DNA from: Eledone cirrhosa
Lineage: Eukaryota
NCBI GenBank assembly: GCA_964016885.1
Contig: OZ024746.1
Location: 44,516,001-44,580,000, forward strand
Length of the DNA stretch: 64,000 bases
Direction of reading: 5' to 3'
The position numbers were made by a program, and so were the translations under genes. The notes under the pieces were generated by a model. That model saw only the letters and a program-made list of their open reading frames with translations, did not search any database and had not been told where the DNA came from. Within the stretch, counting starts at the first letter, position 1. Each line of letters opens with the position of its first letter. Below are positions 1 through 64,000 of the stretch, one piece after another.

Positions 1-497
1 GATAAAAAACGATCAGGTGAAGGTGCTGTGGGATTTTAGGATACAGACGGACAAGAAACTGGAACACAATAGACTTGACCTGGTGGTTGTGGACAAAGAA
101 AAAAGATCGTGCCTGATTGTGGATGTGGCCTTCCCATTCGAAACGAGAGTGCAAGAGAAGGAGAGGGAGAAAATAACCGATACCAGGACTTAAAGTGGGA
201 GGTAAAAAGGATTTGGAACTGCCATGAAGTCAAAGTGATCCCGATTGCCATAGGCGCACTAGGGACTATCTCAAAAAGTTTCCAGGGATGGTTAAAGAAA
301 ATTGGCCCCTTCACGCTTTTTGGAACGCTTCAGAAGGCATGCTTGCTGGGAACAGCAAGAACCCTCCGATACGTCCTGAATATCTGAGGCTGCAGGTAGT
401 GGCTTGATATTCATTTCAACAAACTTTCCAGTTAACTAACATCAATGACTGAGACTCAAAGAATAATAATAATAGTAATAATAATAATAATAATAAT
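1..497 (+). mobile_element. 3' fragment of R4/Dong-like non-LTR retrotransposon, family A (copy A1), with (TAA)n tail
   Basis: Near-identical to 13735-14231. Encodes the RLE C-terminus (...YQDLKWEVKRIW...LGTARTLRYVLNI*, stop 387) with a frameshift. Short 3' UTR, then TAA repeats ~462-497. Confidence 0.9.
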
Positions 498-1450
498 TGA
501 GCCCCAAAAAATTCGGACCCAAAATATATTGTTATAAGGCTCAAATATTCAAATATTCAACTTTGTATTGTACATTGTATATTCAAAAAAGAAAATGGCT
601 ATAAATTGAAGAAGAGCCCCCCCCCCCTCCTCTGTCTACGCTATATAGAACAGCCAAACAACACCAATCTCACCAACACCAGAAACTAGATACAACACCT
701 ACCCCATCACCTCTCTGTGTACACTAAACACAACAGCCAGATAACGGCAATTTCACCACCACCACTCACTACTGCCATCATTACCACCACTATCCCATCA
801 CCGGCGCCACCACTCCTTCATTGCTACCACCGCTACAACACCATCACTACAGTAATACGATCACATCACCACTGCCTCGGTATCGACATCACCACCACCA
901 CTGTCTCAGTATCGATACCGCCGCTACTGTCTCCCACATCTCCCCGCTGGCTGCTGCCACCACATTATAGAATTACTATTATAGAATTACTATTATTATT
1001 GTCTCAAATTTAAAAAAAAAATGTTTAATTCCAATTTTACGGGAATATGTCAACACAAAATATAATAAAAATATATATTAAACATACGAACGCAAACTCA
1101 CAGTTACTACATATCAGTAACCACAACGCCACCGCTGCCACCACCCCACCCCATCCATCATTGCTACCACTATCCCATCGTCGCCGCCACCACTCCTTCA
1201 ATGCTACCACCACTATTCCCCTGTTAACTTGAGAGAGAAAGGGGAAGGTGGCGGTATCACTAGACAAGGGAGAGGCTAGCAAAAGATAGATATAAATAGA
1301 TTGACTTAGTGACCTGGCCACGGCCAAACGTCAACATCAACAACTATGGGACTGCTGGCTCACCCCTTCCTCACCAACAATATAAAAAGCCCCGGCACCA
1401 CCACCGACATAGCCAACAACAATAACAGCCAACTACAACAAAAAGTATAT
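498..1450 (+). repeat. Recurring C/A-rich spacer or leader unit found between R4-like copies
   Basis: 499-970 matches 9811-10265 (tgagccccaaaaaattcggacccaaaatat...). ~1125-1267 matches ~5605-5744. Confidence 0.75.
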
Positions 1451-1464
1451 TATATTATTGTGAT

Positions 1465-1515
1465 GCACTGGGTGATTGCTGGCCTTGTGCCTGGAGTGGA
1501 GACAATTATTAATAA
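1465..1515 (+). mobile_element. 3' tip of a SINE-like repeat
   Basis: gcactgggtgattgctggccttgtgcct...gacaat matches the reverse complement of 26881-26922. Confidence 0.5.
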
Positions 1516-1595
1516 TTTCATTCTTAAGCCACGCAATGCTCACATTAAGGAACCACTCATGATAATAACAATTTAAAAAAACAACAAAAAAGAAA

Positions 1596-4500
1596 ACCCC
1601 GTGACCAAGACATACCGGGATGGCGGCCGGCGGGGAATAGCCGTGTCTCTAGGGGAGAACGACCCCTCTGGTCTTGGTTGACACTCGTTCTAGAAGTGGT
1701 AACACGAAATGATTACCCCTTGGCGGATAAGGATAAAACGCGACAAAATAAAGTAAATGTCTAATGATAAAATCTCATACCGGATCGGCCGTCACCCGGG
1801 TAAAAAAGGGCCGCGTCCCTCAGAGAGGAACCAGACTGGGGTCGAAAAATCAGCTAATGGTTCAAACCTTCCCATCACTTCGGAGCTGGAGACCTCCCAT
1901 AACCGGAATACTCCTACAGTTGGCCCTCCATGCTCACCACCAAGAAATCCAAAGAAAAAGAGAGAAAAATGGTCAAGGGAAGATAATAAAGAAGTCCTTG
2001 AGGCTTTCTACACTGCCATGTACTACCCATCAAATACATCGAATACAGAACAGACATATATCAACTGGAAAAAGAAACATCCCGAAAACAGAGGCTATAT
2101 TGACAGTAACAAACTAGCCAATATACGAAGAAATATTGTAAAAAAAAAGTTACTAACTGATATAGAAATTGATCAGATCAAGCTATTAGCACAAAGTCAG
2201 CGAAAGGAAAATGAAACATGTGTCAGTGAAAACGAGGTAAATTGTAACACTTCGAATCCCAGGGTTGGGGCGGAATCACTGGCAACAGAACAATTTAAAG
2301 AAAGGAGCGAAAAATTGGAGGGAGAGCATGCTCAGGATGAAACTCCAAATGAAAATAATGAGATCGTAAATGATAAAGAAATGAATGAGAATGAACTTGC
2401 CAACTTGAAGGATGAAATTATGATCGAATGGATGAAAATGAAAGAATCTGACATGGGGCAACGAGACACCCTCCCTAAGATCCAGAACTCCAAACAGAAC
2501 CAAAAGATAATACACAAGACTAACATAATTCTCAAAAACATTATCATCACAAACAAACTAAACATTACTGATTTAAATCATCTCTATTATGCATCGACTG
2601 AAGTCACCACTCACTTATGTGGAGTGAAGATGAAAAAACAAAGGAATTCCCACAAGAAATCTACTTGGCAAGAGAACATCAATCGCCAAATAAACCTTCT
2701 CCGATCTGACATAGACATTTTAACAAACTATAAAGTAGGTGAACATGTTAAACAAACTAAACTTAGAAAATTGAAAAAAAAGTACAGTATAAAATCAACA
2801 TGTGACATAGACATGCTGATAGAAATAATCAAGCAAAAAGTGTCGGCCAAAGCTGCTCGTATAAGGCGCTTTGAAAAACGATCTAGATTCTATAAGGACA
2901 ATAATATGTTCAAAAACAACCAAAGAAACATCTACAGAAAAATTGGTAAGTCAACAATAACTGCTAAATCAATACCACGCAAGGAGGAAGTGCAAGAATT
3001 CTGGGAAAAGATCTGGGCCGAAGAAAAAGTTCATAACATACATGCCCCATGGATAGACAGACAAATGAAAGATACAGCTCACCTTGAGGAACGAATATGG
3101 GAAAATATAACAGTTGAACAGTTGCGCTTGGCTCTAAGAAAAACCAGCAAGTGGAAATCCCCAGGAAAAGAAAAAATACAAAGCTTTTGGATAAATGCCT
3201 TCACAGAGTCTCATGAGCTGTTAGCCCAACTTTACAATGAAATAGTTAAGGAGCCAGAAAAGATACCATCATGGCGAGTTAACGGCATTACATTCCTGCT
3301 TCCGAAGAATGATGAGACAAACAATCCCCAAAATTACAGACCGATAACTTGCTTGACTGTGGTATGAAATTTTAACATCAGTCCTAACTGAATACACATA
3401 TGACCACCTGATAACAAATGACCTATTTCCCATTGAGCAGAAAGGGTGTAAACGAGGCTCATATGGCTGTAAGGATCAGCTTCTGGTTAACAAAATGATA
3501 CTGGAAGATTGTCATAATAGACACAAAAATCTATCCATTGCTTAGATAGATTATAAAAAAGCATTCGATAGTTTGCCACACAGTTGGATTGAAAAATGTT
3601 TAGAGATTTTCAAAATATCCCCCGTTGTCAGGAGGTTTTTGTCATTCAGTATGAAGACATGGAAAACGACACTCCTTTTGAATAGTGAGACAAAATCACT
3701 GGAAGGTGGAGAAGTTAATATTAATTGTGGAATTTTTCAGGGTGACTCTTTATCACCGCTTTTATTATGCATCGCACTTATACCATTAAGTAAAATGCTC
3801 AATGAAACAAAACATGGATATAAAGTCTATGACAAAACCATTAATCACCTGTTCTACATGGATAACCTGAAACTATTTGCAAAAAATGATGAACAATTGC
3901 AAGGGCTATTATCCACTGTGGAGCAGTTCAGTGATGACATTAAAATGGAGTTTGGACTAGACAAATGCGCCAAAGCAACGTTCACCAGAGGAAAGCTGCT
4001 GAAGAGTTCAGACATTAATCTTGATCGGGGGAACGTGATAAGAGAACTTGATCAAGAAAAGACTTACAAATATCTAGGTGTTTGTGAAGGAGACGGAATC
4101 AAGCACTCGACAATGAGGGAAAGGATAAGGAAGGAATGTTACCGCAGAGTAAGAGCAATCTTAAGAACGGAATTGAATGCAAGGAATAGGATAGATGCCA
4201 TAAACACGCTTGCCATGCCAGTAGTAACCTACAGTTACAATGTCATCAACTGGTCAAGCACAGAGATCCGTAGGCTCGATACAAACATTCGAAAACTCTT
4301 AACCATGCACAGAATGCATCACCCTAAGGCAGATATAGATAGGATATATCTCTCTAGGAAAGAAGGAGGACGTGGGTTAATCCAGTTAGACATTGCGTTG
4401 AAAACTGCAACAAGTGGATTATCTACATATCTAAGGGAATCACATGATTGGATGATCAAACTCGTTTTGAAACACGAAAGCATCAAAAGATCATATTCCA

Positions 4501-5571
4501 TTACAAAAGATGCACAAAGATACAGTAATGGACTACACATTTCAGAAGTCCCATTTACTGCTGAAATGGAAAACACAGAAAAAGCAAAGCAGGTAAAAGT
4601 AACTGCAAAGAAAGAACTGCTACAGAAACTGGCTAAGAAATGGCAAGAAAAGTCTCTGTATGGCAAATACCCAGAGCGAGCTAACAATCCTGATGTTGAC
4701 AAAACTTTAACCCATCAGTGGTTGGCATCCTCTGGACTGAAATCGGAGACTGAAGGACTGATTATATCAGCACAAGATCAGTGTCTGCCAACAAAAAATT
4801 ACCAAGCCAACATAATAAAAAATGGATGCAGCCCATTATGCCGTGTATGCAAAAAACAACCAGAGACCATTGACCATATAATTTCAATGTGCAGTCCTAT
4901 AGCTCCAACCAAATACCTAAACAGGCATGACAGAGCTGCACAATACATACATTGGATAATGTGTAAGCATTTTGACCTGCCCCATCAAAAGAATTTGTGG
5001 GAGCATCAACCACCTCCCATACTTGAAAAAGATCACATCTCAATCTTGTGGAACTTTAGCATCCAAACAGACCGAAAAATAGATGCAAATAGACCTGATA
5101 TAATATTGAAGGACTTCAAAAAGAGGGTATGCCTGCTAATTGATATGTCTGTTCCAATAGACAAGAATGTATCTATAAAAACATTTGAAAAATTGAGCAA
5201 GTATAAGGACCTGGAGATAGAAATTGGAAAAATGTGGAAATTGAGAACTAAAACAATACCAGTGGTTGTAGGCGCTCTGGGAATGATATCTAAGGGGTCT
5301 AATGATTACTAATCGCAAATCCCAGGAAACCCGCGTATAGGAGAAATACAAAAGATAGTACTAATGGGAACTGCCCATATACAAAGGAAGATTCTGTCAA
5401 TATAAGTACATCACAAGTCTAAACACTAAAGGTGTATGTGTGAGTATGTATGTTCTTTCTTGAACATGGCGGACTTTGTTGTCTCTTGAGGTCACTGGTT
5501 GTGACTTGGTGATAACTCGTATGAACATAAAGCAAGATAAATGCAACTGTAATAATAATAATAATAATAAT
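1596..5571 (+). mobile_element. Near full-length R4/Dong-like non-LTR retrotransposon, family B (inactivated)
   Basis: Structured 5' leader, single RT+CCHC+RLE reading frame, short 3' UTR and (TAA)n tail at 5550-5571. Homologous to family A in protein but divergent in DNA. Confidence 0.9.
1757..5405 (+). pseudogene. RT + CCHC + restriction-like endonuclease polyprotein, disrupted
   Basis: Motifs WKSPG, NYRPITCL, GIFQGDSLSP, CRVCKKQPETIDHIISMC, RHD, RPDIILKD. Catalytic YMDD is changed to YMDN, there is a frameshift near 3363 and an in-frame stop at 5310-5312. The homologous C-terminus (LMGTAHIQRKILSI*) ends at 5405. Confidence 0.9.
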
Positions 5572-6306
5572 TAAAACTCAGTAACGACAACGCCCTCACT
5601 ATAGTCACCGCCGCCACCACTCCATCCATCATTGCTACCACTATCCCATCACCGCCGCCACCACTCCTTCATTGCTACCACCACTATTCCCCCATTACCT
5701 TCTATTAACTTACGAAAGGGGAAGGTGGCGGTATCACTAGACAATATTAATAAACGATATTAATATTTAATTTTGGATCAGGAATGTTAGAGTCGAAAAG
5801 GAGGAAAATAACAAAATGACTAAATAGCTAAATAGCTAAATGACTAAGTGGACAGAGAAGATAATTCCACCACCAACACCACCACCACTCCCACGCTAAA
5901 CATTTCTACTTCAACTTCAACACCATCGCTACAGTACTACGATCACATCACCACCACCACTGCCTCATTATCGCTACCGCCGCTATTCTCTCCCACTACC
6001 TCCTGCTAAGTACTACTAGCACAGAACCACCACCACCACTACCACCACTGCCTCATTATCACTACCGCCGATATTCTCTCCCACTACCTCCTGCTACCTC
6101 GTAGTGTCCCCACTAAAAGAGGAAGGCATCAAAATATATAAATAGACTAATCTGATGACCCGGTCAAAATGAAAATCAAAAAACAAAAAATCAAAATCAA
6201 AGCAGCATAGCAACAACGAAAAACGCAAAAAGAAAGAAAAATGAAAAGAAAAGAAAAATGAAAAGAAAAGAAAAACAAACAGACGGACAGAGAAGGGAGG
6301 GGAAAA
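5572..6306 (+). repeat. Second copy of the C/A-rich spacer or leader unit
   Basis: Shares blocks with 1125-1267, 820-950 and 10120-10310 (e.g. aaaagaggaaggcatcaaaatatata). Confidence 0.65.
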
Positions 6307-9300
6307 TCTAAGTCAGACATTCAAACATTGCATTACAATGAAACTTATGCTTATTCTTTTTTGTTTCTTTTTTTTCTGCCTGTTTGATTGTTTGTTTATT
6401 TATGTTCGTCTACAGCGTGATAGTGCCACACAAAAATCACCGGGAGTGACGAAAACAACGGAGGTGATGAAATCACCGGTGGTTATGTAACCATACATTC
6501 ACCAATCCTCGATAAGAGTGTTTCAATGTCGAACCTAAACAGTTCGAATAACGGTGAAGTGGAGACTAGAATGTCATGTGACAGACTCTCACCCAGCAGG
6601 TGCTCCCTGGCTCAGCAGCAGGGACCTGGCTGTCAACCAAATGCCGCTGGTGTCGGAGGAAGAAGAAGAAGGAAAGGGACCAGAACCAACTGGACGAAAG
6701 AATTGAATAGAACTGTTATGCAATGTTACCTGAAGAGTAACCCCAAGGAGAAAGGCTATAAGAAACGGATGCATAACATCTGGAACGAGATTGGTCTATT
6801 TAAATTAGATGAACAAAAATTGGCCGGGCAAGCTCGGGTAATAAGAACTAATGGGTGGGTAAGCGAGCTGGAACTGGAGGAAATGAGCAGAGAGACAAGC
6901 TTGGAAATGGAGGGTGGAGTATGCCAGGCAAACGAGCCAGTGGGAAATTAAGGTGAAGAGGTTGAGAGAACGGAGGAACCATCCGAAGCAGACAATGATC
7001 TGAATGCTGAAATAAATAATACCTGGAACAGAGATACGGCCATTGAGGGGATGAATGCTGACGGGCTAGGACAAGATTTGGTTGATATCCTAAACCTAGT
7101 GGTAGATGAATTGAACAATGATAGTGGGAAACCTATGAACCTAAGATTTGTAGACAGGAAAAAGTTAAAAGAAACAACAGCTAAGGTAAACAAAGTCATC
7201 CCATACCTTGAGGCGAGGAGCCTTCACCAGTGCAACATCTTAAAGCCACAGCAAATACGGTGAGGAAATTACATGGTATAAAAGCGAGAGGAAACAACAA
7301 ACAAGAAAGATCAGAGCCTTGGTGGAAGAAACGACTGAGTGGTCAAATCAGGGAAATGAGAAATGACATTGGATTGGAAAGCTTGAGTCCCTACTGAATG
7401 GGACACTAAAAAACATAGACACTCAAAATAGACTGGAAATAAAGTACAAAACTAGGAGGAAAAGTTTGAGGGGAAAGAAAGAGGCGGAACAAACTAAAAC
7501 ATCATGGAGAGGAATATGGGAGCAGGATGTTAAACATAATGACCAGGCAGTGTGGATTGAGACAGTACAGAAGGAGATTAGTGAACAGGCACACCAACAA
7601 ACTGACTTGAGTATCACAGTTGAAACTCTTAAGGGGCAGGCCAAAAAGCTAACCAACTGGAAATCACCAGGCCCAGATGGTGTGCAGGGGTATTGGATTA
7701 AAAATATAACATCCCTCCACCCAAAACTGACAACCATGTTCAATGACTGCTTGATGTCAGGTGAGGTACCAGAGTGGTTGAAAAAAGGTACCACAGTTCT
7801 GGTAATGAAGGACAGAATCAAGGGTAATGATGTTACTAACTATAGACCTATCACATGTCTGTCCGTAATGTGGAAACTGTCGACAAGCATTATTTCTGAG
7901 GAAATCTACCATCACATCCACACAAACAACTTGTTACCGGACGAACAGAAAGGATGCCGAAAGAAGTCCAGTGGTACAAAGGACCAGTTACTTATTGATA
8001 ATATGGTAATGAGGAATTGCAAGAGGCGACACACTGGTCTTGCCATGGGATGGATAGACTACAAAAAGGCATTTGACATGCTGCCTCATTCTTGGATCAC
8101 CAAAAGCCTAGAGATTTTCAAGGTGGCAGATAACATCAGACAGTTGTTGGGCAAAAGTATGAAGTCCTGGGAAACAGAGTTAACATCAGCTGGAGAATCC
8201 CTGGGAGGCGTGAAGATCAAGAGAGGTATCTTCCAGGGAGATAGTCTGTCCCCTCTGTTGTTTGTCCTTGCCCTCATGCCCCTGACCATTATACTGAGAA
8301 AAGTGAGAGCAGGATACAAGTTGGGAAAGGGAGAGCTTACCATCAATCACCTCCTCTTCATGGACGATCATTAAGCTCTTCGGGAGTAGCGAGAAGGAGT
8401 TGGATGTGCTTGTTGACATTATCCGTATTTTCAGGAATGATATATGTATGCAATTTGGTATTAGTAAGTGTGGAGTCCTTGTGATGAAGAGGGGTAAATT
8501 GAGCAGAAGCCACGGAATCCAGGTACCAACAGGTGAGATGATAAAGGAAATTGACACTGAAGTGCGGGAATTCTGAGATGGAATGTTGCTGAACAAAGAG
8601 AAATTGATAGGAAGACTAGGAACTTATTGACTATCAACAACATCTTCACAAGAGGAGTGCTGTCGATAGACTCTACTTAAGGAGAACTGAAGGTGGAAGA
8701 GATCTTATCAGCATAGAGGACTGTGTTCAGATGAAAAAAAAAACAACCTACACAAATACGTGACTGATAGTAAGGAGCCAATGCTCAGAACTGTACTGAA
8801 GGAGAGGACAATAGACCAGGGGATGTCCAGGGAGGAAATAACAACAAGGAGAAAGAGCAGCCTTCAGGAAAAATCCCTTCATAGTACCTTCTTTGAGAAA
8901 ACTGAATTCAGAGATCCACAGACATGGAACTGGTTGAAAAGAGGAGACCTTAAAAAGGCTACAGAAGGAATGTTAATGGCTGCGCAAGAGCAGGCCCTCA
9001 AAACGAAGTGGTTGAAACACCATATTTACAAGGAGGAGGTAGCCCACTGTGCAGGATCTGTGGAGAGAGAGAGGAGACTGTGGCTCACATTGTATCCGAG
9101 TGTAAACACCTAGCGCAGACTCACTATAAGGGCTGGAGACATGATGTGATGGGCAGGGTGATCCACTGGCACCTATGCAAAGTAAACAATTTACCACATT
9201 CTGAGAAGTGGTGTGAGCATAATCCAGAGTCGGTGATAGAAAACGATCAGTTGAAGGTGCTGTGGCATTTTAGGATACAGACGGACAAGAAACTGGAACA

Positions 9301-9699
9301 CAATAAACCTGACCTGGTGGTTTTGGACAAAGAAAAAAGATCGTGCCTGATTGTGGATGTGGCCTGCCCATTCGACACGAGAGTGAGGGAGAAAATTAAC
9401 CGATACCAGGACTTAAAGTGGGAGGTAAAAAGGATTTGGAACTGCCATGATGTCAAAGTGGTCCCGATTGTCATAGGCGCACTAGGTACTATCTCGAAAA
9501 TTTTCCAGGGATGGTTAAAGAAAATTGGCCCCGCCACGCTTTTTGGAACGCTTCAAAAGGCATGCTTGCTGGGAACAGCAAGAACCCCCCGATACGTCCT
9601 GAATATCTGACTCTGCAGGTAGTGGCTTGATATTCATTTCAACAAACTTTCCAGTTAACTAACATCAATGACTGAGACTCACAGAACAACAACAACAAC

Positions 9700-9736
<37 letters not shown>
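6307..9736 (+). mobile_element. R4/Dong-like family A copy A2, degenerate
   Basis: Colinear with 10493-14231, but has a stop at 6951, frameshifts and internal deletions near 7460 and 8560. C-terminal stop at 9610; (AAC)/(AAT)n tail at 9685-9736. Confidence 0.92.
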
Positions 9737-10492
9737 TTGAATTTTTAACATATTTAAACCATTTGTGAAATAACAACTCTTAGTACAAATGCTACGTAAA
9801 GCACCCGGCTTGAGCCCCAAAAAATTCGGACCCAAAATATATTGTTATAAGGCTCAAATATTCAAATATTCAACTTTGTATTGTACACTGTATATCCAAA
9901 AAAGAAAATGGCTATAAATGGAAGAAGAACCCCCCCCCCTCCTCCTCTGTATACACTATATAGAACAGCCAAACTCACCAACACCAGAAACTAGATACAC
10001 CACCCACCCTATCACCTGTGTACACTAAACCACCACCGATCACTACGGCCATCATTACAACCATTATCCCATCACCGCCGCCACCACCCCTTCACTCCTT
10101 CACTGCTGCCACCGCTACAGCACCATCGCTACAGTAATACGGTCACATCACCGCCACCACTGCCTCGGTATCGACATCACCACCACCACTGTCTCAGTAT
10201 CGCTACCGCCGCCAGTCTCCCACTTCTTCTTTTAGCTGGCTGCTGCCACCACATTATAGAATCCCTACTGCTAAAAAAGAGGAAGGCATCAAAATATATA
10301 GATAGACTCAAAAGAAAAAAGAAAAAATAAACAACAAAAGCAGCACAGCAACAACAGTAAAAAACGAGAAAAACAGAGAAAAACAAAAACAAAAAAAGAA
10401 ACCCCCAAAACGTAAAGAAAATAAGAATGAAGAGAGAGGCAGGCGGACGGACAGAGAAGAGGGGGGAAAAAGTAAAACTTAAAAAACAAAAA
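9737..10492 (+). repeat. Third copy of the spacer or leader unit, possibly the long 5' UTR of family A
   Basis: 9811-10265 matches 499-970 and 10271-10310 matches 6113-6148. Runs directly into copy A3. Confidence 0.7.
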
Positions 10493-13400
10493 CTAAGTCA
10501 GACATTCGAATACTACATTACAATGAAACTTATGCTTATTCATTTTTGGGGCCCTTTCTGCCCGTGTGTTTGTTTGTTTATGTGTGTCCGTATACAGCGT
10601 GGTGATAATGCCACACAAGGGCCAAGTGGGATGGCGGATCCACAGATGGCTATGTAAACATACATTCGCCAATCCTCGATAAGAGTGTTTAAATATCGAA
10701 CATAAACAGTTCGAATAACGGTGAAATGGAGACTAGAACGTCATGTGACAGACTCTCACCCAACAGGTGCCCCCTGGCCCAGCAGCAGGAACCTGACTGT
10801 CAACGAAATACTGCTGATGTTGGAGGAAGAAGAAGAAGGAAAGGGGCCAGAACCAACTGGACGAAAGAATTGAATAGAACTGTTATGCAATGCTACCTGA
10901 AAAGTAACCCCAAGGAGAGGGGCTACAGGAGACGGATGCATAACATCTGGAACGAGATTGGTTTATTTAAATTAGATGAACAAAAATTGGCCGGGCAGGC
11001 TCGGGTAATAAGAACTAATGGGTGGATAAGCGAGCTGGAACTGGAGGAACTGAGCAGAGAGAATGGCTTGGAGATGGCGGGTGTAGTATGCCAGACAAGC
11101 GAGCCGGCGGGAAATGAAGGTGAGGAGGTCCTGAGAGCGGAGGAACCACCCGAAGCAGACAATGATCTGAATACTGAGATAAATAATACCTGGAACAGAG
11201 ATACGGCCACTGAGGAGATGAATGCTGACGGGCTAGGACAAGATTCGGTTGACATCCTAAATTTAGTGGTAGATGAGTTGAACAATGATAGTGGGAGACC
11301 TATGAACCTAAGATTTGTAGACAGGAAAAAGTTAAAAGAAACAACAGCTAAGGTAAACAAAGTCATCCCATACCTTGAGGCGAGGAGTCTTCACCAGTGC
11401 AACAATATCCTCAAAGCAACAGCAAATACGGTGAGGAAACTACTTGGTATAAAAGCGAGAGGAAACAACAGACAAGAAAGAGCAGAGCCGTGGTGGAAGA
11501 AGCGACTGAGTGGGCAAATCGGGGAAATGAGAAATGACATAGGAAAGCTTGAGTCACTACTGAATGGGACACTAAAAAACATAGGCACTAAAAATAGACT
11601 GGAAATAAAATACAAAACTAGGAGTAAAAAGCTAAATATTATCATAGAGGAATTGAAGCAACGCATTGTAGCAAAGAGTGCCAAAATCAGGCGATACGAG
11701 AACAGAGTCAGTCAGTATAAACAGAACCGCATGTTCGACAACAACCAGAAGATGCTGTTTGGACAGCTTGAGGGGAAAGAAAGAGGCACCGACTTGATCC
11801 CTGGGGCGGAACAAGCTAAAACATTCTGGAGAGGAATATGGGAGCAGGATGTTAGACACAATGCCCAGGCAGGGTGGATTGAGACAGTACAGAGGGAGAT
11901 CGGTGAGCAGGCACAGCAACAGACTGATTTGAGTATCACAGTTGAAACTCTTAAGGGGCAAGCCAAAAAACTAACCAACTGGAAATCACCAGGCCCAGAT
12001 GGTGTGCAGGGGTATTGGATTAAACATTTAACATCCCTCCACCCGAAGCTGACGGCCATGTTCAATGACTGCTTGGTGTCGGGTGAGGTGCCAGAGTGGT
12101 TGACAAAAGGTACCACAGTTCTGATAATGAAAGACCGAATCAAGGGTAATGATGTTACCAACTATAGACCTATCACATGTCTGCCCGTAATGTGGAAACT
12201 GTTGACGAGCATTGTGTCTGAGGAAATCTACCATCACCTCCACACAAACAACTTGTTGCCGGACGAACAGAAAGGATGCCGAAAGAAGTCACGTGGTACA
12301 AAGGACCAGTTGCTTATTGATAAGATGGTAATGGGGAATTGCAGGAGGAGACACACTGATCTTGCCATGGGATGGATAGACTACAGAAAGGCATTTGACA
12401 TGGTGCCTCATTCCTGGATCACCAAAAGCCTGGAGATCTTCAGGGTGGCAGATAACATCAGAGAGTTGCTGGGCAGGAGTATGGGGTCCTGGGAGACAGA
12501 GTTGACATCAACTGGAGTATCCTTGGGAAGCGTGAAGATCAAGAGAGGTATCTTCCAGGGAGATAGCCTGTCCCCTCTGTTGTTTGTCCTTGCCCTGATG
12601 CCCTTGACCATTATGCTGCGAAAAGTGAGAGCAGGATACAAGTTGGGAAGGGGAGAGCTTACCATCAATCACCTCCTCTTCATGGACGATCTTAAGCTCT
12701 TCGGGAAAAGTGAGAAGGAGTTGGATGTGCTTGTTGACACTGTCCGTATTTTCAGCAGTGATATATGTATGCAGTTTGGTATTGGTAAATGTGGAGTCAT
12801 TGTGATGAGGAGGGGTAGGTTGAGCAGAAGTAACGGGATCCAGATACCAACAGGTGAGATGATAAAGGAAATTGACTCTGAGGAAGGATACAAGTATTTG
12901 GGCGTTCTGGAGGCTGATGGCATAAAGAACAAAAAAATGAAGGAATTGTTAAGAACTGAATACATTCGGAGAGTAAGGAGCGTATTGAAGTCACATCTGA
13001 ACAGCAGAAATGCCATAAGCGCAGTAAATTCCCGAGCTGTGTCTATTATTAGGTACAGTGCGGGAATTCTGAGATGGAATGTTGCTGAACAAAAAGAAAT
13101 GGATAGGAAGACTAGGAAGCTATTGACTATCTACAACATGTTCCACAAGAGGAGTGATGTCGATAGACTCTACCTAAGGAGATCTGAGGGTGGAAGAGGT
13201 CTTATCAGCATAGAGGACTGTGTTCAGATGGAGAAAAACAACCTATACAAATACGTGACCTATAGTAAGGAGCCAATGCTCAGAGCTGTACTGAAGGAGG
13301 GGAGAGTAGGCCAGGGGATACCCAAGGAGGAAATAACATCAAGGAGGAAGAGCAGCCTTAAGGGAAAATCCCTTCATAGTACCTTCTTTGAGAAAACTGA

Positions 13401-14231
13401 ATTTAGAGATCCACAGACATGGAACTGGTTGAGAAGAGGAGACCTCAAAAAGGCTACAGAAGGAATGCTAATGGCTGCGCAGGAGCAGGCCCTCAAAACG
13501 AAGTGGTTGAAGCACCATATCTACAAGGAGGAGGCTAGCCCACTGTGCAGGATCTGTGGAGAGAGAGAGGAGACTGTGGCTCACATTGTGTCCGAGTGTA
13601 AACACCTAGCCCAGACCCACTATAAGGGCTGGAGACACGATGTGATGGGCAGGGTGATCCACTGGCACCTGTGCAAAGTAAACAATCTACCACATTCTGA
13701 GAAATGGTATGAGCATAGGCCAGAGGCGGTGATGGAGAACAGTCAGGTGAAGGTGCTGTGGGATTTTAGGATACAGACGGACAAAAAACTGGAACACAAT
13801 AGACCTGACCTGGTGGTTGTGGACAAAGAAAAAAGATCGTGCCTGATTGTGGATGTGGCCTGCCCGTTCGACACGAGAGTGCAAGAGAAGGAGAGGGAGA
13901 AAATTAACCGATACCAGGACCTAAAGTGGGAGGTGAAAAGGATTTGGAACTGCCATGAAGTCAAAGTGATCCCGATTGTCATAGGCGCACTGGGGACTAT
14001 CTCCAAAGGTTTCCAGGGATGGTTAAAGAAAATCGGCCCCTTCACGCTTTTTGGAACGCTTCAAAAGGCATGCTTGCTTGGAACGGCAAGAACCCTCCGA
14101 TACGTCCTGAATATCTGAGGCTGCAGGTAGTGGCTTGATATTCAATCCAACGGACTTTCCAGTTAACCAACATCAATGACTGAGATTCAAGGAATAACAA
14201 TAACAATAATAATAATAATAATAATAATAAT
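10493..14231 (+). mobile_element. R4/Dong-like family A copy A3, coding-intact
   Basis: Leader shared with A2, uninterrupted ORF, ~75-nt 3' UTR and (TAA)n tail at ~14193-14231. The 5' boundary is uncertain. Confidence 0.92.
10726..14118 (+). CDS. Reverse transcriptase + CCHC zinc knuckle + restriction-like endonuclease (R4/Dong clade), 1130 aa
   Basis: WKSPGPDG, NYRPITCL, DYRKAFD, RGIFQGDSLSP, FMDD, YKYLG, CRICGEREETVAHIVSEC, RHD and RPDLVVVDK..IVDVACP are all intact. No APE domain. Confidence 0.95.
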   Translation: METRTSCDRLSPNRCPLAQQQEPDCQRNTADVGGRRRRKGARTNWTKELNRTVMQCYLKSNPKERGYRRRMHNIWNEIGLFKLDEQKLAGQARVIRTNGWISELELEELSRENGLEMAGVVCQTSEPAGNEGEEVLRAEEPPEADNDLNTEINNTWNRDTATEEMNADGLGQDSVDILNLVVDELNNDSGRPMNLRFVDRKKLKETTAKVNKVIPYLEARSLHQCNNILKATANTVRKLLGIKARGNNRQERAEPWWKKRLSGQIGEMRNDIGKLESLLNGTLKNIGTKNRLEIKYKTRSKKLNIIIEELKQRIVAKSAKIRRYENRVSQYKQNRMFDNNQKMLFGQLEGKERGTDLIPGAEQAKTFWRGIWEQDVRHNAQAGWIETVQREIGEQAQQQTDLSITVETLKGQAKKLTNWKSPGPDGVQGYWIKHLTSLHPKLTAMFNDCLVSGEVPEWLTKGTTVLIMKDRIKGNDVTNYRPITCLPVMWKLLTSIVSEEIYHHLHTNNLLPDEQKGCRKKSRGTKDQLLIDKMVMGNCRRRHTDLAMGWIDYRKAFDMVPHSWITKSLEIFRVADNIRELLGRSMGSWETELTSTGVSLGSVKIKRGIFQGDSLSPLLFVLALMPLTIMLRKVRAGYKLGRGELTINHLLFMDDLKLFGKSEKELDVLVDTVRIFSSDICMQFGIGKCGVIVMRRGRLSRSNGIQIPTGEMIKEIDSEEGYKYLGVLEADGIKNKKMKELLRTEYIRRVRSVLKSHLNSRNAISAVNSRAVSIIRYSAGILRWNVAEQKEMDRKTRKLLTIYNMFHKRSDVDRLYLRRSEGGRGLISIEDCVQMEKNNLYKYVTYSKEPMLRAVLKEGRVGQGIPKEEITSRRKSSLKGKSLHSTFFEKTEFRDPQTWNWLRRGDLKKATEGMLMAAQEQALKTKWLKHHIYKEEASPLCRICGEREETVAHIVSECKHLAQTHYKGWRHDVMGRVIHWHLCKVNNLPHSEKWYEHRPEAVMENSQVKVLWDFRIQTDKKLEHNRPDLVVVDKEKRSCLIVDVACPFDTRVQEKEREKINRYQDLKWEVKRIWNCHEVKVIPIVIGALGTISKGFQGWLKKIGPFTLFGTLQKACLLGTARTLRYVLNI

Positions 14232-14542
14232 GCTTTCTTTATTAACCACAAGGGTTTACATAAAGTAGACATTAAGGACAGTACAGGACAATACAGGACG
14301 GTACAAATGGGCATTTCTGCGTGTAAAAAACAAGAAACAGAGGATGTAATAGAACAATGAAAAAATTCCCCAATAGGGAGGAGACTTCCGAGGGACATTC
14401 GTGCAGAAAGCCCATTAAAAAGCCACAGTGACTCTGACCACCAGGGTAAGTGCCCTCTCCCAGTTTTCCACCTTTAATTTACAGACACATACTCAGAGTA
14501 GGCCCATTCAATCGGGCCATTCTTGCTTCTCTCACCCATCTT

Positions 14543-17500
14543 TCAATAAAATGCTGGGAAGAGAGTACTTCCCTTTCTACCCTGATTTCTCCTTTTCAAA
14601 TGAAATTTGAAAAAGTTAATCAGGGCATCACCGAAGAGGTAAGTGCTTGTCTTCAGCCCTTTCAAACGTGTCCACCATACTATCTCTTTCGCTATGGCCA
14701 CCAGACAGATAAAAACTGCCTGCCCTTCCCGGCTAAAGGAAGAGGGTGGGGCAATCCTCACGATGGACTCAGATGATAGCCGGATCCGTCCTACACGCGA
14801 CAGCAGGTGTTCGTCATAAACCCACAAGTCAGCAATGCTTGGACACTGGACGAGTGCGTGCAGGACGGTTTCGTCGCCCTGCGCGCATCTCGGACATGCC
14901 CGGCTGACGGCACCTCCATGCCTGTAGAGTTTATCCCGAACTGGCAAAGATCCTCGGTAGCACTGCTAGACCAGGGATTTCTGGAAGTTGTCCATAGGGC
15001 CCGGCCCGAAAGTGCTTCCGAAAAGATTAGCTAGTTGATTTTCGTCGACGCCTAGCGTTTCCCCAAGGACGTCGTCGCTCTTCCACTCCACTAATCCTCT
15101 ATAGAACGCCAAGGTGGAGTTTCCACCGATCACATTGCCCGATTGGTCGAGGGCTGCGAGCGCCTGAAGTCATTCCAGTCTCCAAGCGCTCCCTCTCGGT
15201 CTTCGCTTGACCCAGGATTGCAGCTCCGTCAAGGAGACGAGCTGGGGAAAGACGCGTCTAGCAAACGCCGACCACACCTGATCACCGTCGAGGAAGAGGT
15301 GGAGATGTCGTAGCCTAAGCGCGTGTCTGCGCATCATCAGCCACGGCAATCGCAGCCCTCCACGTAGCGGGTGTTGACAGCAGATTGACCTCCTGACCAT
15401 CGGAGCTCGTCCCTTCCACAAAAAGCGAAAGAGCAAAGGCGTCAGCGCAGTCAGGCGGGGCTTAGAACAAGGTACGACGGTCAGACGGTAGTAGATGACG
15501 GACGCGATATATGCGTTAGCCACCTCCGCTCGACCTTTCAGGGATAGCTTCCTCTCGGCCCATTTCTGGGTGAGAGAAGACACCCTGCTCGTCACCTCGT
15601 CCCAGTTTTTTGACCGTCTGGAGGTCCGGAGCGAACCAGACCCCGAGCAATTTAACCGGTCCGTCCTTTCAGCTCCCGACGACGCTGTTGGACGGCATGG
15701 ACCTGCCTCTCCAGGTGCAGAGTTGCAGACCCACTGACTTTTCCTGGTTGATCATTGCTCCTGTCACCGCTTCGTATTCTCTTAGTGTAGTGCCGATCGC
15801 CTCGATGTGTTTGACGTTCGACATCACTACGGTGACATCGTCCGCATATGCTGACACGGATCTTCCGCATCCTAGTACGCGCGGGACCCCCCTCGACGTC
15901 TCCAGTTTGTGCAGTAATGGCTCGACAGGCAATACGTACACGAGGGATTAGAGAGTACATCCTTGGCTGACCGAGCGCATGATGTTGAACGGTTCCGAAA
16001 GGTGACCGTTCACTCTCACCACAGAGCAGATGTCGCTGTGCATGGCAGCGATCCACCCTCTGAAGACGGGCCCAAAGCCAGCCGCCCTCAGGACTGCCGC
16101 TAGGGAACGATAGTCGACCCTATCGAAAGCTTTCGACTGATCTAAAATGATCACGGACCCACCCGTGCCAGGTTCCCTAGCTACTCTCTCTACGATGACT
16201 CGCATGAGGTGGAGGTTGTCGTGGATGGATCTGTCGGGAATGGCGCATGTCTGTGCCTCTCCCACCAGACCACCAACGACAAGCGCCAACCTCTTTGCTA
16301 GCACCTTGGCCAAAATCTTGAACTCTGTGTTTAGCAGAGTTATGGGCCTAAACTTATCTATGTTATCCCCCTTATTCGGATCCTTTCTCAGCAGCGACAC
16401 GGCTCCTCGGCTCACAGAGCTGGAAATTCTCCCGTTCTGTTGCCAGTTGCAGTAGACGTCCGCCAAGAGGCCTCCGAACAAGTCTGGCATCTGTACGTAA
16501 AGTTCATAGGGCAGACCATCCAAACCAGGCGATTTACCCCTTGTGCAGCCAGTCATTGCTTCCCATACTTCAGCGACTGTTATCGCCTTTTCGCAACGCT
16601 CCGCCTCAGTGGCTTAGAGCCAAGGCAGTCCGTCGAGGTAGACACTAAAGTCCATCCCACGATCCAGCCTGCCGCTGCCCCCGAACAGCTGAGCGAAGTG
16701 TCGCTGAAAAGCTTCCCACATTTGCCCGGGATCGAGTAGCATGCGCCCGTCTTGGTCCACCAAAGACCGGATCGTGGCTTTGTTGCCACGACGCCCCTCC
16801 GCTACTCGGGCCCATTGAACGGCTTCCGTCTCCTCGCGTCTGAGAGCACGCACCCTAGCTCTGACAACGCAGCCTTCGTGCTTTGCATTGAAGAATTGGT
16901 CAAGGGCCAATTTCGCCGCAAGTACGTCGGTCGCGATGCCTTTGCTAAACGCCTTGTCTAAATTTCTAACTAATTCTCCCTCTGCTATATTTTTCTCTAT
17001 AGCTAAAGCCTTACTAAACCTAATGGACTCTATTCTAATTGCTCTTTTCAGAGCAAACCACCACTTGTTGTTGACGATGGCCCCCGTCAACGCCCGCTTA
17101 ACTAGTTCGCTAATCCAGTCTCTGTAGGCCTTGCGGTCCTGGTAAGGACGCGTTTAGCTTCCAGTAGCCGGGTCCTCGTCTATGAAGCCTATCTAAGTCA
17201 AGCACACAGATCACGAATTTGTGGTCCGTGTAGCTGACTATCTTGAATTGTGGACAGCCTATGCTAGACCTATCTATTTCCCTACAAAATACTCTATCTA
17301 GATATTATCTAGATGACCCTATGCGATTTGTCCAAGTCCACATTGGCACATTCTGGAAATCCAATCGGTACCTGTCAGACAGTTCAAAACGCCTGAGCAG
17401 GTTGGTGAGGCTCTTGCACCCTCCTCCCCTATCTGCTAATCCCACACAGTCCCAGCGTGCATCTAAGATCCAGTTCCAGTCGCCCACTAACACTAAAGTG

Positions 17501-17901
17501 CGGGATGTTCCAAGAAAGATCTCCAGACGCCGGAAGAAATCAGGCCGCCCTGCTCCTGTCGGGGCATAGACCGTCACTAGCCTGAAAGCTTGCCCGTCTC
17601 CGCTGGTCACGTATAGCACCAGCAACTTACATTCTGGGTCCAGGAAGATGGCCCGTATGTCGAGATCCAAACCTCTCCGAAAAAGCACAGCGACTCCTCC
17701 TCCCGATCCCGGATGGCTGGGAGATGCGTACACATCGTAGCCGCCGAAGATCGGTGCGAAGGCCCGTGCTTCGGAGATTCTGGTCTCGCTGATGGCCACT
17801 ACATCTATGTTTAGTGACCTGAGGTCGTTGAGCAGGTGGCCCTGCCTCCATGATGACCCCAAGCAGCGTGCATTTATGCTGCCTATTCTGAGTGAGGTCA
17901 T
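14543..17901 (-). pseudogene. ORF2: APE endonuclease + RT + C-terminal Cys motif, frameshifted
   Basis: SINARCL, VAISET, VYAP, LVGDWN (APE); KSPGLDG, FRPITLLN, DQSKAFDRV, SQGC, AYADD (RT); CPRCAQGDETVLHALVQC. Confidence 0.9.
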
Positions 17902-17978
17902 GTTGAAATGGAGTGGAAAAAATGGGAAAGACCACTTACCTTACTTCTCGTAGAGGAAGGATGGTTTGTCCATCCTTT

Positions 17979-19912
17979 TCACTGCTTGTGGCCTGCTCCG
18001 GAAGGATGTCGTTTTAAATCCTCCTGGAGAGTGTTTGTCGGAAGTCTCCGATGTCTTTGGGGAATTTTTGTTTTAGTGTCGTGTACGTTTTCTGCGTGAT
18101 GCGAGTGATTTGTATGTGTGGAGGTGGTGTGAACATTTGGGTTGTTGTGTAGTCTTTTTCTGTGATGCTGGTGTTGTGTTGTATGTAGGTGTAATAATTG
18201 GTTGTTGTTCAAATTTAAAGCTGTGTAGTGTGTATCGTTTTGGTTGTTTTGTTTTGTTTGACTTTGTTGTGGGTTTGTTTCTGTTACGCTTTTTGGTGAC
18301 TTTTGTGGTGTTGGTGATGGTGGTGTTGGGGTTAATGATGGTGATGGTGTTGGTGTTTGCGCTGATGGCGTTGGTGATGCTGGTGTGGATGGTGGCATAT
18401 CTGTCCGAACTTTTTTGATTGATAATTTATTTGTTTCCCTCTGTATTTTGTTTTTGGAGGGGGAGGGAAGAGAATTTTTTCTTTTTTGATTGTTTCTTTT
18501 TTTTTTTCCTGATACCGTTTCCCACTCCTCGTCGTCACAATCTGTCTCCAGTGGCGATAAGCCGGGGAGTGGAAAATCCTCCACAGGCGTTGGTTTTGGT
18601 TGTGCCCTTGTGGTGGTGTAGGCGCTGGTGCCAGTTCTGGCGCGTTGGGTGGTGGGGGTGTTGGTTTTGCTACTGTTGCTGGGTTGTTGCTGTTACAGTT
18701 GCTTCTGTTGTTGCTGCTACAGTTGTTGCTGCCATATCTGCTGCTGGTCGTGTTGATGGTTGTGTCACTGGGGTGGGTAAGAGAGGTGGCCTCAACCTTT
18801 TAGCCTGAGGGTAGAAAGCCCTTAGGTGGGTTCCTTCACCACAAACGACACACCTAGGCCTTCTGCCCTTGACGATTACGGTGAGGTGGCTGCCGTCAGT
18901 GAGGTCTATTACCTCTGGGATCTCCTCAATGCTTTTATGGTCCGCTTGGATCAGGAGCTCCATCCCAGATCCGGACCAGTTCTCCTGCTTTTGTTTCGCT
19001 ATTTCGATTATCTTGGTATTGCCTCGATGCCGGCGAGGACGGCAGCCATTAGCCAGGGAATTTCGATGGCCGGTGGAACGTGGGTCACCCTGATCTTCAC
19101 AAGTCTCTAGCCACAATAGCTTGGGACGAGTGTGACGTCGTCACTTCTTAATGGGGCCATGGAGCGTTCTCTGGCCTCCTGTGGTGTTTCAAAGAACACG
19201 CCACGGTTCCATATTTCTGCCCACGTCTGATGTGTGTTTTGTTTGCCCACACATGTCCCAAAGCTTTTTGGATTTGGGACTCGGATGCCCGTTCCACTCG
19301 GCGCGATTTTATGTTAATATACCGATAAGACACGGTGCATAGGCGACGGTGCTCCATTTTATTAGGTGTGTGTGTGCGTGGTGGTGGGGGGTGTGTGTGT
19401 GTGTGTGTGTGAGGGGGGGGGGGCTGACCCTCTACCCATCTTTTTTTACCATTCTTTGGCTTCTTCTAATTCCTCCTGAGTTATCTGGATCGCTTCGCAC
19501 GTTTTTGCTACTCTGGCAAAACTCAGGGTAGTTTTCTTAATTTCATTGTTGCTATTGTTGTTATCGTTATTTTTGTTATTGTTAATTTTAGTTTCAGTTG
19601 TGGTGGTGGCGTCTGTGGTGTTCGGTGTGGAAGAGTTCATTTTGGTTGAATTCATTTCGATATCACGAGTTAATTTATTTTTTCTTTTGTTTCTGTTGTC
19701 GATGTGGAGGTGGTGGGGGTGGCAGCTTTAACACCTGCAGTCATTGGTAATGGCGGGAAATGAATGTCTGTCTGAGACAAATTTAAAATATTGCTACTGC
19801 TTATATTTTTAGTGTTGGCAAACGTAGTAATATTTACAATGGTGATGTCGGTGTGAGGTGTTAGTTTGTGAAGAAGGCTCTCAGCTACTGGGTTCAGCTG
19901 TGAGTCGGCCAT
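17979..19912 (-). pseudogene. ORF1 (gag-like) relic with low-complexity ends and a decayed CCHC knuckle
   Basis: Fragments in several frames upstream of ORF2, including GRRPRCVVCGEGTHLRAFYP, flanked by Thr/Pro/Asn-rich tracts. Confidence 0.65.
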
Positions 19913-20144
19913 GATTTTTCGAAGATATTTTCTTTTGTTTGATAATTATAAAAACTTTACATTTTGGGCTCAAAGCTTCAATCTTTTTGTGTGTCCTTTT
20001 CAGAAATCAATGTATGTGCACTTATATACAGTTAACAATAACAATTTTCCATAAATGGCAATTTTAAACAACTGAAAATAGCAACCCTTTGCGGAGCTCA
20101 CGATAAAACGATTTACTACGTAGGTCGCCAATAATAATAATAAT

Positions 20145-21070
20145 AACCTACACAAATACATGACTGATAGTAAGGAGCCAATGCTCAGAATTGTACTGAA
20201 GGAGAGGACAATAGACCAGGGGATGTCCAAGGAGAAAATAACAACAAGGAGAAAGAGCAGCCTTCATGAAAAATCCCTTCATAGTACCTTCTTTGAGAAA
20301 ACTGAATTCAGAGATCCACAGACATGGAAATGGTTGAAAAGAGGAGACCTTAAAAAGGCTACAGAAGGAATGCTAATGGCTGCGCAAGAGCAGGCCCTCA
20401 AAACGAAGTGGTTGAAACACCAAGGAGGAGGCTAGTCCACTGTGCAGGATCTGTGGAGAGAGAGAGGAGACTGTGGCTCACATTGTATCCTAGCCCAGAC
20501 TCACTAAAAAGGCTGGAGACATGATGTGATGGGCAGGGTGATCCACTGGCACCTATGCAAAGTAAACAATTTACCACATTCTGAGAAGTGGTATGAGCAT
20601 AAGCCAGAGTCGTCGATAGAAAACGATCAGTTGAAGGTGCTGTGGGATTTTAGGATATAGACGGACAAGAAACTGGAACACAATAGACCTGACCTGGTGG
20701 TTTTGGACAAGGAAAGAAGATCGTGCCTGATTGTGGATGTGGTCTGCCCATTCGACACGAGAGTGAGGGAGAAAATTAACCGATACCAGGACTTAAAGTG
20801 GGAGGTAAAAAGGATTTGGAACTGTCTTGAAGTCAAAGTGGTCCCGATTGTCATAGGCGCACTAGGTACTATCTCAAAAAGTTTCCAGTGATGGTTAAAG
20901 AAAATTGGTCCCGCCACGCTTTTTGGAACGCTTCAAAAGGCATGCTTGCTGGGAACAGCAAGAACCCCCCGATACGTCCTGAATATCTGACTCTGCAGGT
21001 AGTGGCTTGATATTCATTTCAACAAACTTTCCAGTTAACTAACATGAATGACTGAGACTCAAAGAACAAC

Positions 21071-21106
<36 letters not shown>
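20145..21106 (+). mobile_element. 5'-truncated family A copy A4 (3' ~0.9 kb) with (AAT)n tail
   Basis: Matches 8746-9736, including the 12-bp deletion (TRVREKINRY vs TRVQEKEREKINRY in A3). Confidence 0.9.
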
Positions 21107-21109
<3 letters not shown>

Positions 21110-22182
21110 GCAACTGTTAACAAGCATTGTGTCTGAGGAAATCTACCATCACCTCCACATAAACAATTTGTTACCGGACGAACAGAAAGGATGCCGAAAG
21201 AAGTCCCGTGGTACAAAAGACCAGTTACTTATTGATAAGATGGTAATGAGGAATTGCAAGAGGAGACACACTGATCTTGCTATGGGAAGGATAGATTACA
21301 AAAAGTCATTCGACATGGTACCTCATTCTTGGATATCCAAAAGCCCAGAGATCTTCAAGGTGGCAGATAACACCAGACAGTTGTTGAGCAAAGTTTCAAG
21401 TCCTTGGAAACAGAGGTAACATCGGGTGGAGAATCCTTGGGGGGGGGAGGGGGGGCGTGAGGATCAAGAGAGGCATTTCCAGGGAGATAGTTTGTCCCTT
21501 TTACTGTTTGTCCTTGCCCTGATACCCCTGACCATTATATTGCGAAAAGTGAGAACAAGATATAAGTTGGAAAAAGGAGAGCTTACCATCAATCACCTGC
21601 TCTTCATGGACGATCTTAAACTCTTTGGGAAGAGTGAGAAGTAGTTGGATGTACCTGTTGACACTGTCCGTATTTTCAGCAATGATATATATGTATGGAA
21701 TTTGGTATTAATAAGTGTGGAGTCCTAGTGATGAAGAGGGGTTATTTGAGCAGAAGCAACGGAATCCAGGTACCAACAGGTGAGATGATAAAGGAAATTG
21801 ACACTGAAGAAGGATACAAATATGTATGTGTTCTGGAGGCAGATGACATGAAGAACGAAAAAATGAAGGAATTGATAAGATCTGACTATATTAGGAGAGT
21901 AAGGAGCGTATTAAAATCACATCTAAATAGTAGGAATGTCATAAGTGCAGTGAATTCCCGAGTTGTGTCTATTATTAGGTACAGTACGGGAATTCTGAAA
22001 TGGAATGTTGCTGAACAAAAAGAAATGGATAGGAAGACTATTGCCTATCTACAACAGGTTCCACAAGAGGAGTCATGTCGATAGATTCTACTTAAAGAGA
22101 TCTGAAGATGGAATATGACTTATCAGCATAGCGTAGCGGATTGTGTTGAGATGGTGAAAAACAACCTGCACAAATACGTGAC
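21103..22182 (+). mobile_element. Internal RT fragment of family A (copy A5), lacking its 3' end
   Basis: Homologous to ~12188-13259 ([24 protein letters not shown]) with frameshifts. Confidence 0.88.
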
Positions 22183-22185
22183 GGA

Positions 22186-22520
22186 CAGAAACTGCTGAAC
22201 GATGACTAGAAGAATTGGCTAATGCACGTATGTCATGACATCCTCGAGCATCTTGAACCTAACCAGATCTGCTGTGATGAGTCATCACCGGTGATGAATA
22301 AAGGGGAACTATTTTCCGGGTGCAGAAGCCATCAAGAGGGCCGAGACGACGGAACTGCAGAGAATCTCGGGAGAATCCTTCCAGAAGTGCTTGCAGACGT
22401 GACGGAGGAGTGCCTTACACACGAGAAGGATTATTTCGAAGGGGAAAATTTGTATTTTGTAGTTCGGATCTGAAAAAAAGATTTGCAGTCCCAGTCCTGT
22501 TTCTTTTCTGAAAAAGCTCG
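22186..22520 (+). mobile_element. Internally deleted mariner-like transposon remnant (right end)
   Basis: Encodes LLNDD..MHVCHDILEHLE..VITGDE fused to a mariner-type C-terminus (...TTELQRI...FQKC...DYFEG). A TIR-like end cagtcctgtttcttttctga..agctcg is followed by TA. Confidence 0.7.
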
Positions 22521-24364
22521 TATATTTAGAGACCTGACGCAGATTTAACTTGTTTCTTACACACCTTTAAATATGGCCACACACCCACAGAAACACTAAT
22601 ATATATAGATGCTTGTGTATGTGTATGTGTATGGATCTGTGTGTGCTTGTCTCTATGTGCTCGTGTATGTATGTTTGTCTGTGTCTGTTTTGTACTGCGA
22701 CGTAATTGATTTTCAACATCGTTTCAAAAACTGATATTACTCCTCACATAGACTGTTCTTCCACCCCTAAATTTTGAAACTATATTTTCGGGAATTGTAT
22801 TGAGTCTATCCTAAAAGCTATTTAGGCATTTACTGTAAGTTCTACTGTAATACAATATGCAAGTAATACTTTATTCAAATAATTTTGAAAACTTTTGGGA
22901 GCAGTTTAGCTTAAGGAAAATACGTAGTAAATAAATTTATCTTCTTCACGCGGAATTCCATTTTTATTGCTGTAAAACAACAATTGCATTGTTCTTTTCT
23001 GAAAATTACATCATTGATAAGTTTCAAAATTATTTATTTTTTCTCAATATAAAACAAATCAATGGTAAACATACCTATCAAATTCAATTCTGTTGAAGTA
23101 GTAATCGCTTCATACAATTTCGTTTTAATTGATTTTATTTTACACGAGAACAAATATTCAATGAATTATTCTTCATTTCGATATGTCAATATTCGTTTAG
23201 ATTTCAACTGATGTGGCTGAATAACACTAACATCTTTATAAGACACACTTGCATGCACACACGTAAACGCACGGCCAAATCTGTATGTATATGTGTGTAT
23301 GTGTGAGTGATTTTGTATATATATGCACATATGTGTTAGCTGTTGAATTAAATATGAGAGCTTTATATTATAGTAGATGAGTTCGTTATTCTAAATCATT
23401 TTTATATGATTTTATCCGCTGCGTAATATGAAATTAAGAAATGAAGATAAAAAATATTGCGACTCATATCAATGTATTCCAAAGAAGTAGCGCAGAATAA
23501 GTCAAGGGTGAATGAAAAATGTATTGCAAAAGTAGAAAATGGGAAATAAAAATAAAATAAATAGTGAATAGAAATAGAAGCAGCCGTCACGTCACTACGT
23601 AGAGTAAAATGTTGCTTACAGAGGAGAAGAGGAGATAAAGTTAATCAGATATTGACTTCCCTTCACTTCGAGTGAAATCAGCTCAATTTACTTATTAATG
23701 TTTTGAGAACAAGTTACACTGCATACACACATATTAATAACCACAAACATACAATGCATCAGAACAAAATATAGAATCTGTTTGCTGAGCATAACTGATG
23801 TTACATATATAAGATATATTTTATATCCAAACGCACACACGACACATATATTAGCCTGTATACATACATACATACATACATACATACATACATAAATACA
23901 TACATGTGCAAGCAGGGAAAAGCGGACGTAAAAATGATGATGATGATGATATATGTATGTGTGTGTGTGTGAGAGATGAGTGTGTGTATGTGTGAGTGCG
24001 TGTGTATTGACTTTCTGAATCGATCGTCTTTCAAGATAAAAGTAAAGCAAGTGAAATTATGAAAAACATTCATATTAGCAAACTTCGATAAGATATAATG
24101 CAGAATCCGGTAAATGTATGCTTACAATAATACATCTTGTATATTCGCCTGAATGCCTGAATTCATAAGACAGTAATGATACGAATCGTCTGCTTTCATG
24201 CCATCCAATAATAACGATTCTATTTGTTTGTTTCGAGATTCAATTAAAATCAAGAAAAAAGAAAAAAAAAGAAAATTCCGAAGATCAAGTGTAACTTCTG
24301 TCCGTTTAAAGAACTCACTTTGTGACTAAGAATCGTTCCGACAAATTAGCGTGAAGACACTTAC

Positions 24365-24437
24365 GTTACCATTCGATAGCAGTTTTAATAAAAGATGAAA
24401 TAGACATAGATATGCTCGGGTGGAACTGCTATGCATA
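24365..24437 (-). CDS. Candidate first coding exon of an unknown host gene (signal-peptide-like)
   Basis: Strong acceptor tttttcttttattttcactcag, then T-ATG encoding MHSSSTRAYLCLFHLLLKLLSNG(N), then donor gtaac/gtaagt. No homology support. Confidence 0.3.
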
Positions 24438-25426
24438 CTGAGTGAAAATAAAAGAAAAATTCGATTTATTCTTGCAACTGATATTTATCCTTAGTTTATT
24501 TATATTTTCTCATTCTATTTTCTATTATTGTTCGCTCAGCAATAATATATTCTTCCAACAGTCAGTAAATTATTACAGCATTAAAAAAACCCCATTAGAT
24601 TATAGTAGATATAAGCTTCGGTTCAATTCTAATGAATTGTTCAATTCATTATATTTTATTTTACCAAACCTTTGTAAATATTCCCATTATATTGAATATC
24701 ATAAACGCTCCCCGTTATACAGAAATAACGTGGACACGAAGTGGTATAAACTGTTTAAACGGGAAAGAGTATAGAAACAAATTAGTGTGACATAGAATAT
24801 ATGGTAGTAACCATTTTGCACGAACTTATACTGGTTACATAAAAAATGCTCTACTTAGTGAAATTTCATGCAACAATCAAAGGCAAAGAAATTATATTTT
24901 TGAAGGAAAATCAATATGTACTTTTCTATTTACTCATGAAATACATTTGATGAGGAAACAAATATAAATTTGTTTTAGATTATTTTCTGAGAAAAATATT
25001 TCATGTTATAACCGAAAAATAATATATTAATGTTCCTTCAATATTTCAGAAATAATCATAAGATATATGCTAACATCTGGCTATGGCCACATGGCTAGTT
25101 GAAAATGAAGAATGCAAATATCTGGTTGCTAAAGTCAATATATGATAAAAACAAGCTCATTAGTCTTAAAAATCTTTAGCGGAATTGGATATAAATGATG
25201 AAGTCTTAGAAATCATATTCAACGAATCTTATTAAACATTGATCGATAATGTGGTAAATATTATCTTACAAACCGAGACAGAATTTAGTTATTCTTTATC
25301 TATTTTGCAAACAAAAATGAATTAGGATGGTTCGTAGAAAAGACTTTATGCGTATATATATATATATATATTTGTATGTTTGTATACATGTATAAATATG
25401 TATATATATGAATGTTTGTATACATG

Positions 25427-25462
<36 letters not shown>

Positions 25463-25466
<4 letters not shown>

Positions 25467-25591
25467 GAACAAGTATGACCCCGACGGCAGCCGTCGGGGT
25501 CATACTTGTTCCTATTACCCACTCTACCACCCTAAGTATTGAGTACTTTGGTGCGTTATGGTCCATCTGGTTCCTTACCACATTTCCTTCG

Positions 25592-25593
<2 letters not shown>
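25463..25593 (+). mobile_element. Mini fold-back element (26-bp perfect arms + 78-nt tail) in (TA)n
   Basis: ataggaacaagtatgaccccgacggc-a-gccgtcggggtcatacttgttcctat. The tail is shared with the 31084 and 43021 copies. Confidence 0.85.
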
Positions 25594-25641
<48 letters not shown>

Positions 25642-25645
<4 letters not shown>

Positions 25646-26156
25646 CATGTAACTCAGTACAACCTGTGCACGGTCGGATCGTCGGTAACTAAACTGGCAA
25701 CCCCACCACGTTTGCTTGGAGAGGGTGGTAATTTTGGTCACCACCCTGAGGGATGAAAACCAAAACCTGTCAAAGGACGGAGGAACTCAGGAGAGTCAAT
25801 GGCCATCCAGTGGAGTATTTTGTTTTTGTGGAGCGGTAGACTTCTAGTCTTCATTAAGACAGATATCTAGGAGAAGGTTATTCTAACATAAAACCTGCAA
25901 CTTCGCTTGGATCCAATGATGTAGACCAGTTCTACTTTTTGGGTAAATAAATTCAATGTTCAGATAGTGGGACTGGCTCCATGCGAATCCTTTCTTCACT
26001 TAAAAAAGCTTGAAGCACAGGTATCGCTTGTTATGTGACATCACTTTGTAATTTATTACATGGCTAGCCATAGAGAAGTTCCTAGCAAGACTAAAAAGCC
26101 ACAAACGTGAACTTATGTATCAAGCGATAGCATTACTCAAAATCGAGTTGCAACCA

Positions 26157-26160
<4 letters not shown>
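25642..26160 (+). mobile_element. Non-autonomous RTE-derived element (leader + 3' tip)
   Basis: Homologous to the minus strand of 43312-43925 (actaaactggcaacc, aaaacctgtcaaagg). Ends tactcaaaatcgagttgcaaccat before a microsatellite. Confidence 0.6.
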
Positions 26161-26195
<35 letters not shown>

Positions 26196-26880
26196 CAATG
26201 AGTTATTTATAATCTATAGAAAATATTATAGTCTCTATATCTTACCCAGTTATACTTTATATGTTTTCGTCGTGTTTAGTGAGATTTTTGTGATGTTTTT
26301 AATGATGTTTTTAATGTTTGTTGAACTTTCTTCTAATAGACTCTGTAGGCATTGTAAATCCATACATACAAATACGTAATATCATCAAATTTATGCATAG
26401 GTATAAGTAATGTTATTAAAATATATACATAACATTTTTATCTTAGAACATATAAAATATATGATACTCTAAAATCATATATAAAATAATTTTTTCCATA
26501 TACTAAATTTTAGACTAAACGATAAATATAACTTAACTCTGTAAAGTAAGAAAAATTAGAGTTATCTTTTCCTTTGAAAAGAAACATGTTTACACCTAAT
26601 ATATACGTAACAGTTAAACTTTACATAAATATTAAAATTTCGTAAATTTATTTCTATCTTGATGCAACTATTGAATATACAAAATAGTATACATCTTCTA
26701 TACTAAACTAGAACTGCTTCCATATTCTTAAGCCATATATTGAACATGTAAACATATCTTCGCCCAACATATCGTAACTCCTCTTATATAAAAAATATCT
26801 AAATTATTTATCGATTAAATAAATAACATATATACTCACCAAAAATATTTATATATATATAACTAACCTGTTATAATTAC

Positions 26881-26976
26881 ATTGTTTCTATTTTAGGCAC
26901 AAGGCCAGCAATTACTCAGTACATTACTGGTACTTTATTTTATCGACCCCATAAGGATGAAAGGCAAAGTTAACCT
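26881..26976 (-). mobile_element. SINE 3' fragment
   Basis: ggcacaaggcc...ctggtactttattttatcgacccc..aaggatgaaaggcaaagt resembles an abundant octopus SINE as I recall it, not checked. A partial second copy is at 1465-1515. Confidence 0.55.
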
Positions 26977-27677
26977 ATAAAATATACTTATAACTGCAAT
27001 CTTCATAAAATATACTTATAACTACAATCTTCATAATATTAAAACACACCTACAGAATAGGCCAAATCGTATATATAAATACAAAATATATCTCACATTT
27101 AAAATTTATATTCTCTCACTTTAACACATTTATTTATAATTCACACGTTATATTATAAATACTTCCAAAATGTATAATTAAATAATAAAATAAATAAAAA
27201 TAAATATAATTATTTCATTCTCTCTACACCCTCACAAATATGTTCCGGACAATTATATACGTACATTCGTATAAATAGTCTGTTAATAACTTTAATATAC
27301 TTTTTCCTAAAATCTTCCCTTAAATTTTCTTCCACCCTAATAATAACCTCTATTTCCTTTTCTGATATAAAAAAAATAATCCTAATAATTATTTAAATTT
27401 ACCTAGCGTCTAAACATAACGATCTTTTTCAATTTTAACGTTATCCTCATTAGCATATTCATCTTGTGATTTGAAATTCTCTTCACTATTCAAATAGAAC
27501 TCACAACATTAAGTTCTAGTCTGAATATGTCACTATTTGTAAACCAACTTTTGTATTTTATTTGATGAGAGCGTACCAAAATTTGGTACCCTTGAAATAT
27601 ATAGAATAAAATAAATATGGTTTTATAAAGATAGCTTCCATTTATTAATATTATTGAAATATATATATATATATACA

Positions 27678-27680
<3 letters not shown>

Positions 27681-27763
<83 letters not shown>

Positions 27764-27797
27764 TGTGTGTGTGCGTGTGTGTGTGCGTGTGTGTGTA
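27681..27797. repeat. (GT)n microsatellite
   Basis: Seen directly in the sequence. Confidence 0.95.
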
Positions 27798-27824
27798 TAG
27801 GATTAGAATATCTTGTTCCTGTTA

Positions 27825-28800
27825 AAGTCTTTGGATTAACTGTTAGCCTCGATAAAACTAGAGTAGTGTTTTCAACCTGTTCCACAATCTCCTTATATAA
27901 AACTTAAATGGACAAAGCAAAGCCGTCTATAGGTTTCCATATCTGGGACGTATAATTAATCAGTACCACACATTACATGAGGATATATCCCCCTGTATAA
28001 AAATAGCAACTTGACCTTTAGATCACATCCTTCGAGCAGGAAGGGAACTACAAAAGTGGAAACAATTGCAGTATACAATGGATCGGTCCTGTATTTTCAC
28101 TTATATTCATGTACGAGCTTGGTTTTCTATTCCAGACACAAAAAAATAAAAACTCGAAAAAGCTCACCATCGTTGCGAGCGTAACAATCTCGAGGTTCAC
28201 TGGAGTACATCCATAGCAGACACTGAAATATAACAAAATGTATGAGCATTCGCCCTTGGGGTCACATCCTCAAGCAACGACTCCGATTGCTAGGCCACAT
28301 TGTTAAATCTAATAACAGCAGAATCCTAAATCAAGTCCTTTATGGCGAATTGTTAACTGGTTCAACACTAAACGAAACTGCACCTCAAAGATTGTGCGAA
28401 AGATTCCTTAAGAACAAAATTGATCCATCTCGTTGGGAGGTCATGGCCTTATATAGGAACAGTGATAGCGCCACCATATAAAAGACATTTTCAGGAATCT
28501 GCACCGAAATGGACTAGCATTAAACGTGCAGCTAAGGAAGCCCAACATATGGAGATCTTTGTACCTCAGTTGTTGTGCAATGTATGTGGTCAAATATGTT
28601 TGTCAAAAGCTGGCGTTACCTGTCACGTAAGCATATAGAAATGTCATAGGTCAAATACGACCAATTCCTTGTGTCAAACCTGACGTGATTTACATATGCC
28701 AGTGAACCTTTTTATGTTTGTACTAACAACGCATTGAAAAGTATATAATCGTGGTCCGGATCAGAGTGATGGAAGGAGAGAATTCCAATGCATTTCATGC
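27825..28800 (+). mobile_element. Decayed RTE-clade 3' fragment
   Basis: FGLTVSLDKT, RLRLLGHIVK..SRILNQVLYGEL and LCNVCGQICLSKAG align with the 58290-59495 protein. Confidence 0.75.
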
Positions 28801-28822
28801 AACGAAACATGTCAGTCCTTAA

Positions 28823-28824
<2 letters not shown>

Positions 28825-28906
<82 letters not shown>

Positions 28907-28960
28907 CTCTCTCTCTCTCACTCTCTCTCTCTCACTCTCTCCTCTCACTCTCTCTCTCTC

Positions 28961-29033
<73 letters not shown>

Positions 29034-29035
29034 GT
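28825..29035. repeat. Compound (CT)n/(TA)n/(TG)n microsatellite
   Basis: Seen directly in the sequence. Confidence 0.95.
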
Positions 29036-29199
29036 ATTAAAGTATGTATGTATATGTATAAGAATTCTTCGGCGGGTTATTTTAAATAAAATTCATATTG
29101 CATGTTTTGGTAGATTAAATGAAAATGCGTATTTGTTTTAAGTGGTTATCAAAATAGAACTTTGAATATTTACACTGTTTCTCAAGGTATTATTTTCAA

Positions 29200-30700
29200 T
29201 GACGAGGAAGATAGCTTTGGAATTATTTAATGAGACTATATTGAATGTCATGACGATAATCCTCATCTAAACACATTAGGTGAAATGATTTTATCAATGA
29301 TTTTATGCATAGATGCTGACGAAGAGCTTACCAATTCAAATATCGTTGAGTGGTAGCTTAATATTTTCCTAGCTAAATTCGATAAACAATGACATAAAAA
29401 ATGTATAGACACATGTTATTTTAATGGTTATCAAATGCACAAGCATAGAACAAATTCAAATAAATGTACAAGACAAGTCTTTTCAAAGGGGAAATCTCAA
29501 AATGCAAATCGTTGTAGGATAAAAGTCGCATTCCGATTCATTCTATTTGAAAGAAAAAAAGATATTTTCCGGTGATTCGAAATAACATTTTTATAAATAG
29601 TGAAACAAAAAACAAAACCAAGATTCAAAATTGATTTGAAAATTCTGAAACTGTTTATTATAATCCTATTTCACACAAAGAAACTAAGATACATTCAGAA
29701 ACTCATGTTTTCCACCGGTTTAACACAGTTATGCTAAAACATTTTCATGTGAAATTTTATTGAATATTCTACAAATGTCAAAAATACACAAGACCTATAC
29801 TATTTTTAGCATTTATAAATAACTATAATGCTATGATTTCTATCATGCTTTAATCTAAGGAGAATATAATCACAGTACCTCAAGACATTGAGAAATTTAC
29901 CAATTATAGATTACAACTTGTAGATTCTTCTAACTAACAAATGATACCTTTAACGTTTATCAAACCGATAGAATTCTATTCATCACTGCTGAAACTTTAC
30001 AGATTATTTCACTAGAGGATTGAGAAGCAAATTTAACTATTGAAAATTGAATCTTATTCGGTAAGTCAATGTATCATCCCTAGTATATCAAAAGTAACAT
30101 ACAACATAAATGGTGATACTTTGAGTCTCTGATTAAAACATCTTCAGGATACGAAAATACAAGGAATGCCATTGCCCCTTACTGGTACAAAGAAAATATT
30201 ATTCTTTCAGAGATATCATATTGTTCGCCGATAAGCACCTAGTGAAATTATAACTATACCATGCTGGTGCGTATCAGCAGAAATATCGGTGGTATCAATG
30301 GATAGAGTCACTGACATGGTGATGAATCGCTAATTACATGGTAAGACCAAACTAGAATGTGCATACAACTTGTTTGAACATAATTCTTCAAATTTCATCA
30401 TACCCACAAAATGATGAGAAAGCACATGAATAACTTCCTTTCTTATGCGAGGGCATAAGAGGGATTGTGCTAGAGATTAGTTGGATTATAAGAAAGTCTT
30501 CGTATCAGTTCCCCGTTCAAGGAAGTGCGACGCTTTAAGACATGCATAGTTCCAAAGATTTTAGATAATTTGGTATTGTCATTATCTACTCCCCCGAGGT
30601 TAAATACGGGAAGCGATTTAATGATCACTGACTGGATAAAGCATTACAGGCGTATACTCGTATTTCAATGAGGATGTCATGGTATGGTGAAGACATCTGA
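29200..30700 (+). mobile_element. Highly decayed piggyBac-like transposase relic
   Basis: Scattered motifs in the expected order: YYNP (~29655), TDYFTR for DNxFTS (~30000), NIGGI for MGGVD (~30280). Many stops. Confidence 0.4.
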
Positions 30701-30794
30701 AGGGTACGTAACAGGTTCACAGAAAGACAGATGCACCAACCTGACACATAAATTCATATTACACACACACACACACAAACACACACATATATAT

Positions 30795-30843
<49 letters not shown>

Positions 30844-30850
<7 letters not shown>

Positions 30851-30862
30851 TCATCATATTAT

Positions 30863-30948
<86 letters not shown>

Positions 30949-31071
30949 ATAATATGATGATCTCATACGAATGTAGAAATAATGTCTGTATATAAATATG
31001 CCTAAACTCTACCATTGTATTTAGTGCCATTTTTAACATTGGTTACTCCCAGACACAACTCGGGAATCTAC
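30844..31071 (+). mobile_element. Fold-back element centred on an (AT)n array, with ~105-nt tail
   Basis: tatgagatcatcatattatcttt-(AT)n-aaagataatatgatgatctcata. The tail ends in a hairpin plus atctac before TA repeats. Confidence 0.65.
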
Positions 31072-31083
31072 ATATAATATATT

Positions 31084-31291
31084 TAGAAAAAGAGTCAGGA
31101 CCTCGACGGCTGAGCTCCGGTCGTTTCGACAGCTAGATCTGAACTGGTTCAGATCTAGTTGTTGAAAGGGCCGGAGCTCACAATCGGGTCATGACTCTTT
31201 TCCTATTATCCACTCTACTACTCTAAGTATCGAGTACTCTGGTGCGTTATGGTCCACATGGTTACTTACCACACTTCCTTCGTTCGGATAA
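31084..31291 (+). mobile_element. Mini fold-back element (~60-bp arms + tail), diverged copy of the 25463/43021 family
   Basis: Arms centred on agatctgaac-tg-gttcagatct. Shared tail ...gagtactctggtgcgttatggtcc...ttccttcgtt, then (TA)n. Confidence 0.8.
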
Positions 31292-31361
31292 TATATATAT
31301 ATATATAAACATGTGTGTGTATGTGTGTGTGTATAAATGGTACAAGCCGGAGCATTATATA

Positions 31362-31704
31362 CAGTGAATTTCGCTTATCAAGGACGGTCAAAACCAAACA
31401 GTTAGAAAAAGATCCGGTTAAGTGAAATATCCGGATAAGTGAATTCTAAAATCCCATTGTTACATAATGCTCGTGGTTTTTAATGTTTTGGCTAAGTATA
31501 GAAAGTTTATTAGAATAACAAAAGAACAGCTAGAATTTATAAGAAAATTAATTAAACAAACATAAGAATAACTAAAAACTTAGTAAAACTAAATTGAGTC
31601 AAACCATAAAAAGTTTTAAAAAAATGAATAAATAGTAGTATAGAAATAGCCGTCGGTAAATCGAATTTCGGAAAAGCGATATCCGGATAAGCGAAGATAC
31701 ACTG
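31362..31704. mobile_element. pogo/Tigger-like MITE
   Basis: TIRs cagtgaatttcgcttatc / gataagcgaagatacactg, TA on the left, internal repeats ccgg(a/t)taag(t/c)gaa. Confidence 0.7.
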
Positions 31705-32419
31705 TGTTATGAAAAGATCGGAGACCATAATTAGTTGGTTCCCGTTTATTTAAAATCCGTTATACATATTTCACTCAGGGGGACTATCAATTATGATATA
31801 CTGAGGACTTCAGACTCAAAAATCTATAAAAAACATGAAAAGATTGAAACTTTCTAAAAAGAAATCTGTAAATCCAAAAAAATCCAAAACTTTCTCGTCT
31901 TGATACAGGGGATGGGTGTTTATGTATTTTCTGCGGTAGCCCTTGTATATATAGAATTGTGACCCTGCTGAACGCAACCATCAATATTACTGACCATAGC
32001 CCATTTCCTCAATCATTATTTGACAAGTCGCTAAATTACATGACAATTGCTTATTTAAACAACTGCCTGTCATAGAGGTGACTATATAGAGTAACACAAC
32101 TTTTACGCAAACCGATTCCGCATGATCCTTCTGGGAAACAATTAGCTGACAAGCAAACTGTGGAACACTGTATTCACCTAAGTTCCATATATATCTATAT
32201 ATCGGAGATAGATAGATAGAGAGAGAGAGAGCGATATAGGGGGGGGGGAGAAGGTGAGAGAGGGTGTGTTTGTGATAGAGAAAAAATAATAACAAATAGA
32301 TTTTAAAATACTCACACAGAGAAAAATAAACTTGCCAGTAGAAGCAATATTCGCAATGGCAATTGTCTTATCTAATATCCAGTAAGCGGTATGAAGCGCA
32401 GTATTTATGAATAAAACTA

Positions 32420-33000
32420 ACTTAATAAGCTTTTCATACATTCCATCGTTTAAATAACTTTTTATGCTTCTTGCAGCTACTATACGTGAAAACCGTGTGA
32501 CGTCAACAGACATACGGTTCCACTAGGAATGTAGGCAGTCTGGAAAGTAATCGAGTACTACAGAAAGCACCAACCGATTTGTTTTTCGTTATCAAATATA
32601 ACAGAATACTCAATTTTACGATCTAATAGACATATCTCGTAGAAAACTCTGTGTCACAGACTTAGCTCACTGACTTTGCTCTTTTATTCGATCATGTTTT
32701 TGAGACATTATACAATAGTTGACATACTAAATTATCATATTGAATATTTTCTCTTAAAAGATCAGAGAAAATAACACAATCACTAGAATACTTGACTGAA
32801 GGACTTACATTATTTATTTGTAGACCTCTATGTATTGTGCCACATTCCCATCGGAATTAACTTTTCATTTCATCCCTCTCAAATCAATACAATAAGTATG
32901 TAGTATACTGCTATTATTTCAATAGACTATTCTCAACCCTGGAAATGTTTTCCTTGTAGCAAAGCAAGAAATCAATATTTTCTGCTAATATATTATTGGT
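32420..33000 (-). mobile_element. Possible decayed Helitron Pif1-helicase C-terminal relic
   Basis: Minus-strand ITKNKSVG (cf. MTINKSQG), FLVEP and FSRIVAARSIK (cf. LSRV) in the correct order but different frames. Confidence 0.3.
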
Positions 33001-34131
33001 GGAAATAACACTTGGGTAGTAAATGATATGATATAAAAATTGTGAATTGTTAAACAGGTATCTAGAGAAATAAATTATAGCAAAACAATTTGACAATTAT
33101 CTAATGTAAGAGATAACCATGAACTTTGATAAGACAATATCTTATACCATCTTGAAAAGAAACAATACATTGAAAAGAAATACTTTACTTAGTTATAAAA
33201 TGTCAATAAATACACTTTCGTACTGTATATCTAATTTAAAATAACCTTGGTTTGTTACAGCATTCCAATAAATTAATTAAGATGGATACTTCTGTGACTG
33301 TCGAATAAAAAAAATAACTTCTTTTTACATTTATCGAAAGTGTAATCTTTATGAACATGTCGATAGGATACAGCAATACTACAAAAGTAGTAAGAATGAT
33401 TAACAGAATATATCAATCCAACATAACCTATTTTCTAGAAAATGAGATAAAGATACACACAAATCAGAAGAGTTGTGGTCAAAACTCAGAATACATAGGA
33501 TTAGAAACAGAAAATGTATCTAAGACTAATGCAAAATCTAGTGTTTCAGGTGGCACACTTCATTGTGAATGAAATGCATGTAATGTTCTGTATCATATTG
33601 TATGAATGAATCCATATTGTAATGATAGTAGTGAGTCGAAGATCACAGAGCAGGCGAACCTGAAGAAATAGAAAGAAGAAGATAAAGAAAAGGGAAGTAT
33701 ATAAGGTGGAAGTAGGAGAAGTATCATAATGTGGGGTTCATGGCGTGTTAAAGTCATAGATAGGTAGAAAGAAATGAATAGCAGACACAGAGTGTGTAGC
33801 CTGACGGTAGCAGGGATACATAAAGAATAATCCAGGTTGATCTAATGAAATTAATTATCCAACCAGGTACATATACATTTGTAGCATAGTTGCAACTGCG
33901 GTTAAATATATCACCCAATTCTCGCACTGATCTGCCTGTGAACGAAAACGTCAACAAAGATAAAGACTTATTTACCTATTACATAGAGTATGAACGGTAA
34001 TATGCGTCAAGGCTAGACAGGGCTAACCACACCACCAATAGCAATGAAGTAAGAAACCGTGATGTGAAGTATAAAAAGAAGTGTTAAAAACAGTGAATAC
34101 GTACAGATTGTACCTACGCACACACACACAC

Positions 34132-34212
<81 letters not shown>

Positions 34213-34215
<3 letters not shown>

Positions 34216-34360
34216 TAAAATAACAGATTAAAGTTTAAACAAAGAATCTTTGCTTAAACTTGAATCTGTTATTTTAATAAATATTTGCTCTACAGTTTTA
34301 TATATTTTATAAATATTTAATCCTTATCGAGCTCTCTTCGGACTTTAGTATTCACATTTA

Positions 34361-34370
<10 letters not shown>
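34213..34370 (+). mobile_element. Mini fold-back element (33-bp arms, 1-nt loop, ~90-nt tail) in (TA)n
   Basis: 34213-34245 is the reverse complement of 34247-34279 with 2 mismatches. The tail contains atcgagctct, and there are TA repeats on both sides. Confidence 0.7.
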
Positions 34371-34431
<61 letters not shown>

Positions 34432-34539
34432 ATGCACTAAGCAGTCGAATTATTCAATCAATATATATCTGTAATTATACAGGACACGTTTTAACTGAGG
34501 TTATGTAAATGTGTTACATAAATGTGCTATATAAATGTG

Positions 34540-34578
<39 letters not shown>

Positions 34579-35135
34579 TTCAGTATAGAGACATATAGAA
34601 ATAACAAATGATTACATTGCCTATGAAGTAAAACGATTATGAATGTTCTTAATTATTTTCTGTACTCTCATTTGGGTCTCATCCGAAAATCTACTCATCA
34701 AACAATCCCGATGAAATACGTAATTGAAGGCCTTACAAACCAGAGTATCACAGAACTAAACGTACGAATTTTATATGTTAAAAGCGCTTACGTAGGTAAT
34801 ATATTCTATTGTGCGGGTACTGTTAAATGTTACATTTTAGAGAGATTGCCCAAACACTTTAATGTTATTCGACTCTAATTAACTGGTCTGTTTCTAAAGC
34901 ACCTAATTTTATTATGACTCTACTAATATTTATTCTATTCATAATTTAATAATTATATTTGACAATGATTTAGTCAATAAGATAGTTTTGTAAGTTGTTG
35001 AATATTATGAAGTCACAAATTATTAACTTTTGTCTTATATATATATTACTCTAAAACTGGCAAAATAATTCAATTTATATATTGCAGTCTTTCCTCTTCC
35101 CCACACCTACGTTACACATACATGTCTATCTATCT

Positions 35136-38100
35136 CCCGATAGAGCGGCCGATTTGACCTGGCCGATAGATATCGACTAGATTTTCCGACTGTGCCACTG
35201 TGGACGTGGACTAAATTAGCGAAACATCTACATCGTACCTAGATAGGGTTCTAGTTAGAAAGAAGGATAACATAATCTGTCCACAAATGTTCGTGGTTGC
35301 CTATTCATATCACAAATTAGTGACCTGCTTAGTCAACCTTGACAAAACCCATAGACAGGGACCCGGCTACTGGAAGCTGAACTTGTCGTTACCGACATAC
35401 AAAGCCTACAGTAGACGGATTAGCACTTTAGTTAAGCAGCACTTGACGAGGGCCATTGTCAACAACAGATGGTGGTACTCTCTCAAGAGGGCAGTTAGAG
35501 TAGACTCGATAGGTTTTAGTAAAGAATTAGTGTTAGATAGAAATAAGACCGAAAAGGAACTGGTAGATAAAGTAGAAGTGGCACTTAGGAGTGACAACGT
35601 AGCCAGCGTGCTAGCGACGAGAACGGCCATGGACCAGTTCTTCGACACAAAGAATGAAGGCTGAGTTGTCAGAAGCAAAATACGTGCTCTGGGAAACGAG
35701 GGAGCCAAAGCTATTAGCTGGACCCGAGTGACGGATGCGAAAAGTGGCAACAAGTCCACGATTCGTTCTTTGAAGGACCAAGACCGACGCGTGATACGTG
35801 AGCCGAAGCAGATGTGCGCGGCCTTTCAGCGGCACTTTGCTTAACTGTTCGGGCAGGGCGGCGCACCGGGAGGGGCTATGGATTTCGGTCCATACCTCGA
35901 CGGCCTACAGCGACTCTCGGACACCGAGGCGAAGCTCTGCGAAAGGCCGATTTAGGCCGCTGAGATAGGGGACGGGCTGAGCCAATGCGGCAAACGCAAA
36001 TCTCCAGGTCTCGACGGTCTACCCTACGAATTTTATGTAGCAATGCCGGACTTATTCTCCGGTCTCCTGGAAGCGGTCTACTGCAACTGGCAGCAGAACG
36101 TGAGAATTTCCAGTTATGTGACCAAGGGCGTAATCACGTTAGTCAGGAAGGACGAGAACAAGGGGGATGGCATAAGCAACTTCCGGCCCATAACTTTGCT
36201 CAACACAGAGTTACAGATTTTGGCCAAGGTGTTGGCAAAGAGGCTGGCACTTGTCGTCGAAAACCTGGTGGGAGAAGCGCAGACATGCGCAATCTCGACC
36301 AAGTCCATACACGACAACCTCCACCTCATGCGATACATCATAGAGAGGGTAGGGTGTAAACCCGTCTTCGGTGGGGCCCTGATCAACGTGGATCAGTCTA
36401 AGGCTTTCGATAGGGTTGACCATCGTTACCTGGATGCAATGCTCGAGGCGGCAGGCTTCGGACCCGTTTTCAGAGGCTGGATTGCTGCAATGCACAGCAG
36501 CAACACCTGCTCGAGGGTCAAGGTTAACGGCTACCTCTCGGAGCCGTTCCAAATCGCGCGATCCATGCGACAGGGATGACCTCTCTCCTCCCTTCTGCAT
36601 GTGCTGGCTCTCGACCCACTACTGCGGAAGTTGGAGCTGCTGCAGGGAAACTCCTTGGAACCGGGATTGAGGAAAGCGGTGTCGGCCTACGCCGTGACGT
36701 GACAGTAATGGTGTCGTGCGCCTCGGAAATCGGGCAGATCGGCACCTTACTGGAGGAATACGAAAGGTTTACAGTAGCCAAGCTGAACCGGGACAAGTCC
36801 ATCGGTTTGCAACTCGGAACGTGGAGGGGCAAAACGATGCCTTCCGACGGCGTCGTCGGAGGCTGGACGGAGGGACCGGTGAAGCTGCTCGGGGTCTGGT
36901 TCGGACCGGACCTCCAGGTGGAGAAAAATTGGGACGACGTAACGGGCAGGGTGTTACACTCGCCCAGAAGTAGGCCGAGTGCAAACTACCCTTGAAAGGT
37001 CGAGCGGAGGTGGCGAACACTTATATAGCGTCCGTCATCTACTACCGCTTGACCGTCATACCTTACCCAGCGAAAGCGCTCGCCAAAATGGACGGGCGCT
37101 CTTCCGATTCTTTTGGAAGAAGCGGGCTCCCTTGGTGAGAAGATCCATCTGAAGTCAACACCCTTCGAACGGAGGGCTGGGGATGCGTAGACACGCATTA
37201 AGGCTACGGCACCTCCAGGTATTCCTCACCGGTCAGCCGGTGTGGGCCCCTTTTGTGAGGCGAGCCTTTCCAAGACTCGTCTCACTCACCGAGCGGCAAT
37301 CCTGGGTCAAGCAAAGACCGAGAAAAGTGGGCGACTGGCACATTGAATGTGCCCAGGCGCTCACGGCTCTCTGGCAATCGGATCCGGCAATCAGTGGAGA
37401 CTCAACCTCAACATTCTAAGAGGGTTGGTGCGCAGCAAGTGCGACGACGCTCTCGGAGAGGCTCTGGGCATGGAGGAAGATGAGCTAGCCAGTCTGTTTG
37501 GTAGGACGTTTGGCCCGGGACCGATGAACAACTTCCAAAACTCCCTGGATTGGCAGTGCTACCGAAGAGCTCTACCCGTTCGGGACAAGCTCTACAGACA
37601 CGGGCGCCCGGGTAAGGACCCCTCGAAGAAGATCTGTCCGAGATGCGTGAGTGACGAGGAAACCGTCGCGCACGCATTCGTACACTGCCCGGGCGTTGCT
37701 GACCTGTGGGGCTATGTGGAACGACTACTGTCGCGGGTGGGACCAATCCGGTTGACCACCGAGTACATTGTCACGATCAAACCGCCTCCCCGCTTCAAAA
37801 ACGAAAGAGAGGCGGTTTTCCTCTGTGTGATAGCTATGGCGAAAGAGGTTGCATGGTGGACGAGGTTGAAAGGGCTGAGGTCAGACACCTTTCTCTCCGA
37901 CCAACAAACTGGTCCTTTTTTCAAGTACCATTTTAGAAGAAGGAACAGAATGGAGAGAGAGGTGCTCTACCCCAGTAAGTTTTATGAAAGGTGGGTGAAA
38001 GTGGCGAGAATGGACCGAGTGAATGGGCCTTCTCTCTATATCAGCCTGTAGGTGAGAGAGGAGAGGAAGGAGGAGAGGAAGGGAGCACCCGCTCTTTGTG

Positions 38101-38275
38101 CTCCTGAGGAGGAGGGTTGCACATTTTTGTCGGGGGTGTGTGCGACCCTATTGAGGACTTCGATTGTTGAATTTGATTTTTTATATGTTTTTACACGTCC
38201 CCTTGAAATGTATGTAAACTCCCCCTCTTGTATTTGTCCCAATCTTTGATGCCCTGGTGGCAAATAAATAGAAAG
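35136..38275 (+). mobile_element. 5'-truncated, decayed Tx1/L1-like element (ORF2) inserted in (TATC)n
   Basis: GPGYWKLN, FRPITLLN, DQSKAFDRV, CPRCVSDEETVAHAFVHC; homologous to 14543-17400. Ends aataaatagaaag then tatctatc repeats, with tctatctatct on the left. Confidence 0.88.
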
Positions 38276-39649
38276 TTATCTATCTATCTATCTACCTATC
38301 TATCTATCTCTCTCTCTATATATATATGCATACAAATATACAATAAGATCCGTTCCAACATATGTACATACAGGCATAAGTACATATCTTCATATGTACA
38401 TCCCTACATGCATACATAGTTGCGAATAGCTTGAAAATTAAATCACAATTAATATTTGCCGTAACAGTTTAACAGTAAATATATGAAATCCTTATGGATA
38501 AATGTAGGATTTTTTGTATTTCTAATCGTGATTATAACTGTAGTGTAATGTATCACATTAACAAAGAGTTATATATGTACAATTTGGGCCTAAACCGTTT
38601 GATAGTATGCAAAAGCCTAAATGTCTGCAGGATATCAAATAAGCTCTCCTAGACTTAAGATCCAACTATCTTAATATCTAAATATCCAAATATGCTTAAT
38701 ATATAATCTGGTTCGTAAAATTAATCATCCTAATCAGCATAGACTAATATTGTTGCAGTGAACTAACAACCAAATAGTGATACACATTATAGTAACATGT
38801 TTAATATCACTATAATACGTTTGGCACTTTTACCTGCTTACAACCTGCGTTTTTCCTAGCTACAATTCAGCTGAAATTCTAGATGTGGTTAAGTAATCAA
38901 TTGAATACCAAAATATAGTTACCATCCTAAAAGAGTGTTGGACATGTTACAGAATGTAAAATACATTGACGTGAAAGACATGCAATCTAAAACAAATATA
39001 TAATAAAGCTAGAACTAAATGTATACTGACTCCTGTTACCGGAACACACCAAGTTATGCCGTGATGTTGTGGACCTCACTGTTGAGGTTGTGTCTAGAAG
39101 GCGACTGATGAGAGATAGGCCGGCAGTTCTTGGTCAGATGTGGAGCGGACGCCGAGTAAAGCGTTTACTTGAACTCAGCAAATTTGCAAGCTTTATTATG
39201 GCTCTTATTCTTTTACTAACGCTCCATTTTATCACAGCAAGTTCACCGATTAATATTGCAGCCATCATTTTAACTTCTATTTTCATTTTAAATTATGTGG
39301 TAGAATATCAGAAGGCTTGGTCCTGTACAGCTGAAATTAATGTTTCCATTTCTGTATTTATGTCAGGGACTTTGCATATTTTCTGCCTTTAGTGTGGATG
39401 TTGTCTCATTAGCTGCCATGTTAATAAAGATGTTCTCGCTTTTTTGTTTTCGTATAATTTAAAGCTGCATTTACTTTATTTTATTTTTGTTTTATATATT
39501 TTGCTTTTCTTTTCTATCTTTCTTTAAAGGTAATTAATTTCTGGTTTGTATATTATCAGTTCCTTTATATATGAAAAAATATGTTTTTCTTTTCTTCGTA
39601 CTATCTTATTAAGCGAATAAGTCTCTCATTGCTTGCATCGAAGTATTAT

Positions 39650-41000
39650 GCGTTGACTATAGCCGTTGTTTTATAAGAGTTCTCTATTTGTATCAATCCC
39701 ATTCCTTTCTATCTACACAGAGTGTATAATAGTGTTCCGAATGCAATGTGTAGATTTCTGCGTTTACTATGTTGATTTCAATTAATCTAACTTCCAATAT
39801 ATTATATTCAAACCGTAGTTTATGACTAAGATGTCTAATTCATTTATATCTATTTTCTTGCCTCTGATATTAAGTTCAGATTTAATCTGTGTTTGACTCT
39901 TCTGTAGCACGCATTTCGAATCTTCCTCTTAATTTATATCTCATAATCTATACATTTCATTTACAAAGTACCTATATGAATGATTCTGCTCTAATTCTCC
40001 TATTTCAGTGCTAAATTTAAATAATATTTTCATTTATGATTAATTAGTCTATTCTATGTTTAGTTAGTTTCATATTACAACTAAATTTATGTATGATCTT
40101 TAGTGCGTTTTCTAGCTGCTGTTAATTTTGTTGGTGGTGTATAGGTATTCATTCTAAGGGTGATTAACAGATCGCCTTTATATTTGGATGTGTGCATACG
40201 AAATGTATGAGCCAGAGATCAGTTTTTTGCGGGGTGGAGGTAGTGGGTGCTTTAATATCGTGATGATATGTCACAATTCAATTTTCATATACTAGTGGGT
40301 TTGCAGTTTTACAAATAATTACAGTTGTTGCTTCGTTGTAGGTTTTATCAGTACATGTACCGATTGTGTTTTGAATTTCCATATAGATTATTTGATGTCT
40401 TTGTTGCAGCAGGAGTTCGAGGTTTTTGGAATAGATCTGAAATATATGAACTGGGTTTTCCGCTTTTGTCTTCGTTGCACATGTTTTTTATTCGATTTTT
40501 AAACACGCTTGGCAATGTCGTTTGGTTCTGTTGTTGCCGAATGTATATAACATTGGAAATAGTTTTTCTGATGTTTATGCTAGAGTTATTGGTATTACTA
40601 ATTGATTTATATAGTGGTTAACTGCTTGATTTGTGGGTTACCTTTCATGTAAAGATTTCTAATCTTATTTTGTTATAGAATTTATTTTTTTTATTTACTT
40701 GGTTAATTTCCTGATACTGGAACGTATTTCTCCACTGTCATTTATCTGTAATGTTTGAGGTTTATTGTAGTTCACGGTAGCTATTTCAGTATTATATTGG
40801 GGGTTATATTATTGTGTTGATTTGAAAACATTTTCAGAGTATCTACAAAACCTTTGTTGAATATTTACTGCAGCAAAGATTTTAGTGAGTGATTGATATT
40901 GATGGTTTCTGCCCATCACAAGTATCTTTCTTCGTATTTTCACTAAGTTGCTTTCTACAGGTTTATAATTTATTAGCATAGGAACTATACGTAGTTTCAT
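39650..41000 (-). mobile_element. Possible highly decayed Penelope-like 3' half
   Basis: Strand-biased composition like the Naiad linker, with only weak GIY-YIG-like and post-RT fragments. Confidence 0.25.
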
Positions 41001-41048
41001 TCTCCATACTTGGTAATGAAATAAAAAATATCAAATATATATATATAT

Positions 41049-41160
<112 letters not shown>

Positions 41161-41649
41161 CCACAACTAATTAACAAACCATACATGAGGATGAGCGTTT
41201 CAGCGTATGGATGTTCAACCCTTGTATGACTGCTGTGAGAACTGAAATAATTATGAACTGAGTGGATTCTATGCGTCAGATGTTGGTAGTTAGGTGGAAG
41301 GGAGACAACTGAAATTAGACTGTTGCAAGTGAGACAATTTTCGTATGAGCTAGTTGGTTCCGGATTAAACCTTTCGCTATCCTGGGTCCTGCGTCCCTCC
41401 AGTTACAAATAGGCTCTTGTGTTAAGGCAAATACTATTATGTAACCTCTGTAATATATTCACTCTTTCATCAATCCACATCGTACAAAACATTGCTCCAT
41501 TTCCGTATGACTTGGATTTGGTTAGAGCTTTCAACGTCGGCATCCTTGAATAACTATACGTGGATTGCCAGCTTCGTGGAGGATCGCTTATCAGAGTGTC
41601 TAAAGCTCGTCTGATGGTTAAGGAAGCACTTTCAAACCGGCCCGCCGGA

Positions 41650-41821
<172 letters not shown>

Positions 41822-42961
41822 TAGGGATGTAACGAACATATACAGTTTTGTAGAAGTAATAAACATGCTGAAATACTGGTGATAGCTATTATTGTAGTTT
41901 AACTGTGTGTGAACAGAATAATGAATCAATGGGATACAAAGAATGAATCACTAGATAATACCCCAAAATTCGTCTGTGATCGATGCTTATTTCCACAAGA
42001 ATAAACGATTATTTTAGTTTCAAATATATCGTTATAAATATACGTTCATTTGAGTTCATATTTTCATAATCCAAACACAGTTATCTGCCATATACAACAA
42101 GATGTTGTTTTACGATTGAATGATAAATTATCGGGAAGCCAGCAATTTACTTTTGATTGAATATTGTCTGTGTTGCTCCTTGAAATACGACAGGGCTGAA
42201 AGGACTGATATCTTTAAGCTAACATTTAAAGGTAATAGCGTTATTTATGTTCATTTTGAATTTTTCACTTCAAATGAAACTGACAAAAGAAACAATTTAG
42301 TCTATTATATTGCCAACAATTGACGAGGCAGATATTCCTGAATACAACATGAAATATAAAGAAGAATATGACCGGCTGCCTGAAATGTTAACTGTTGCCA
42401 AATATATTACTGAAAATATTAAGATATCATCTGAATATAAAATAAGTATATAACGCCTTAATATTCTATAGTCCATAAATGAACGAGCGTTTCAGCGATA
42501 CAAAACAAATTGAAATCTTTCCAAACATCGTATTCAAACGATTAAAATATCATATGTACAGTTGAAGCATTTTCCAGATTAGCCATGATATGTAAAGTTA
42601 TAGATCAAGAAAATAGAATAAAACTACAAATACTAGGTTATTACAAAAATCTAACAAATGTAACATTTGCTGAGATACAGCGTGGAAGACAATAGTAGTA
42701 TTTATAATGAAGCCCACAGCAAACATCTGAAAATATTTAGCCAAATTGAAATTGAATGTTAAGGCAATGGCTAAATGTGATATCAATATAATAATTTTTA
42801 TTTCAAAAGCCAGAACGCAATTTACTAATAACATCACAGAAACAGTTAACTCCTACAGCAATTATAATTTTTTTTTTCATGTTGATGTACATTCTCTGGC
42901 TAACATTTAATATATTTTCGGTAGTGCTTTTATGAATCAACACATGAACGACTACGATACA

Positions 42962-43020
<59 letters not shown>

Positions 43021-43024
<4 letters not shown>

Positions 43025-43220
43025 AACGAGTAGGACCCCGACGGCTGTGCTGAAGCCGTTTCGACAGCTAATTCTGGATTAAATTTAGATTTAGATTTAG
43101 TCCAGAATTAGCCGTCGAAACGGCTTGAGCTCAGCCGTCGGAGTCCTACTCTACTACCCTAAGTATTGAGTACTTTGGTGCGTTATGGTCCATCTGGTTC
43201 CTTACCACATTTCCTTCGTT
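43021..43220 (+). mobile_element. Mini fold-back element (51-bp arms + tail) containing a hammerhead 3' half, in (TA)n
   Basis: 43028-43078 is the reverse complement of 43101-43151 (4 mismatches). GAAA-CGGCT..AGCCG-TC at 43117-43139. Tail nearly identical to the 25463 copy. Confidence 0.85.
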
Positions 43221-43225
43221 ATATA

Positions 43226-43290
<65 letters not shown>

Positions 43291-43311
43291 TTATACATAT
43301 ATACATACATA

Positions 43312-43925
43312 CATATGGTAGCTGCCAACTCGTTTTCGAGTACGGCCACTACTTTATATCCATGTAGGAGAACCCCTACTGATGCGCTGAACGAGTGTGA
43401 CTTTTTAGTCCAGCCAGCGACTTGAAAACTCTGGTACAACACTGCACTTATGACAATTATTGACACATAGTGCTGTGCCCATGGTACCATGTGACGACAA
43501 GTGCAGAGAGATCTCCAGATATAAAGCAATGCCTGTGCCGTGAAGCTTTTATAGTGAGCAAAGGCATTGCACAAAGCCAGTCCCACTCTCTTAACCTAGA
43601 TGATATTTACCAAAAAGAAGAACAAGTCAACATCATCGGATACCATCAGGGTTGCAGGTGTTATATGAGAGTTTTCCTTCTAGAATTCTGCCTTGACAAA
43701 GGCTAAGCGGTCATCTCCCCCGGTGAATTTGGATGGACATTGTCTCTTAAGAGCTCCTTTGCCCTTTGACAGGTTTTGTTTTTAGTTCTGCAGGATGTCC
43801 AAAGTCATCCTCCTCACCAAGAAACCTTGGTGTGGTTGCCAGTTTAGTCTCCAATGACCCGACCATGAGACAGGTTTTACTGGGATACATGTTACCAGTA
43901 GCACCAACTGGTGACCTGACATTTA
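43312..43925 (-). mobile_element. Non-autonomous RTE-derived element (leader + 3' tip) flanked by (ATGT)n
   Basis: Homologous to 25642-26160. The 3' end on the minus strand is ggccgtactcgaaaacgagttggcagctaccat(atgt)n. No long ORF. Confidence 0.65.
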
Positions 43926-44062
43926 CATACATACATAGATACATACATACATACATACATACATACATACATACATACATACATACATACATACATACAT
44001 ACATACATACATACATGATGGCTTCCCCCTCGTTATCGAGTATGGCCATTGCACGAGAAGAA
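43926..44062 (-). mobile_element. RTE-type 3' tip with (ATGT)n tail
   Basis: Minus strand ggccatactcgataacgagggggaagccatc(atgt)n, the same terminal hairpin type as at 43312-43352. Confidence 0.55.
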
Positions 44063-44094
44063 AAAAAAAATAGATAACAAGTAAAAAAAAAGAA

Positions 44095-44129
<35 letters not shown>

Positions 44130-44200
44130 ATATATATATAAAATATTAAACAAATAATGAATAAACAATGAAAACAGTTCCTTATATTAAACAAAAAAAG

Positions 44201-44354
44201 TTCATTATTTAACGATCGTTTCTAGGATATATATGTGTTAGAATTGGCATGCATATTCAACAGATCTATGTACAAAATTATACAAAATTATACAAACTAT
44301 CAAGATTAAATATACATACCAACACATATATACGCCGTCTTCAGAAATAATGAA
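44201..44354 (-). ncRNA. Type I hammerhead ribozyme motif with long stem II (mirror copy)
   Basis: Reverse complement of 56086-56239. Confidence 0.75.
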
Positions 44355-44987
44355 ATATATTTATTGATAATAACAACAATTCAAAATTTCAGGTCCGTTT
44401 GGGAACAAAATTGACCAATGAAAATACAAAAGGTTTAATGCAGTTCGGTGTGTGTATATACATGTAACTACCCTTACACATATTTTACAAAAATGTATGC
44501 ACAACTTGTATACGCATACGAAAAGGATGGATGCAAATACAAAATTTCAAGGTTAATGTCTCTGTAAGTTTATAATGCACAGATAAGATGCGTATAGACA
44601 CATAAATATGAAATAAGTGTATATACATATTTTCATACTCACTCATATCCGTACAATCACACATACACACACATAAACTACGAACATACAAACACACACA
44701 CACCCCCACTCATATATATATATGTGGATATAAAATCCTAAGCACATGGATATTAATTCACTCACATAAACATTGGCACACACATTTAGATCAAGATACA
44801 GAAATTAGGTGGGAGGGGGGGAGAGGTCAGTATTCAACTGTTTGGGCAGACTGCTTAATATAGATGTATCTATAAACTAAGAAAATAAAAAATAATAAAT
44901 AATAAATAAACATTAAAAAGGAAAGAAAAGAAAAAGAAAAAGAAAAAGAAAAAGAAAAAAGAAAAAAGAAAAAAGAAATATATCAAG

Positions 44988-45037
<50 letters not shown>

Positions 45038-45227
45038 TGTATATATATATATATATATATACATACACGTACATACACACATATATATACACATACACAC
45101 ATACAAACACATACATACATATACACACATCCACACTTAGAACATACATACACACACATATATAAACATATACATATACACACATACATACATATACACA
45201 CATACATATAAATACACATATATAAAT

Positions 45228-45294
<67 letters not shown>

Positions 45295-45581
45295 CACTCA
45301 TACATACACATATAATCACACATACTATATAGACACACATATATATACACACATACACGCACATATACATACACTTACATACATATATACATACAGATAT
45401 ACACATACATACCTATATATACACACAAATACATACAGACATACATACATACATACAGACAAATACTTAGGCATCTATATATCGGTATATACATACAAAC
45501 ACCACTACACTCTCACACAACTCAGACATACAAAGAAAAAGGTATATATCTATACACATATACATATACAAATAGAGAAAC

Positions 45582-45613
<32 letters not shown>

Positions 45614-45852
45614 ATATATATATATACATATATATATACATATACATACATATACACATATACACACATACACATACATACACATACATACATGTACACA
45701 CACATAGATATATATACACATACACACATACACACATACATATTTAGTCATACACACACATACACCTACACGAACATACACATACACATATATAAAGATA
45801 TATATACACACACACACACACATACACACACACACATATATATAAAAAATGA

Positions 45853-45895
<43 letters not shown>

Positions 45896-46807
45896 TACAT
45901 ACATATACATACACACATACATAGACATATATGTACATACATACACATACATAGATACATACACACACATACATACATATATATATACACACATAGACAT
46001 ATACTTACATACACACACAACATACATACACACATATATACTCATACATAGAATTAGATATATAATCATACATACATACGCACTTACATATACTCATATA
46101 TACAAATACATACGCATCCATATATGCGTATATACATAGAAACACCACTACACCCTCACCCAACTCAGACATACAAAGAAAAAGGCATATACATATACAT
46201 ATATACACGCATTAATAGAGATATATATACACATATATATATATATATATATACACACACATACACTTATATATATATACTCACACCCACATACAACCAA
46301 AAATACACATACAAACACCCACATATACATATATATACACATATATATATATACACACACATAAAAAACAGACATGCACATATATATTTTTTTACACACA
46401 TATATACACATATATATACATATACACACCCTCACATATACACACATACACATAAGTTATATTATAATAATAAATAATATATATATATAACACATACATA
46501 TATACATATATATATATACATATATATACATATATATATATACACATACGAATATAGACATATATACGCACATAGATACACATATATATATATATACACA
46601 TACATATACACACACACATATACACACTCACATATACATGTGTGTGCACACACACATATATACACATACACACATATGCACATAAACACATATATGTGTA
46701 TACATGCGCACACACACATATATCCACATAGATACGAAGATAGACATATAAATAGAGAGACATACATATATATACACACACACACATATACATACATACA
46801 TACACAC

Positions 46808-46858
<51 letters not shown>

Positions 46859-48200
46859 CATATACACATACACACATACACATACACATATATATACACA
46901 CATGCATATATACACATATACACATACATACACACACATATATATACACACACAATCTTACATTCTTATTTGCATGCGCATATATGTATTTTTATATTCA
47001 GATATAAATACCCAAACATATATACACCTACCTACATATATATTCATACATACACGCCTACAAAGACAGAAGGTAGTAGTATGGGGGAAAGGGGGGGGGT
47101 TGGAGAAGGGGATTATAGTAAATATATGTTTCAAGAAACATAGAATATTATCCGTATCAGGATCCAATGTATATTTTTTTACATAGTTTCAGTGTTAGGA
47201 AATACAATAAACAAGAAATAAGGCAAAATTTATGCATTTCAAAATAAATAAGTATACCATTAAATTATATGTTAACTAAACTAAAGATAGTTAACATATT
47301 GATTTCTAAGGTGTAAATTAGTTAGGTTTATAATATTTGAAGCAGAATTTTGAAGTTAAATAGTAGTAGAGTATTAATTATAGTATAACTAAATTAAAAT
47401 TAATAACGTTATGGTATCAATATTAGGAACTGAATTTAGTAATAGGGAAAAAACAAATAAGTATTACATCGGTAGTAGAATATAAATTATAGGTTAACTA
47501 AATTAAAAATTATATATTTATTTCTATAGTATATGTTAATTAGGTATATAATAAATAAAACAGATATTGTATTTTATCAATAGCAGAATATAATTATATG
47601 CAAATAGAAATCAAAATTAATACATATACATATACATATACATACACATATATATATACACATATATATACATATATATATACACATATACACATATACA
47701 CACACACACACATACACATACACATATACATATACATATTTTTTCAAAAATTGCAAAGAATATATTAACTAGGTATATATCCAAAACACATCCCATTCCA
47801 TGATTACATGACATTCTGCAATTCGTCTGTATAAGGATACTAATTTTAAGCCAATTAAATTAAATTTTTAGGTTGATTAAAATTAAAACCAAATTATAAA
47901 TATATTTCTAAAATGTATATTAATAAGGTCTATAATACTAAAAATTAATTCTCTGTCATTGGATACACGATATTTTGTTATATTTTATCTGTAAAAGAAT
48001 TATAATAAAAGGTTTAAATAAATTAAAATTAATCTATAAATTAAATTACTAAGTATATATTAGTAATATTTAAAGGTTTTTCACAATTTATGATTACATA
48101 ATATTTTATATTCTCATCTGTAATAGAATTTTAATTAAATTAAATTTATAGGTTAACTAACATTTAAATTAAAATTAAATTAATTTCTAAAATAATGTTA

Positions 48201-50196
48201 TTAATTAGGTTTATAATATTTAAATGTTTTTTTTAGTTTATGATTACACGATATAATTAATTCCTGTCGTTTATTTAATAGGATATCCTTAGATTTCATT
48301 ATTTCAAATAGTTCTTGGGAACATAATCTACATTCATTTCTATTATTTTGATAAGGGGTGGCTCTTTTGAGCACACTCCAGGTCAAATCATATTCTATAT
48401 TCTTATTTTTATAAATATTGATTTTTTCTGCTAGAGATGTTGTATTAGCCAGTGCGGCATTTTTAAAACTATGCTTGTGGGTATTAAACCTTGTCTTAAA
48501 ATTGTTAGAGGTAGCTCCTATATATGAGCAAATAGAATCTTTAGTTTTAACATTACATTTATAGACTATGTTGTTAACAAGACAATTCCCTTTTAATGGG
48601 CAGTTTGCTTTGTTTCTACAGTTACAACCTTTCGTTAATTTTGTATTTGAGGAGATATTATGGTTAATTTGATGTACTGGTGGTATACTTATGGTTTTCT
48701 TACATTTATATGCATTATAGGCACTTATATTTTGTTTTATGTTATTTGTTGTAGAATATGAGAATTTAACTGTAGACCTATTTAAGATTTGATGGTATTT
48801 GTGGTTTGGCGGGAAGTTTTTCTCTAGGATATAAAAAAATTTTTTAGCAATATTATCCTTAATTTGTAAATTAAATGGAGCATTATACCAAGTAACCCGT
48901 CTATTACGGTTTCTATGTTGTTTATTATTTTTATTATTTTTATAGGTTGTATCGTGATTTTTACTAGGAGGATTAATGTTAATGATCTCACCACAACCAT
49001 TTTTAGTTATATTTGTAGATTTAGGTGTTTTATCCTTTTTATTAGGAGTTTTATTATTAATATTTATTAGAGTTGTATGATGAGTAGTTTTTTGAGAGTT
49101 ACTATACTTTATATTAGAAGATTTGGTATTTTGGGGTATAGTGTGGGTGGCATTTAGGTGTGTACTTTTCATTTGGTGTTTGTTGGTAATATTAGGTTGT
49201 ATGCTTTCAGTATTTTTAGTAGAAGGTATATATTCTAATCTATTTTTGTGGCCACTTCTATCTAGAGATTCGTTATAGAAGGTAGCATTTTTATCAAATA
49301 CATCTTGGTTAGAAGAAAGGTTAGAAATTCTAAGTGATATATTATATGCAAGGTTTTTAAGGATAGATTTAGGGTGATTAGATTGTGAGTGTATGTAATG
49401 TAAGTTTTGGTTTGGTTTATGGTAAGGTTGGTAGATACCCGTAGCTAAATCTAAAGTTATATCTAGGAAATTTACTACTTTACTTGTTTTTTCAAAAGTA
49501 ATATTAAGATTATAATAGTCTTTAAGGAAAGTTCTAATATGTTTTTTGTTTTTTTCAATTTCTGAAAGGCTAAGGTTGTTAGAAAGAAGAAGACAGTCAT
49601 CACGATATAAACCACCTTTGAGGTGGGGAAAGGAGGCATTTATGTTGAAAAGGAGAAAGAGGCCCACAAGATCAGTAATTTGGGCGGAATCGCTTGAACC
49701 CATAGTAATATCAAATAGATTACTATATGTGTTTCTGGTCCAGTATTCATTCTGAAATTCAATAAGTGTTAGTCTAGCATGTGTAATAATATTAATGTCA
49801 TCCAAAGTTAAGTTAGATCTATTTTTAGCAAATATCGATGCTTTGTTCAGGAGTATAGGTGATATAGAAGAATAGTAATTATCTATATCAAATTGTAGAA
49901 ATGAAGCAGAAGATTTACATCTAATATTTTTAAACCAGTTAATTACCTGGGAGGTGTTTTCCCAGAGTGGTAAAATAACGTGTTTTCTTATTTGTGGGAT
50001 GACTCTATCCAAAATTTTTTTGCTAATTATTCCAATATCTGATTTGGAGGGACATATAAGTCTAATAGAAGGATTTGAGTTAAAATTTGATTTATGATCC
50101 TTCAGGTTGAAGTGTGGTCTTTTCAATGCCAAAGGTTCAGTTCTATCTTCAATGTTTAGTTTTTTTACTATGTTGTGTGTTTTGTTGTTGATGTTG
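48201..50196 (-). CDS. Penelope-like (Naiad-type) RT + GIY-YIG endonuclease, 5'-truncated, open frame
   Basis: FDIDNYYSSI, ITMGSSDSAQ, LYRDD, FLDITLDL, SNHP, WYNAPF, CNCRNKANCPLKGNCL, IVYK...YIGAT...FKTRF..H. Three aa differences from the right-arm copy. Confidence 0.9.
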
Positions 50197-52241
50197 ATAA
50201 AGAACTCAGAAAAAATTATAAAAAATCTAATAATGCGTCACTCACCAACATCAACAACAAAACACACAACATAGTAAAAAAACTAAACATTGAAGATAGA
50301 ACTGAACCTTTGGCATTGAAAAGACCACACTTCAACCTGAAGGATCATAAATCAAATTTTAACTCAAATCCTTCTATTAGACTTATATGTCCCTCCAAAT
50401 CAGATATTGGAATAATTAGCAAAAAAATTTTGGATAGAGTCATCCCACAAATAAGAAAACACGTTATTTTACCACTCTGGGAAAACACCTCCCAGGTAAT
50501 TAACTGGTTTAAAAATATTAGATGTAAATCTTCTGCTTCATTTCTACAATTTGATATAGATAATTACTATTCTTCTATATCACCTATACTCCTGAACAAA
50601 GCATTGATATTTGCTAAAAATAGATCTAACTTAACTTTGGATGACATTAATATTATTACACATGCTAGACTAACACTTATTGAATTTCAGAATGAATACT
50701 GGACCAGAAACACATATAGTAATCTATTTGATATTACTATGGGTTCAAGCGATTCCGCCCAAATTACTGATCTTGTGGGCCTCTTTCTCCTTTTCAACAT
50801 AAATGCCTCCTTTCCCCACCTCAAAGGTGGTTTATATCGTGATGACTGTCTTCTTCTTTCTAACAACCTTAGCCTTTCAGAAATTGAAAAAAACAAAAAA
50901 CATATTAGAACTTTCCTTAAAGACTATTATAATCTTAATATTACTTTTGAAAAAACAAGTAAAGTAGTAAATTTCCTAGATATAACTTTAGATTTAGCTA
51001 CGGGTATCTACCAACCTTACCATAAACCAAACCAAAACTTACATTACATACACTCACAATCTAATCACCCTAAATCTATCCTTAAAAACCTTGCATATAA
51101 TATATCACTTAGAATTTCTAACCTTTCTTCTAACCAAGATGTATTTGATAAAAATGCGACCTTCTATAACGAAGCTCTAGATAGAAGTGGCCACAAAAAT
51201 AGATTAGAATATATACCTTCTACTAAAAATACTGAAAGCATACAACCTAATATTACCAACAAACACCAAATGAAAAGTACACACCTAAATGCCACCCACA
51301 CTATACCCCAAAATACCAAATCTTCTAATATAAAGTATAGTAACTCTCAAAAAACTACTCATCATACAACTCTAATAAATATTAATAATAAAACTCCTAA
51401 TAAAAAGGATAAAACACCTAAATCTACAAATATAACTAAAAATGGTTGTGGTGAGATCATTAACATTAATCCTCCTAGTAAAAATCACGATACAACCTAT
51501 AAAAATAATAAAAATAATAAACAACATAGAAACCGTAATAGACGGGTTACTTGGTATAATGCTCCATTTAATTTACAAATTAAGGATAATATTGCTAAAA
51601 AATTTTTTTATATCCTAGAGAAAAACTTCCCGCCAAACCACAAATACCATCAAATCTTAAATAGGTCTACAGTTAAATTCTCATATTCTACAACAAATAA
51701 CATAAAACAAAATATAAGTGCCTATAATGCATATAAATGTAAGAAAACCATAAGTATACCACCAGTACATCAAATTAACCATAATATCTCCTCAAATACA
51801 AAATTAACGAAAGGTTGTAACTGTAGAAACAAAGCAAACTGCCCATTAAAAGGGAATTGTCTTGTTAACAACATAGTCTATAAATGTAATGTTAAAACTA
51901 AAGATTCTATTTGCTCATATATAGGAGCTACCTCTAACAATTTTAAGACAAGGTTTAATACCCACAAGCATAGTTTTAAAAATGCCGCACTGGCTAATAC
52001 AACATCTCTAGCAGAAAAAATCAATATTTATAAAAATAAGAATATAGAATATGATTTGACCTGGAGTGTGCTCAAAAGAGCCACCCCTTATCAAAATAAT
52101 AGAAATGAATGTAGATTATGTTCCCAAGAACTATTTGAAATAATGAAATCTAAGAATATCCTATTAAATAAACGACAGGAATTAATTATATCGTGTAATC
52201 ATAAACTAAAAAAAACATTTAAATATTATAAACCTAATTAA
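50192..52241 (+). CDS. Penelope-like (Naiad-type) RT + GIY-YIG endonuclease, 5'-truncated, open frame
   Basis: Same motifs as the left arm. CxCx5C-P-x-G-x-C before the GIY-YIG and a C-terminal CxLC..E..LLNKR fit the Naiad clade. The ORF-track start at 50175 lies in the inverted arm and is not a natural start. Confidence 0.9.
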
Positions 52242-53582
52242 TAACATTATTTTAGAAATTAATTTAATTTTAATTTAAATGTTAGTTAACCTATAAATTT
52301 AATTTAATTAAAATTCTATTACAGATGAGAATATAAAATATTATGTAATCATAAATTGTGAAAAACCTTTAAATATTACTAATATATACTTAGTAATTTA
52401 ATTTATAGATTAATTTTAATTTATTTAAACCTTTTATTATAATTCTTTTACAGATAAAATATAACAAAATATCGTGTATCCAATGACAGAGAATTAACTT
52501 TTAGTATTATAGACCTAATTAATATACATTTTAGAAATATATTTATAATTTGGTTTTAATTTTAATCAACCTAAAAATTTAATTTAATTGGCTTAAAATT
52601 AGTATCCTTATACAGACGAATTGCAGAATGTCATGTAATCATGGAATGGGATGTGTTTTGGATATATACCTAGTTAATATATTCTTTGCAATTTTTGAAA
52701 AAATATGTATATGTATATGTGTATGTGTATGTGTGTGTGTGTGTATATGTGTATATGTGTATATATATATGTATATATATGTGTATATATATATGTGTAT
52801 GTATATGTATATGTATATGTATTAATTTTGATTTCTATTTGCATATAATTATATTCTGCTATTGATAAAATACAATATCTGTTTTATTTATTATATACCT
52901 AATTAACATATACTATAGAAATAAATATATAATTTTTAATTTAGTTAACCTATAATTTATATTCTACTACCGATGTAATACTTATTTGTTTTTTCCCTAT
53001 TACTAAATTCAGTTCCTAATATTGATACCATAACGTTATTAATTTTAATTTAGTTATACTATAATTAATACTCTACTACTATTTAACTTCAAAATTCTGC
53101 TTCAAATATTATAAACCTAACTAATTTACACCTTAGAAATCAATATGTTAACTATCTTTAGTTTAGTTAACATATAATTTAATGGTATACTTATTTATTT
53201 TGAAATGCATAAATTTTGCCTTATTTCTTGTTTATTGTATTTCCTAACACTGAAACTATGTAAAAAAATATACATTGGATCCTGATACGGATAATATTCT
53301 ATGTTTCTTGAAACATATATTTACTATAATCCCCTTCTCCAACCCCCCCCTTTCCCCCATACTACTACCTTCTGTCTTTGTAGGCGTGTATGTATGAATA
53401 TATATGTAGGTAGGTGTATATATGTTTGGGTATTTATATCTGAATATAAAAATACATATATGCGCATGCAAATAAGAATGTAAGATTGTGTGTGTATATA
53501 TATGTGTGTGTATGTATGTGTATATGTGTATATATGCATGTGTGTATATATATGTGTATGTGTATGTGTGTATGTGTATATG

Positions 53583-53637
<55 letters not shown>

Positions 53638-54541
53638 GTGTGTATGTATGTATGTATATGTGTGTGTGTGTATATATATGTATGTCTCTCTATTTATATG
53701 TCTATCTTCGTATCTATGTGGATATATGTGTGTGTGCGCATGTATACACATATATGTGTTTATGTGCATATGTGTGTATGTGTATATATGTGTGTGTGCA
53801 CACACATGTATATGTGAGTGTGTATATGTGTGTGTGTATATGTATGTGTATATATATATATATGTGTATCTATGTGCGTATATATGTCTATATTCGTATG
53901 TGTATATATATATGTATATATATGTATATATATATATGTATATATGTATGTGTTATATATATATATTATTTATTATTATAATATAACTTATGTGTATGTG
54001 TGTATATGTGAGGGTGTGTATATGTATATATATGTGTATATATGTGTGTAAAAAAATATATATGTGCATGTCTGTTTTTTATGTGTGTGTATATATATAT
54101 ATGTGTATATATATGTATATGTGGGTGTTTGTATGTGTATTTTTGGTTGTATGTGGGTGTGAGTATATATATATAAGTGTATGTGTGTATATATATATAT
54201 ATATGTGTATATATATCTCTATTAATGCGTGTATATATGTATATGTATATGCCTTTTTCTTTGTATGTCTGAGTTGGGTGAGGGTGTAGTGGTGTTTCTA
54301 TGTATATACGCATATATGGATGCGTATGTATTTGTATATATGAGTATATGTAAGTGCGTATGTATGTATGATTATATATCTAATTCTATGTATGAGTATA
54401 TATGTGTGTATGTATGTTGTGTGTGTATGTAAGTTTATGTCTATGTGTGTATATATATATGTATGTATGTGTGTGTATGTATCTATGTATGTGTATGTAT
54501 GTACATATATGTCTATGTATGTGTGTATGTATATGTATGTA

Positions 54542-54608
<67 letters not shown>

Positions 54609-54853
54609 TCATTTTTTATATATATGTGTGTGTGTGTATGTGTGTGTGTGTGTGTATATATATCTTTATATATGTGTATGTGTATGTTCGTGTAGGTGTA
54701 TGTGTGTGTATGACTAAATATGTATGTGTGTATGTGTGTATGTGTATATATATCTATGTGTGTGTACATGTATGTATGTGTATGTATGTGTATGTGTGTA
54801 TATGTGTATATGTATGTATATGTATATATATATGTATATATATATATATATAT

Positions 54854-54885
<32 letters not shown>

Positions 54886-55172
54886 GTTTCTCTATTTGTA
54901 TATGTATATGTGTATAGATATATACCTTTTTCTTTGTATGTCTGAGTTGTGTGAGAGTGTAGTGGTGTTTGTATGTATATACCGATATATAGATGCCTAA
55001 GTATTTGTCTGTATGTATGTATGTATGTCTGTATGTATTTGTGTGTATATATAGGTATGTATGTGTATATCTGTATGTATATATGTATGTAAGTGTATGT
55101 ATATGTGCGTGTATGTGTGTATATATATGTGTGTCTATATAGTATGTGTGATTATATGTGTATGTATGAGTG

Positions 55173-55219
<47 letters not shown>

Positions 55220-55381
55220 ATTTATATATGTGTATTTATATGTATGTGTGTATATGTATGTATGTGTGTATATGTATATGTTTATATATGTGTGTGTATG
55301 TATGTTCTAAGTGTGGATGTGTGTATATGTATGTATGTGTTTGTATGTGTGTATGTGTATATATATGTGTGTATGTACGTG

Positions 55382-55451
<70 letters not shown>

Positions 55452-56436
55452 CTTGATATATTTCTTTTTTCTTTTTTCTTTTTCTTTTTCTTTTCTTTCC
55501 TTTTTAATGTTTATTTATTATTTATTATTTTTTATTTTCTTAGTTTATAGATACATCTATATTAAGCAGTCTGCCCAAACAGTTGAATACTGACCTCTCC
55601 CCCCCTCCCACCTAATTTCTGTATCTTGATCTAAATGTGTGTGCCAATGTTTATGTGAGTGAATTAATATCCATGTGCTTAGGATTTTATATCCACATAT
55701 ATATATGTGAGTGGGGGTGAGTGTGTGTTTGTATGTTCGTAGTTTATGTGTATGTTTATGCATATACGCGTGTGTATGTGTGATTGTACGGATATGAGTG
55801 AGTATGAAAATATGTATATACACTTATTTCATATTTATGTGTCTATACGCATCTTATCTGTGCATTATAAACTTACAGAGACATTAACCTTGAAATTTTG
55901 TATTTGCATCCATCCTTTTCGTATGCGTATACAAGTTGTGCATACATTTTTGTAAAATATGTGTAAGGGTAGTTACATGTATATACACACACCGAACTGC
56001 ATTAAACCTTTTGTATTTTCATTGGTCAATTTTGTTCCCAAACGGACCTGAAATTTTGAATTGTTGTTATTATCAATAAATATATTTCATTATTTCTGAA
56101 GACGGCGTATATATGTGTTGGTATGTATATTTAATCTTGATAGTTTGTATAATTTTGTATAATTTTGTACATAGATCTGTTGAATATGCATGCCAATTCT
56201 AACACATATATATCCTAGAAACGATCGTTAAATAATGAACTTTTTTTGTTTAATATAAGGAACTGTTTTCATTGTTTATTCATTATTTGTTTAATATTTT
56301 ATCTTGACTCTGTATACCGTTTATCTTTCACCGAAAGTGATTTTTCATTACATCTCTTCTTTCCATGATATCCGGAATACATTGAGTTCTTCATACGGAT
56401 TGGACACTACCGTAAACTCTTGGTAGATTTATCTAC
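50197..56436 (+). mobile_element. Right arm of palindromic Naiad-type element, with 49-bp central spacer and unpaired 3' tail
   Basis: Spacer 50197-50245, arm 50246-56302, tail 56303-56436 ending atctac before (TA)n. Confidence 0.93.
56086..56239 (+). ncRNA. Type I hammerhead ribozyme motif with ~115-nt stem II
   Basis: Stem I ttcattattt (56086-95)/aaataatgaa (56230-39); CTGAAGA at 56096-56102; GAAA at 56218-21; palindromic stem III CGATCG; predicted cleavage triplet GUU. Confidence 0.75.
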
Positions 56437-56460
56437 ATATATATATATATATATATATTT

Positions 56461-58075
56461 CTTTCTCCATCTCACAGTCTGTGGCCTACTCCAGTGCCAC
56501 GGAACACCCGCCCATCGCCTCACGGTCGAACAACGTACTATCTTCCTCTTACAGACCCACACTCCCCCGGCCTGAACTCCCCAACCTTATTCCTTTAGCG
56601 TTCGACCGCCCCCCTCCCCCACTTATCCCCCACTAACACCACTAACACACCCCTCCTTTTCACCGCCCACCCCACACTAACAATACTAACACCTCCACTC
56701 CACCCCTCATCTAACCACCCTTCCCCAACTAACATACTAACATCCCTTCCCTCCCCTCTTCTCCTCCTCCCCCCTCCTTATCACACGCACACACTCACAC
56801 CACCCACCCCACACGCAACTAACATCACTAACACCCTCCAACCCCGCGCACACGTACCCACACACCCTCGTACACCACCAACTCTACACACCCTACCCCC
56901 ACTAACCCCCACTCACACCTGCATTCCACCCCTCCCCACCTCCCGTCTACTAACACCCACTAACACCTCCTCACCAAACTACACACACACCAGTACACCA
57001 CACTCCCTCCATAGAACCACACACACCCTTCTCTCCCCACTCCACACTCACTCATCCCACTAACACCCCTACTAATACACACACACACAGACACACACAC
57101 GCACACACACACACACCCTCCTCACTCCAACTCTCACACCTACCCATCCTCGCCTCCCTACCCTTCCGCTGACTGCTGCTATGCCCTTCCGACCACTGTC
57201 TCAGCACCAACTGACCACAGCACTTCCACTGCTGACCACTTCCTGTTGCGCGCGCACCCCACATCTCTCCTCTTCCGACCACCGCTTCTTGGATTACCCA
57301 CACGCGTTTTGACTTCCAACCAAAATCTCCATACATCCGTGTAACTTACCACTTTCAACCATCCTCTAACACCATCACCTATATAACTCACCCACACACA
57401 CATCCCAAAACAAATTTTTTTTATCCACACGCCACCCACACCCACAACACGCTTAAACCACCACACACACGTGCTTCCCACCACATATTTACACCCTCAG
57501 CCCCCTGATTCCTCTCCCCCCACCCCCTATCCACACACGCACAGACCCTCCGACACACAAAAACACCCCCCACACACACCTTCCTGAACATGCAACCCCG
57601 TTCTTCCCCCAACCCGCACTTTCACATACACACACACACACACACACGCACACCTAACCACACACACCACCTTCAGCCCTCCCCGCTCGGACACCCCGTC
57701 TCCCTCTCCCCACTCCACCCGCCTCCACCTCTACTCACCCCACACCCTTCCACCACCTGTTTACCCCCCTTTTAATTTCAGTTTATTTTGATCATGCCTT
57801 TATTTTTAAATGTTCTCATTCCTTGTATTTTGATCATGCTTTATTTTTATTTATTATTTATTATATTTTTGTCTTTATTTGTTAATTTTTCATTCGCACC
57901 GTTTCCTTTCGCTATATGTCTCTCCACCACTCCCCTACACACCTTTTGAACTCTTACCTGAAGAAGGGCTTATGCCCGAAACGTCGTCCTCCACCTACCC
58001 CCCACTCTCCTGAGCGTGAATCTAATAAACATTTGTCGTACTGCCTCTCTGTTCTGTCCCTGTTCAATTGTTTAT
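56461..58075 (+). mobile_element. 3' remnant of a second Penelope-like element (Neptune-type GIY-YIG end, C/A-rich 3' region)
   Basis: 56468-56598 encodes HLTVCGLLQCHGTPAHRLTVEQRTIFLLQTHTP/GLNSPTLFL* with 1 frameshift. Hammerhead core and aataaa (58024) near the 3' end; (TA)n on both sides. Confidence 0.7.
57956..57988 (+). ncRNA. Minimal hammerhead core, stem I largely lost
   Basis: CTGAAGA-A-GGGC-TTAT-GCCC-GAAA-CG-TC; only 2 bp (ac/gt) of stem I remain. Confidence 0.55.
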
Positions 58076-58289
58076 TATATATATATATATATACATATAC
58101 ATACACACACACACACTCACACACACATATACACACACATACATTAATAACAATAATAATAATAATAATAATAATAACAATAACAACAACAATAACAACA
58201 ACAACAACAATAATAATATACATATACATATATATATACACACACACGCACACGCATAAGCATATCTACACACACACACACGATAGCAA

Positions 58290-59495
58290 CTAACAGCGCT
58301 GCGATCGAATGTGGCTTTTTAGCCCAGCCAATGATCTAAAATGTCTTGCACAGAGTCGGCAACCAAAACATTCACTGGGAATAGTCGGCTGTGGCTGGAG
58401 TTCGTGTACTTTTGCATGTCGCTTGAGCCCTCCTGCTGATTTACATTCTCTACCACATGTTTGGCAAGCATGATGAGTAGCATCTCCAACAGCAGCCTGG
58501 TAGACAACCACTGGTCTTACTTTATGACTGCGAAGATGACTTTCGAGTCCAGCTTTGCTTAGGCAGAGTCTTGCACATACGCTGCATGTCAGCACCATAG
58601 GAGGACCCTCGCCGTCTGGAAGTGCAACAGCAATGCCCTTCCTCACATCCCGCTTAACTTTCTCGTGTGCTATTCGAGATGCCTCAAAGGCAACTTTTCC
58701 CTCATATACAGTCTTTCTCCATTTATTACGATTAGCAGCAATATTCTCCCATGTATCAGCAGAGATGTTAGCGTCTTTCAGAGAGGCTTTCAAGGAATCC
58801 TTATACCTCTTTTTTGGCTTATGTGGCGGTCGTTTTCCTTTAACCAACTCTCCATAAAAGAGTTGTTTTGGTATTCTAGAATCCTTCATCCTGGCAAGAT
58901 GACCACTCCAACGGAGTCGTTGCTTAAGCACAAGAGCTTCTATACTGTCACACATAGAGCATTCCAAAATCTCGACATCACTGATGTGGTCCCTCCAGTG
59001 AACGCCATGGATCCGTCTGAGACACATCTGATGGAAACGCTCCAATTGCTTAAGGTGGCGTCGATATGTGACCCAGGTCTCGCAGGCATAAAGAAGACAA
59101 GAGAGCACACATGCCCTGTACACCTTTACCTTTGTCCTCCTGCATATGTCTCGCCGACCCCAGAGTCGCGTTTCTAGCTTTCCGAAAGCATCACTTGCTT
59201 TCCTAATCCTAAGTGAGATTTCACTGTCAAGGTTGCTGTATCGATTGACAGTGCTTCCCAGGTAGACAAACTGATCAACCACTCCAAGTCGTTTGCCATA
59301 CACATAGATGTTTGGTTCAGTGTACTGCTTACCGGGGGCAGGTTGGAACATGACGACGGTTTTCTTGAGACTGACAGTCAGACCTAGGACAGTGCAAGCG
59401 TCAGAAAATGCATTCAAAATGTGCTGCATATCACTCTCTGTGTGCGCTACAAGATCGCAATAATCTGCATACAAGATGTCTCTTATGATTGATGT
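58290..59495 (-). pseudogene. 5'-truncated RTE-clade ORF (RT C-terminal half + three C2H2 fingers)
   Basis: ILYADY (YADD mutated), FVYLGS, LLYACETW, RLRWSGH, PKQLFYGEL, then CSVC..H..H, CQTC..H..H and CRLC..H. The 5' end is joined to (ATGT)n. Confidence 0.88.
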
Positions 59496-59988
59496 AAATA
59501 CATACATACATACATACATACATACATACATACATAGTCTACAAATGGCTGCGATAGCTGGCACCTTCAAAATATGCAAAACATTCTTGCGATTCAAGGG
59601 ATGACAATTTCTTTTCTTTTACAACCTTGCCACCAGGAAGGTGGCCGGTCAAAAAAATATACTCGACCTAGTCAGACCTAGGACAGTGCAAGCGTCAGAA
59701 AATGCATTCAAAATGTGCTGCATATCACTCTCTGTGTGCGCTACAAGATCGCAATAATCTGCATACAAGATGTCTCTTATGATTGATGTAAATACATACA
59801 TACATACATACATACATACATACATACATACATACATACATACATACATACATACATAGTCTACAAATGGCTGCGATAGCTGGCACCTTCAAAATATGCA
59901 AAACATTCTTGCGATTCAAGGGATGACAATTTCTTTTCTTTTACAACCTTGCCACCAGGAAGGTGGCCGGTCAAAAAAATATACTCGA
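59376..59988. repeat. Tandem duplication (~290/320 bp) spanning the RTE 5' junction
   Basis: 59376-59666 is repeated at 59670-59988, differing in (CATA)n length. Confidence 0.9.
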
Positions 59989-60055
59989 AATTAAGAGAAA
60001 GAGAAAACATACATACATACATACATACATACACACACACATATATATATATATA

Positions 60056-60244
60056 CTTTTTAAATATTCTTACTCTTTGTGGACGAAGAAATTAATTAAC
60101 TATATTTGGAAGATAGTATAGTGAATTTATTTATTAATGTTAATTAATACATTTTGTTCTCTATTACTTGTAGTGGTAAACGTAGTGGTAAACGTAAAGT
60201 GGTATCCTTCATAAATGCTATGAAGGATGACATATAAAAGTATG

Positions 60245-60327
<83 letters not shown>

Positions 60328-60499
60328 ATATATATACATACTTTTAAGTGTTATCCTTAATAAGTGCTACGTTTACCACTACAAGTAATAGAGAACAAAA
60401 TGTATTAATTAACATTAATAAATAAATTCTCTATACCTATATCTTTCAAATATAGTTAATTAATTTCTTCGTTCACAAAGAGTAAGAATATTTAAAAAG
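60056..60499. mobile_element. ~445-bp palindromic element (MITE or fold-back) centred on (TA)n
   Basis: 60056-60185 is the approximate reverse complement of 60367-60499. Inner arms also pair, and there is TA on both sides. Confidence 0.75.
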
Positions 60500-61099
60500 T
60501 AGTGATTTACGCGTTTGTGTGTATATGTGTGTCGGCTCCGCAAAGTATGGATTCTTTTCTTTAACTTTCTCGGCTTGATTTTAACTTGTGTTGTGACAGC
60601 GATCATATATCGAGGCATTTAGCCCGATACCCGATCGACGTTGCCAGTTCCTCAACTTCCGGTACAAAATACTATGGATGCTATAATACAATTATTCTGC
60701 TACGTTTCTGTTTTCCTCAACTGGACACGTTTGTCTCTAGATTGAGTTTATATAACCAATTTTTACAGAAATGTGAAGATCGTTAACTGAATTCAGAACT
60801 ACATCTTAAGGGCATTTATTTTATTAAAACTGCTGTAATGAAATGTAAATCTGGTCTTAGTAAGAACCTAAAGAGGAGAACACTAAATATACTAAGACAT
60901 TTAGTTCGGTGCTCTCCTCTTTCTGCCAATATCCAACCCCGTAACCTTTATATATTAAATAAATTTTGTTCTGATTATCACGAAGCGAATCGTTCTGCAA
61001 CTAATTTGATTTAAATGTGATTCACTAACTACAATCAAGCATATTCTCATTGTTCTTACGTGATGGAGTATTATTCTAGGTATATAACTATGCATTCTC

Positions 61100-62010
61100 C
61101 TATTGCAATTACAAAGCATTATTATTATTATTATTATTTCTGCAACGCCTTTTCAAAAGCACTGACTGTTTTACCAGCCAACATTGCACTGAAATATTTC
61201 GCTTTTCTGATCACGTCTAATTCATTAACATATTATTTCATTGTAACTGGCACACACCTGTCAGGAATGGTTTGTATGTTAATCTATAAAATGTTGCACA
61301 TGCTAGGAATGTAGTTATTTCTGTAGTGTTTATTTTTGTAAACTTTGACCCACACTATATCAGTATATTTACTCTAGTCTTCTTAAACATTTCTGTTATG
61401 TTCTCTTGTCATTTTATTATTTACTTTCCTTACACTACTAGCTGAATACATTGACCCTAAAATTTCTCAGTTTACATAATGTAATATCTTTCACATTCAC
61501 AGACTAGAAAAGGTGTCCATAAACTTTCTAATTTCCTCAAGCATTATTGAGGCTTCTCAATCCACAACTATACGCCACTGTCTGCATTATCCAACATTTT
61601 TAACTCCTTTCATAAATCAGGTATTAAATGAATTGCGCTCCCTCTTTCTCACTTTTAATATCAATACCACAGCATCGTGGTAACGTTATATTTATTTTCC
61701 AAAATTTATTTATTCGAAATACATTGCTAGGCAGGAAAGCTCGTAAATTTTTCAGTATCTGTAATTTCGAATTTGTCTGTTATTCTCTCGGGGGTATATT
61801 CACATGACTTAATTTATATTAATTTCCTATATAAGCAGAAAATTGTAGATTTATAGGAAATGGGAAATGCAATCATATCAATACTATGTCTTTCTACGGG
61901 CGAGGTTTTGGTATCGTAAGTGAATTGAAATAGCCTATTTTTATAAGTTAGTGAGTAAATGTGGTACAATGGCCACCAATTTGTGAGTCTCGTTGTGTCT
62001 AACATGGAGG
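61100..62010 (-). mobile_element. Possible decayed hAT transposase relic
   Basis: Minus-strand ELDVIRKAKYFSAMLAGKTVSA resembles the hAT first-catalytic-D region (AKYFSIxxDxxTD). The rest is degenerate. Confidence 0.3.
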
Positions 62011-62399
62011 AATATATGACGTTGTAATAATGAGAAATGTAACAGAATCAGGAATCAGAATGCCTGTAAACTAGTACTATAGCTTACATGTGAGTAAATA
62101 TCTATCAATTAATCAATTAATTAAACGATCTTCGATGCTGGTTTGTGCAGCATTTACACTATCATCATTTAGTGGTACTACTCCGTCGTCGGTTTTACTT
62201 GAGGTTTATATCGGAACGACAACTCATTAAAGCTAGACAAGTTTCTTGTTTTAGAAGGAGTAATAGTTTTTTGAATATATTTATAGAAGATATATACATA
62301 TTACTTAAGGTTTATATCGGAACAACAACTGATTAAAGCTACACTATTTACTTGTCTTAGAGGGAATGATAGTTTTTTGTATCTATTTTTAGAATGATG

Positions 62400-64000
62400 T
62401 AGACATGCATTCAGCGAGTGTGTGTGTCATTGCAATTAGAATGATCTCAATTAGCATTCTTGTCTTTTTAAGACCGGAAAAGTTGATGTACAGTGATATT
62501 TTCTAGATATGTCTAAACATTGTGTATCTTTTTTTTTAAAGAGCTGGTGGATTGATAATCCTCATTGACGTAAATACCTAAGAGATTTTCTTTCTGGAAT
62601 AAGTCTATATTTCGCGTAAGACATATAGTTCTGGTGTGGATGACACAGGCGTTCAGAAAGGCTTAAGTTGTATGAAGTATGGTATCAACAGTATAAAGAT
62701 GGCTCTCACAAGTGACAGCAATTATGCCGTCAATAATCAAATGGAAGGTTATGGAAGTCACCACCAAAAGATTGTTACACCAAAGTCAATGGGAAGTCAA
62801 TTTGGTCTAACAGTATTCCTCTGATTCGAGAAATAAGAGAACTAGAGAAATACGTGGGTAACGAGGCCTGTAGATGTTCGCATCAGACACAGTCGAATGT
62901 TTGCAGTTATAAACTACAGACTACTATTGGATACTACATTAAGATTGAGTCTCCAGTATATATTTCCTTATGAAAATATGCTGAAGGTTAGAAGAAAGAG
63001 AGTTTCAAGTTGAAGAAGGAGGTAATTATTTGCATTTGTCCCTTCATGTTTTACATGTTTGAATCGAGATTGATAGATTGATATTTAGTATGGTCAGAGA
63101 GGTTGACCCAAAGGAAATGTAATACACTGAATCATGCTCTTAAAAACGAAACGAAAACAAGTTCCGAGATATAGAATGGAATATAGGGGTTAATGTTTAC
63201 TAAGTGTTTGTATTTGAGGAGAATAGTGTGAACGGGATGGAATATACGTAGTCTGGACTGGTTATCGTATTATCTTTGGGATTAGAAGAACTGTTTTTTG
63301 TTCATGTTCAACATAGATATGGTAATCAGGTAGTTTACCAAGTTTTTTAACAATTGACCGTACGTGCTGTGAAGGTCTAAATACGTTATCTAATGCTTTT
63401 AAAGTAGCCCGTTGAGTGATGCGGCTATTTCTAGAATGTTGATGCGACTAATTTCTTTATAATGTTCCTTTGTTTGTAATGTGGTTTAATTGCGATGCAG
63501 ATAGTTTCCAATTTTCCTCGTGTTTACTGTATGTTCTTTAAATGAATTTCCTATTATTTTTTATGTTGATCTTTATTTTTCTTGTGTTGTGTTTAGAATA
63601 GGTCTTTCTGTATATCACGTTGACTATTTCCATTGTGAAATTTGAGTAGATTTTTATTTGCTTTATGAGATGTTTTGTTTGAATGATTTTGTCATTCGTT
63701 TATTGAATGAATGTATTGCAGACTCTTTGTTGCTGGTCATAGTGCTAATGAATTCTGCAAACCCAAATTCAGTTTCATTGGAGTGGTTGTAATGGAATTT
63801 ACAATGTTTTTAAAAGTAATTTTGCTTTGTGAAAATCCTTTAATGATTATGGACAGGTTGTCAGAAGACAGTTGATTCAGTATTTCCCATATGATTGTTG
63901 TGGCTATATGTGTGGTCAGACCGTTATGTCTGCATAGATAAATGAGCGAGATTTATAGATAAGTTTAACAATATTTTGTCTACACTTATGCTATCTGTGT
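62400..64000 (-). mobile_element. Highly decayed Penelope-like RT relic
   Basis: Ordered minus-strand remnants NLGLQ, GNIYWRLN (cf. G..Y.Q..G), ITANI and NLPFD. Many stops. Confidence 0.4.

What the first reader, a model, noticed from the sequence alone, without database searches (positions are those of the whole stretch)
43021..43220. Hammerhead-derived fold-back mini-elements: ribozyme helices as snap-back points
Seen: the right arm carries a hammerhead 3' half, namely hairpin (gacagctaattctgga/tccagaattagccgtc) - GAAA (43117-20) - 6-bp stem III with 7-nt loop - GTC (43137-39). Where CUGAnGA should lie there is instead an inverted copy of the downstream sequence. Three copies (25463, 31084, 43021) share a tail and TA flanks but fold at putative stem II or stem III. 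Established: Penelope-like elements carry type I hammerheads and often insert with inverted repeats plus a tail. Inference: nascent cDNA folds on a ribozyme helix and self-primes second-strand synthesis, giving MITE-like palindromes of retro origin. I am not aware of this link being described, but have not searched the literature.
Basis: partly seen in the sequence, partly recalled or inferred. Interest (0 to 1): 0.85.

Follow-up and report, generated by a model that had tools for sequence, protein, structure and literature searches.

The report
Penelope palindromes fused at RNA caps
These short palindromes are stunted insertions of an abundant Penelope-like retrotransposon; their two arms were likely reverse-transcribed separately, each likely running off the capped start of the element's RNA before being joined, which would explain how these elements make their inverted-plus-tail insertions.

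Summary
The three palindromes are real. They are 5'-truncated insertions of a Hydra-clade Penelope-like element (RT plus C-terminal GIY-YIG), roughly 9x10^4 copies by a rough sample. Long copies carry a complete type I hammerhead with a U3-A8 core (UUGAnAA).

The snap-back mechanism is not supported as the main route. Most arms end at one base, +1 (TT|AGTY), not at a helix loop. An untemplated G sits there in 20 of 21 and 32 of 36 single-base junctions, against 0 of 18 at a control position. That G lies on the tail arm in 10 loci and on the tail-less arm in 9. The tail-less arm often reaches further 5' than the tail arm (34 against 7).

Best reading: both target strands prime reverse transcription at two fixed sites (+61, +140) in the 5' UTR. 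Both cDNAs run off the capped transcription start, which lies inside stem II, so the CUGA half is missing, and they are end-joined head to head. Stem III gives microhomology for a minority class (337 loci).

The inverted-plus-tail architecture and two start sites are published. The cap-run-off twin-priming evidence was not found in ten literature searches. No RNA data were available.

The parts
43021..43084 (-). Focal copy, tail-less arm (arm A): element positions +61 to -4, antisense; outer end TTCCTA at the (TA)n
43085..43094 (.). Junction insertion TTAGATTTAG, a repeat of the adjacent ATTTAG (templated-insertion type)
   Evidence: reading it as end-joining is inference
43095..43221 (+). Focal copy, tail-bearing arm (arm B): element -4 to +140, with a 17-nt deletion between ACTC repeats after 43151 that removes site A
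43097..43102 (+). TT|AGTC, inferred transcription start; +1 = A at 43099; the family-wide hot spot of arm ends
43106..43143 (+). 3' half of the type I hammerhead: stem II 3' strand, GAAA 43117-43120, stem III, GUC cleavage triplet 43137-43139, stem I 3' strand
43152..43221 (+). One-sided tail between sites A (+61) and B (+140), ending TTCGTTA at (TA)n; part of the 5' UTR of the parent
25464..25594 (+). Second copy: both arms end at about +34 to +36 (stem III 3' strand), site A at 25509-25514, full tail
   Evidence: (as L114)
31084..31285 (+). Third copy (subfamily 3): tail-less arm ends at +1 (CTGAACT, 31139-31145), tail arm starts at about +1/+2
   Evidence: (as L141)

Best explanation
These are minimal insertions of a Hydra-clade Penelope-like retrotransposon in (TA)n, and each was likely made by twin target-primed reverse transcription from two fixed sites (+61 and +140) in the element's 5' UTR, with both cDNAs likely running off the capped transcription start (+1) and then likely being end-joined head to head. 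Steps: (1) Shown: the parent has an RT-GIY-YIG ORF starting at +232 and a ~700-nt 3' UTR that reads into a complete hammerhead; nearly every head-to-head insertion has one arm ending at +61 and one at +140. (2) Inferred, by analogy with the in vitro PAc system: the endonuclease cuts both strands of (TA)n and each 3' end primes at one site, each site reading TAT. (3) Shown: arm ends pile up at +1 and carry an untemplated G on either arm. Inferred: this G is the copied cap, so +1 is an internal RNA polymerase II start. (4) Because +1 lies inside stem II, RNA starting there holds only the 3' half of the ribozyme, which accounts for the missing core box. Long arms would come from the downstream repeat of read-through RNA. 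(5) Inferred: host end joining links the two cDNA ends (blunt, microhomology or templated insertions); stem III and its palindromic GAGCTC loop supply microhomology in a minority. (6) Weaker inference (about 0.55): one RNA molecule templates both arms.
For: Parent: GIY-YIG fragment upstream of the same arm in L015; 150 of 150 scored EN matches from 48,986 candidates; long RT-EN ORFs; Atlas neighbours carry RVT_1 and GIY-YIG; in-frame ATG in all 21 copies where the motif was found among 30 UTR-selected loci. Arm ends: in 98 insertions with both arms mapped (of 138), 75 tail-less arms end between -5 and +9 and 5 between +22 and +35; stop rate 0.30 per nt at +1/+2 against 0.004-0.01 at +10 to +35. 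Genome-wide, 2925 exact +1..+32 arms have a non-parental base at -1 and 3711 have T; 832 run exactly through -19..+15. Extra G: 20 of 21 single-base inserts in the first 50 of 454 loci; 32 of 36 in the first 50 of 52 subfamily-3 loci, where 10 of 13 three-base inserts read C-N-G; control at +12, 0 of 18; Fisher p 3e-10 and 8e-11. G on the tail arm 10, on the tail-less arm 9, 1 unclear of 20. The same stop holds in subfamily 3, whose apical stem II sequence differs. Copies that reach about +1, jump into the UTR/ORF and, in L175 and L199, stop near +1 again. Long EN-bearing arms end at A in 20, B in 10, other 4 of 34. One tail per head-to-head pair in 74 of 76. Literature: extra G as cap mark and twin priming for L1 (PMC11702581, passages); both strands cut and extended from two internal sites bounding the tail (PMC11167929); internal Penelope promoter in the pseudo-LTR (PMC2377424).
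Against: No RNA evidence: the start site and cap are read from DNA only. The two arms share their subfamily haplotype in 33 of 33 pairs (9.9 expected if independent), which fits one RNA but equally fits one arm copied from the other or gene conversion. The strict one-A-one-B pairing is also what fold-back plus cleavage at site A would give. In the stem III class the loop follows the tail arm in 15 of 22 resolved loci (p 0.13), a lean towards fold-back. The focal copy itself ends at -4 on both arms with a 10-nt insert, so it does not show the cap G. Arm asymmetry (34 against 7) could partly come from later deletions in unstable palindromes, and the arm-end mapping was automated with hand rules for ends at -1 to -7. 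No DPE match at +28 to +32 (my reading against a recalled consensus). A 12-kb palindrome of another family in this window has near-symmetric long arms with a sense spacer, compatible with fold-back.
Confidence: 0.78

Rival explanations
1. One reading: one cDNA primed at the tail end folds back on a hammerhead helix and self-primes the second arm, which is then trimmed at site A (for example by the endonuclease).
For: 337 loci are joined exactly at stem III; 29 of the first 50 keep the native loop, 15 of 22 in tail-arm orientation. Arms share haplotype in 33 of 33 pairs. One tail per pair in 74 of 76. Craig et al. 2021 attribute the tail to EN-mediated resolution (passage). The 12-kb palindrome at 44138-56302 has a 49-nt sense spacer and short microhomology.
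Against: Main junctions have one base between perfect arms, and the extra G lies on the tail-less arm in 9 of 19. Tail-less arm longer in 34 against 7. Long EN-bearing arms lack the tail in 20 of 34, and in several (L032, L037-L039, L044) the tail sits on a shorter inverted arm. Apical stem II product only 11 loci. 7 of 22 stem III loops come from the tail-less arm and 21 of 50 are zero-loop GAGCTC joints.
Confidence: 0.08
2. Twin priming is right, but +1 is an RT pause or an RNA processing site rather than a capped start, and the extra base is terminal-transferase activity.
For: +1 lies in the 3' strand of the apical part of stem II in subfamily 2. No RNA data. 3711 arms have T at -1 and 12 of 98 tail-less arms end at -1 to -5.
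Against: The extra base is G-specific and absent at the +12 control (0 of 18). The stop is unchanged in subfamily 3 with a different apical sequence. The ribozyme cut would be after +41, and an AG splice acceptor would put the boundary at +3.
Confidence: 0.1
3. The mini-palindromes are a non-autonomous family that spreads as whole units from master copies, so centres are inherited.
For: Some junctions recur, for example arm-S-arm at +1 in 20 of 50 loci.
Against: The recurring junction appears on several different arm haplotypes, with G on either arm, and in a separate subfamily. Junctions in 98 insertions are very diverse. Long copies have the same A and B ends.
Confidence: 0.03
4. A MITE of a DNA transposon inserting at TA.
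For: Terminal-looking inverted repeat, TA flanks, high copy number.
Against: Asymmetric fixed ends with a one-sided tail, variable centres, and direct continuity with an RT-GIY-YIG ORF.
Confidence: 0.01

Closest known systems
Hydra clade of C-terminal EN+ Penelope-like elements (Craig et al. 2021, PMC8557442; section 11 and passages read)
   Same: RWK-like motif (RWR), DKT, CxCX5C linker, CxxC and CxH around the EN end, C-terminal EN, unit about 2.8-3.1 kb, (TA)n target, hammerhead in the pseudo-LTR, inverted 5'-truncated copy plus one-sided tail.
   Different: The paper describes a small number of families; here roughly 9x10^4 copies (rough sample). The tail is 79 nt rather than 30-40. The core is U3-A8. 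Most copies consist of 5' UTR only.
PAc (Poseidon of Anolis carolinensis) in vitro mechanism (Frangieh et al. 2024, PMC11167929; main text read)
   Same: Both target strands cut and extended; two internal RT start sites bounding the tail; AT-rich target; uncleaved ribozyme in the template.
   Different: PAc sites lie inside the ORF and are said to lack homology to the target; here both lie in the 5' UTR and read TAT. The paper found no start-site difference between strands and does not address inverted arms, caps or the transcription start; here one A and one B arm pair in 74 of 76 cases.
L1 twin priming and cap-derived extra G (PMC11702581; passages read)
   Same: Two cDNAs from opposite target ends joined by NHEJ or MMEJ; extra G at the 5' end of complete cDNAs.
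   Different: In L1 the second cDNA primes at variable internal sites next to the first cDNA's end, so arms barely overlap. Here both start sites are fixed and both arms cover the same sequence, which gives a palindrome.
Penelope-like hammerheads, including the U3-A8 variant of Schistosoma Cercyon (Cervera and de la Pena 2014, PMC4209133; results and discussion read)
   Same: Type I motif in the pseudo-LTR, short stem I, G10.1-C11.1 pair, U3-A8 core, palindromic loop III.
   Different: Here stem III is a full 5-6 bp and stem II is very long and contains the inferred transcription start. The focal subfamily has CUGAGAA, which breaks the 3-8 pair as aligned.

Membership tests
Penelope-like element (EN+) | Single ORF with RT and GIY-YIG endonuclease | tested here: met
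   ORFs with YRDD and VIY...YIG motifs; BLASTP to a second Penelope-type ORF, E 1e-7; Atlas clusters with RVT_1 and GIY-YIG. Direct Pfam and PDB searches found nothing.
Penelope-like element (EN+) | Pseudo-LTR tandem or inverted arrangement with one-sided tail | tested here: met
   L015, L051, L059 and others
Penelope-like element (EN+) | RT phylogeny within the Penelope-like/telomerase group | not tested
   No reference set of named elements was at hand; no tree was built
Hydra clade | RWK motif and DKT in place of DKG | tested here: met
   KRLRWRTF and HSDKTGN in L059; RW[KR] and DKT/DKS conserved in homologues
Hydra clade | CxCX5C linker, no CCHH, CxxC and CxH around conserved E and N | tested here: met
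   CNCPDRSTC, CNLCSEE and CKH; absence of CCHH judged by eye
Hydra clade | Insertion into (TA)n | tested here: met
   TA repeat follows the tail in 47 of 49 random and bystander copies
Type I hammerhead ribozyme (long copies) | Core boxes with a 3-8 pair, GAAA, and NUH site | tested here: met
   48 of 54 complete copies UUGAnAA with position 7 free; GAAA and UC required by the search
Type I hammerhead ribozyme (long copies) | Three helices with covariation | tested here: met
   93% of cells paired in 16 copies; 3 stem II pairs with changes on both sides; stems I and III show none. The changes separate subfamilies, so they are few events. L015 folds as the three-way junction; L306 and L329 fold less cleanly.
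Type I hammerhead ribozyme (long copies) | Self-cleavage after GUC | not testable with these tools
   Needs an in vitro assay
Type I hammerhead ribozyme (window mini-copies) | 5' core box and stem I/II 5' strands | tested here: not met
   Absent in all three window copies; they cannot form the ribozyme alone
MITE / DNA transposon | Symmetric fixed terminal inverted repeats and a transposase parent | tested here: not met
   One-sided tail, variable centre, RT parent
Retrozyme (non-autonomous hammerhead retroelement) | Tandem direct units with complete ribozymes | tested here: not met
   Mini-copies are inverted and hold half a ribozyme; the definition is from abstracts in search listings

The most novel reading that the evidence does not exclude
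Penelope-like elements insert by obligate twin priming: a protein dimer on one RNA uses two fixed start sites, one per target strand, and the inverted repeat and tail of the whole class are the direct product. The promoter sits inside the ribozyme's stem II, so the mRNA 5' end carries a disarmed half-ribozyme, and initiation at the 5' copy yields cap-terminated strong-stop cDNAs that become about 10^5 MITE-like palindromes. Many 'MITE' or 'unknown hairpin' repeats in aquatic invertebrate genomes would then be such products.
Probability: 0.45. Interest if true: 0.75.

Novelty: new variant of a known kind. Interest (0 to 1): 0.6.

Why it matters
How Penelope-like elements form inverted repeats with a one-sided tail is named as unresolved in Craig et al. 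2021 (passage), and the 2024 in vitro study leaves the later steps unvalidated. This family gives tens of thousands of natural products whose junctions discriminate between models: a cap-type G on either arm means both arms are primary cDNAs. It predicts an exact transcription start, can be tested in an existing in vitro system with capped RNA, and warns that abundant hairpin repeats in TA microsatellites may be misfiled as MITEs. Such palindromes in transcripts would also be a large source of double-stranded RNA (inference, untested).

Tried and rejected
Rfam scan of the window: no hammerhead among the 150 listed of 153 hits. Pfam on the EN fragment and long ORFs, and a PDB profile search: no significant match. 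A DNA search with one very common tail returned 0 candidates; an exact pattern was used instead.

Retrovirus-like strand transfer keeping the cap G: none of the first 100 of 832 arms running through -19..+15 has G at -1; a seamless transfer stays possible. The 17-nt deletion in the focal tail arm looked like proof that the left arm was not copied from the right, but only 3 exact copies exist, so it may be post-insertion slippage; I do not rely on it. The first-100 base count at -1 (G 50, C 43, A 7) was ambiguous because the partner arm often supplies that base; the symmetric-junction test replaced it. Ribozyme-cleaved RNA as template (ends at +42): no clear peak. The first arm-mapping script overran junctions and was redone; 2 duplicate rows of 140 were dropped. 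The script mislabelled A ends as '?'; I read the printed ends by eye, and a few loci are counted twice.

I guessed from sequence style that the host might be a cephalopod and used that as one literature term; this was not tested. Earlier-findings look-ups returned nothing. Literature searches showed no paper linking Penelope-like inverted insertions to twin priming, strong-stop cDNA or cap copying, judged from listings and from the papers I opened. [quoted passage not shown]

Full report
1. Observation. The three copies exist at 25464-25594, 31084-31285 and 43021-43221. Each is an inverted repeat followed by a shared tail, in TA-rich flanks; the tails are 97% and 90% identical to the focal one. 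The 'stem II hairpin' it names is the insertion's own inverted repeat. Rfam showed no hammerhead in the listed hits.

2. The family. The window lies in a 3.0-Gb assembly (G000). A search with the focal right arm gave 60 matches from 40 scored of 635 candidates. Eighty evenly placed 10-kb stretches held 25 tails, about 9x10^4 genome-wide as a rough figure. One exact 47-nt tail variant occurs 1808 times. A TA repeat follows the tail in 47 of 49 random and bystander copies.

3. The parent. In L015 the same arm lies downstream of a GIY-YIG fragment and a ~700-nt 3' UTR. That fragment has 48,986 candidates in the genome, 150 scored and all matching. Long copies encode RT followed by the endonuclease. 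Pfam and PDB did not recognise the ORF. The Atlas places it next to RVT_1 and GIY-YIG clusters, and it aligns weakly to another Penelope-type ORF. It has RWR, DKT, CxCX5C, CxxC and CxH, the motifs that define the Hydra clade in Craig et al. 2021 (section 11), together with the (TA)n target. An in-frame ATG at +232 is present in all 21 copies where the motif was found among 30 UTR-selected loci. The mini-copies therefore consist of 5' UTR only.

4. The ribozyme. Fifty-four complete copies read stem I, YUGAnAA, long stem II, GAAA, stem III, UC, stem I: 48 UUGAnAA, 5 CUGAGAA, 1 UUGAUGA. In 16 aligned copies from three subfamilies, 93% of cells pair and three stem II pairs change on both sides; these changes separate subfamilies and so are few events. 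L015 folds as the three-way junction, two others less cleanly. The U3-A8 core is known from a Schistosoma Penelope-like element (Cervera and de la Pena 2014). Activity is untested.

5. Fixed outer ends. Arms end at site A (+61, TTCCTA) or site B (+140, TTCGTTA or TTTGTTA); in the parent both sites continue TAT. In sets not selected for the tail, 74 of 76 head-to-head pairs have exactly one tail; one B+B is a cross-pair of neighbours and one is unclear (ends read by eye, a few loci double-counted). Long endonuclease-bearing arms end at A in 20, at B in 10, elsewhere in 4 of 34. This matches the two internal start sites that bound the tail in the PAc assay (Frangieh et al. 2024).

6. Where the arms stop. 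Of 138 insertions (tail-selected, random and bystander; 2 duplicates dropped), 98 had both arms mapped. Tail-less arms end between -5 and +9 in 75, and between +22 and +35 in 5; the stop rate is 0.30 per nt at +1/+2 against 0.004-0.01 at +10 to +35. Tail arms end between -5 and +9 in 52. The tail-less arm reaches more than 10 nt further in 34, the tail arm in 7 (p 2.5e-5). Genome-wide, 2925 exact +1..+32 arms have a non-parental base at -1 and 3711 have T; 832 run exactly through -19..+15. Subfamily 3 stops at the same TT|AGT although its apical stem II differs (the TTAGTT was part of the pattern). TTAGTY resembles the arthropod initiator consensus (recalled); I saw no DPE match. Penelope has an internal promoter in its pseudo-LTR (Schostak et al. 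2008, passages and discussion).

7. The extra G. Where both arms reach +1 with 1-5 nt between them (454 loci), 21 of the first 50 have one base, and 20 of these are a C:G pair, where the parent would give T:A. In subfamily 3, 32 of 36 single inserts are C:G and 10 of 13 three-base inserts read C-N-G (first 50 of 52 loci). At +12, which has the same geometry, 0 of 18 are C:G (first 50 of 51 loci); Fisher p 3e-10 and 8e-11. In the 20 fetched loci the G belongs to the tail arm in 10, the tail-less arm in 9, and is unclear in 1, on several haplotypes. An extra G marks cap copying in L1 insertions (PMC11702581, passage). I infer that both arms are primary cDNAs that reached a capped 5' end. Several copies reach about +1, jump to an internal position, and in L175 and L199 stop near +1 again.

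8. Testing snap-back. The product predicted for the apical stem II helix occurs at 11 loci; the basal stem II product was not counted. Stem III joints occur at 337 loci: of the first 50, 29 keep the native loop and 21 join through the palindromic GAGCTC. Among 25 native-loop loci fetched, the loop follows the tail arm in 15, the tail-less arm in 7, and 3 were ambiguous to the script. Fold-back of a tail-bearing cDNA cannot give the 7, nor a zero- or one-base loop, nor an arm longer than its template. Two cDNA ends annealing, or a later deletion, at helix-derived microhomology gives all classes. Junction types in the 98 insertions: microhomology 30, blunt 9, 1-4-nt insert 18, longer insert 41; many long inserts repeat adjacent arm sequence (by eye), as in the focal copy.

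9. Results against this reading. Arms share their haplotype in 33 of 33 pairs, which does not separate one RNA from copying or conversion. The A+B pairing fits fold-back plus cleavage too. The stem III orientation leans to the tail arm (p 0.13). The focal 17-nt deletion is rare (3 exact copies) and proves nothing. No cap-retaining strand transfer was seen. No RNA run was listed. The 12-kb palindrome of another family in the window is compatible with fold-back.

10. Mechanism. Shown: parent, ends A and B, hot spot at +1, G on either arm, half ribozyme. Inferred: double-strand cut in (TA)n, priming at A and B on opposite strands, run-off at a capped start inside stem II, host end joining. Weakly inferred: a single RNA template. 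Overall confidence 0.78.

11. Novelty. The inverted 5'-truncated copy, the tail, microsatellite targeting, the ribozyme and the two start sites are published. Ten searches showed no paper on cap run-off or twin priming for these elements, and the PAc paper does not discuss them. Older subscription papers and all supplements were not seen. Verdict: new variant of a known kind, interest 0.6.

Noticed in passing
window 44138-56302 (+ about 135 nt to the right): A 12-kb head-to-head palindrome (arms 98% identical, differences mostly gaps) of another Hydra-type element: ORF 50160-52238, 46% and 41% identical to L052 over two stretches. Left end at (TA)n, one-sided ~135-nt tail then (AT)n on the right, 49-nt sense spacer at the centre. 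Same architecture at large scale; its symmetric long arms fit fold-back or one truncated RNA; an assembly artefact is not excluded.
   Followed up: partly
L175, L178, L179, L188, L194, L197, L199: Copies in which a cDNA reaches about +1 and then continues from an internal UTR/ORF position (template jump); L178 and L179 share the same jump point.
   Followed up: partly
L128:1381-1486, L306, L059, L066: The focal subfamily's ribozyme core reads CUGAGAA (C3 with A8, or a one-base-shifted core), in 5 of 54 complete copies.
   Followed up: no
L030: Chimeric palindrome: this family's outer ends and tail, but both inner arms from a different sequence with its own GAAA motif that also occurs in flanks of L005, L007 and L350; possibly a second hammerhead-bearing family.
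   Followed up: no
L001-L006, L008, L009, L012, L013, L021, L320, L326: Various small deletions in the tail arm at or just after site A, between short CTA/ACTC repeats.
   Followed up: partly
window 162-21392: Several long LINE-like repeats with (AAT)n 3' ends (near 460, 9684, 14192, 21064) and RT-like ORFs at 1757-3364, 3546-5309, 7367-8371 and 10693-14115.
   Followed up: no
L054:6715-8001, L057:218-2050, L058:6570-8000: Other Penelope-type ORFs of different clades next to copies of this family.
   Followed up: no
L118, L122, L136, L003: Junctions filled with facing A and T runs between arms that end at -2/-3.
   Followed up: no

Follow-up and report, generated by a model that had tools for sequence, protein, structure and literature searches.

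Published descriptions of Penelope-like elements (PLEs) already include inverted copies with a tail on one end, and the origin of PLE tandem and inverted structures has been named an open question (PMC8557442). The closest described relatives of the element studied here belong to the Hydra clade of C-terminal EN+ PLEs, defined in Craig et al. 2021 (PMC8557442) and including Hydra-1_Obim and Penelope-13_HM. Hydra-clade elements and our family have in common a C-terminal GIY-YIG domain, RW(K/R), DKT, CxCX5C, CxxC and CxH motifs without CCHH, and a (TA)n target, and the hammerhead-like motif of our family has a predicted cut after U, as do Hydra-clade hammerheads; Penelope-13_HM, in addition, is listed as having at its 5' end an inverted copy that is 5'-truncated, with a hammerhead on both strands. 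Hydra-clade elements, however, are generally shorter than 3 kb and their tail usually measures 30-40 bp, whereas this family has a unit of ~6.65-6.8 kb, a 134-nt tail and thousands of young copies, together with a 3' region of ~3 kb made of microsatellites, an Asn/Thr/Lys insert of 100 aa and a stem II of 115 nt. Naiads resemble the family in their tandem and inverted insertions, one-end tail and (TA)n preference, but differ in having an N-terminal endonuclease, DKA and CCHH, and no canonical hammerhead. The Penelope elements of the rotifer Adineta vaga (PMC3846280) likewise form head-to-head palindromes with the tail on one pseudo-LTR, and carry long Asn-rich ORF inserts and an initiator-like motif in the pseudo-LTR, although they have a very low copy number and belong to the Penelope/Poseidon clade; their palindromes were explained by self-priming on an antisense template. 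Finally, according to the passages considered here of the study on PAc, the Poseidon protein of Anolis carolinensis (PMC11167929), both target strands are cut and extended in vitro by this anole PLE protein, a predicted dimer, and two reverse transcription start sites bound the tail, as the two fixed ends do in our family; PAc differs in its clade and in its tail of 30-40 nt, and those passages hold no discussion of inverted insertions.

In the window, meaning the whole stretch of 64,000 nucleotides analyzed here, the assembly holds a 12.3-kb palindrome (44138-56436) with arms of 6.06 kb each, bordered by (TA)n target microsatellites that can be read directly from the sequence, without strand, at 44095-44137 on the left and 56437-56458 on the right. 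Alignment of the two arms places the left arm, a 5'-truncated Hydra-clade copy, at 44138-50196 on the minus strand, its outer end coinciding with the family's internal start site, 6106 (50197 counted as 1), and the stretch of the right arm that pairs with it at 50246-56302 on the plus strand. Between them, the 49-bp spacer (50197-50245, plus) is 5' sequence by which the right arm exceeds the left: the right-arm frame runs on through it, its sequence is typical of the family, and it is joined to the left arm without microhomology and without added bases. The 134-nt tail (56303-56436, plus), present on the right side only, is the sequence between the two family outer ends, 6106 and 6240. This is the geometry proposed by a sequence-only reading that preceded our work, and its confirmation rests on the assembly. 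Over ~6,040 aligned bases, the arms differ by 10 substitutions (two additional mismatches in the flank alignment were excluded from this count), four inside the ORF, of which three change an amino acid, exactly the number of protein differences first counted; the arms also differ in length at microsatellites or homopolymers (10 changes), and the left arm alone lacks a 20-bp segment, at 44670, both being differences of the kinds first described.

The earlier statement that both arm frames are open holds, but both are 5'-truncated, and neither window arm could make the full protein. The left-arm frame, encoding reverse transcriptase (RT) and GIY-YIG domains (48201-50196, minus), has no start codon and begins ~16 codons after the right-arm frame (50199-52241, plus), which corresponds to codons 134-812 of the 812-codon family ORF; codons 1-133 or more are thus missing from both arms, and the first Met falls inside the RT. 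The YRDD of the right arm lies at 50835-50846. After the RT thumb region, alignment to homologs delimits an Asn/Thr/Lys-rich insert of ~100 aa (51228-51527, plus), much shorter in four of the six aligned homologs and partly present in two, and further downstream a CxCX5C linker (51816-51842, letters CNCRNKANC) leads into a C-terminal GIY-YIG with CxxC and CxH and no CCHH, linker and domain together spanning 51816-52238 on the plus strand. Tandem copies of the family carry a single 812-aa ORF with YRDD followed by CNC...CPL and VYK...YIG, and the RWR and SDKT motifs, which belong to the part cut off from the window arms, were found in the full-length copies L004, L016 and L023. The endonuclease has CRLC..E and N..CNH, with no CxxC between its GIY and YIG halves, and no N-terminal GIY-YIG was found at the start of the full ORF.

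While a Pfam search of the element protein returned no significant match, the motifs and a by-eye comparison with the published alignment identify the element as a Hydra-clade Penelope-like retrotransposon and not, as the sequence-only reading had it, a "Naiad-type" one. A Naiad identity was rejected because the endonuclease is C-terminal, the motif is DKT and not DKA, CCHH is absent and a hammerhead core is present, where Naiads show an N-terminal GIY-YIG, DKA, CCHH and no canonical hammerhead. The C-terminal GIY-YIG, RWK/DKT, CxCX5C, CxxC and CxH without CCHH, and the (TA)n preference are all those of the Hydra clade; the length of the tandem unit departs from it, the description "generally <3 kb" not being a diagnostic trait. 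Features of PLEs in general, namely partial tandems with pseudo-LTRs, an inverted 5'-truncated copy and a tail on one end, are present as well.

Exact family ends next to TA number 3,976 for the tail end and 3,006 for the internal end genome-wide, alongside 286 exact tandem junctions. A survey of other copies for inversion, which the first reading had suggested, was carried out on 59 consecutive tail ends from one stretch of a single contig (C1), a sample therefore selected on the tail end; L092 was left out of the original 60 loci, and L094 and L096, which look inverted in earlier scans, were kept as "not inverted" by the final scoring. An inverted arm was present in 40 of these 59 insertions, and the inverted structure reached 9.9-12.7 kb in seven of the 59, so that the rarity implied for the window palindrome does not hold. 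The inverted arm begins at 6106 +/-2, that is 134 nt inside, in 38 of the 40, and in none of them at 6240. It extends more than 25 nt further 5' than the tail arm in 19 of the 40, and hence has sequence missing from the tail arm, seven of these 19 insertions having arms without any overlap; inner ends are about equal in 17 and the tail arm is longer in the remaining four. When 20 loci were sampled from the internal end instead, nine were solo, 10 were paired with a tail end and one could not be resolved, a second internal end being the partner at none. The arms of short palindromes, 10 of 12 of which yielded extracts for comparison, differ by 0-1 change, the median distance from other loci being 5-15, and those of the seven long palindromes by 0-5 in 1.7 kb versus a median of 9-55. 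In sum, the outer ends of the family are fixed at two positions, 6106 and 6240, and an inverted insertion has one of each; either arm may be longer, either may stand alone, and both come from one source. The window palindrome is a long, dead example of this routine family product. In the literature searched, largely at the level of listings, we found no statement of such a one-site-per-end rule, and we regard as new this asymmetry of the ends, the length of the tail, the size of the unit (6.8 kb), and the accumulation of ~1,400 arm ends of the family at one base, a likely transcription start.

That base is a 5'-end hot spot in the pseudo-LTR, at 56089 on the plus strand (mirror position 44351), with the initiator-like sequence TC|ATT, from which we infer that 56089 is a transcription start. 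Symmetric junctions cluster at this single base with an excess of upstream G, the pattern to be expected from two cDNAs that both ended at the 5' end of one RNA.

LINE-1 twin priming also yields head-to-head inversions, through a second cDNA primed by the other target strand; there, the annealing position of the second primer varies among internal sites, and the arms are not known to repeat each other. In our family, by contrast, the second site keeps a constant position close to the 3' end, and overlap between the arms is usual. We consider it likely that the window palindrome is one recent insertion, in agreement with the single recent PLE insertion into (TA)n first proposed, in which reverse transcription started from both cut (TA)n strands, at fixed RNA sites separated by 134 nt, and head-to-head joining of the cDNAs followed. 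The GIY-YIG domain would cut both target strands, and each 3'-OH would prime a cDNA at its own fixed RNA site; a pair of reverse transcriptases, probably dimeric, would then copy either one and the same RNA or separate RNAs of a single locus, with one RNA probably serving as template for both cDNAs. Copying the same RNA twice would be possible because the ORF, judging from its domain architecture, presumably lacks an RNase H domain. The 3' ends of the cDNAs would be linked by end-joining and the second strands filled in by the host. At the window locus, both cDNAs would have extended over ~6 kb and ended within 49 nt of each other, probably where a truncated RNA had its 5' end, and the differences between arms would have arisen during or after insertion, whose age would be roughly 0.2 million years if an octopus rate is borrowed. 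A target-site duplication is unreadable in (TA)n, and a search for the empty site found no alternative-haplotype copy among the 40 scored of 921 + 1,534 flank candidates, both flanks being other repeats. Some observations do not favor double priming: the PAc passages mentioned above describe no difference in start sites between the strands in vitro (PMC11167929), whereas genomic copies here show one site per end, and, at the window locus only, one variant common to both arms is missing from the other 53 sequences.

The sequence-only reading had instead proposed that truncated cDNA snapped back and was recopied; here the fold would be at the 3' end of a cDNA primed at the tail, and the copy would have been trimmed at 6106, a scheme close to the self-priming already proposed for rotifer Penelope palindromes by Arkhipova et al. 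2013 (PMC3846280). Such a process also predicts a longer tail arm, as seen (by 49 nt) at the window locus, and the near-symmetric junctions in 17 of 40 sampled insertions are compatible with it as much as with double priming. However, the window junction lacks microhomology, the symmetric junctions cluster at an initiator-like base with excess upstream G, and, since 19 of 40 inverted arms extend beyond the tail arm, seven without overlap, and nine of 20 internal-site arms are solo, simple snap-back cannot produce them; we consider it unlikely at this locus and find it unsupported as the mechanism of the family.

That the palindrome is instead a fold-back read or assembly artefact seems very unlikely, as the first reading had also argued. 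It is true that no short-read contig among the matches listed spans 50196/50197 (four runs from two samples, with a unique-flank depth of ~5 and possibly from a different individual), but the arms carry 10 substitutions whose minority letters, at the nine sites tested, fall on the left arm at five and on the right arm at four and, one microsatellite site excepted, are absent from the other fetched flank-matching copies; the 20-bp deletion affects the left arm only, the two flanks differ, and dozens of loci, ranging in size from 0.1 to 12.7 kb, show ends of the same geometry. Independent insertion of two copies, the second adjoining the first in opposite orientation, could be imagined for an abundant family that targets (TA)n and in which nesting does happen (L080). 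We nonetheless find this very unlikely, given a junction without (TA)n, arms that differ by 5 in 1.7 kb versus 4-5 to the nearest other copy and a median of 14 and have subfamily letters in common, and the one-of-each end rule at 38 of 40 loci.

Tentatively, and with slightly less than even confidence, double priming can be extended into a joint reading in which PLE integration would be asymmetric double priming on a single RNA by two RTs at fixed, non-interchangeable sites, both able to reach the RNA 5' end, and would yield both hundreds of 10-13 kb inverted insertions and self-propagating ~550-bp palindromes from a capped, 350-nt, hammerhead-bearing pseudo-LTR transcript. With thousands of young insertions and a long, easily scored 134-nt tail, this family turns the open question on PLE structures into a count of which start site is used at each end and whether the arms overlap; in our sample, simple snap-back is already excluded for roughly half of the insertions with an inverted arm, and the two-site, two-strand result obtained in vitro is tied to the structure of genomic copies. 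A further prediction is that multi-kilobase inverted insertions, numbering on the order of hundreds, are tolerated in a large animal genome, with a bearing on assembly, genome stability and dsRNA load.

Upstream of the 3' end, a microsatellite-rich 3' untranslated region (52703-55538, plus) is also found in other copies and is thus element-borne. The hammerhead noted in the first reading is present in each arm as a sequence motif: in the right arm, a type I hammerhead-like motif found by hand (56086-56239, plus) has a 10-bp stem I, CUGAAGA, a ~115-nt stem II, GAAA, and a palindromic stem III, with the cut predicted after GUU at 56229, and its mirror in the left arm (44201-44354, minus) has the core CTGAAGA at 44338-44344. 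We rejected the idea that 5' ends arise by hammerhead cleavage, as inner ends lie near the predicted cut in one of 59 loci (L063), in line with PAc, for which, in the passages considered here, such cleavage is not needed (PMC11167929). An Rfam search returned no hammerhead family, giving only microsatellite-driven miRNA/snoRNA noise below the gathering score, and the first pair of the 115-nt stem II is C-A, with an MFE fold that differs from a three-way junction. Bare CTGANGA occurs in the window at chance level (24 seen vs 24.0 expected), and therefore only the full motif counts; its core, stem I and stem III are conserved in 161 matches, with a fold z of -4.7.

The palindrome in the window (contig C6:44,516,001-44,580,000, in a genome of 3.0 Gb and 1,796 contigs with an octopus-like microsatellite load) is built as the sequence-only reading had described it, with a left arm (44138-50196) and a right arm (50246-56302), a 49-nt spacer between them, a tail (56303-56436) on the right side only, and (TA)n at both borders. 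The inner ends of the arms, 49 nt apart, meet at a junction with neither microhomology nor added bases. Global alignment of the arms gave 10 substitutions over ~6,040 bases, 10 length changes in microsatellites or homopolymers, and a 20-bp segment present on the right and absent on the left, in agreement with the differences noted earlier; the ORF contains four of the substitutions, and three of them alter a residue, the number of amino-acid differences counted earlier. Both frames are indeed open but truncated, as that of the right arm starts at codon 134, compared to 812 aa in full-length copies elsewhere, and its earliest Met sits within the RT. At the nine sites tested, the minority letter was found five times in the left arm and four times in the right, and, except at one microsatellite site, was missing from the other fetched copies with matching site flanks. 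Because of this split, the near-absence of these letters elsewhere, and a deletion seen only on the left, two unrelated insertions are disfavoured, and so is a fold-back read, against which the arm differences had already been held to argue. If a rate borrowed from Octopus vulgaris repeats (PMC13282606) is applied, the 10 substitutions correspond to an age of ~0.2 million years, in line with the recent insertion originally proposed; should RT errors have contributed to the arm differences, the insertion would be no older than this. The locus is a real insertion of a Hydra-clade Penelope-like element (PLE), ordinary for its family.

The initial label of Naiad-type, in fact, could not be retained. 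The protein has a C-terminal GIY-YIG endonuclease with CxCX5C, CxxC and CxH motifs, RWR and DKT being present in full-length copies, and the same features define the Hydra clade in Craig et al. 2021 (PMC8557442), where Naiads are described as having an N-terminal endonuclease and DKA, and as lacking a hammerhead; our element differs from Naiads on all three counts. A protein search returned 118 homologs, mostly of ~700 aa, with 31-48% identity. Compared to described Hydra elements, this family stands apart for its unit of 6.65-6.8 kb, a ~3-kb 3' region rich in microsatellites, a 100-aa protein insert that is 20% Asn, and a hammerhead-like motif (56086-56239) with a 115-nt stem II, whose cleavage is predicted and which the Rfam search did not report. 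The insert recalls the Asn-rich inserts of rotifer Penelopes (PMC3846280), and a Hydra element, Penelope-13_HM, is listed with a 5'-truncated inverted copy in PMC8557442.

With family positions counted from window 50197 as 1, exact ends of tail plus TA (position 6240) number 3,976 genome-wide, exact ends 134 nt further inside (position 6106) number 3,006, and tandem junctions 286. The sequence-only reading had suggested surveying other copies for inversion, and we did so on the first 60 tail ends of contig C1, with one locus (L092, wrong side) dropped. An inverted arm was present at 40 of these 59 loci, a count that leaves out two further inverted-looking ones, and seven loci held inverted structures of 9.9-12.7 kb, two of them (L051 and L085) near-symmetric like the window palindrome and the other five with larger unpaired centres. 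Extrapolated from a sample that is one stretch of one contig, this would amount to a few hundred long inverted structures genome-wide; further cases of 11-13 kb lie on C1529 and at C1:359.53 Mb, C1:99.58 Mb, C4:332.47 Mb and C2:35.27 Mb. The window palindrome is therefore a typical, if long, product of the family. Arms of some other palindromes are identical across 1.7 kb, and the family must therefore have been active very recently. Head-to-tail arrays with 4-5 full units of 6.65 kb were also seen at C6:49,528,800-49,557,481 (L013-L019) and, with an inverted arm ahead of the array, at C1:183,737,564-183,759,651 (L007, L016, L024, L025); such arrays imply very long multimeric templates. At four loci (L075, L105, L065, L131), the sequence inverts twice in succession or the junction carries short repeated motifs, as might result if the reverse transcriptase jumped between templates or copied the 5' end of the RNA repeatedly.

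The outer ends of the family are fixed at 6240 and 6106. Inverted arms start at 6106 +/-2 in 38 of the 40 loci (the exceptions being ~6061 and ~4519) and never at 6240 (0/40). When 20 internal ends outside the first sample were taken as the starting point, 10 had a tail end as partner, nine were solo, one was ambiguous, and none had a second internal end; the solo arms show that synthesis can start at 6106 independently of a tail end. By our own sorting of the survey rows, the inverted arm runs further 5' than the tail arm in 19/40 loci, with no overlap at all between arms in seven of these, the inner ends are about equal in 17, and the tail arm is longer in four. The two arms of a palindrome derive from a single source, as 10 short palindromes show 0-1 change between arms (medians to other loci, 5-15) and seven long ones 0-5 per 1.7 kb (medians, 9-55). 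The mechanism first put forward, in which a truncated cDNA snaps back and is recopied, also fits the window locus. A cDNA, however, cannot template sequence that it lacks, and so at least 19 of the 40 family loci need two primings; the solo arms ending at 6106, nine of 20 internal ends, also speak against snap-back.

With respect to the target, each arm corresponds to antisense strand that extends from the 3' end of one flank, the arrangement expected when both cut strands prime synthesis. According to Frangieh et al. 2024 (PMC11167929), a purified PLE protein, predicted to be a dimer, cuts and extends both strands, with synthesis beginning at two internal sites bounding the tail and no need for hammerhead cleavage. 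The start site is reported there to be the same for both strands, with no strand difference, and this is the chief objection to a strict rule of one site of each kind per insertion. Under priming from both strands, a single RNA molecule would probably serve both cDNAs, whose ends would then be joined to each other; at the window locus, both cDNAs would have reached the end of one truncated RNA, and one such RNA copied twice fits the palindrome. Head-to-head copies and one-sided tails are already published; for the one-site-per-end rule and the non-overlapping class, no statement was found in the literature searched, although older reviews may bear on them. What makes these data valuable is not the window locus but the family, whose insertions can be counted to test how PLEs integrate. 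A small hairpin, GTAGAT-TT-ATCTAC, forms the element's 3' end (56422-56436), and one fold prediction placed two stem-loops in the tail region; these structures may serve as signals at the two start sites.

Within the pseudo-LTR, a partial tandem repeat, 5' ends cluster at position 5893 (window 56089). In 1,380 of the 4,922 arms with the 24-nt motif starting there, the immediately preceding base is not that of the family (G in 354, A or T in 1,026); one position further inside, this holds for 292. The sequence at 5893, TC|ATT, is initiator-like. G accounted for 354/1,380 of these bases, or 253/1,279 without two junction types where the partner arm could supply it, and for 20/292 at the neighbouring position, a value that is uncorrected and drawn from a different set of possible letters. 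These figures hint at a cap-derived G and at transcription starting within the pseudo-LTR. Position 6033, where the hammerhead is predicted to cut, is no hot spot (1/59 loci). Palindromes of ~550 bp that recur genome-wide (6106 to 5893 / 5893 to 6240), consisting of the pseudo-LTR only, hammerhead motif included, made up about 11 of the 59 sampled insertions (e.g., L068, L069, L071, L072, L083 and L093 on C1). A start in the pseudo-LTR would explain them, with both cDNAs copied to the end of a 350-nt RNA, and they are possibly a self-propagating, non-autonomous, retrozyme-like subfamily.

Both flanks of the palindrome are repeats. No host gene is evident in the window among ORFs of at least 150 aa, and read-through dsRNA, editing and cruciform formation are therefore speculative. 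An abundant repeat (56467-57200; 1,534 candidates, 98-99% alike) starts 30 bp past the right end and enters a C-rich low-complexity tract. A cluster of related non-LTR retrotransposons (RVT_1 and zf-RVT; at least four copies) ending in (AAT)n lies within positions 1-21700, with one open frame of 1,141 aa (10693-14118) and a second family at 1757-5312. Two LINEs at 15170-19140 (minus) and 35956-38051 (plus), both degraded and presumably Tx1/L1-like, have frames for AP-endonuclease and RT and are mutually inverted and 76% alike; at 58290-59618 (minus), an RT fragment precedes C2H2 zinc fingers and is presumably RTE-like.

Follow-up and report, generated by a model that had tools for sequence, protein, structure and literature searches.

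A tail motif shared by giant and mini fold-back elements of Eledone cirrhosa is one half of a predicted hairpin conserved in Hydra-clade Penelope-like elements

Analysis of a 64-kb stretch of Eledone cirrhosa DNA (hereafter the window, 64,000 nt) has revealed that a short motif shared by the unpaired tails of one giant (12 kb) and several mini fold-back elements is, as modelled here, one half of a small predicted RNA hairpin which is conserved in Penelope-like elements (PLEs) of the Hydra clade. The motif may bear on how PLEs pick the point at which copying starts, and on why their insertions carry an inverted arm plus a tail at one end only; the sole in vitro study, as far as the accessible part of its text goes, found two internal starts and narrowed the signal for protein binding no further than to 172 nt (PMC11167929). 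A hairpin of ~25 nt that is conserved across Hydra families, is present twice and lies 4-6 nt from insertion ends would be a precise candidate for the start signal, checkable with a few mutants. The features of the window elements are collected in Table 1.

Table 1. Position and layout of the giant, mini and decayed fold-back elements in the window.
Feature	Position	Strand	Remark
(TA)n target, left flank of giant	44096..44140		TA runs 44096-44117 and 44119-44140
Inverted arm of giant, tail-less copy	44138..50196	-	outer end corresponds to a position 4 nt short of the base of the hairpin
Inverted copy of the RT-endonuclease frame	48201..50237	-	
Unpaired center of giant, 49 nt	50197..50245	+	coding sequence of the plus copy
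5'-truncated Hydra-clade PLE frame, 693 aa stop to stop	50160..52241	+	first codons from the inverted arm
Direct arm of giant	50246..56302	+	
Microsatellite-rich 3' untranslated region of giant, 3.8 kb	52242..56087	+	
Type I hammerhead ribozyme motif of giant	56088..56237	+	predicted cleavage after 56229
Tail of giant, 135 nt	56303..56437	+	direct copy only
Conserved bulged hairpin HP1 of giant (ACUC...UU-GAGU-UCU), long loop insert	56307..56390	+	motif of the preliminary description at 56381-56390
(TA)10 target, right flank of giant	56438..56457		
Mini fold-back, family 25k	25463..25592	+	turn at 25489 in hammerhead stem III palindrome; arm end 5 nt before hairpin 25521-25547
Mini fold-back, family 25k	31084..31291	+	turn in hammerhead stem II; arm end 6 nt before hairpin 31212-31238
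Mini fold-back, family 25k	43023..43219	+	turn in stem II; short deletion takes out the arm-end site; hairpin 43148-43174
Mini fold-back, second family (34k)	34215..34370	+	turn at 34246; hairpin 34287-34335 (GCUC/GAGC)
Decayed sixth element	30846..31072	+	20-nt arms around (TA)40; degenerate hairpin 31006-31028

The preliminary description of this DNA had listed five 10-mers at 25538, 31229, 34326, 43165 and 56381, about 35-55 nt from the 3' end of the tails, and took them for a cis signal of a single TA-targeted system. All five were recovered at these positions on the plus strand, and the distance was borne out as well, with the last base of the motif 45, 53, 35, 45 and 47 nt, respectively, from the next (TA)n. 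The degenerate pattern ATYGAGYWCT, drawn post hoc from the window instances, matches six times in the window vs. 1.01 +/- 0.95 times in 100 shuffles, none of which reached six matches. The sixth match, at 32550, has no TA run within 70 nt on its 3' side and no hairpin call, and was therefore taken as a chance match. Given that the pattern is post hoc and that the elements at 25538, 31229 and 43165 are one family (88-97% identical), the window alone comes down to three independent cases, and the real test lies in loci outside of it. Three features were absent from the preliminary description: the strand that pairs with the motif on its 5' side, the upstream hammerhead and the decayed element at 30846-31072, the sixth of its kind.

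In the hairpin, RCUC pairs with GAGY, accompanied by a 2-nt bulge (mostly UU) and a variable upper stem, with RCU located 3' of the base. We compared 18 end-anchored hairpins, 13 from outside loci and five from the window (the 43148 copy was left out), in which pair 1 is GC in 14 and AU in 4, pair 3 is UA in 17 and AU in 1, and pair 5 is UA in 12 and CG in 6. Positions 5-7 of the upper stem are Watson-Crick in 46 of 54 cells vs. 22.7 expected, a value reached in 0 of 20000 permutations, and these covariation figures are inflated by a set that was picked in part with a pairing descriptor and by the relatedness of the families. Pairing of the upper stem emerges in the 2-nt bulge register only. 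With 10-nt flanks included, four of the 18 hairpins (25521, 31212, 31006 and HP1 of L004) favor another fold, and the counts of G-U vs. A-C (3 vs. 2) cannot tell RNA from DNA. A covariance model built on the 13 outside hairpins only, with five of seven pairs kept, was applied blind to the 64 kb and ranked 25521, 43148 and 31212 first (E 0.017-0.039) and 34287 sixth (E 1.3); it missed the giant's 84-nt hairpin and the degenerate hairpin at 31006. On the alignment of this model, the covariation score was reached in 1 of 500 shuffles and the count of pairs with two-sided change in 40 of 500. The giant's hairpin rests on folding (pair probabilities 0.86-1.00) together with its place 77 nt after the predicted hammerhead cut. 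Loose hairpin descriptors, some of whose 5' starts are misplaced, gave 6 hits observed vs. 2.2 expected in the window and 12 vs. 3.35 in the loci. The 10-mer is indeed conserved, as the preliminary description had it, but these data suggest that it forms the 3' strand of a covarying hairpin rather than a linear motif.

Two other identities for the motif were considered and ruled out. A minus-strand hammerhead core lacks GAAA and stem III here, and the hammerhead lies upstream on the plus strand; a twister-sister-like ribozyme has internal loops of 5 and 6 nt in the account available to us (PMC11620745) vs. the 2-nt bulge of this hairpin. A search of Rfam 15 returned no match at gathering score in the window and none over the hairpins at relaxed E-values.

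Beyond the window, a protein search yielded 78 relatives, 41 of which were aligned with the window protein, and a scan of a genome collection led to nine loci, L001-L009; tblastn against plasmids and phages gave no match. Over the best segment, identity to the giant's frame is 41-44% in eight of these loci and 36% in the remaining one, and several of them keep RWK and DKT. These loci are filed as bacterial genome bins yet contain eukaryote-type retroelements; because the matched regions are Hydra-type PLEs, several of them in (TA)n, we regard the loci as likely eukaryotic DNA that is mis-binned or in chimeric contigs. In L004 the Hydra element is joined to bacterial-looking sequence near 6840, and L003 and L007 harbor nested PLE insertions in (TA)n.

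A structural search returned 21 hammerhead-like sites, of which the 19 PLE-like ones in L001-L009 were tested (set aside as not PLE-like were L004 9607, in bacterial sequence, and window 34641, with a non-canonical core; L002 ends inside its hammerhead and offers no site). A hairpin call followed all 10 of the Hydra-type hammerhead sites whose sequence continues, representing nine families. No call was obtained for Hydra-type sites that run into simple repeat within 32-57 nt (0 of 7) or for the sites of a PLE with CCHH (0 of 2), and the background is 9% of random windows. In the giant as well as in the outside loci, the hairpin lies 40-77 nt past the point where the hammerhead is predicted to cut. 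The claim of a conserved cis signal in TA-targeted RT/GIY-YIG elements, at a fixed position in a larger set, therefore stood in the nine outside loci and families, where the hairpin lies 3' of each of these 10 running-on Hydra-type hammerheads. Inspected by eye, published Hydra consensus sequences show the full hairpin in three of six (Hydra-2_Amil, Hydra-1_Ajap and Hydra-2_Ajap) and an imperfect one in Hydra-1_Amil, Hydra-1_Crog and Hydra-1_Obim. Six 9-mers searched in the supplement of PMC8557442, to the extent that it was available, gave eight matches, four at Hydra termini and four in Naiad/Chlamys files; the Naiad and Chlamys files are far larger, with matches lying inside long sequence blocks, and line breaks can hide matches.

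Judged from its sequence, the giant is a 5'-truncated Hydra-clade PLE with an inverted arm. This assignment to the clade follows from: 1) YRDD at residue 226 of the frame, the CxCx5C linker CNCRNKANC at residue 553 and YIG at residue 587; 2) a C-terminal, GIY-YIG-type endonuclease with CxxC and CxH near the C-terminus, in which CCHH was looked for and is absent, while two control ORFs of L007 have it; 3) a type I hammerhead motif after the ORF; and 4) (TA)n runs flanking the element on both sides as target. A Naiad/Chlamys PLE was ruled out by the C-terminal position of the endonuclease and the presence of the hammerhead motif, and a Neptune/Poseidon PLE by the lack of CCHH in the endonuclease. 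The copy is truncated 5' of the RWK/DKT region, and both RWK and DKT are present in the relatives L001, L002 and L004. Pfam gave no RT or GIY-YIG match for the giant's protein and a GIY-YIG match in one of 42 relatives; the predicted fold (mean pLDDT 78.7) is an RT fold with telomerase RTs as the closest solved folds. The hammerhead comprises an 8-bp stem I, a CUGAAGA core at 56096, a 115-nt stem II and a palindromic stem III (z = -6.9); it has no Rfam match, and Rfam likewise missed canonical hammerheads in five outside loci. The two arms differ by 13 mismatches plus microsatellite length differences across ~6.06 kb, and their coordinates (44138-50196 and 50246-56302) therefore set the tail at 56303-56437.

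The element class of the giant and its layout of arm, arm and tail are already known. The Hydra clade was defined by Craig et al. (2021) through the CxCx5C linker, RWK/DKT, a C-terminal endonuclease without CCHH and (TA)n insertion, its elements are called 'generally short', under 3 kb, and a truncated copy in inverted orientation, together with a one-end tail, is typical of PLEs (PMC8557442, in the portions available). The giant resembles the clade so described in its C-terminal GIY-YIG-type endonuclease without CCHH, CxCx5C linker, type I hammerhead after the ORF, (TA)n target, inverted 5'-truncated copy and one-end tail; unlike the published Hydra elements in that account, it has a 3.8-kb 3' UTR, a 115-nt hammerhead stem II, a 135-nt tail and ~100 inserted disordered residues (PMC8557442). 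The latter are Asn/Lys/Thr-rich and lie in frame at residues 357-456 (51228-51530). That one arm reaches 6.06 kb, and not the less than 3 kb typical of the clade, is due to the 3.8-kb 3' UTR. The Penelope elements of Adineta vaga (Arkhipova et al. 2013) are similar to the giant in having inverted pLTRs, an optional tail, junction palindromes, a captured spacer before the 3' pLTR and Asn-rich in-frame inserts, and are unlike the Hydra elements here in their 31-bp tail and target-site duplications; the word 'hairpin' occurs 0 times, and no conserved hairpin is mentioned, in the accessible text of that paper (PMC3846280). As a side observation, an extra small stem-loop is seen near the end of the giant's tail (56391-56437) and of two other tails (25548-25592 and 31029-31072), and ATCTACA directly before the TA run ends both the giant and the 30846 element.

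The minis follow the same order as Hydra elements, namely hammerhead remnant, hairpin and tail. The 25k family holds the 3' half of a hammerhead (GAA, stem III, the cut site and a remnant of stem II), and the remnant in the 34215 element is the stem III palindrome only, its turning palindrome at 34246 reading as hammerhead stem III. Turning points differ among the three 25k copies (stem III in one, stem II in the others), and the centers at 25489 and 34246 are one nucleotide each. One outside family was met in two settings with 96.8% identity over 186 nt: L003 has it as a mini fold-back, and in L007 it stands behind a Hydra ORF. Because this family stands behind the L007 ORF, and because only 7-9-nt words of the minis match the 3' end of the giant, the minis look most simply like very short 3' ends, i.e. 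severely truncated insertions of other Hydra-type families, and they may also be non-autonomous. A dispersed inverted repeat pair, 76% alike, was also noticed at 25645-26029 and 43524-43892, each copy close to a 25k-family mini. Non-LTR retrozymes are comparable to the minis in being short and non-coding, with type I hammerheads and a relationship to PLE pLTRs, but they consist of head-to-tail tandem repeats with whole hammerheads (bioRxiv 10.64898/2026.07.22.740005, as far as its text was available), whereas each mini is one head-to-head fold-back that holds half a hammerhead; we thus ruled out this identity for the minis.

The preliminary description had gone further and joined giant and minis into one system from 130 bp to 12 kb, in which the minis would be dedicated non-autonomous partners moved in trans by the giant's protein. 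We consider this very unlikely. The hairpin and the (TA)n target are indeed common to both, non-autonomous PLEs do exist (PMC8557442, in its available portions), and an A-U first pair, which the giant shares with the 25k family and the 30846 element and which 0 of 13 outside hairpins have, hints at kinship. Against these points, the giant is itself 5'-truncated and misses the RWK and DKT region, the 25k copies turn at differing points as expected of independent truncations, and the mini fold-back family of L003 is the one found behind a Hydra ORF in L007. Membership of the minis in the giant's family was likewise not upheld, their common ground with its 3' end amounting to those 7-9-nt words only. 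Several Hydra-clade families with a clade-wide signal fit better, the minis having their own hammerhead remnants, and a hairpin signal that would be shared by the whole clade, not one giant element with mini partners, is the best model.

Insertion ends offer a further view on the hairpin. In families that have both a tailed and a tail-less end (leaving out the 43148 copy, which has a deletion at the site), the tail-less copies break off 4-6 nt short of the base of the hairpin in 10 of 13 comparisons from six families; of the other three, two are blurred by chance TA matches and one is the 30846 element, an exception to the rule in that its arm leaves off 40 nt ahead of the hairpin. Of 15 tailed 3' ends, 13 have a TA run 32-53 nt past the hairpin. 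The position of the signal is fixed, as had been proposed, but it is fixed to the end of the inverted arm (4-6 nt upstream) more than to the 3' end, where the distance of 32-53 nt is variable. Furthermore, the intact 5' UTRs of three loci (L001, L004 and L009) contain two hairpins, 39-40 nt apart, and two hairpins, 35 nt apart, are seen by eye in the Hydra-1_Ajap consensus. In L009, where a 5' UTR and a tailed 3' end occur together, the tailed end breaks off 4 nt short of the site that corresponds to hairpin 2; the end rule for hairpin 2 has this one direct case and one indirect case, by eye, in the Hydra-1_Crog consensus, the window elements being too short. With both types of end located just 5' of a hairpin, we therefore read the tail as the stretch from one such site to the next (one direct case for hairpin 2). 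The main element of L003 is a fold-back with two tail-less ends, so that the combination of a short and a long end is not obligatory. Copies that begin at the base of hairpin 1 right after an AT-rich repeat were also observed, one a solo hairpin-plus-tail (L007 3437-3495) and the other full-length (L009 5489).

Might the hairpins be promoter or translation signals of the 5' UTR, with the adjoining ends a coincidence of AT-rich sequence? Hairpin 2 sits 19-32 nt before the likely start codon in L001, L004 and L009, and the bases right before the ends are AT-rich, but the offset of 4-6 nt holds in six families with spacers that differ in sequence as well as in length (25-77 nt from the hammerhead cut), and this explanation seems to us extremely improbable. 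Rather, because inserted copies stop 4-6 nt before the hairpin, the hairpin likely marks the point where the RT starts copying. We surmise, from sequence and by analogy, that each hairpin probably anchors the RT-endonuclease, with reverse transcription starting 4-6 nt on the hairpin's 5' side, such that two hairpins would mean two starts; these would supply the two starts known for PLEs and hence the layout of arm, arm and tail. In the mechanism that we postulate, the endonuclease would cut both strands of (TA)n; one cut end would prime before hairpin 2 and copy hairpin 1 plus 30-55 nt, which would become the tail; the other cut end would prime before hairpin 1, yielding the tail-less inverted arm; and the two cDNAs would join head to head, in short copies at the self-complementary helices of the hammerhead. 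Giant and minis would be products of this one mechanism in different Hydra-type families, with 6 kb copied in the former vs. only 30-70 nt in the latter.

A related proposal places the signal in DNA: a single cDNA would fold back, the GIY-YIG domain would see the hairpin in the cDNA or duplex and cut or stop the second strand 4-6 nt before it, and the tail would be a product of resolution by the endonuclease. This is in keeping with the giant's arms, whose ends are no more than 49 nt apart after 6 kb, and with the two minis that turn in stem II, a natural snap-back, and there is precedent in the available literature, in that PLE tails were ascribed to endonuclease-mediated resolution (PMC8557442), the D. 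virilis endonuclease depended on the presence of the tail in a plasmid (reported in PMC11167929) and junction palindromes were taken as self-priming (PMC3846280). By itself, the proposal leaves unexplained why the tailed end of L009 stops just before the second hairpin; the one-nucleotide centers at 25489 and 34246 are easier to obtain between two molecules, and both tail ends were RT start sites in vitro in a Poseidon element (PMC11167929, in the part accessible to us). We regard a reading in DNA as unlikely on the whole. An RNA reading of a different kind would have the hairpin direct cleavage of the RNA at a point 4-6 nt upstream, whether a host nuclease or the RNA itself does the cutting; the ends would then be ordinary template 3' ends, as in LINE priming. 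The copies starting at the hairpin 1 base after an AT-rich repeat (L009 5489 and L007 3437) do resemble cut-to-cut RNA pieces. A bulged stem of 25 nt, however, would be very small for a ribozyme, and the hairpin is without an Rfam match. Besides, the Poseidon enzyme starts internally whatever the RNA end (PMC11167929, in the same part). Overall, cleavage is distinctly unlikely in our estimate.

Returning to reverse transcription started at two hairpins, the closest precedent is the Poseidon element PAc of Anolis (Frangieh et al. 2024), for which the accessible text reports that two internal RT start sites bracket the genomic tail in vitro, that both target strands are cut and extended on AT-rich targets, and that RNA 3' of the start is required (PMC11167929). 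The likeness to the Hydra model lies in the two internal starts around the tail, the extension of both strands, the AT-rich targets and the needed RNA 3' of the hammerhead. PAc is of another clade, with starts located in a stem-loop rich in AC inside the ORF, whereas in the Hydra elements here the 5' UTR carries a bulged hairpin in duplicate, and ends lie 4-6 nt 5' of it, and the accessible text on PAc defines no conserved cross-phylum signal (PMC11167929).

By role alone, the hairpin can also be compared with small RNA stems elsewhere. Both the 3' stem-loops of stringent LINEs and their SINEs and the template-boundary element of telomerase are small RNA stems, read by an RT, that set where copying starts or stops. 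The LINE stem-loop sits inside the copied RNA, near its 3' end, in contrast to the Hydra hairpin, which is 3' of the start that it would set and would not be copied from that start. A more specific and decidedly tentative version of our proposal is that the duplicated ~25-nt hairpin may serve as a ruler, with two RT-endonuclease subunits on one RNA, both strands primed 4-6 nt from the hairpin bases and the cDNAs joined head to head. If true, a single step would account for both the inverted arm of PLEs and their optional tail, and the sister group of telomerase, which the RTs of PLEs are (PMC8557442, in its available portions), would gain a defined anchor in the RNA by which the start of the template is set; this anchor might also work when moved to other RNAs.

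In the literature searched, with few subscription papers or Repbase reports in its scope, we found no description of the hairpin, the 4-6 nt end rule or the hairpin pair, and a conserved twin-hairpin signal predicting Hydra insertion ends is apparently undescribed. In the available main text of PMC8557442, 'hairpin' and 'stem-loop' occur 0 times, and the twin hairpin is visible in the consensus files of that paper. For annotation, short TA-flanked palindromes that resemble MITEs or fold-back DNA transposons would become recognizable as truncated retroelement ends, and the boundaries of Hydra consensus sequences could be set by rule.

The 64-kb window is rich in microsatellites and holds several other elements. 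A hammerhead core (CUGAAGA...GAAA) whose stem I pairs poorly lies at 57946-58080; a TA run comes ~90 nt further on, the conserved hairpin is missing, and the stretch probably represents a different kind of PLE, its 3' end having decayed. Inverted arms of ~130 nt, 95% alike, surround (TA)38 at 60056-60499, beginning in a TA run and with no hairpin 3' of them; possibly these are the ends of a non-Hydra element. On the minus strand, an A-rich decayed reading frame with many stops at 62400-64000 may be an old PLE RT. Positions 1-22100 are occupied by at least four related copies of a non-LTR retrotransposon, 85-95% alike, several ending in (TAA)n, and this cluster has one open frame of 1141 aa at 10693-14118. 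Two broken elements in opposite orientation, 72% alike (14495-17940, minus; 35215-38051, plus), are presumably L1/Tx1-like. Finally, the minus strand at 58290-59618 encodes the C-terminus of an RT, which we take to be RTE-like, followed by zinc-finger repeats that are presumably of the C2H2 type.
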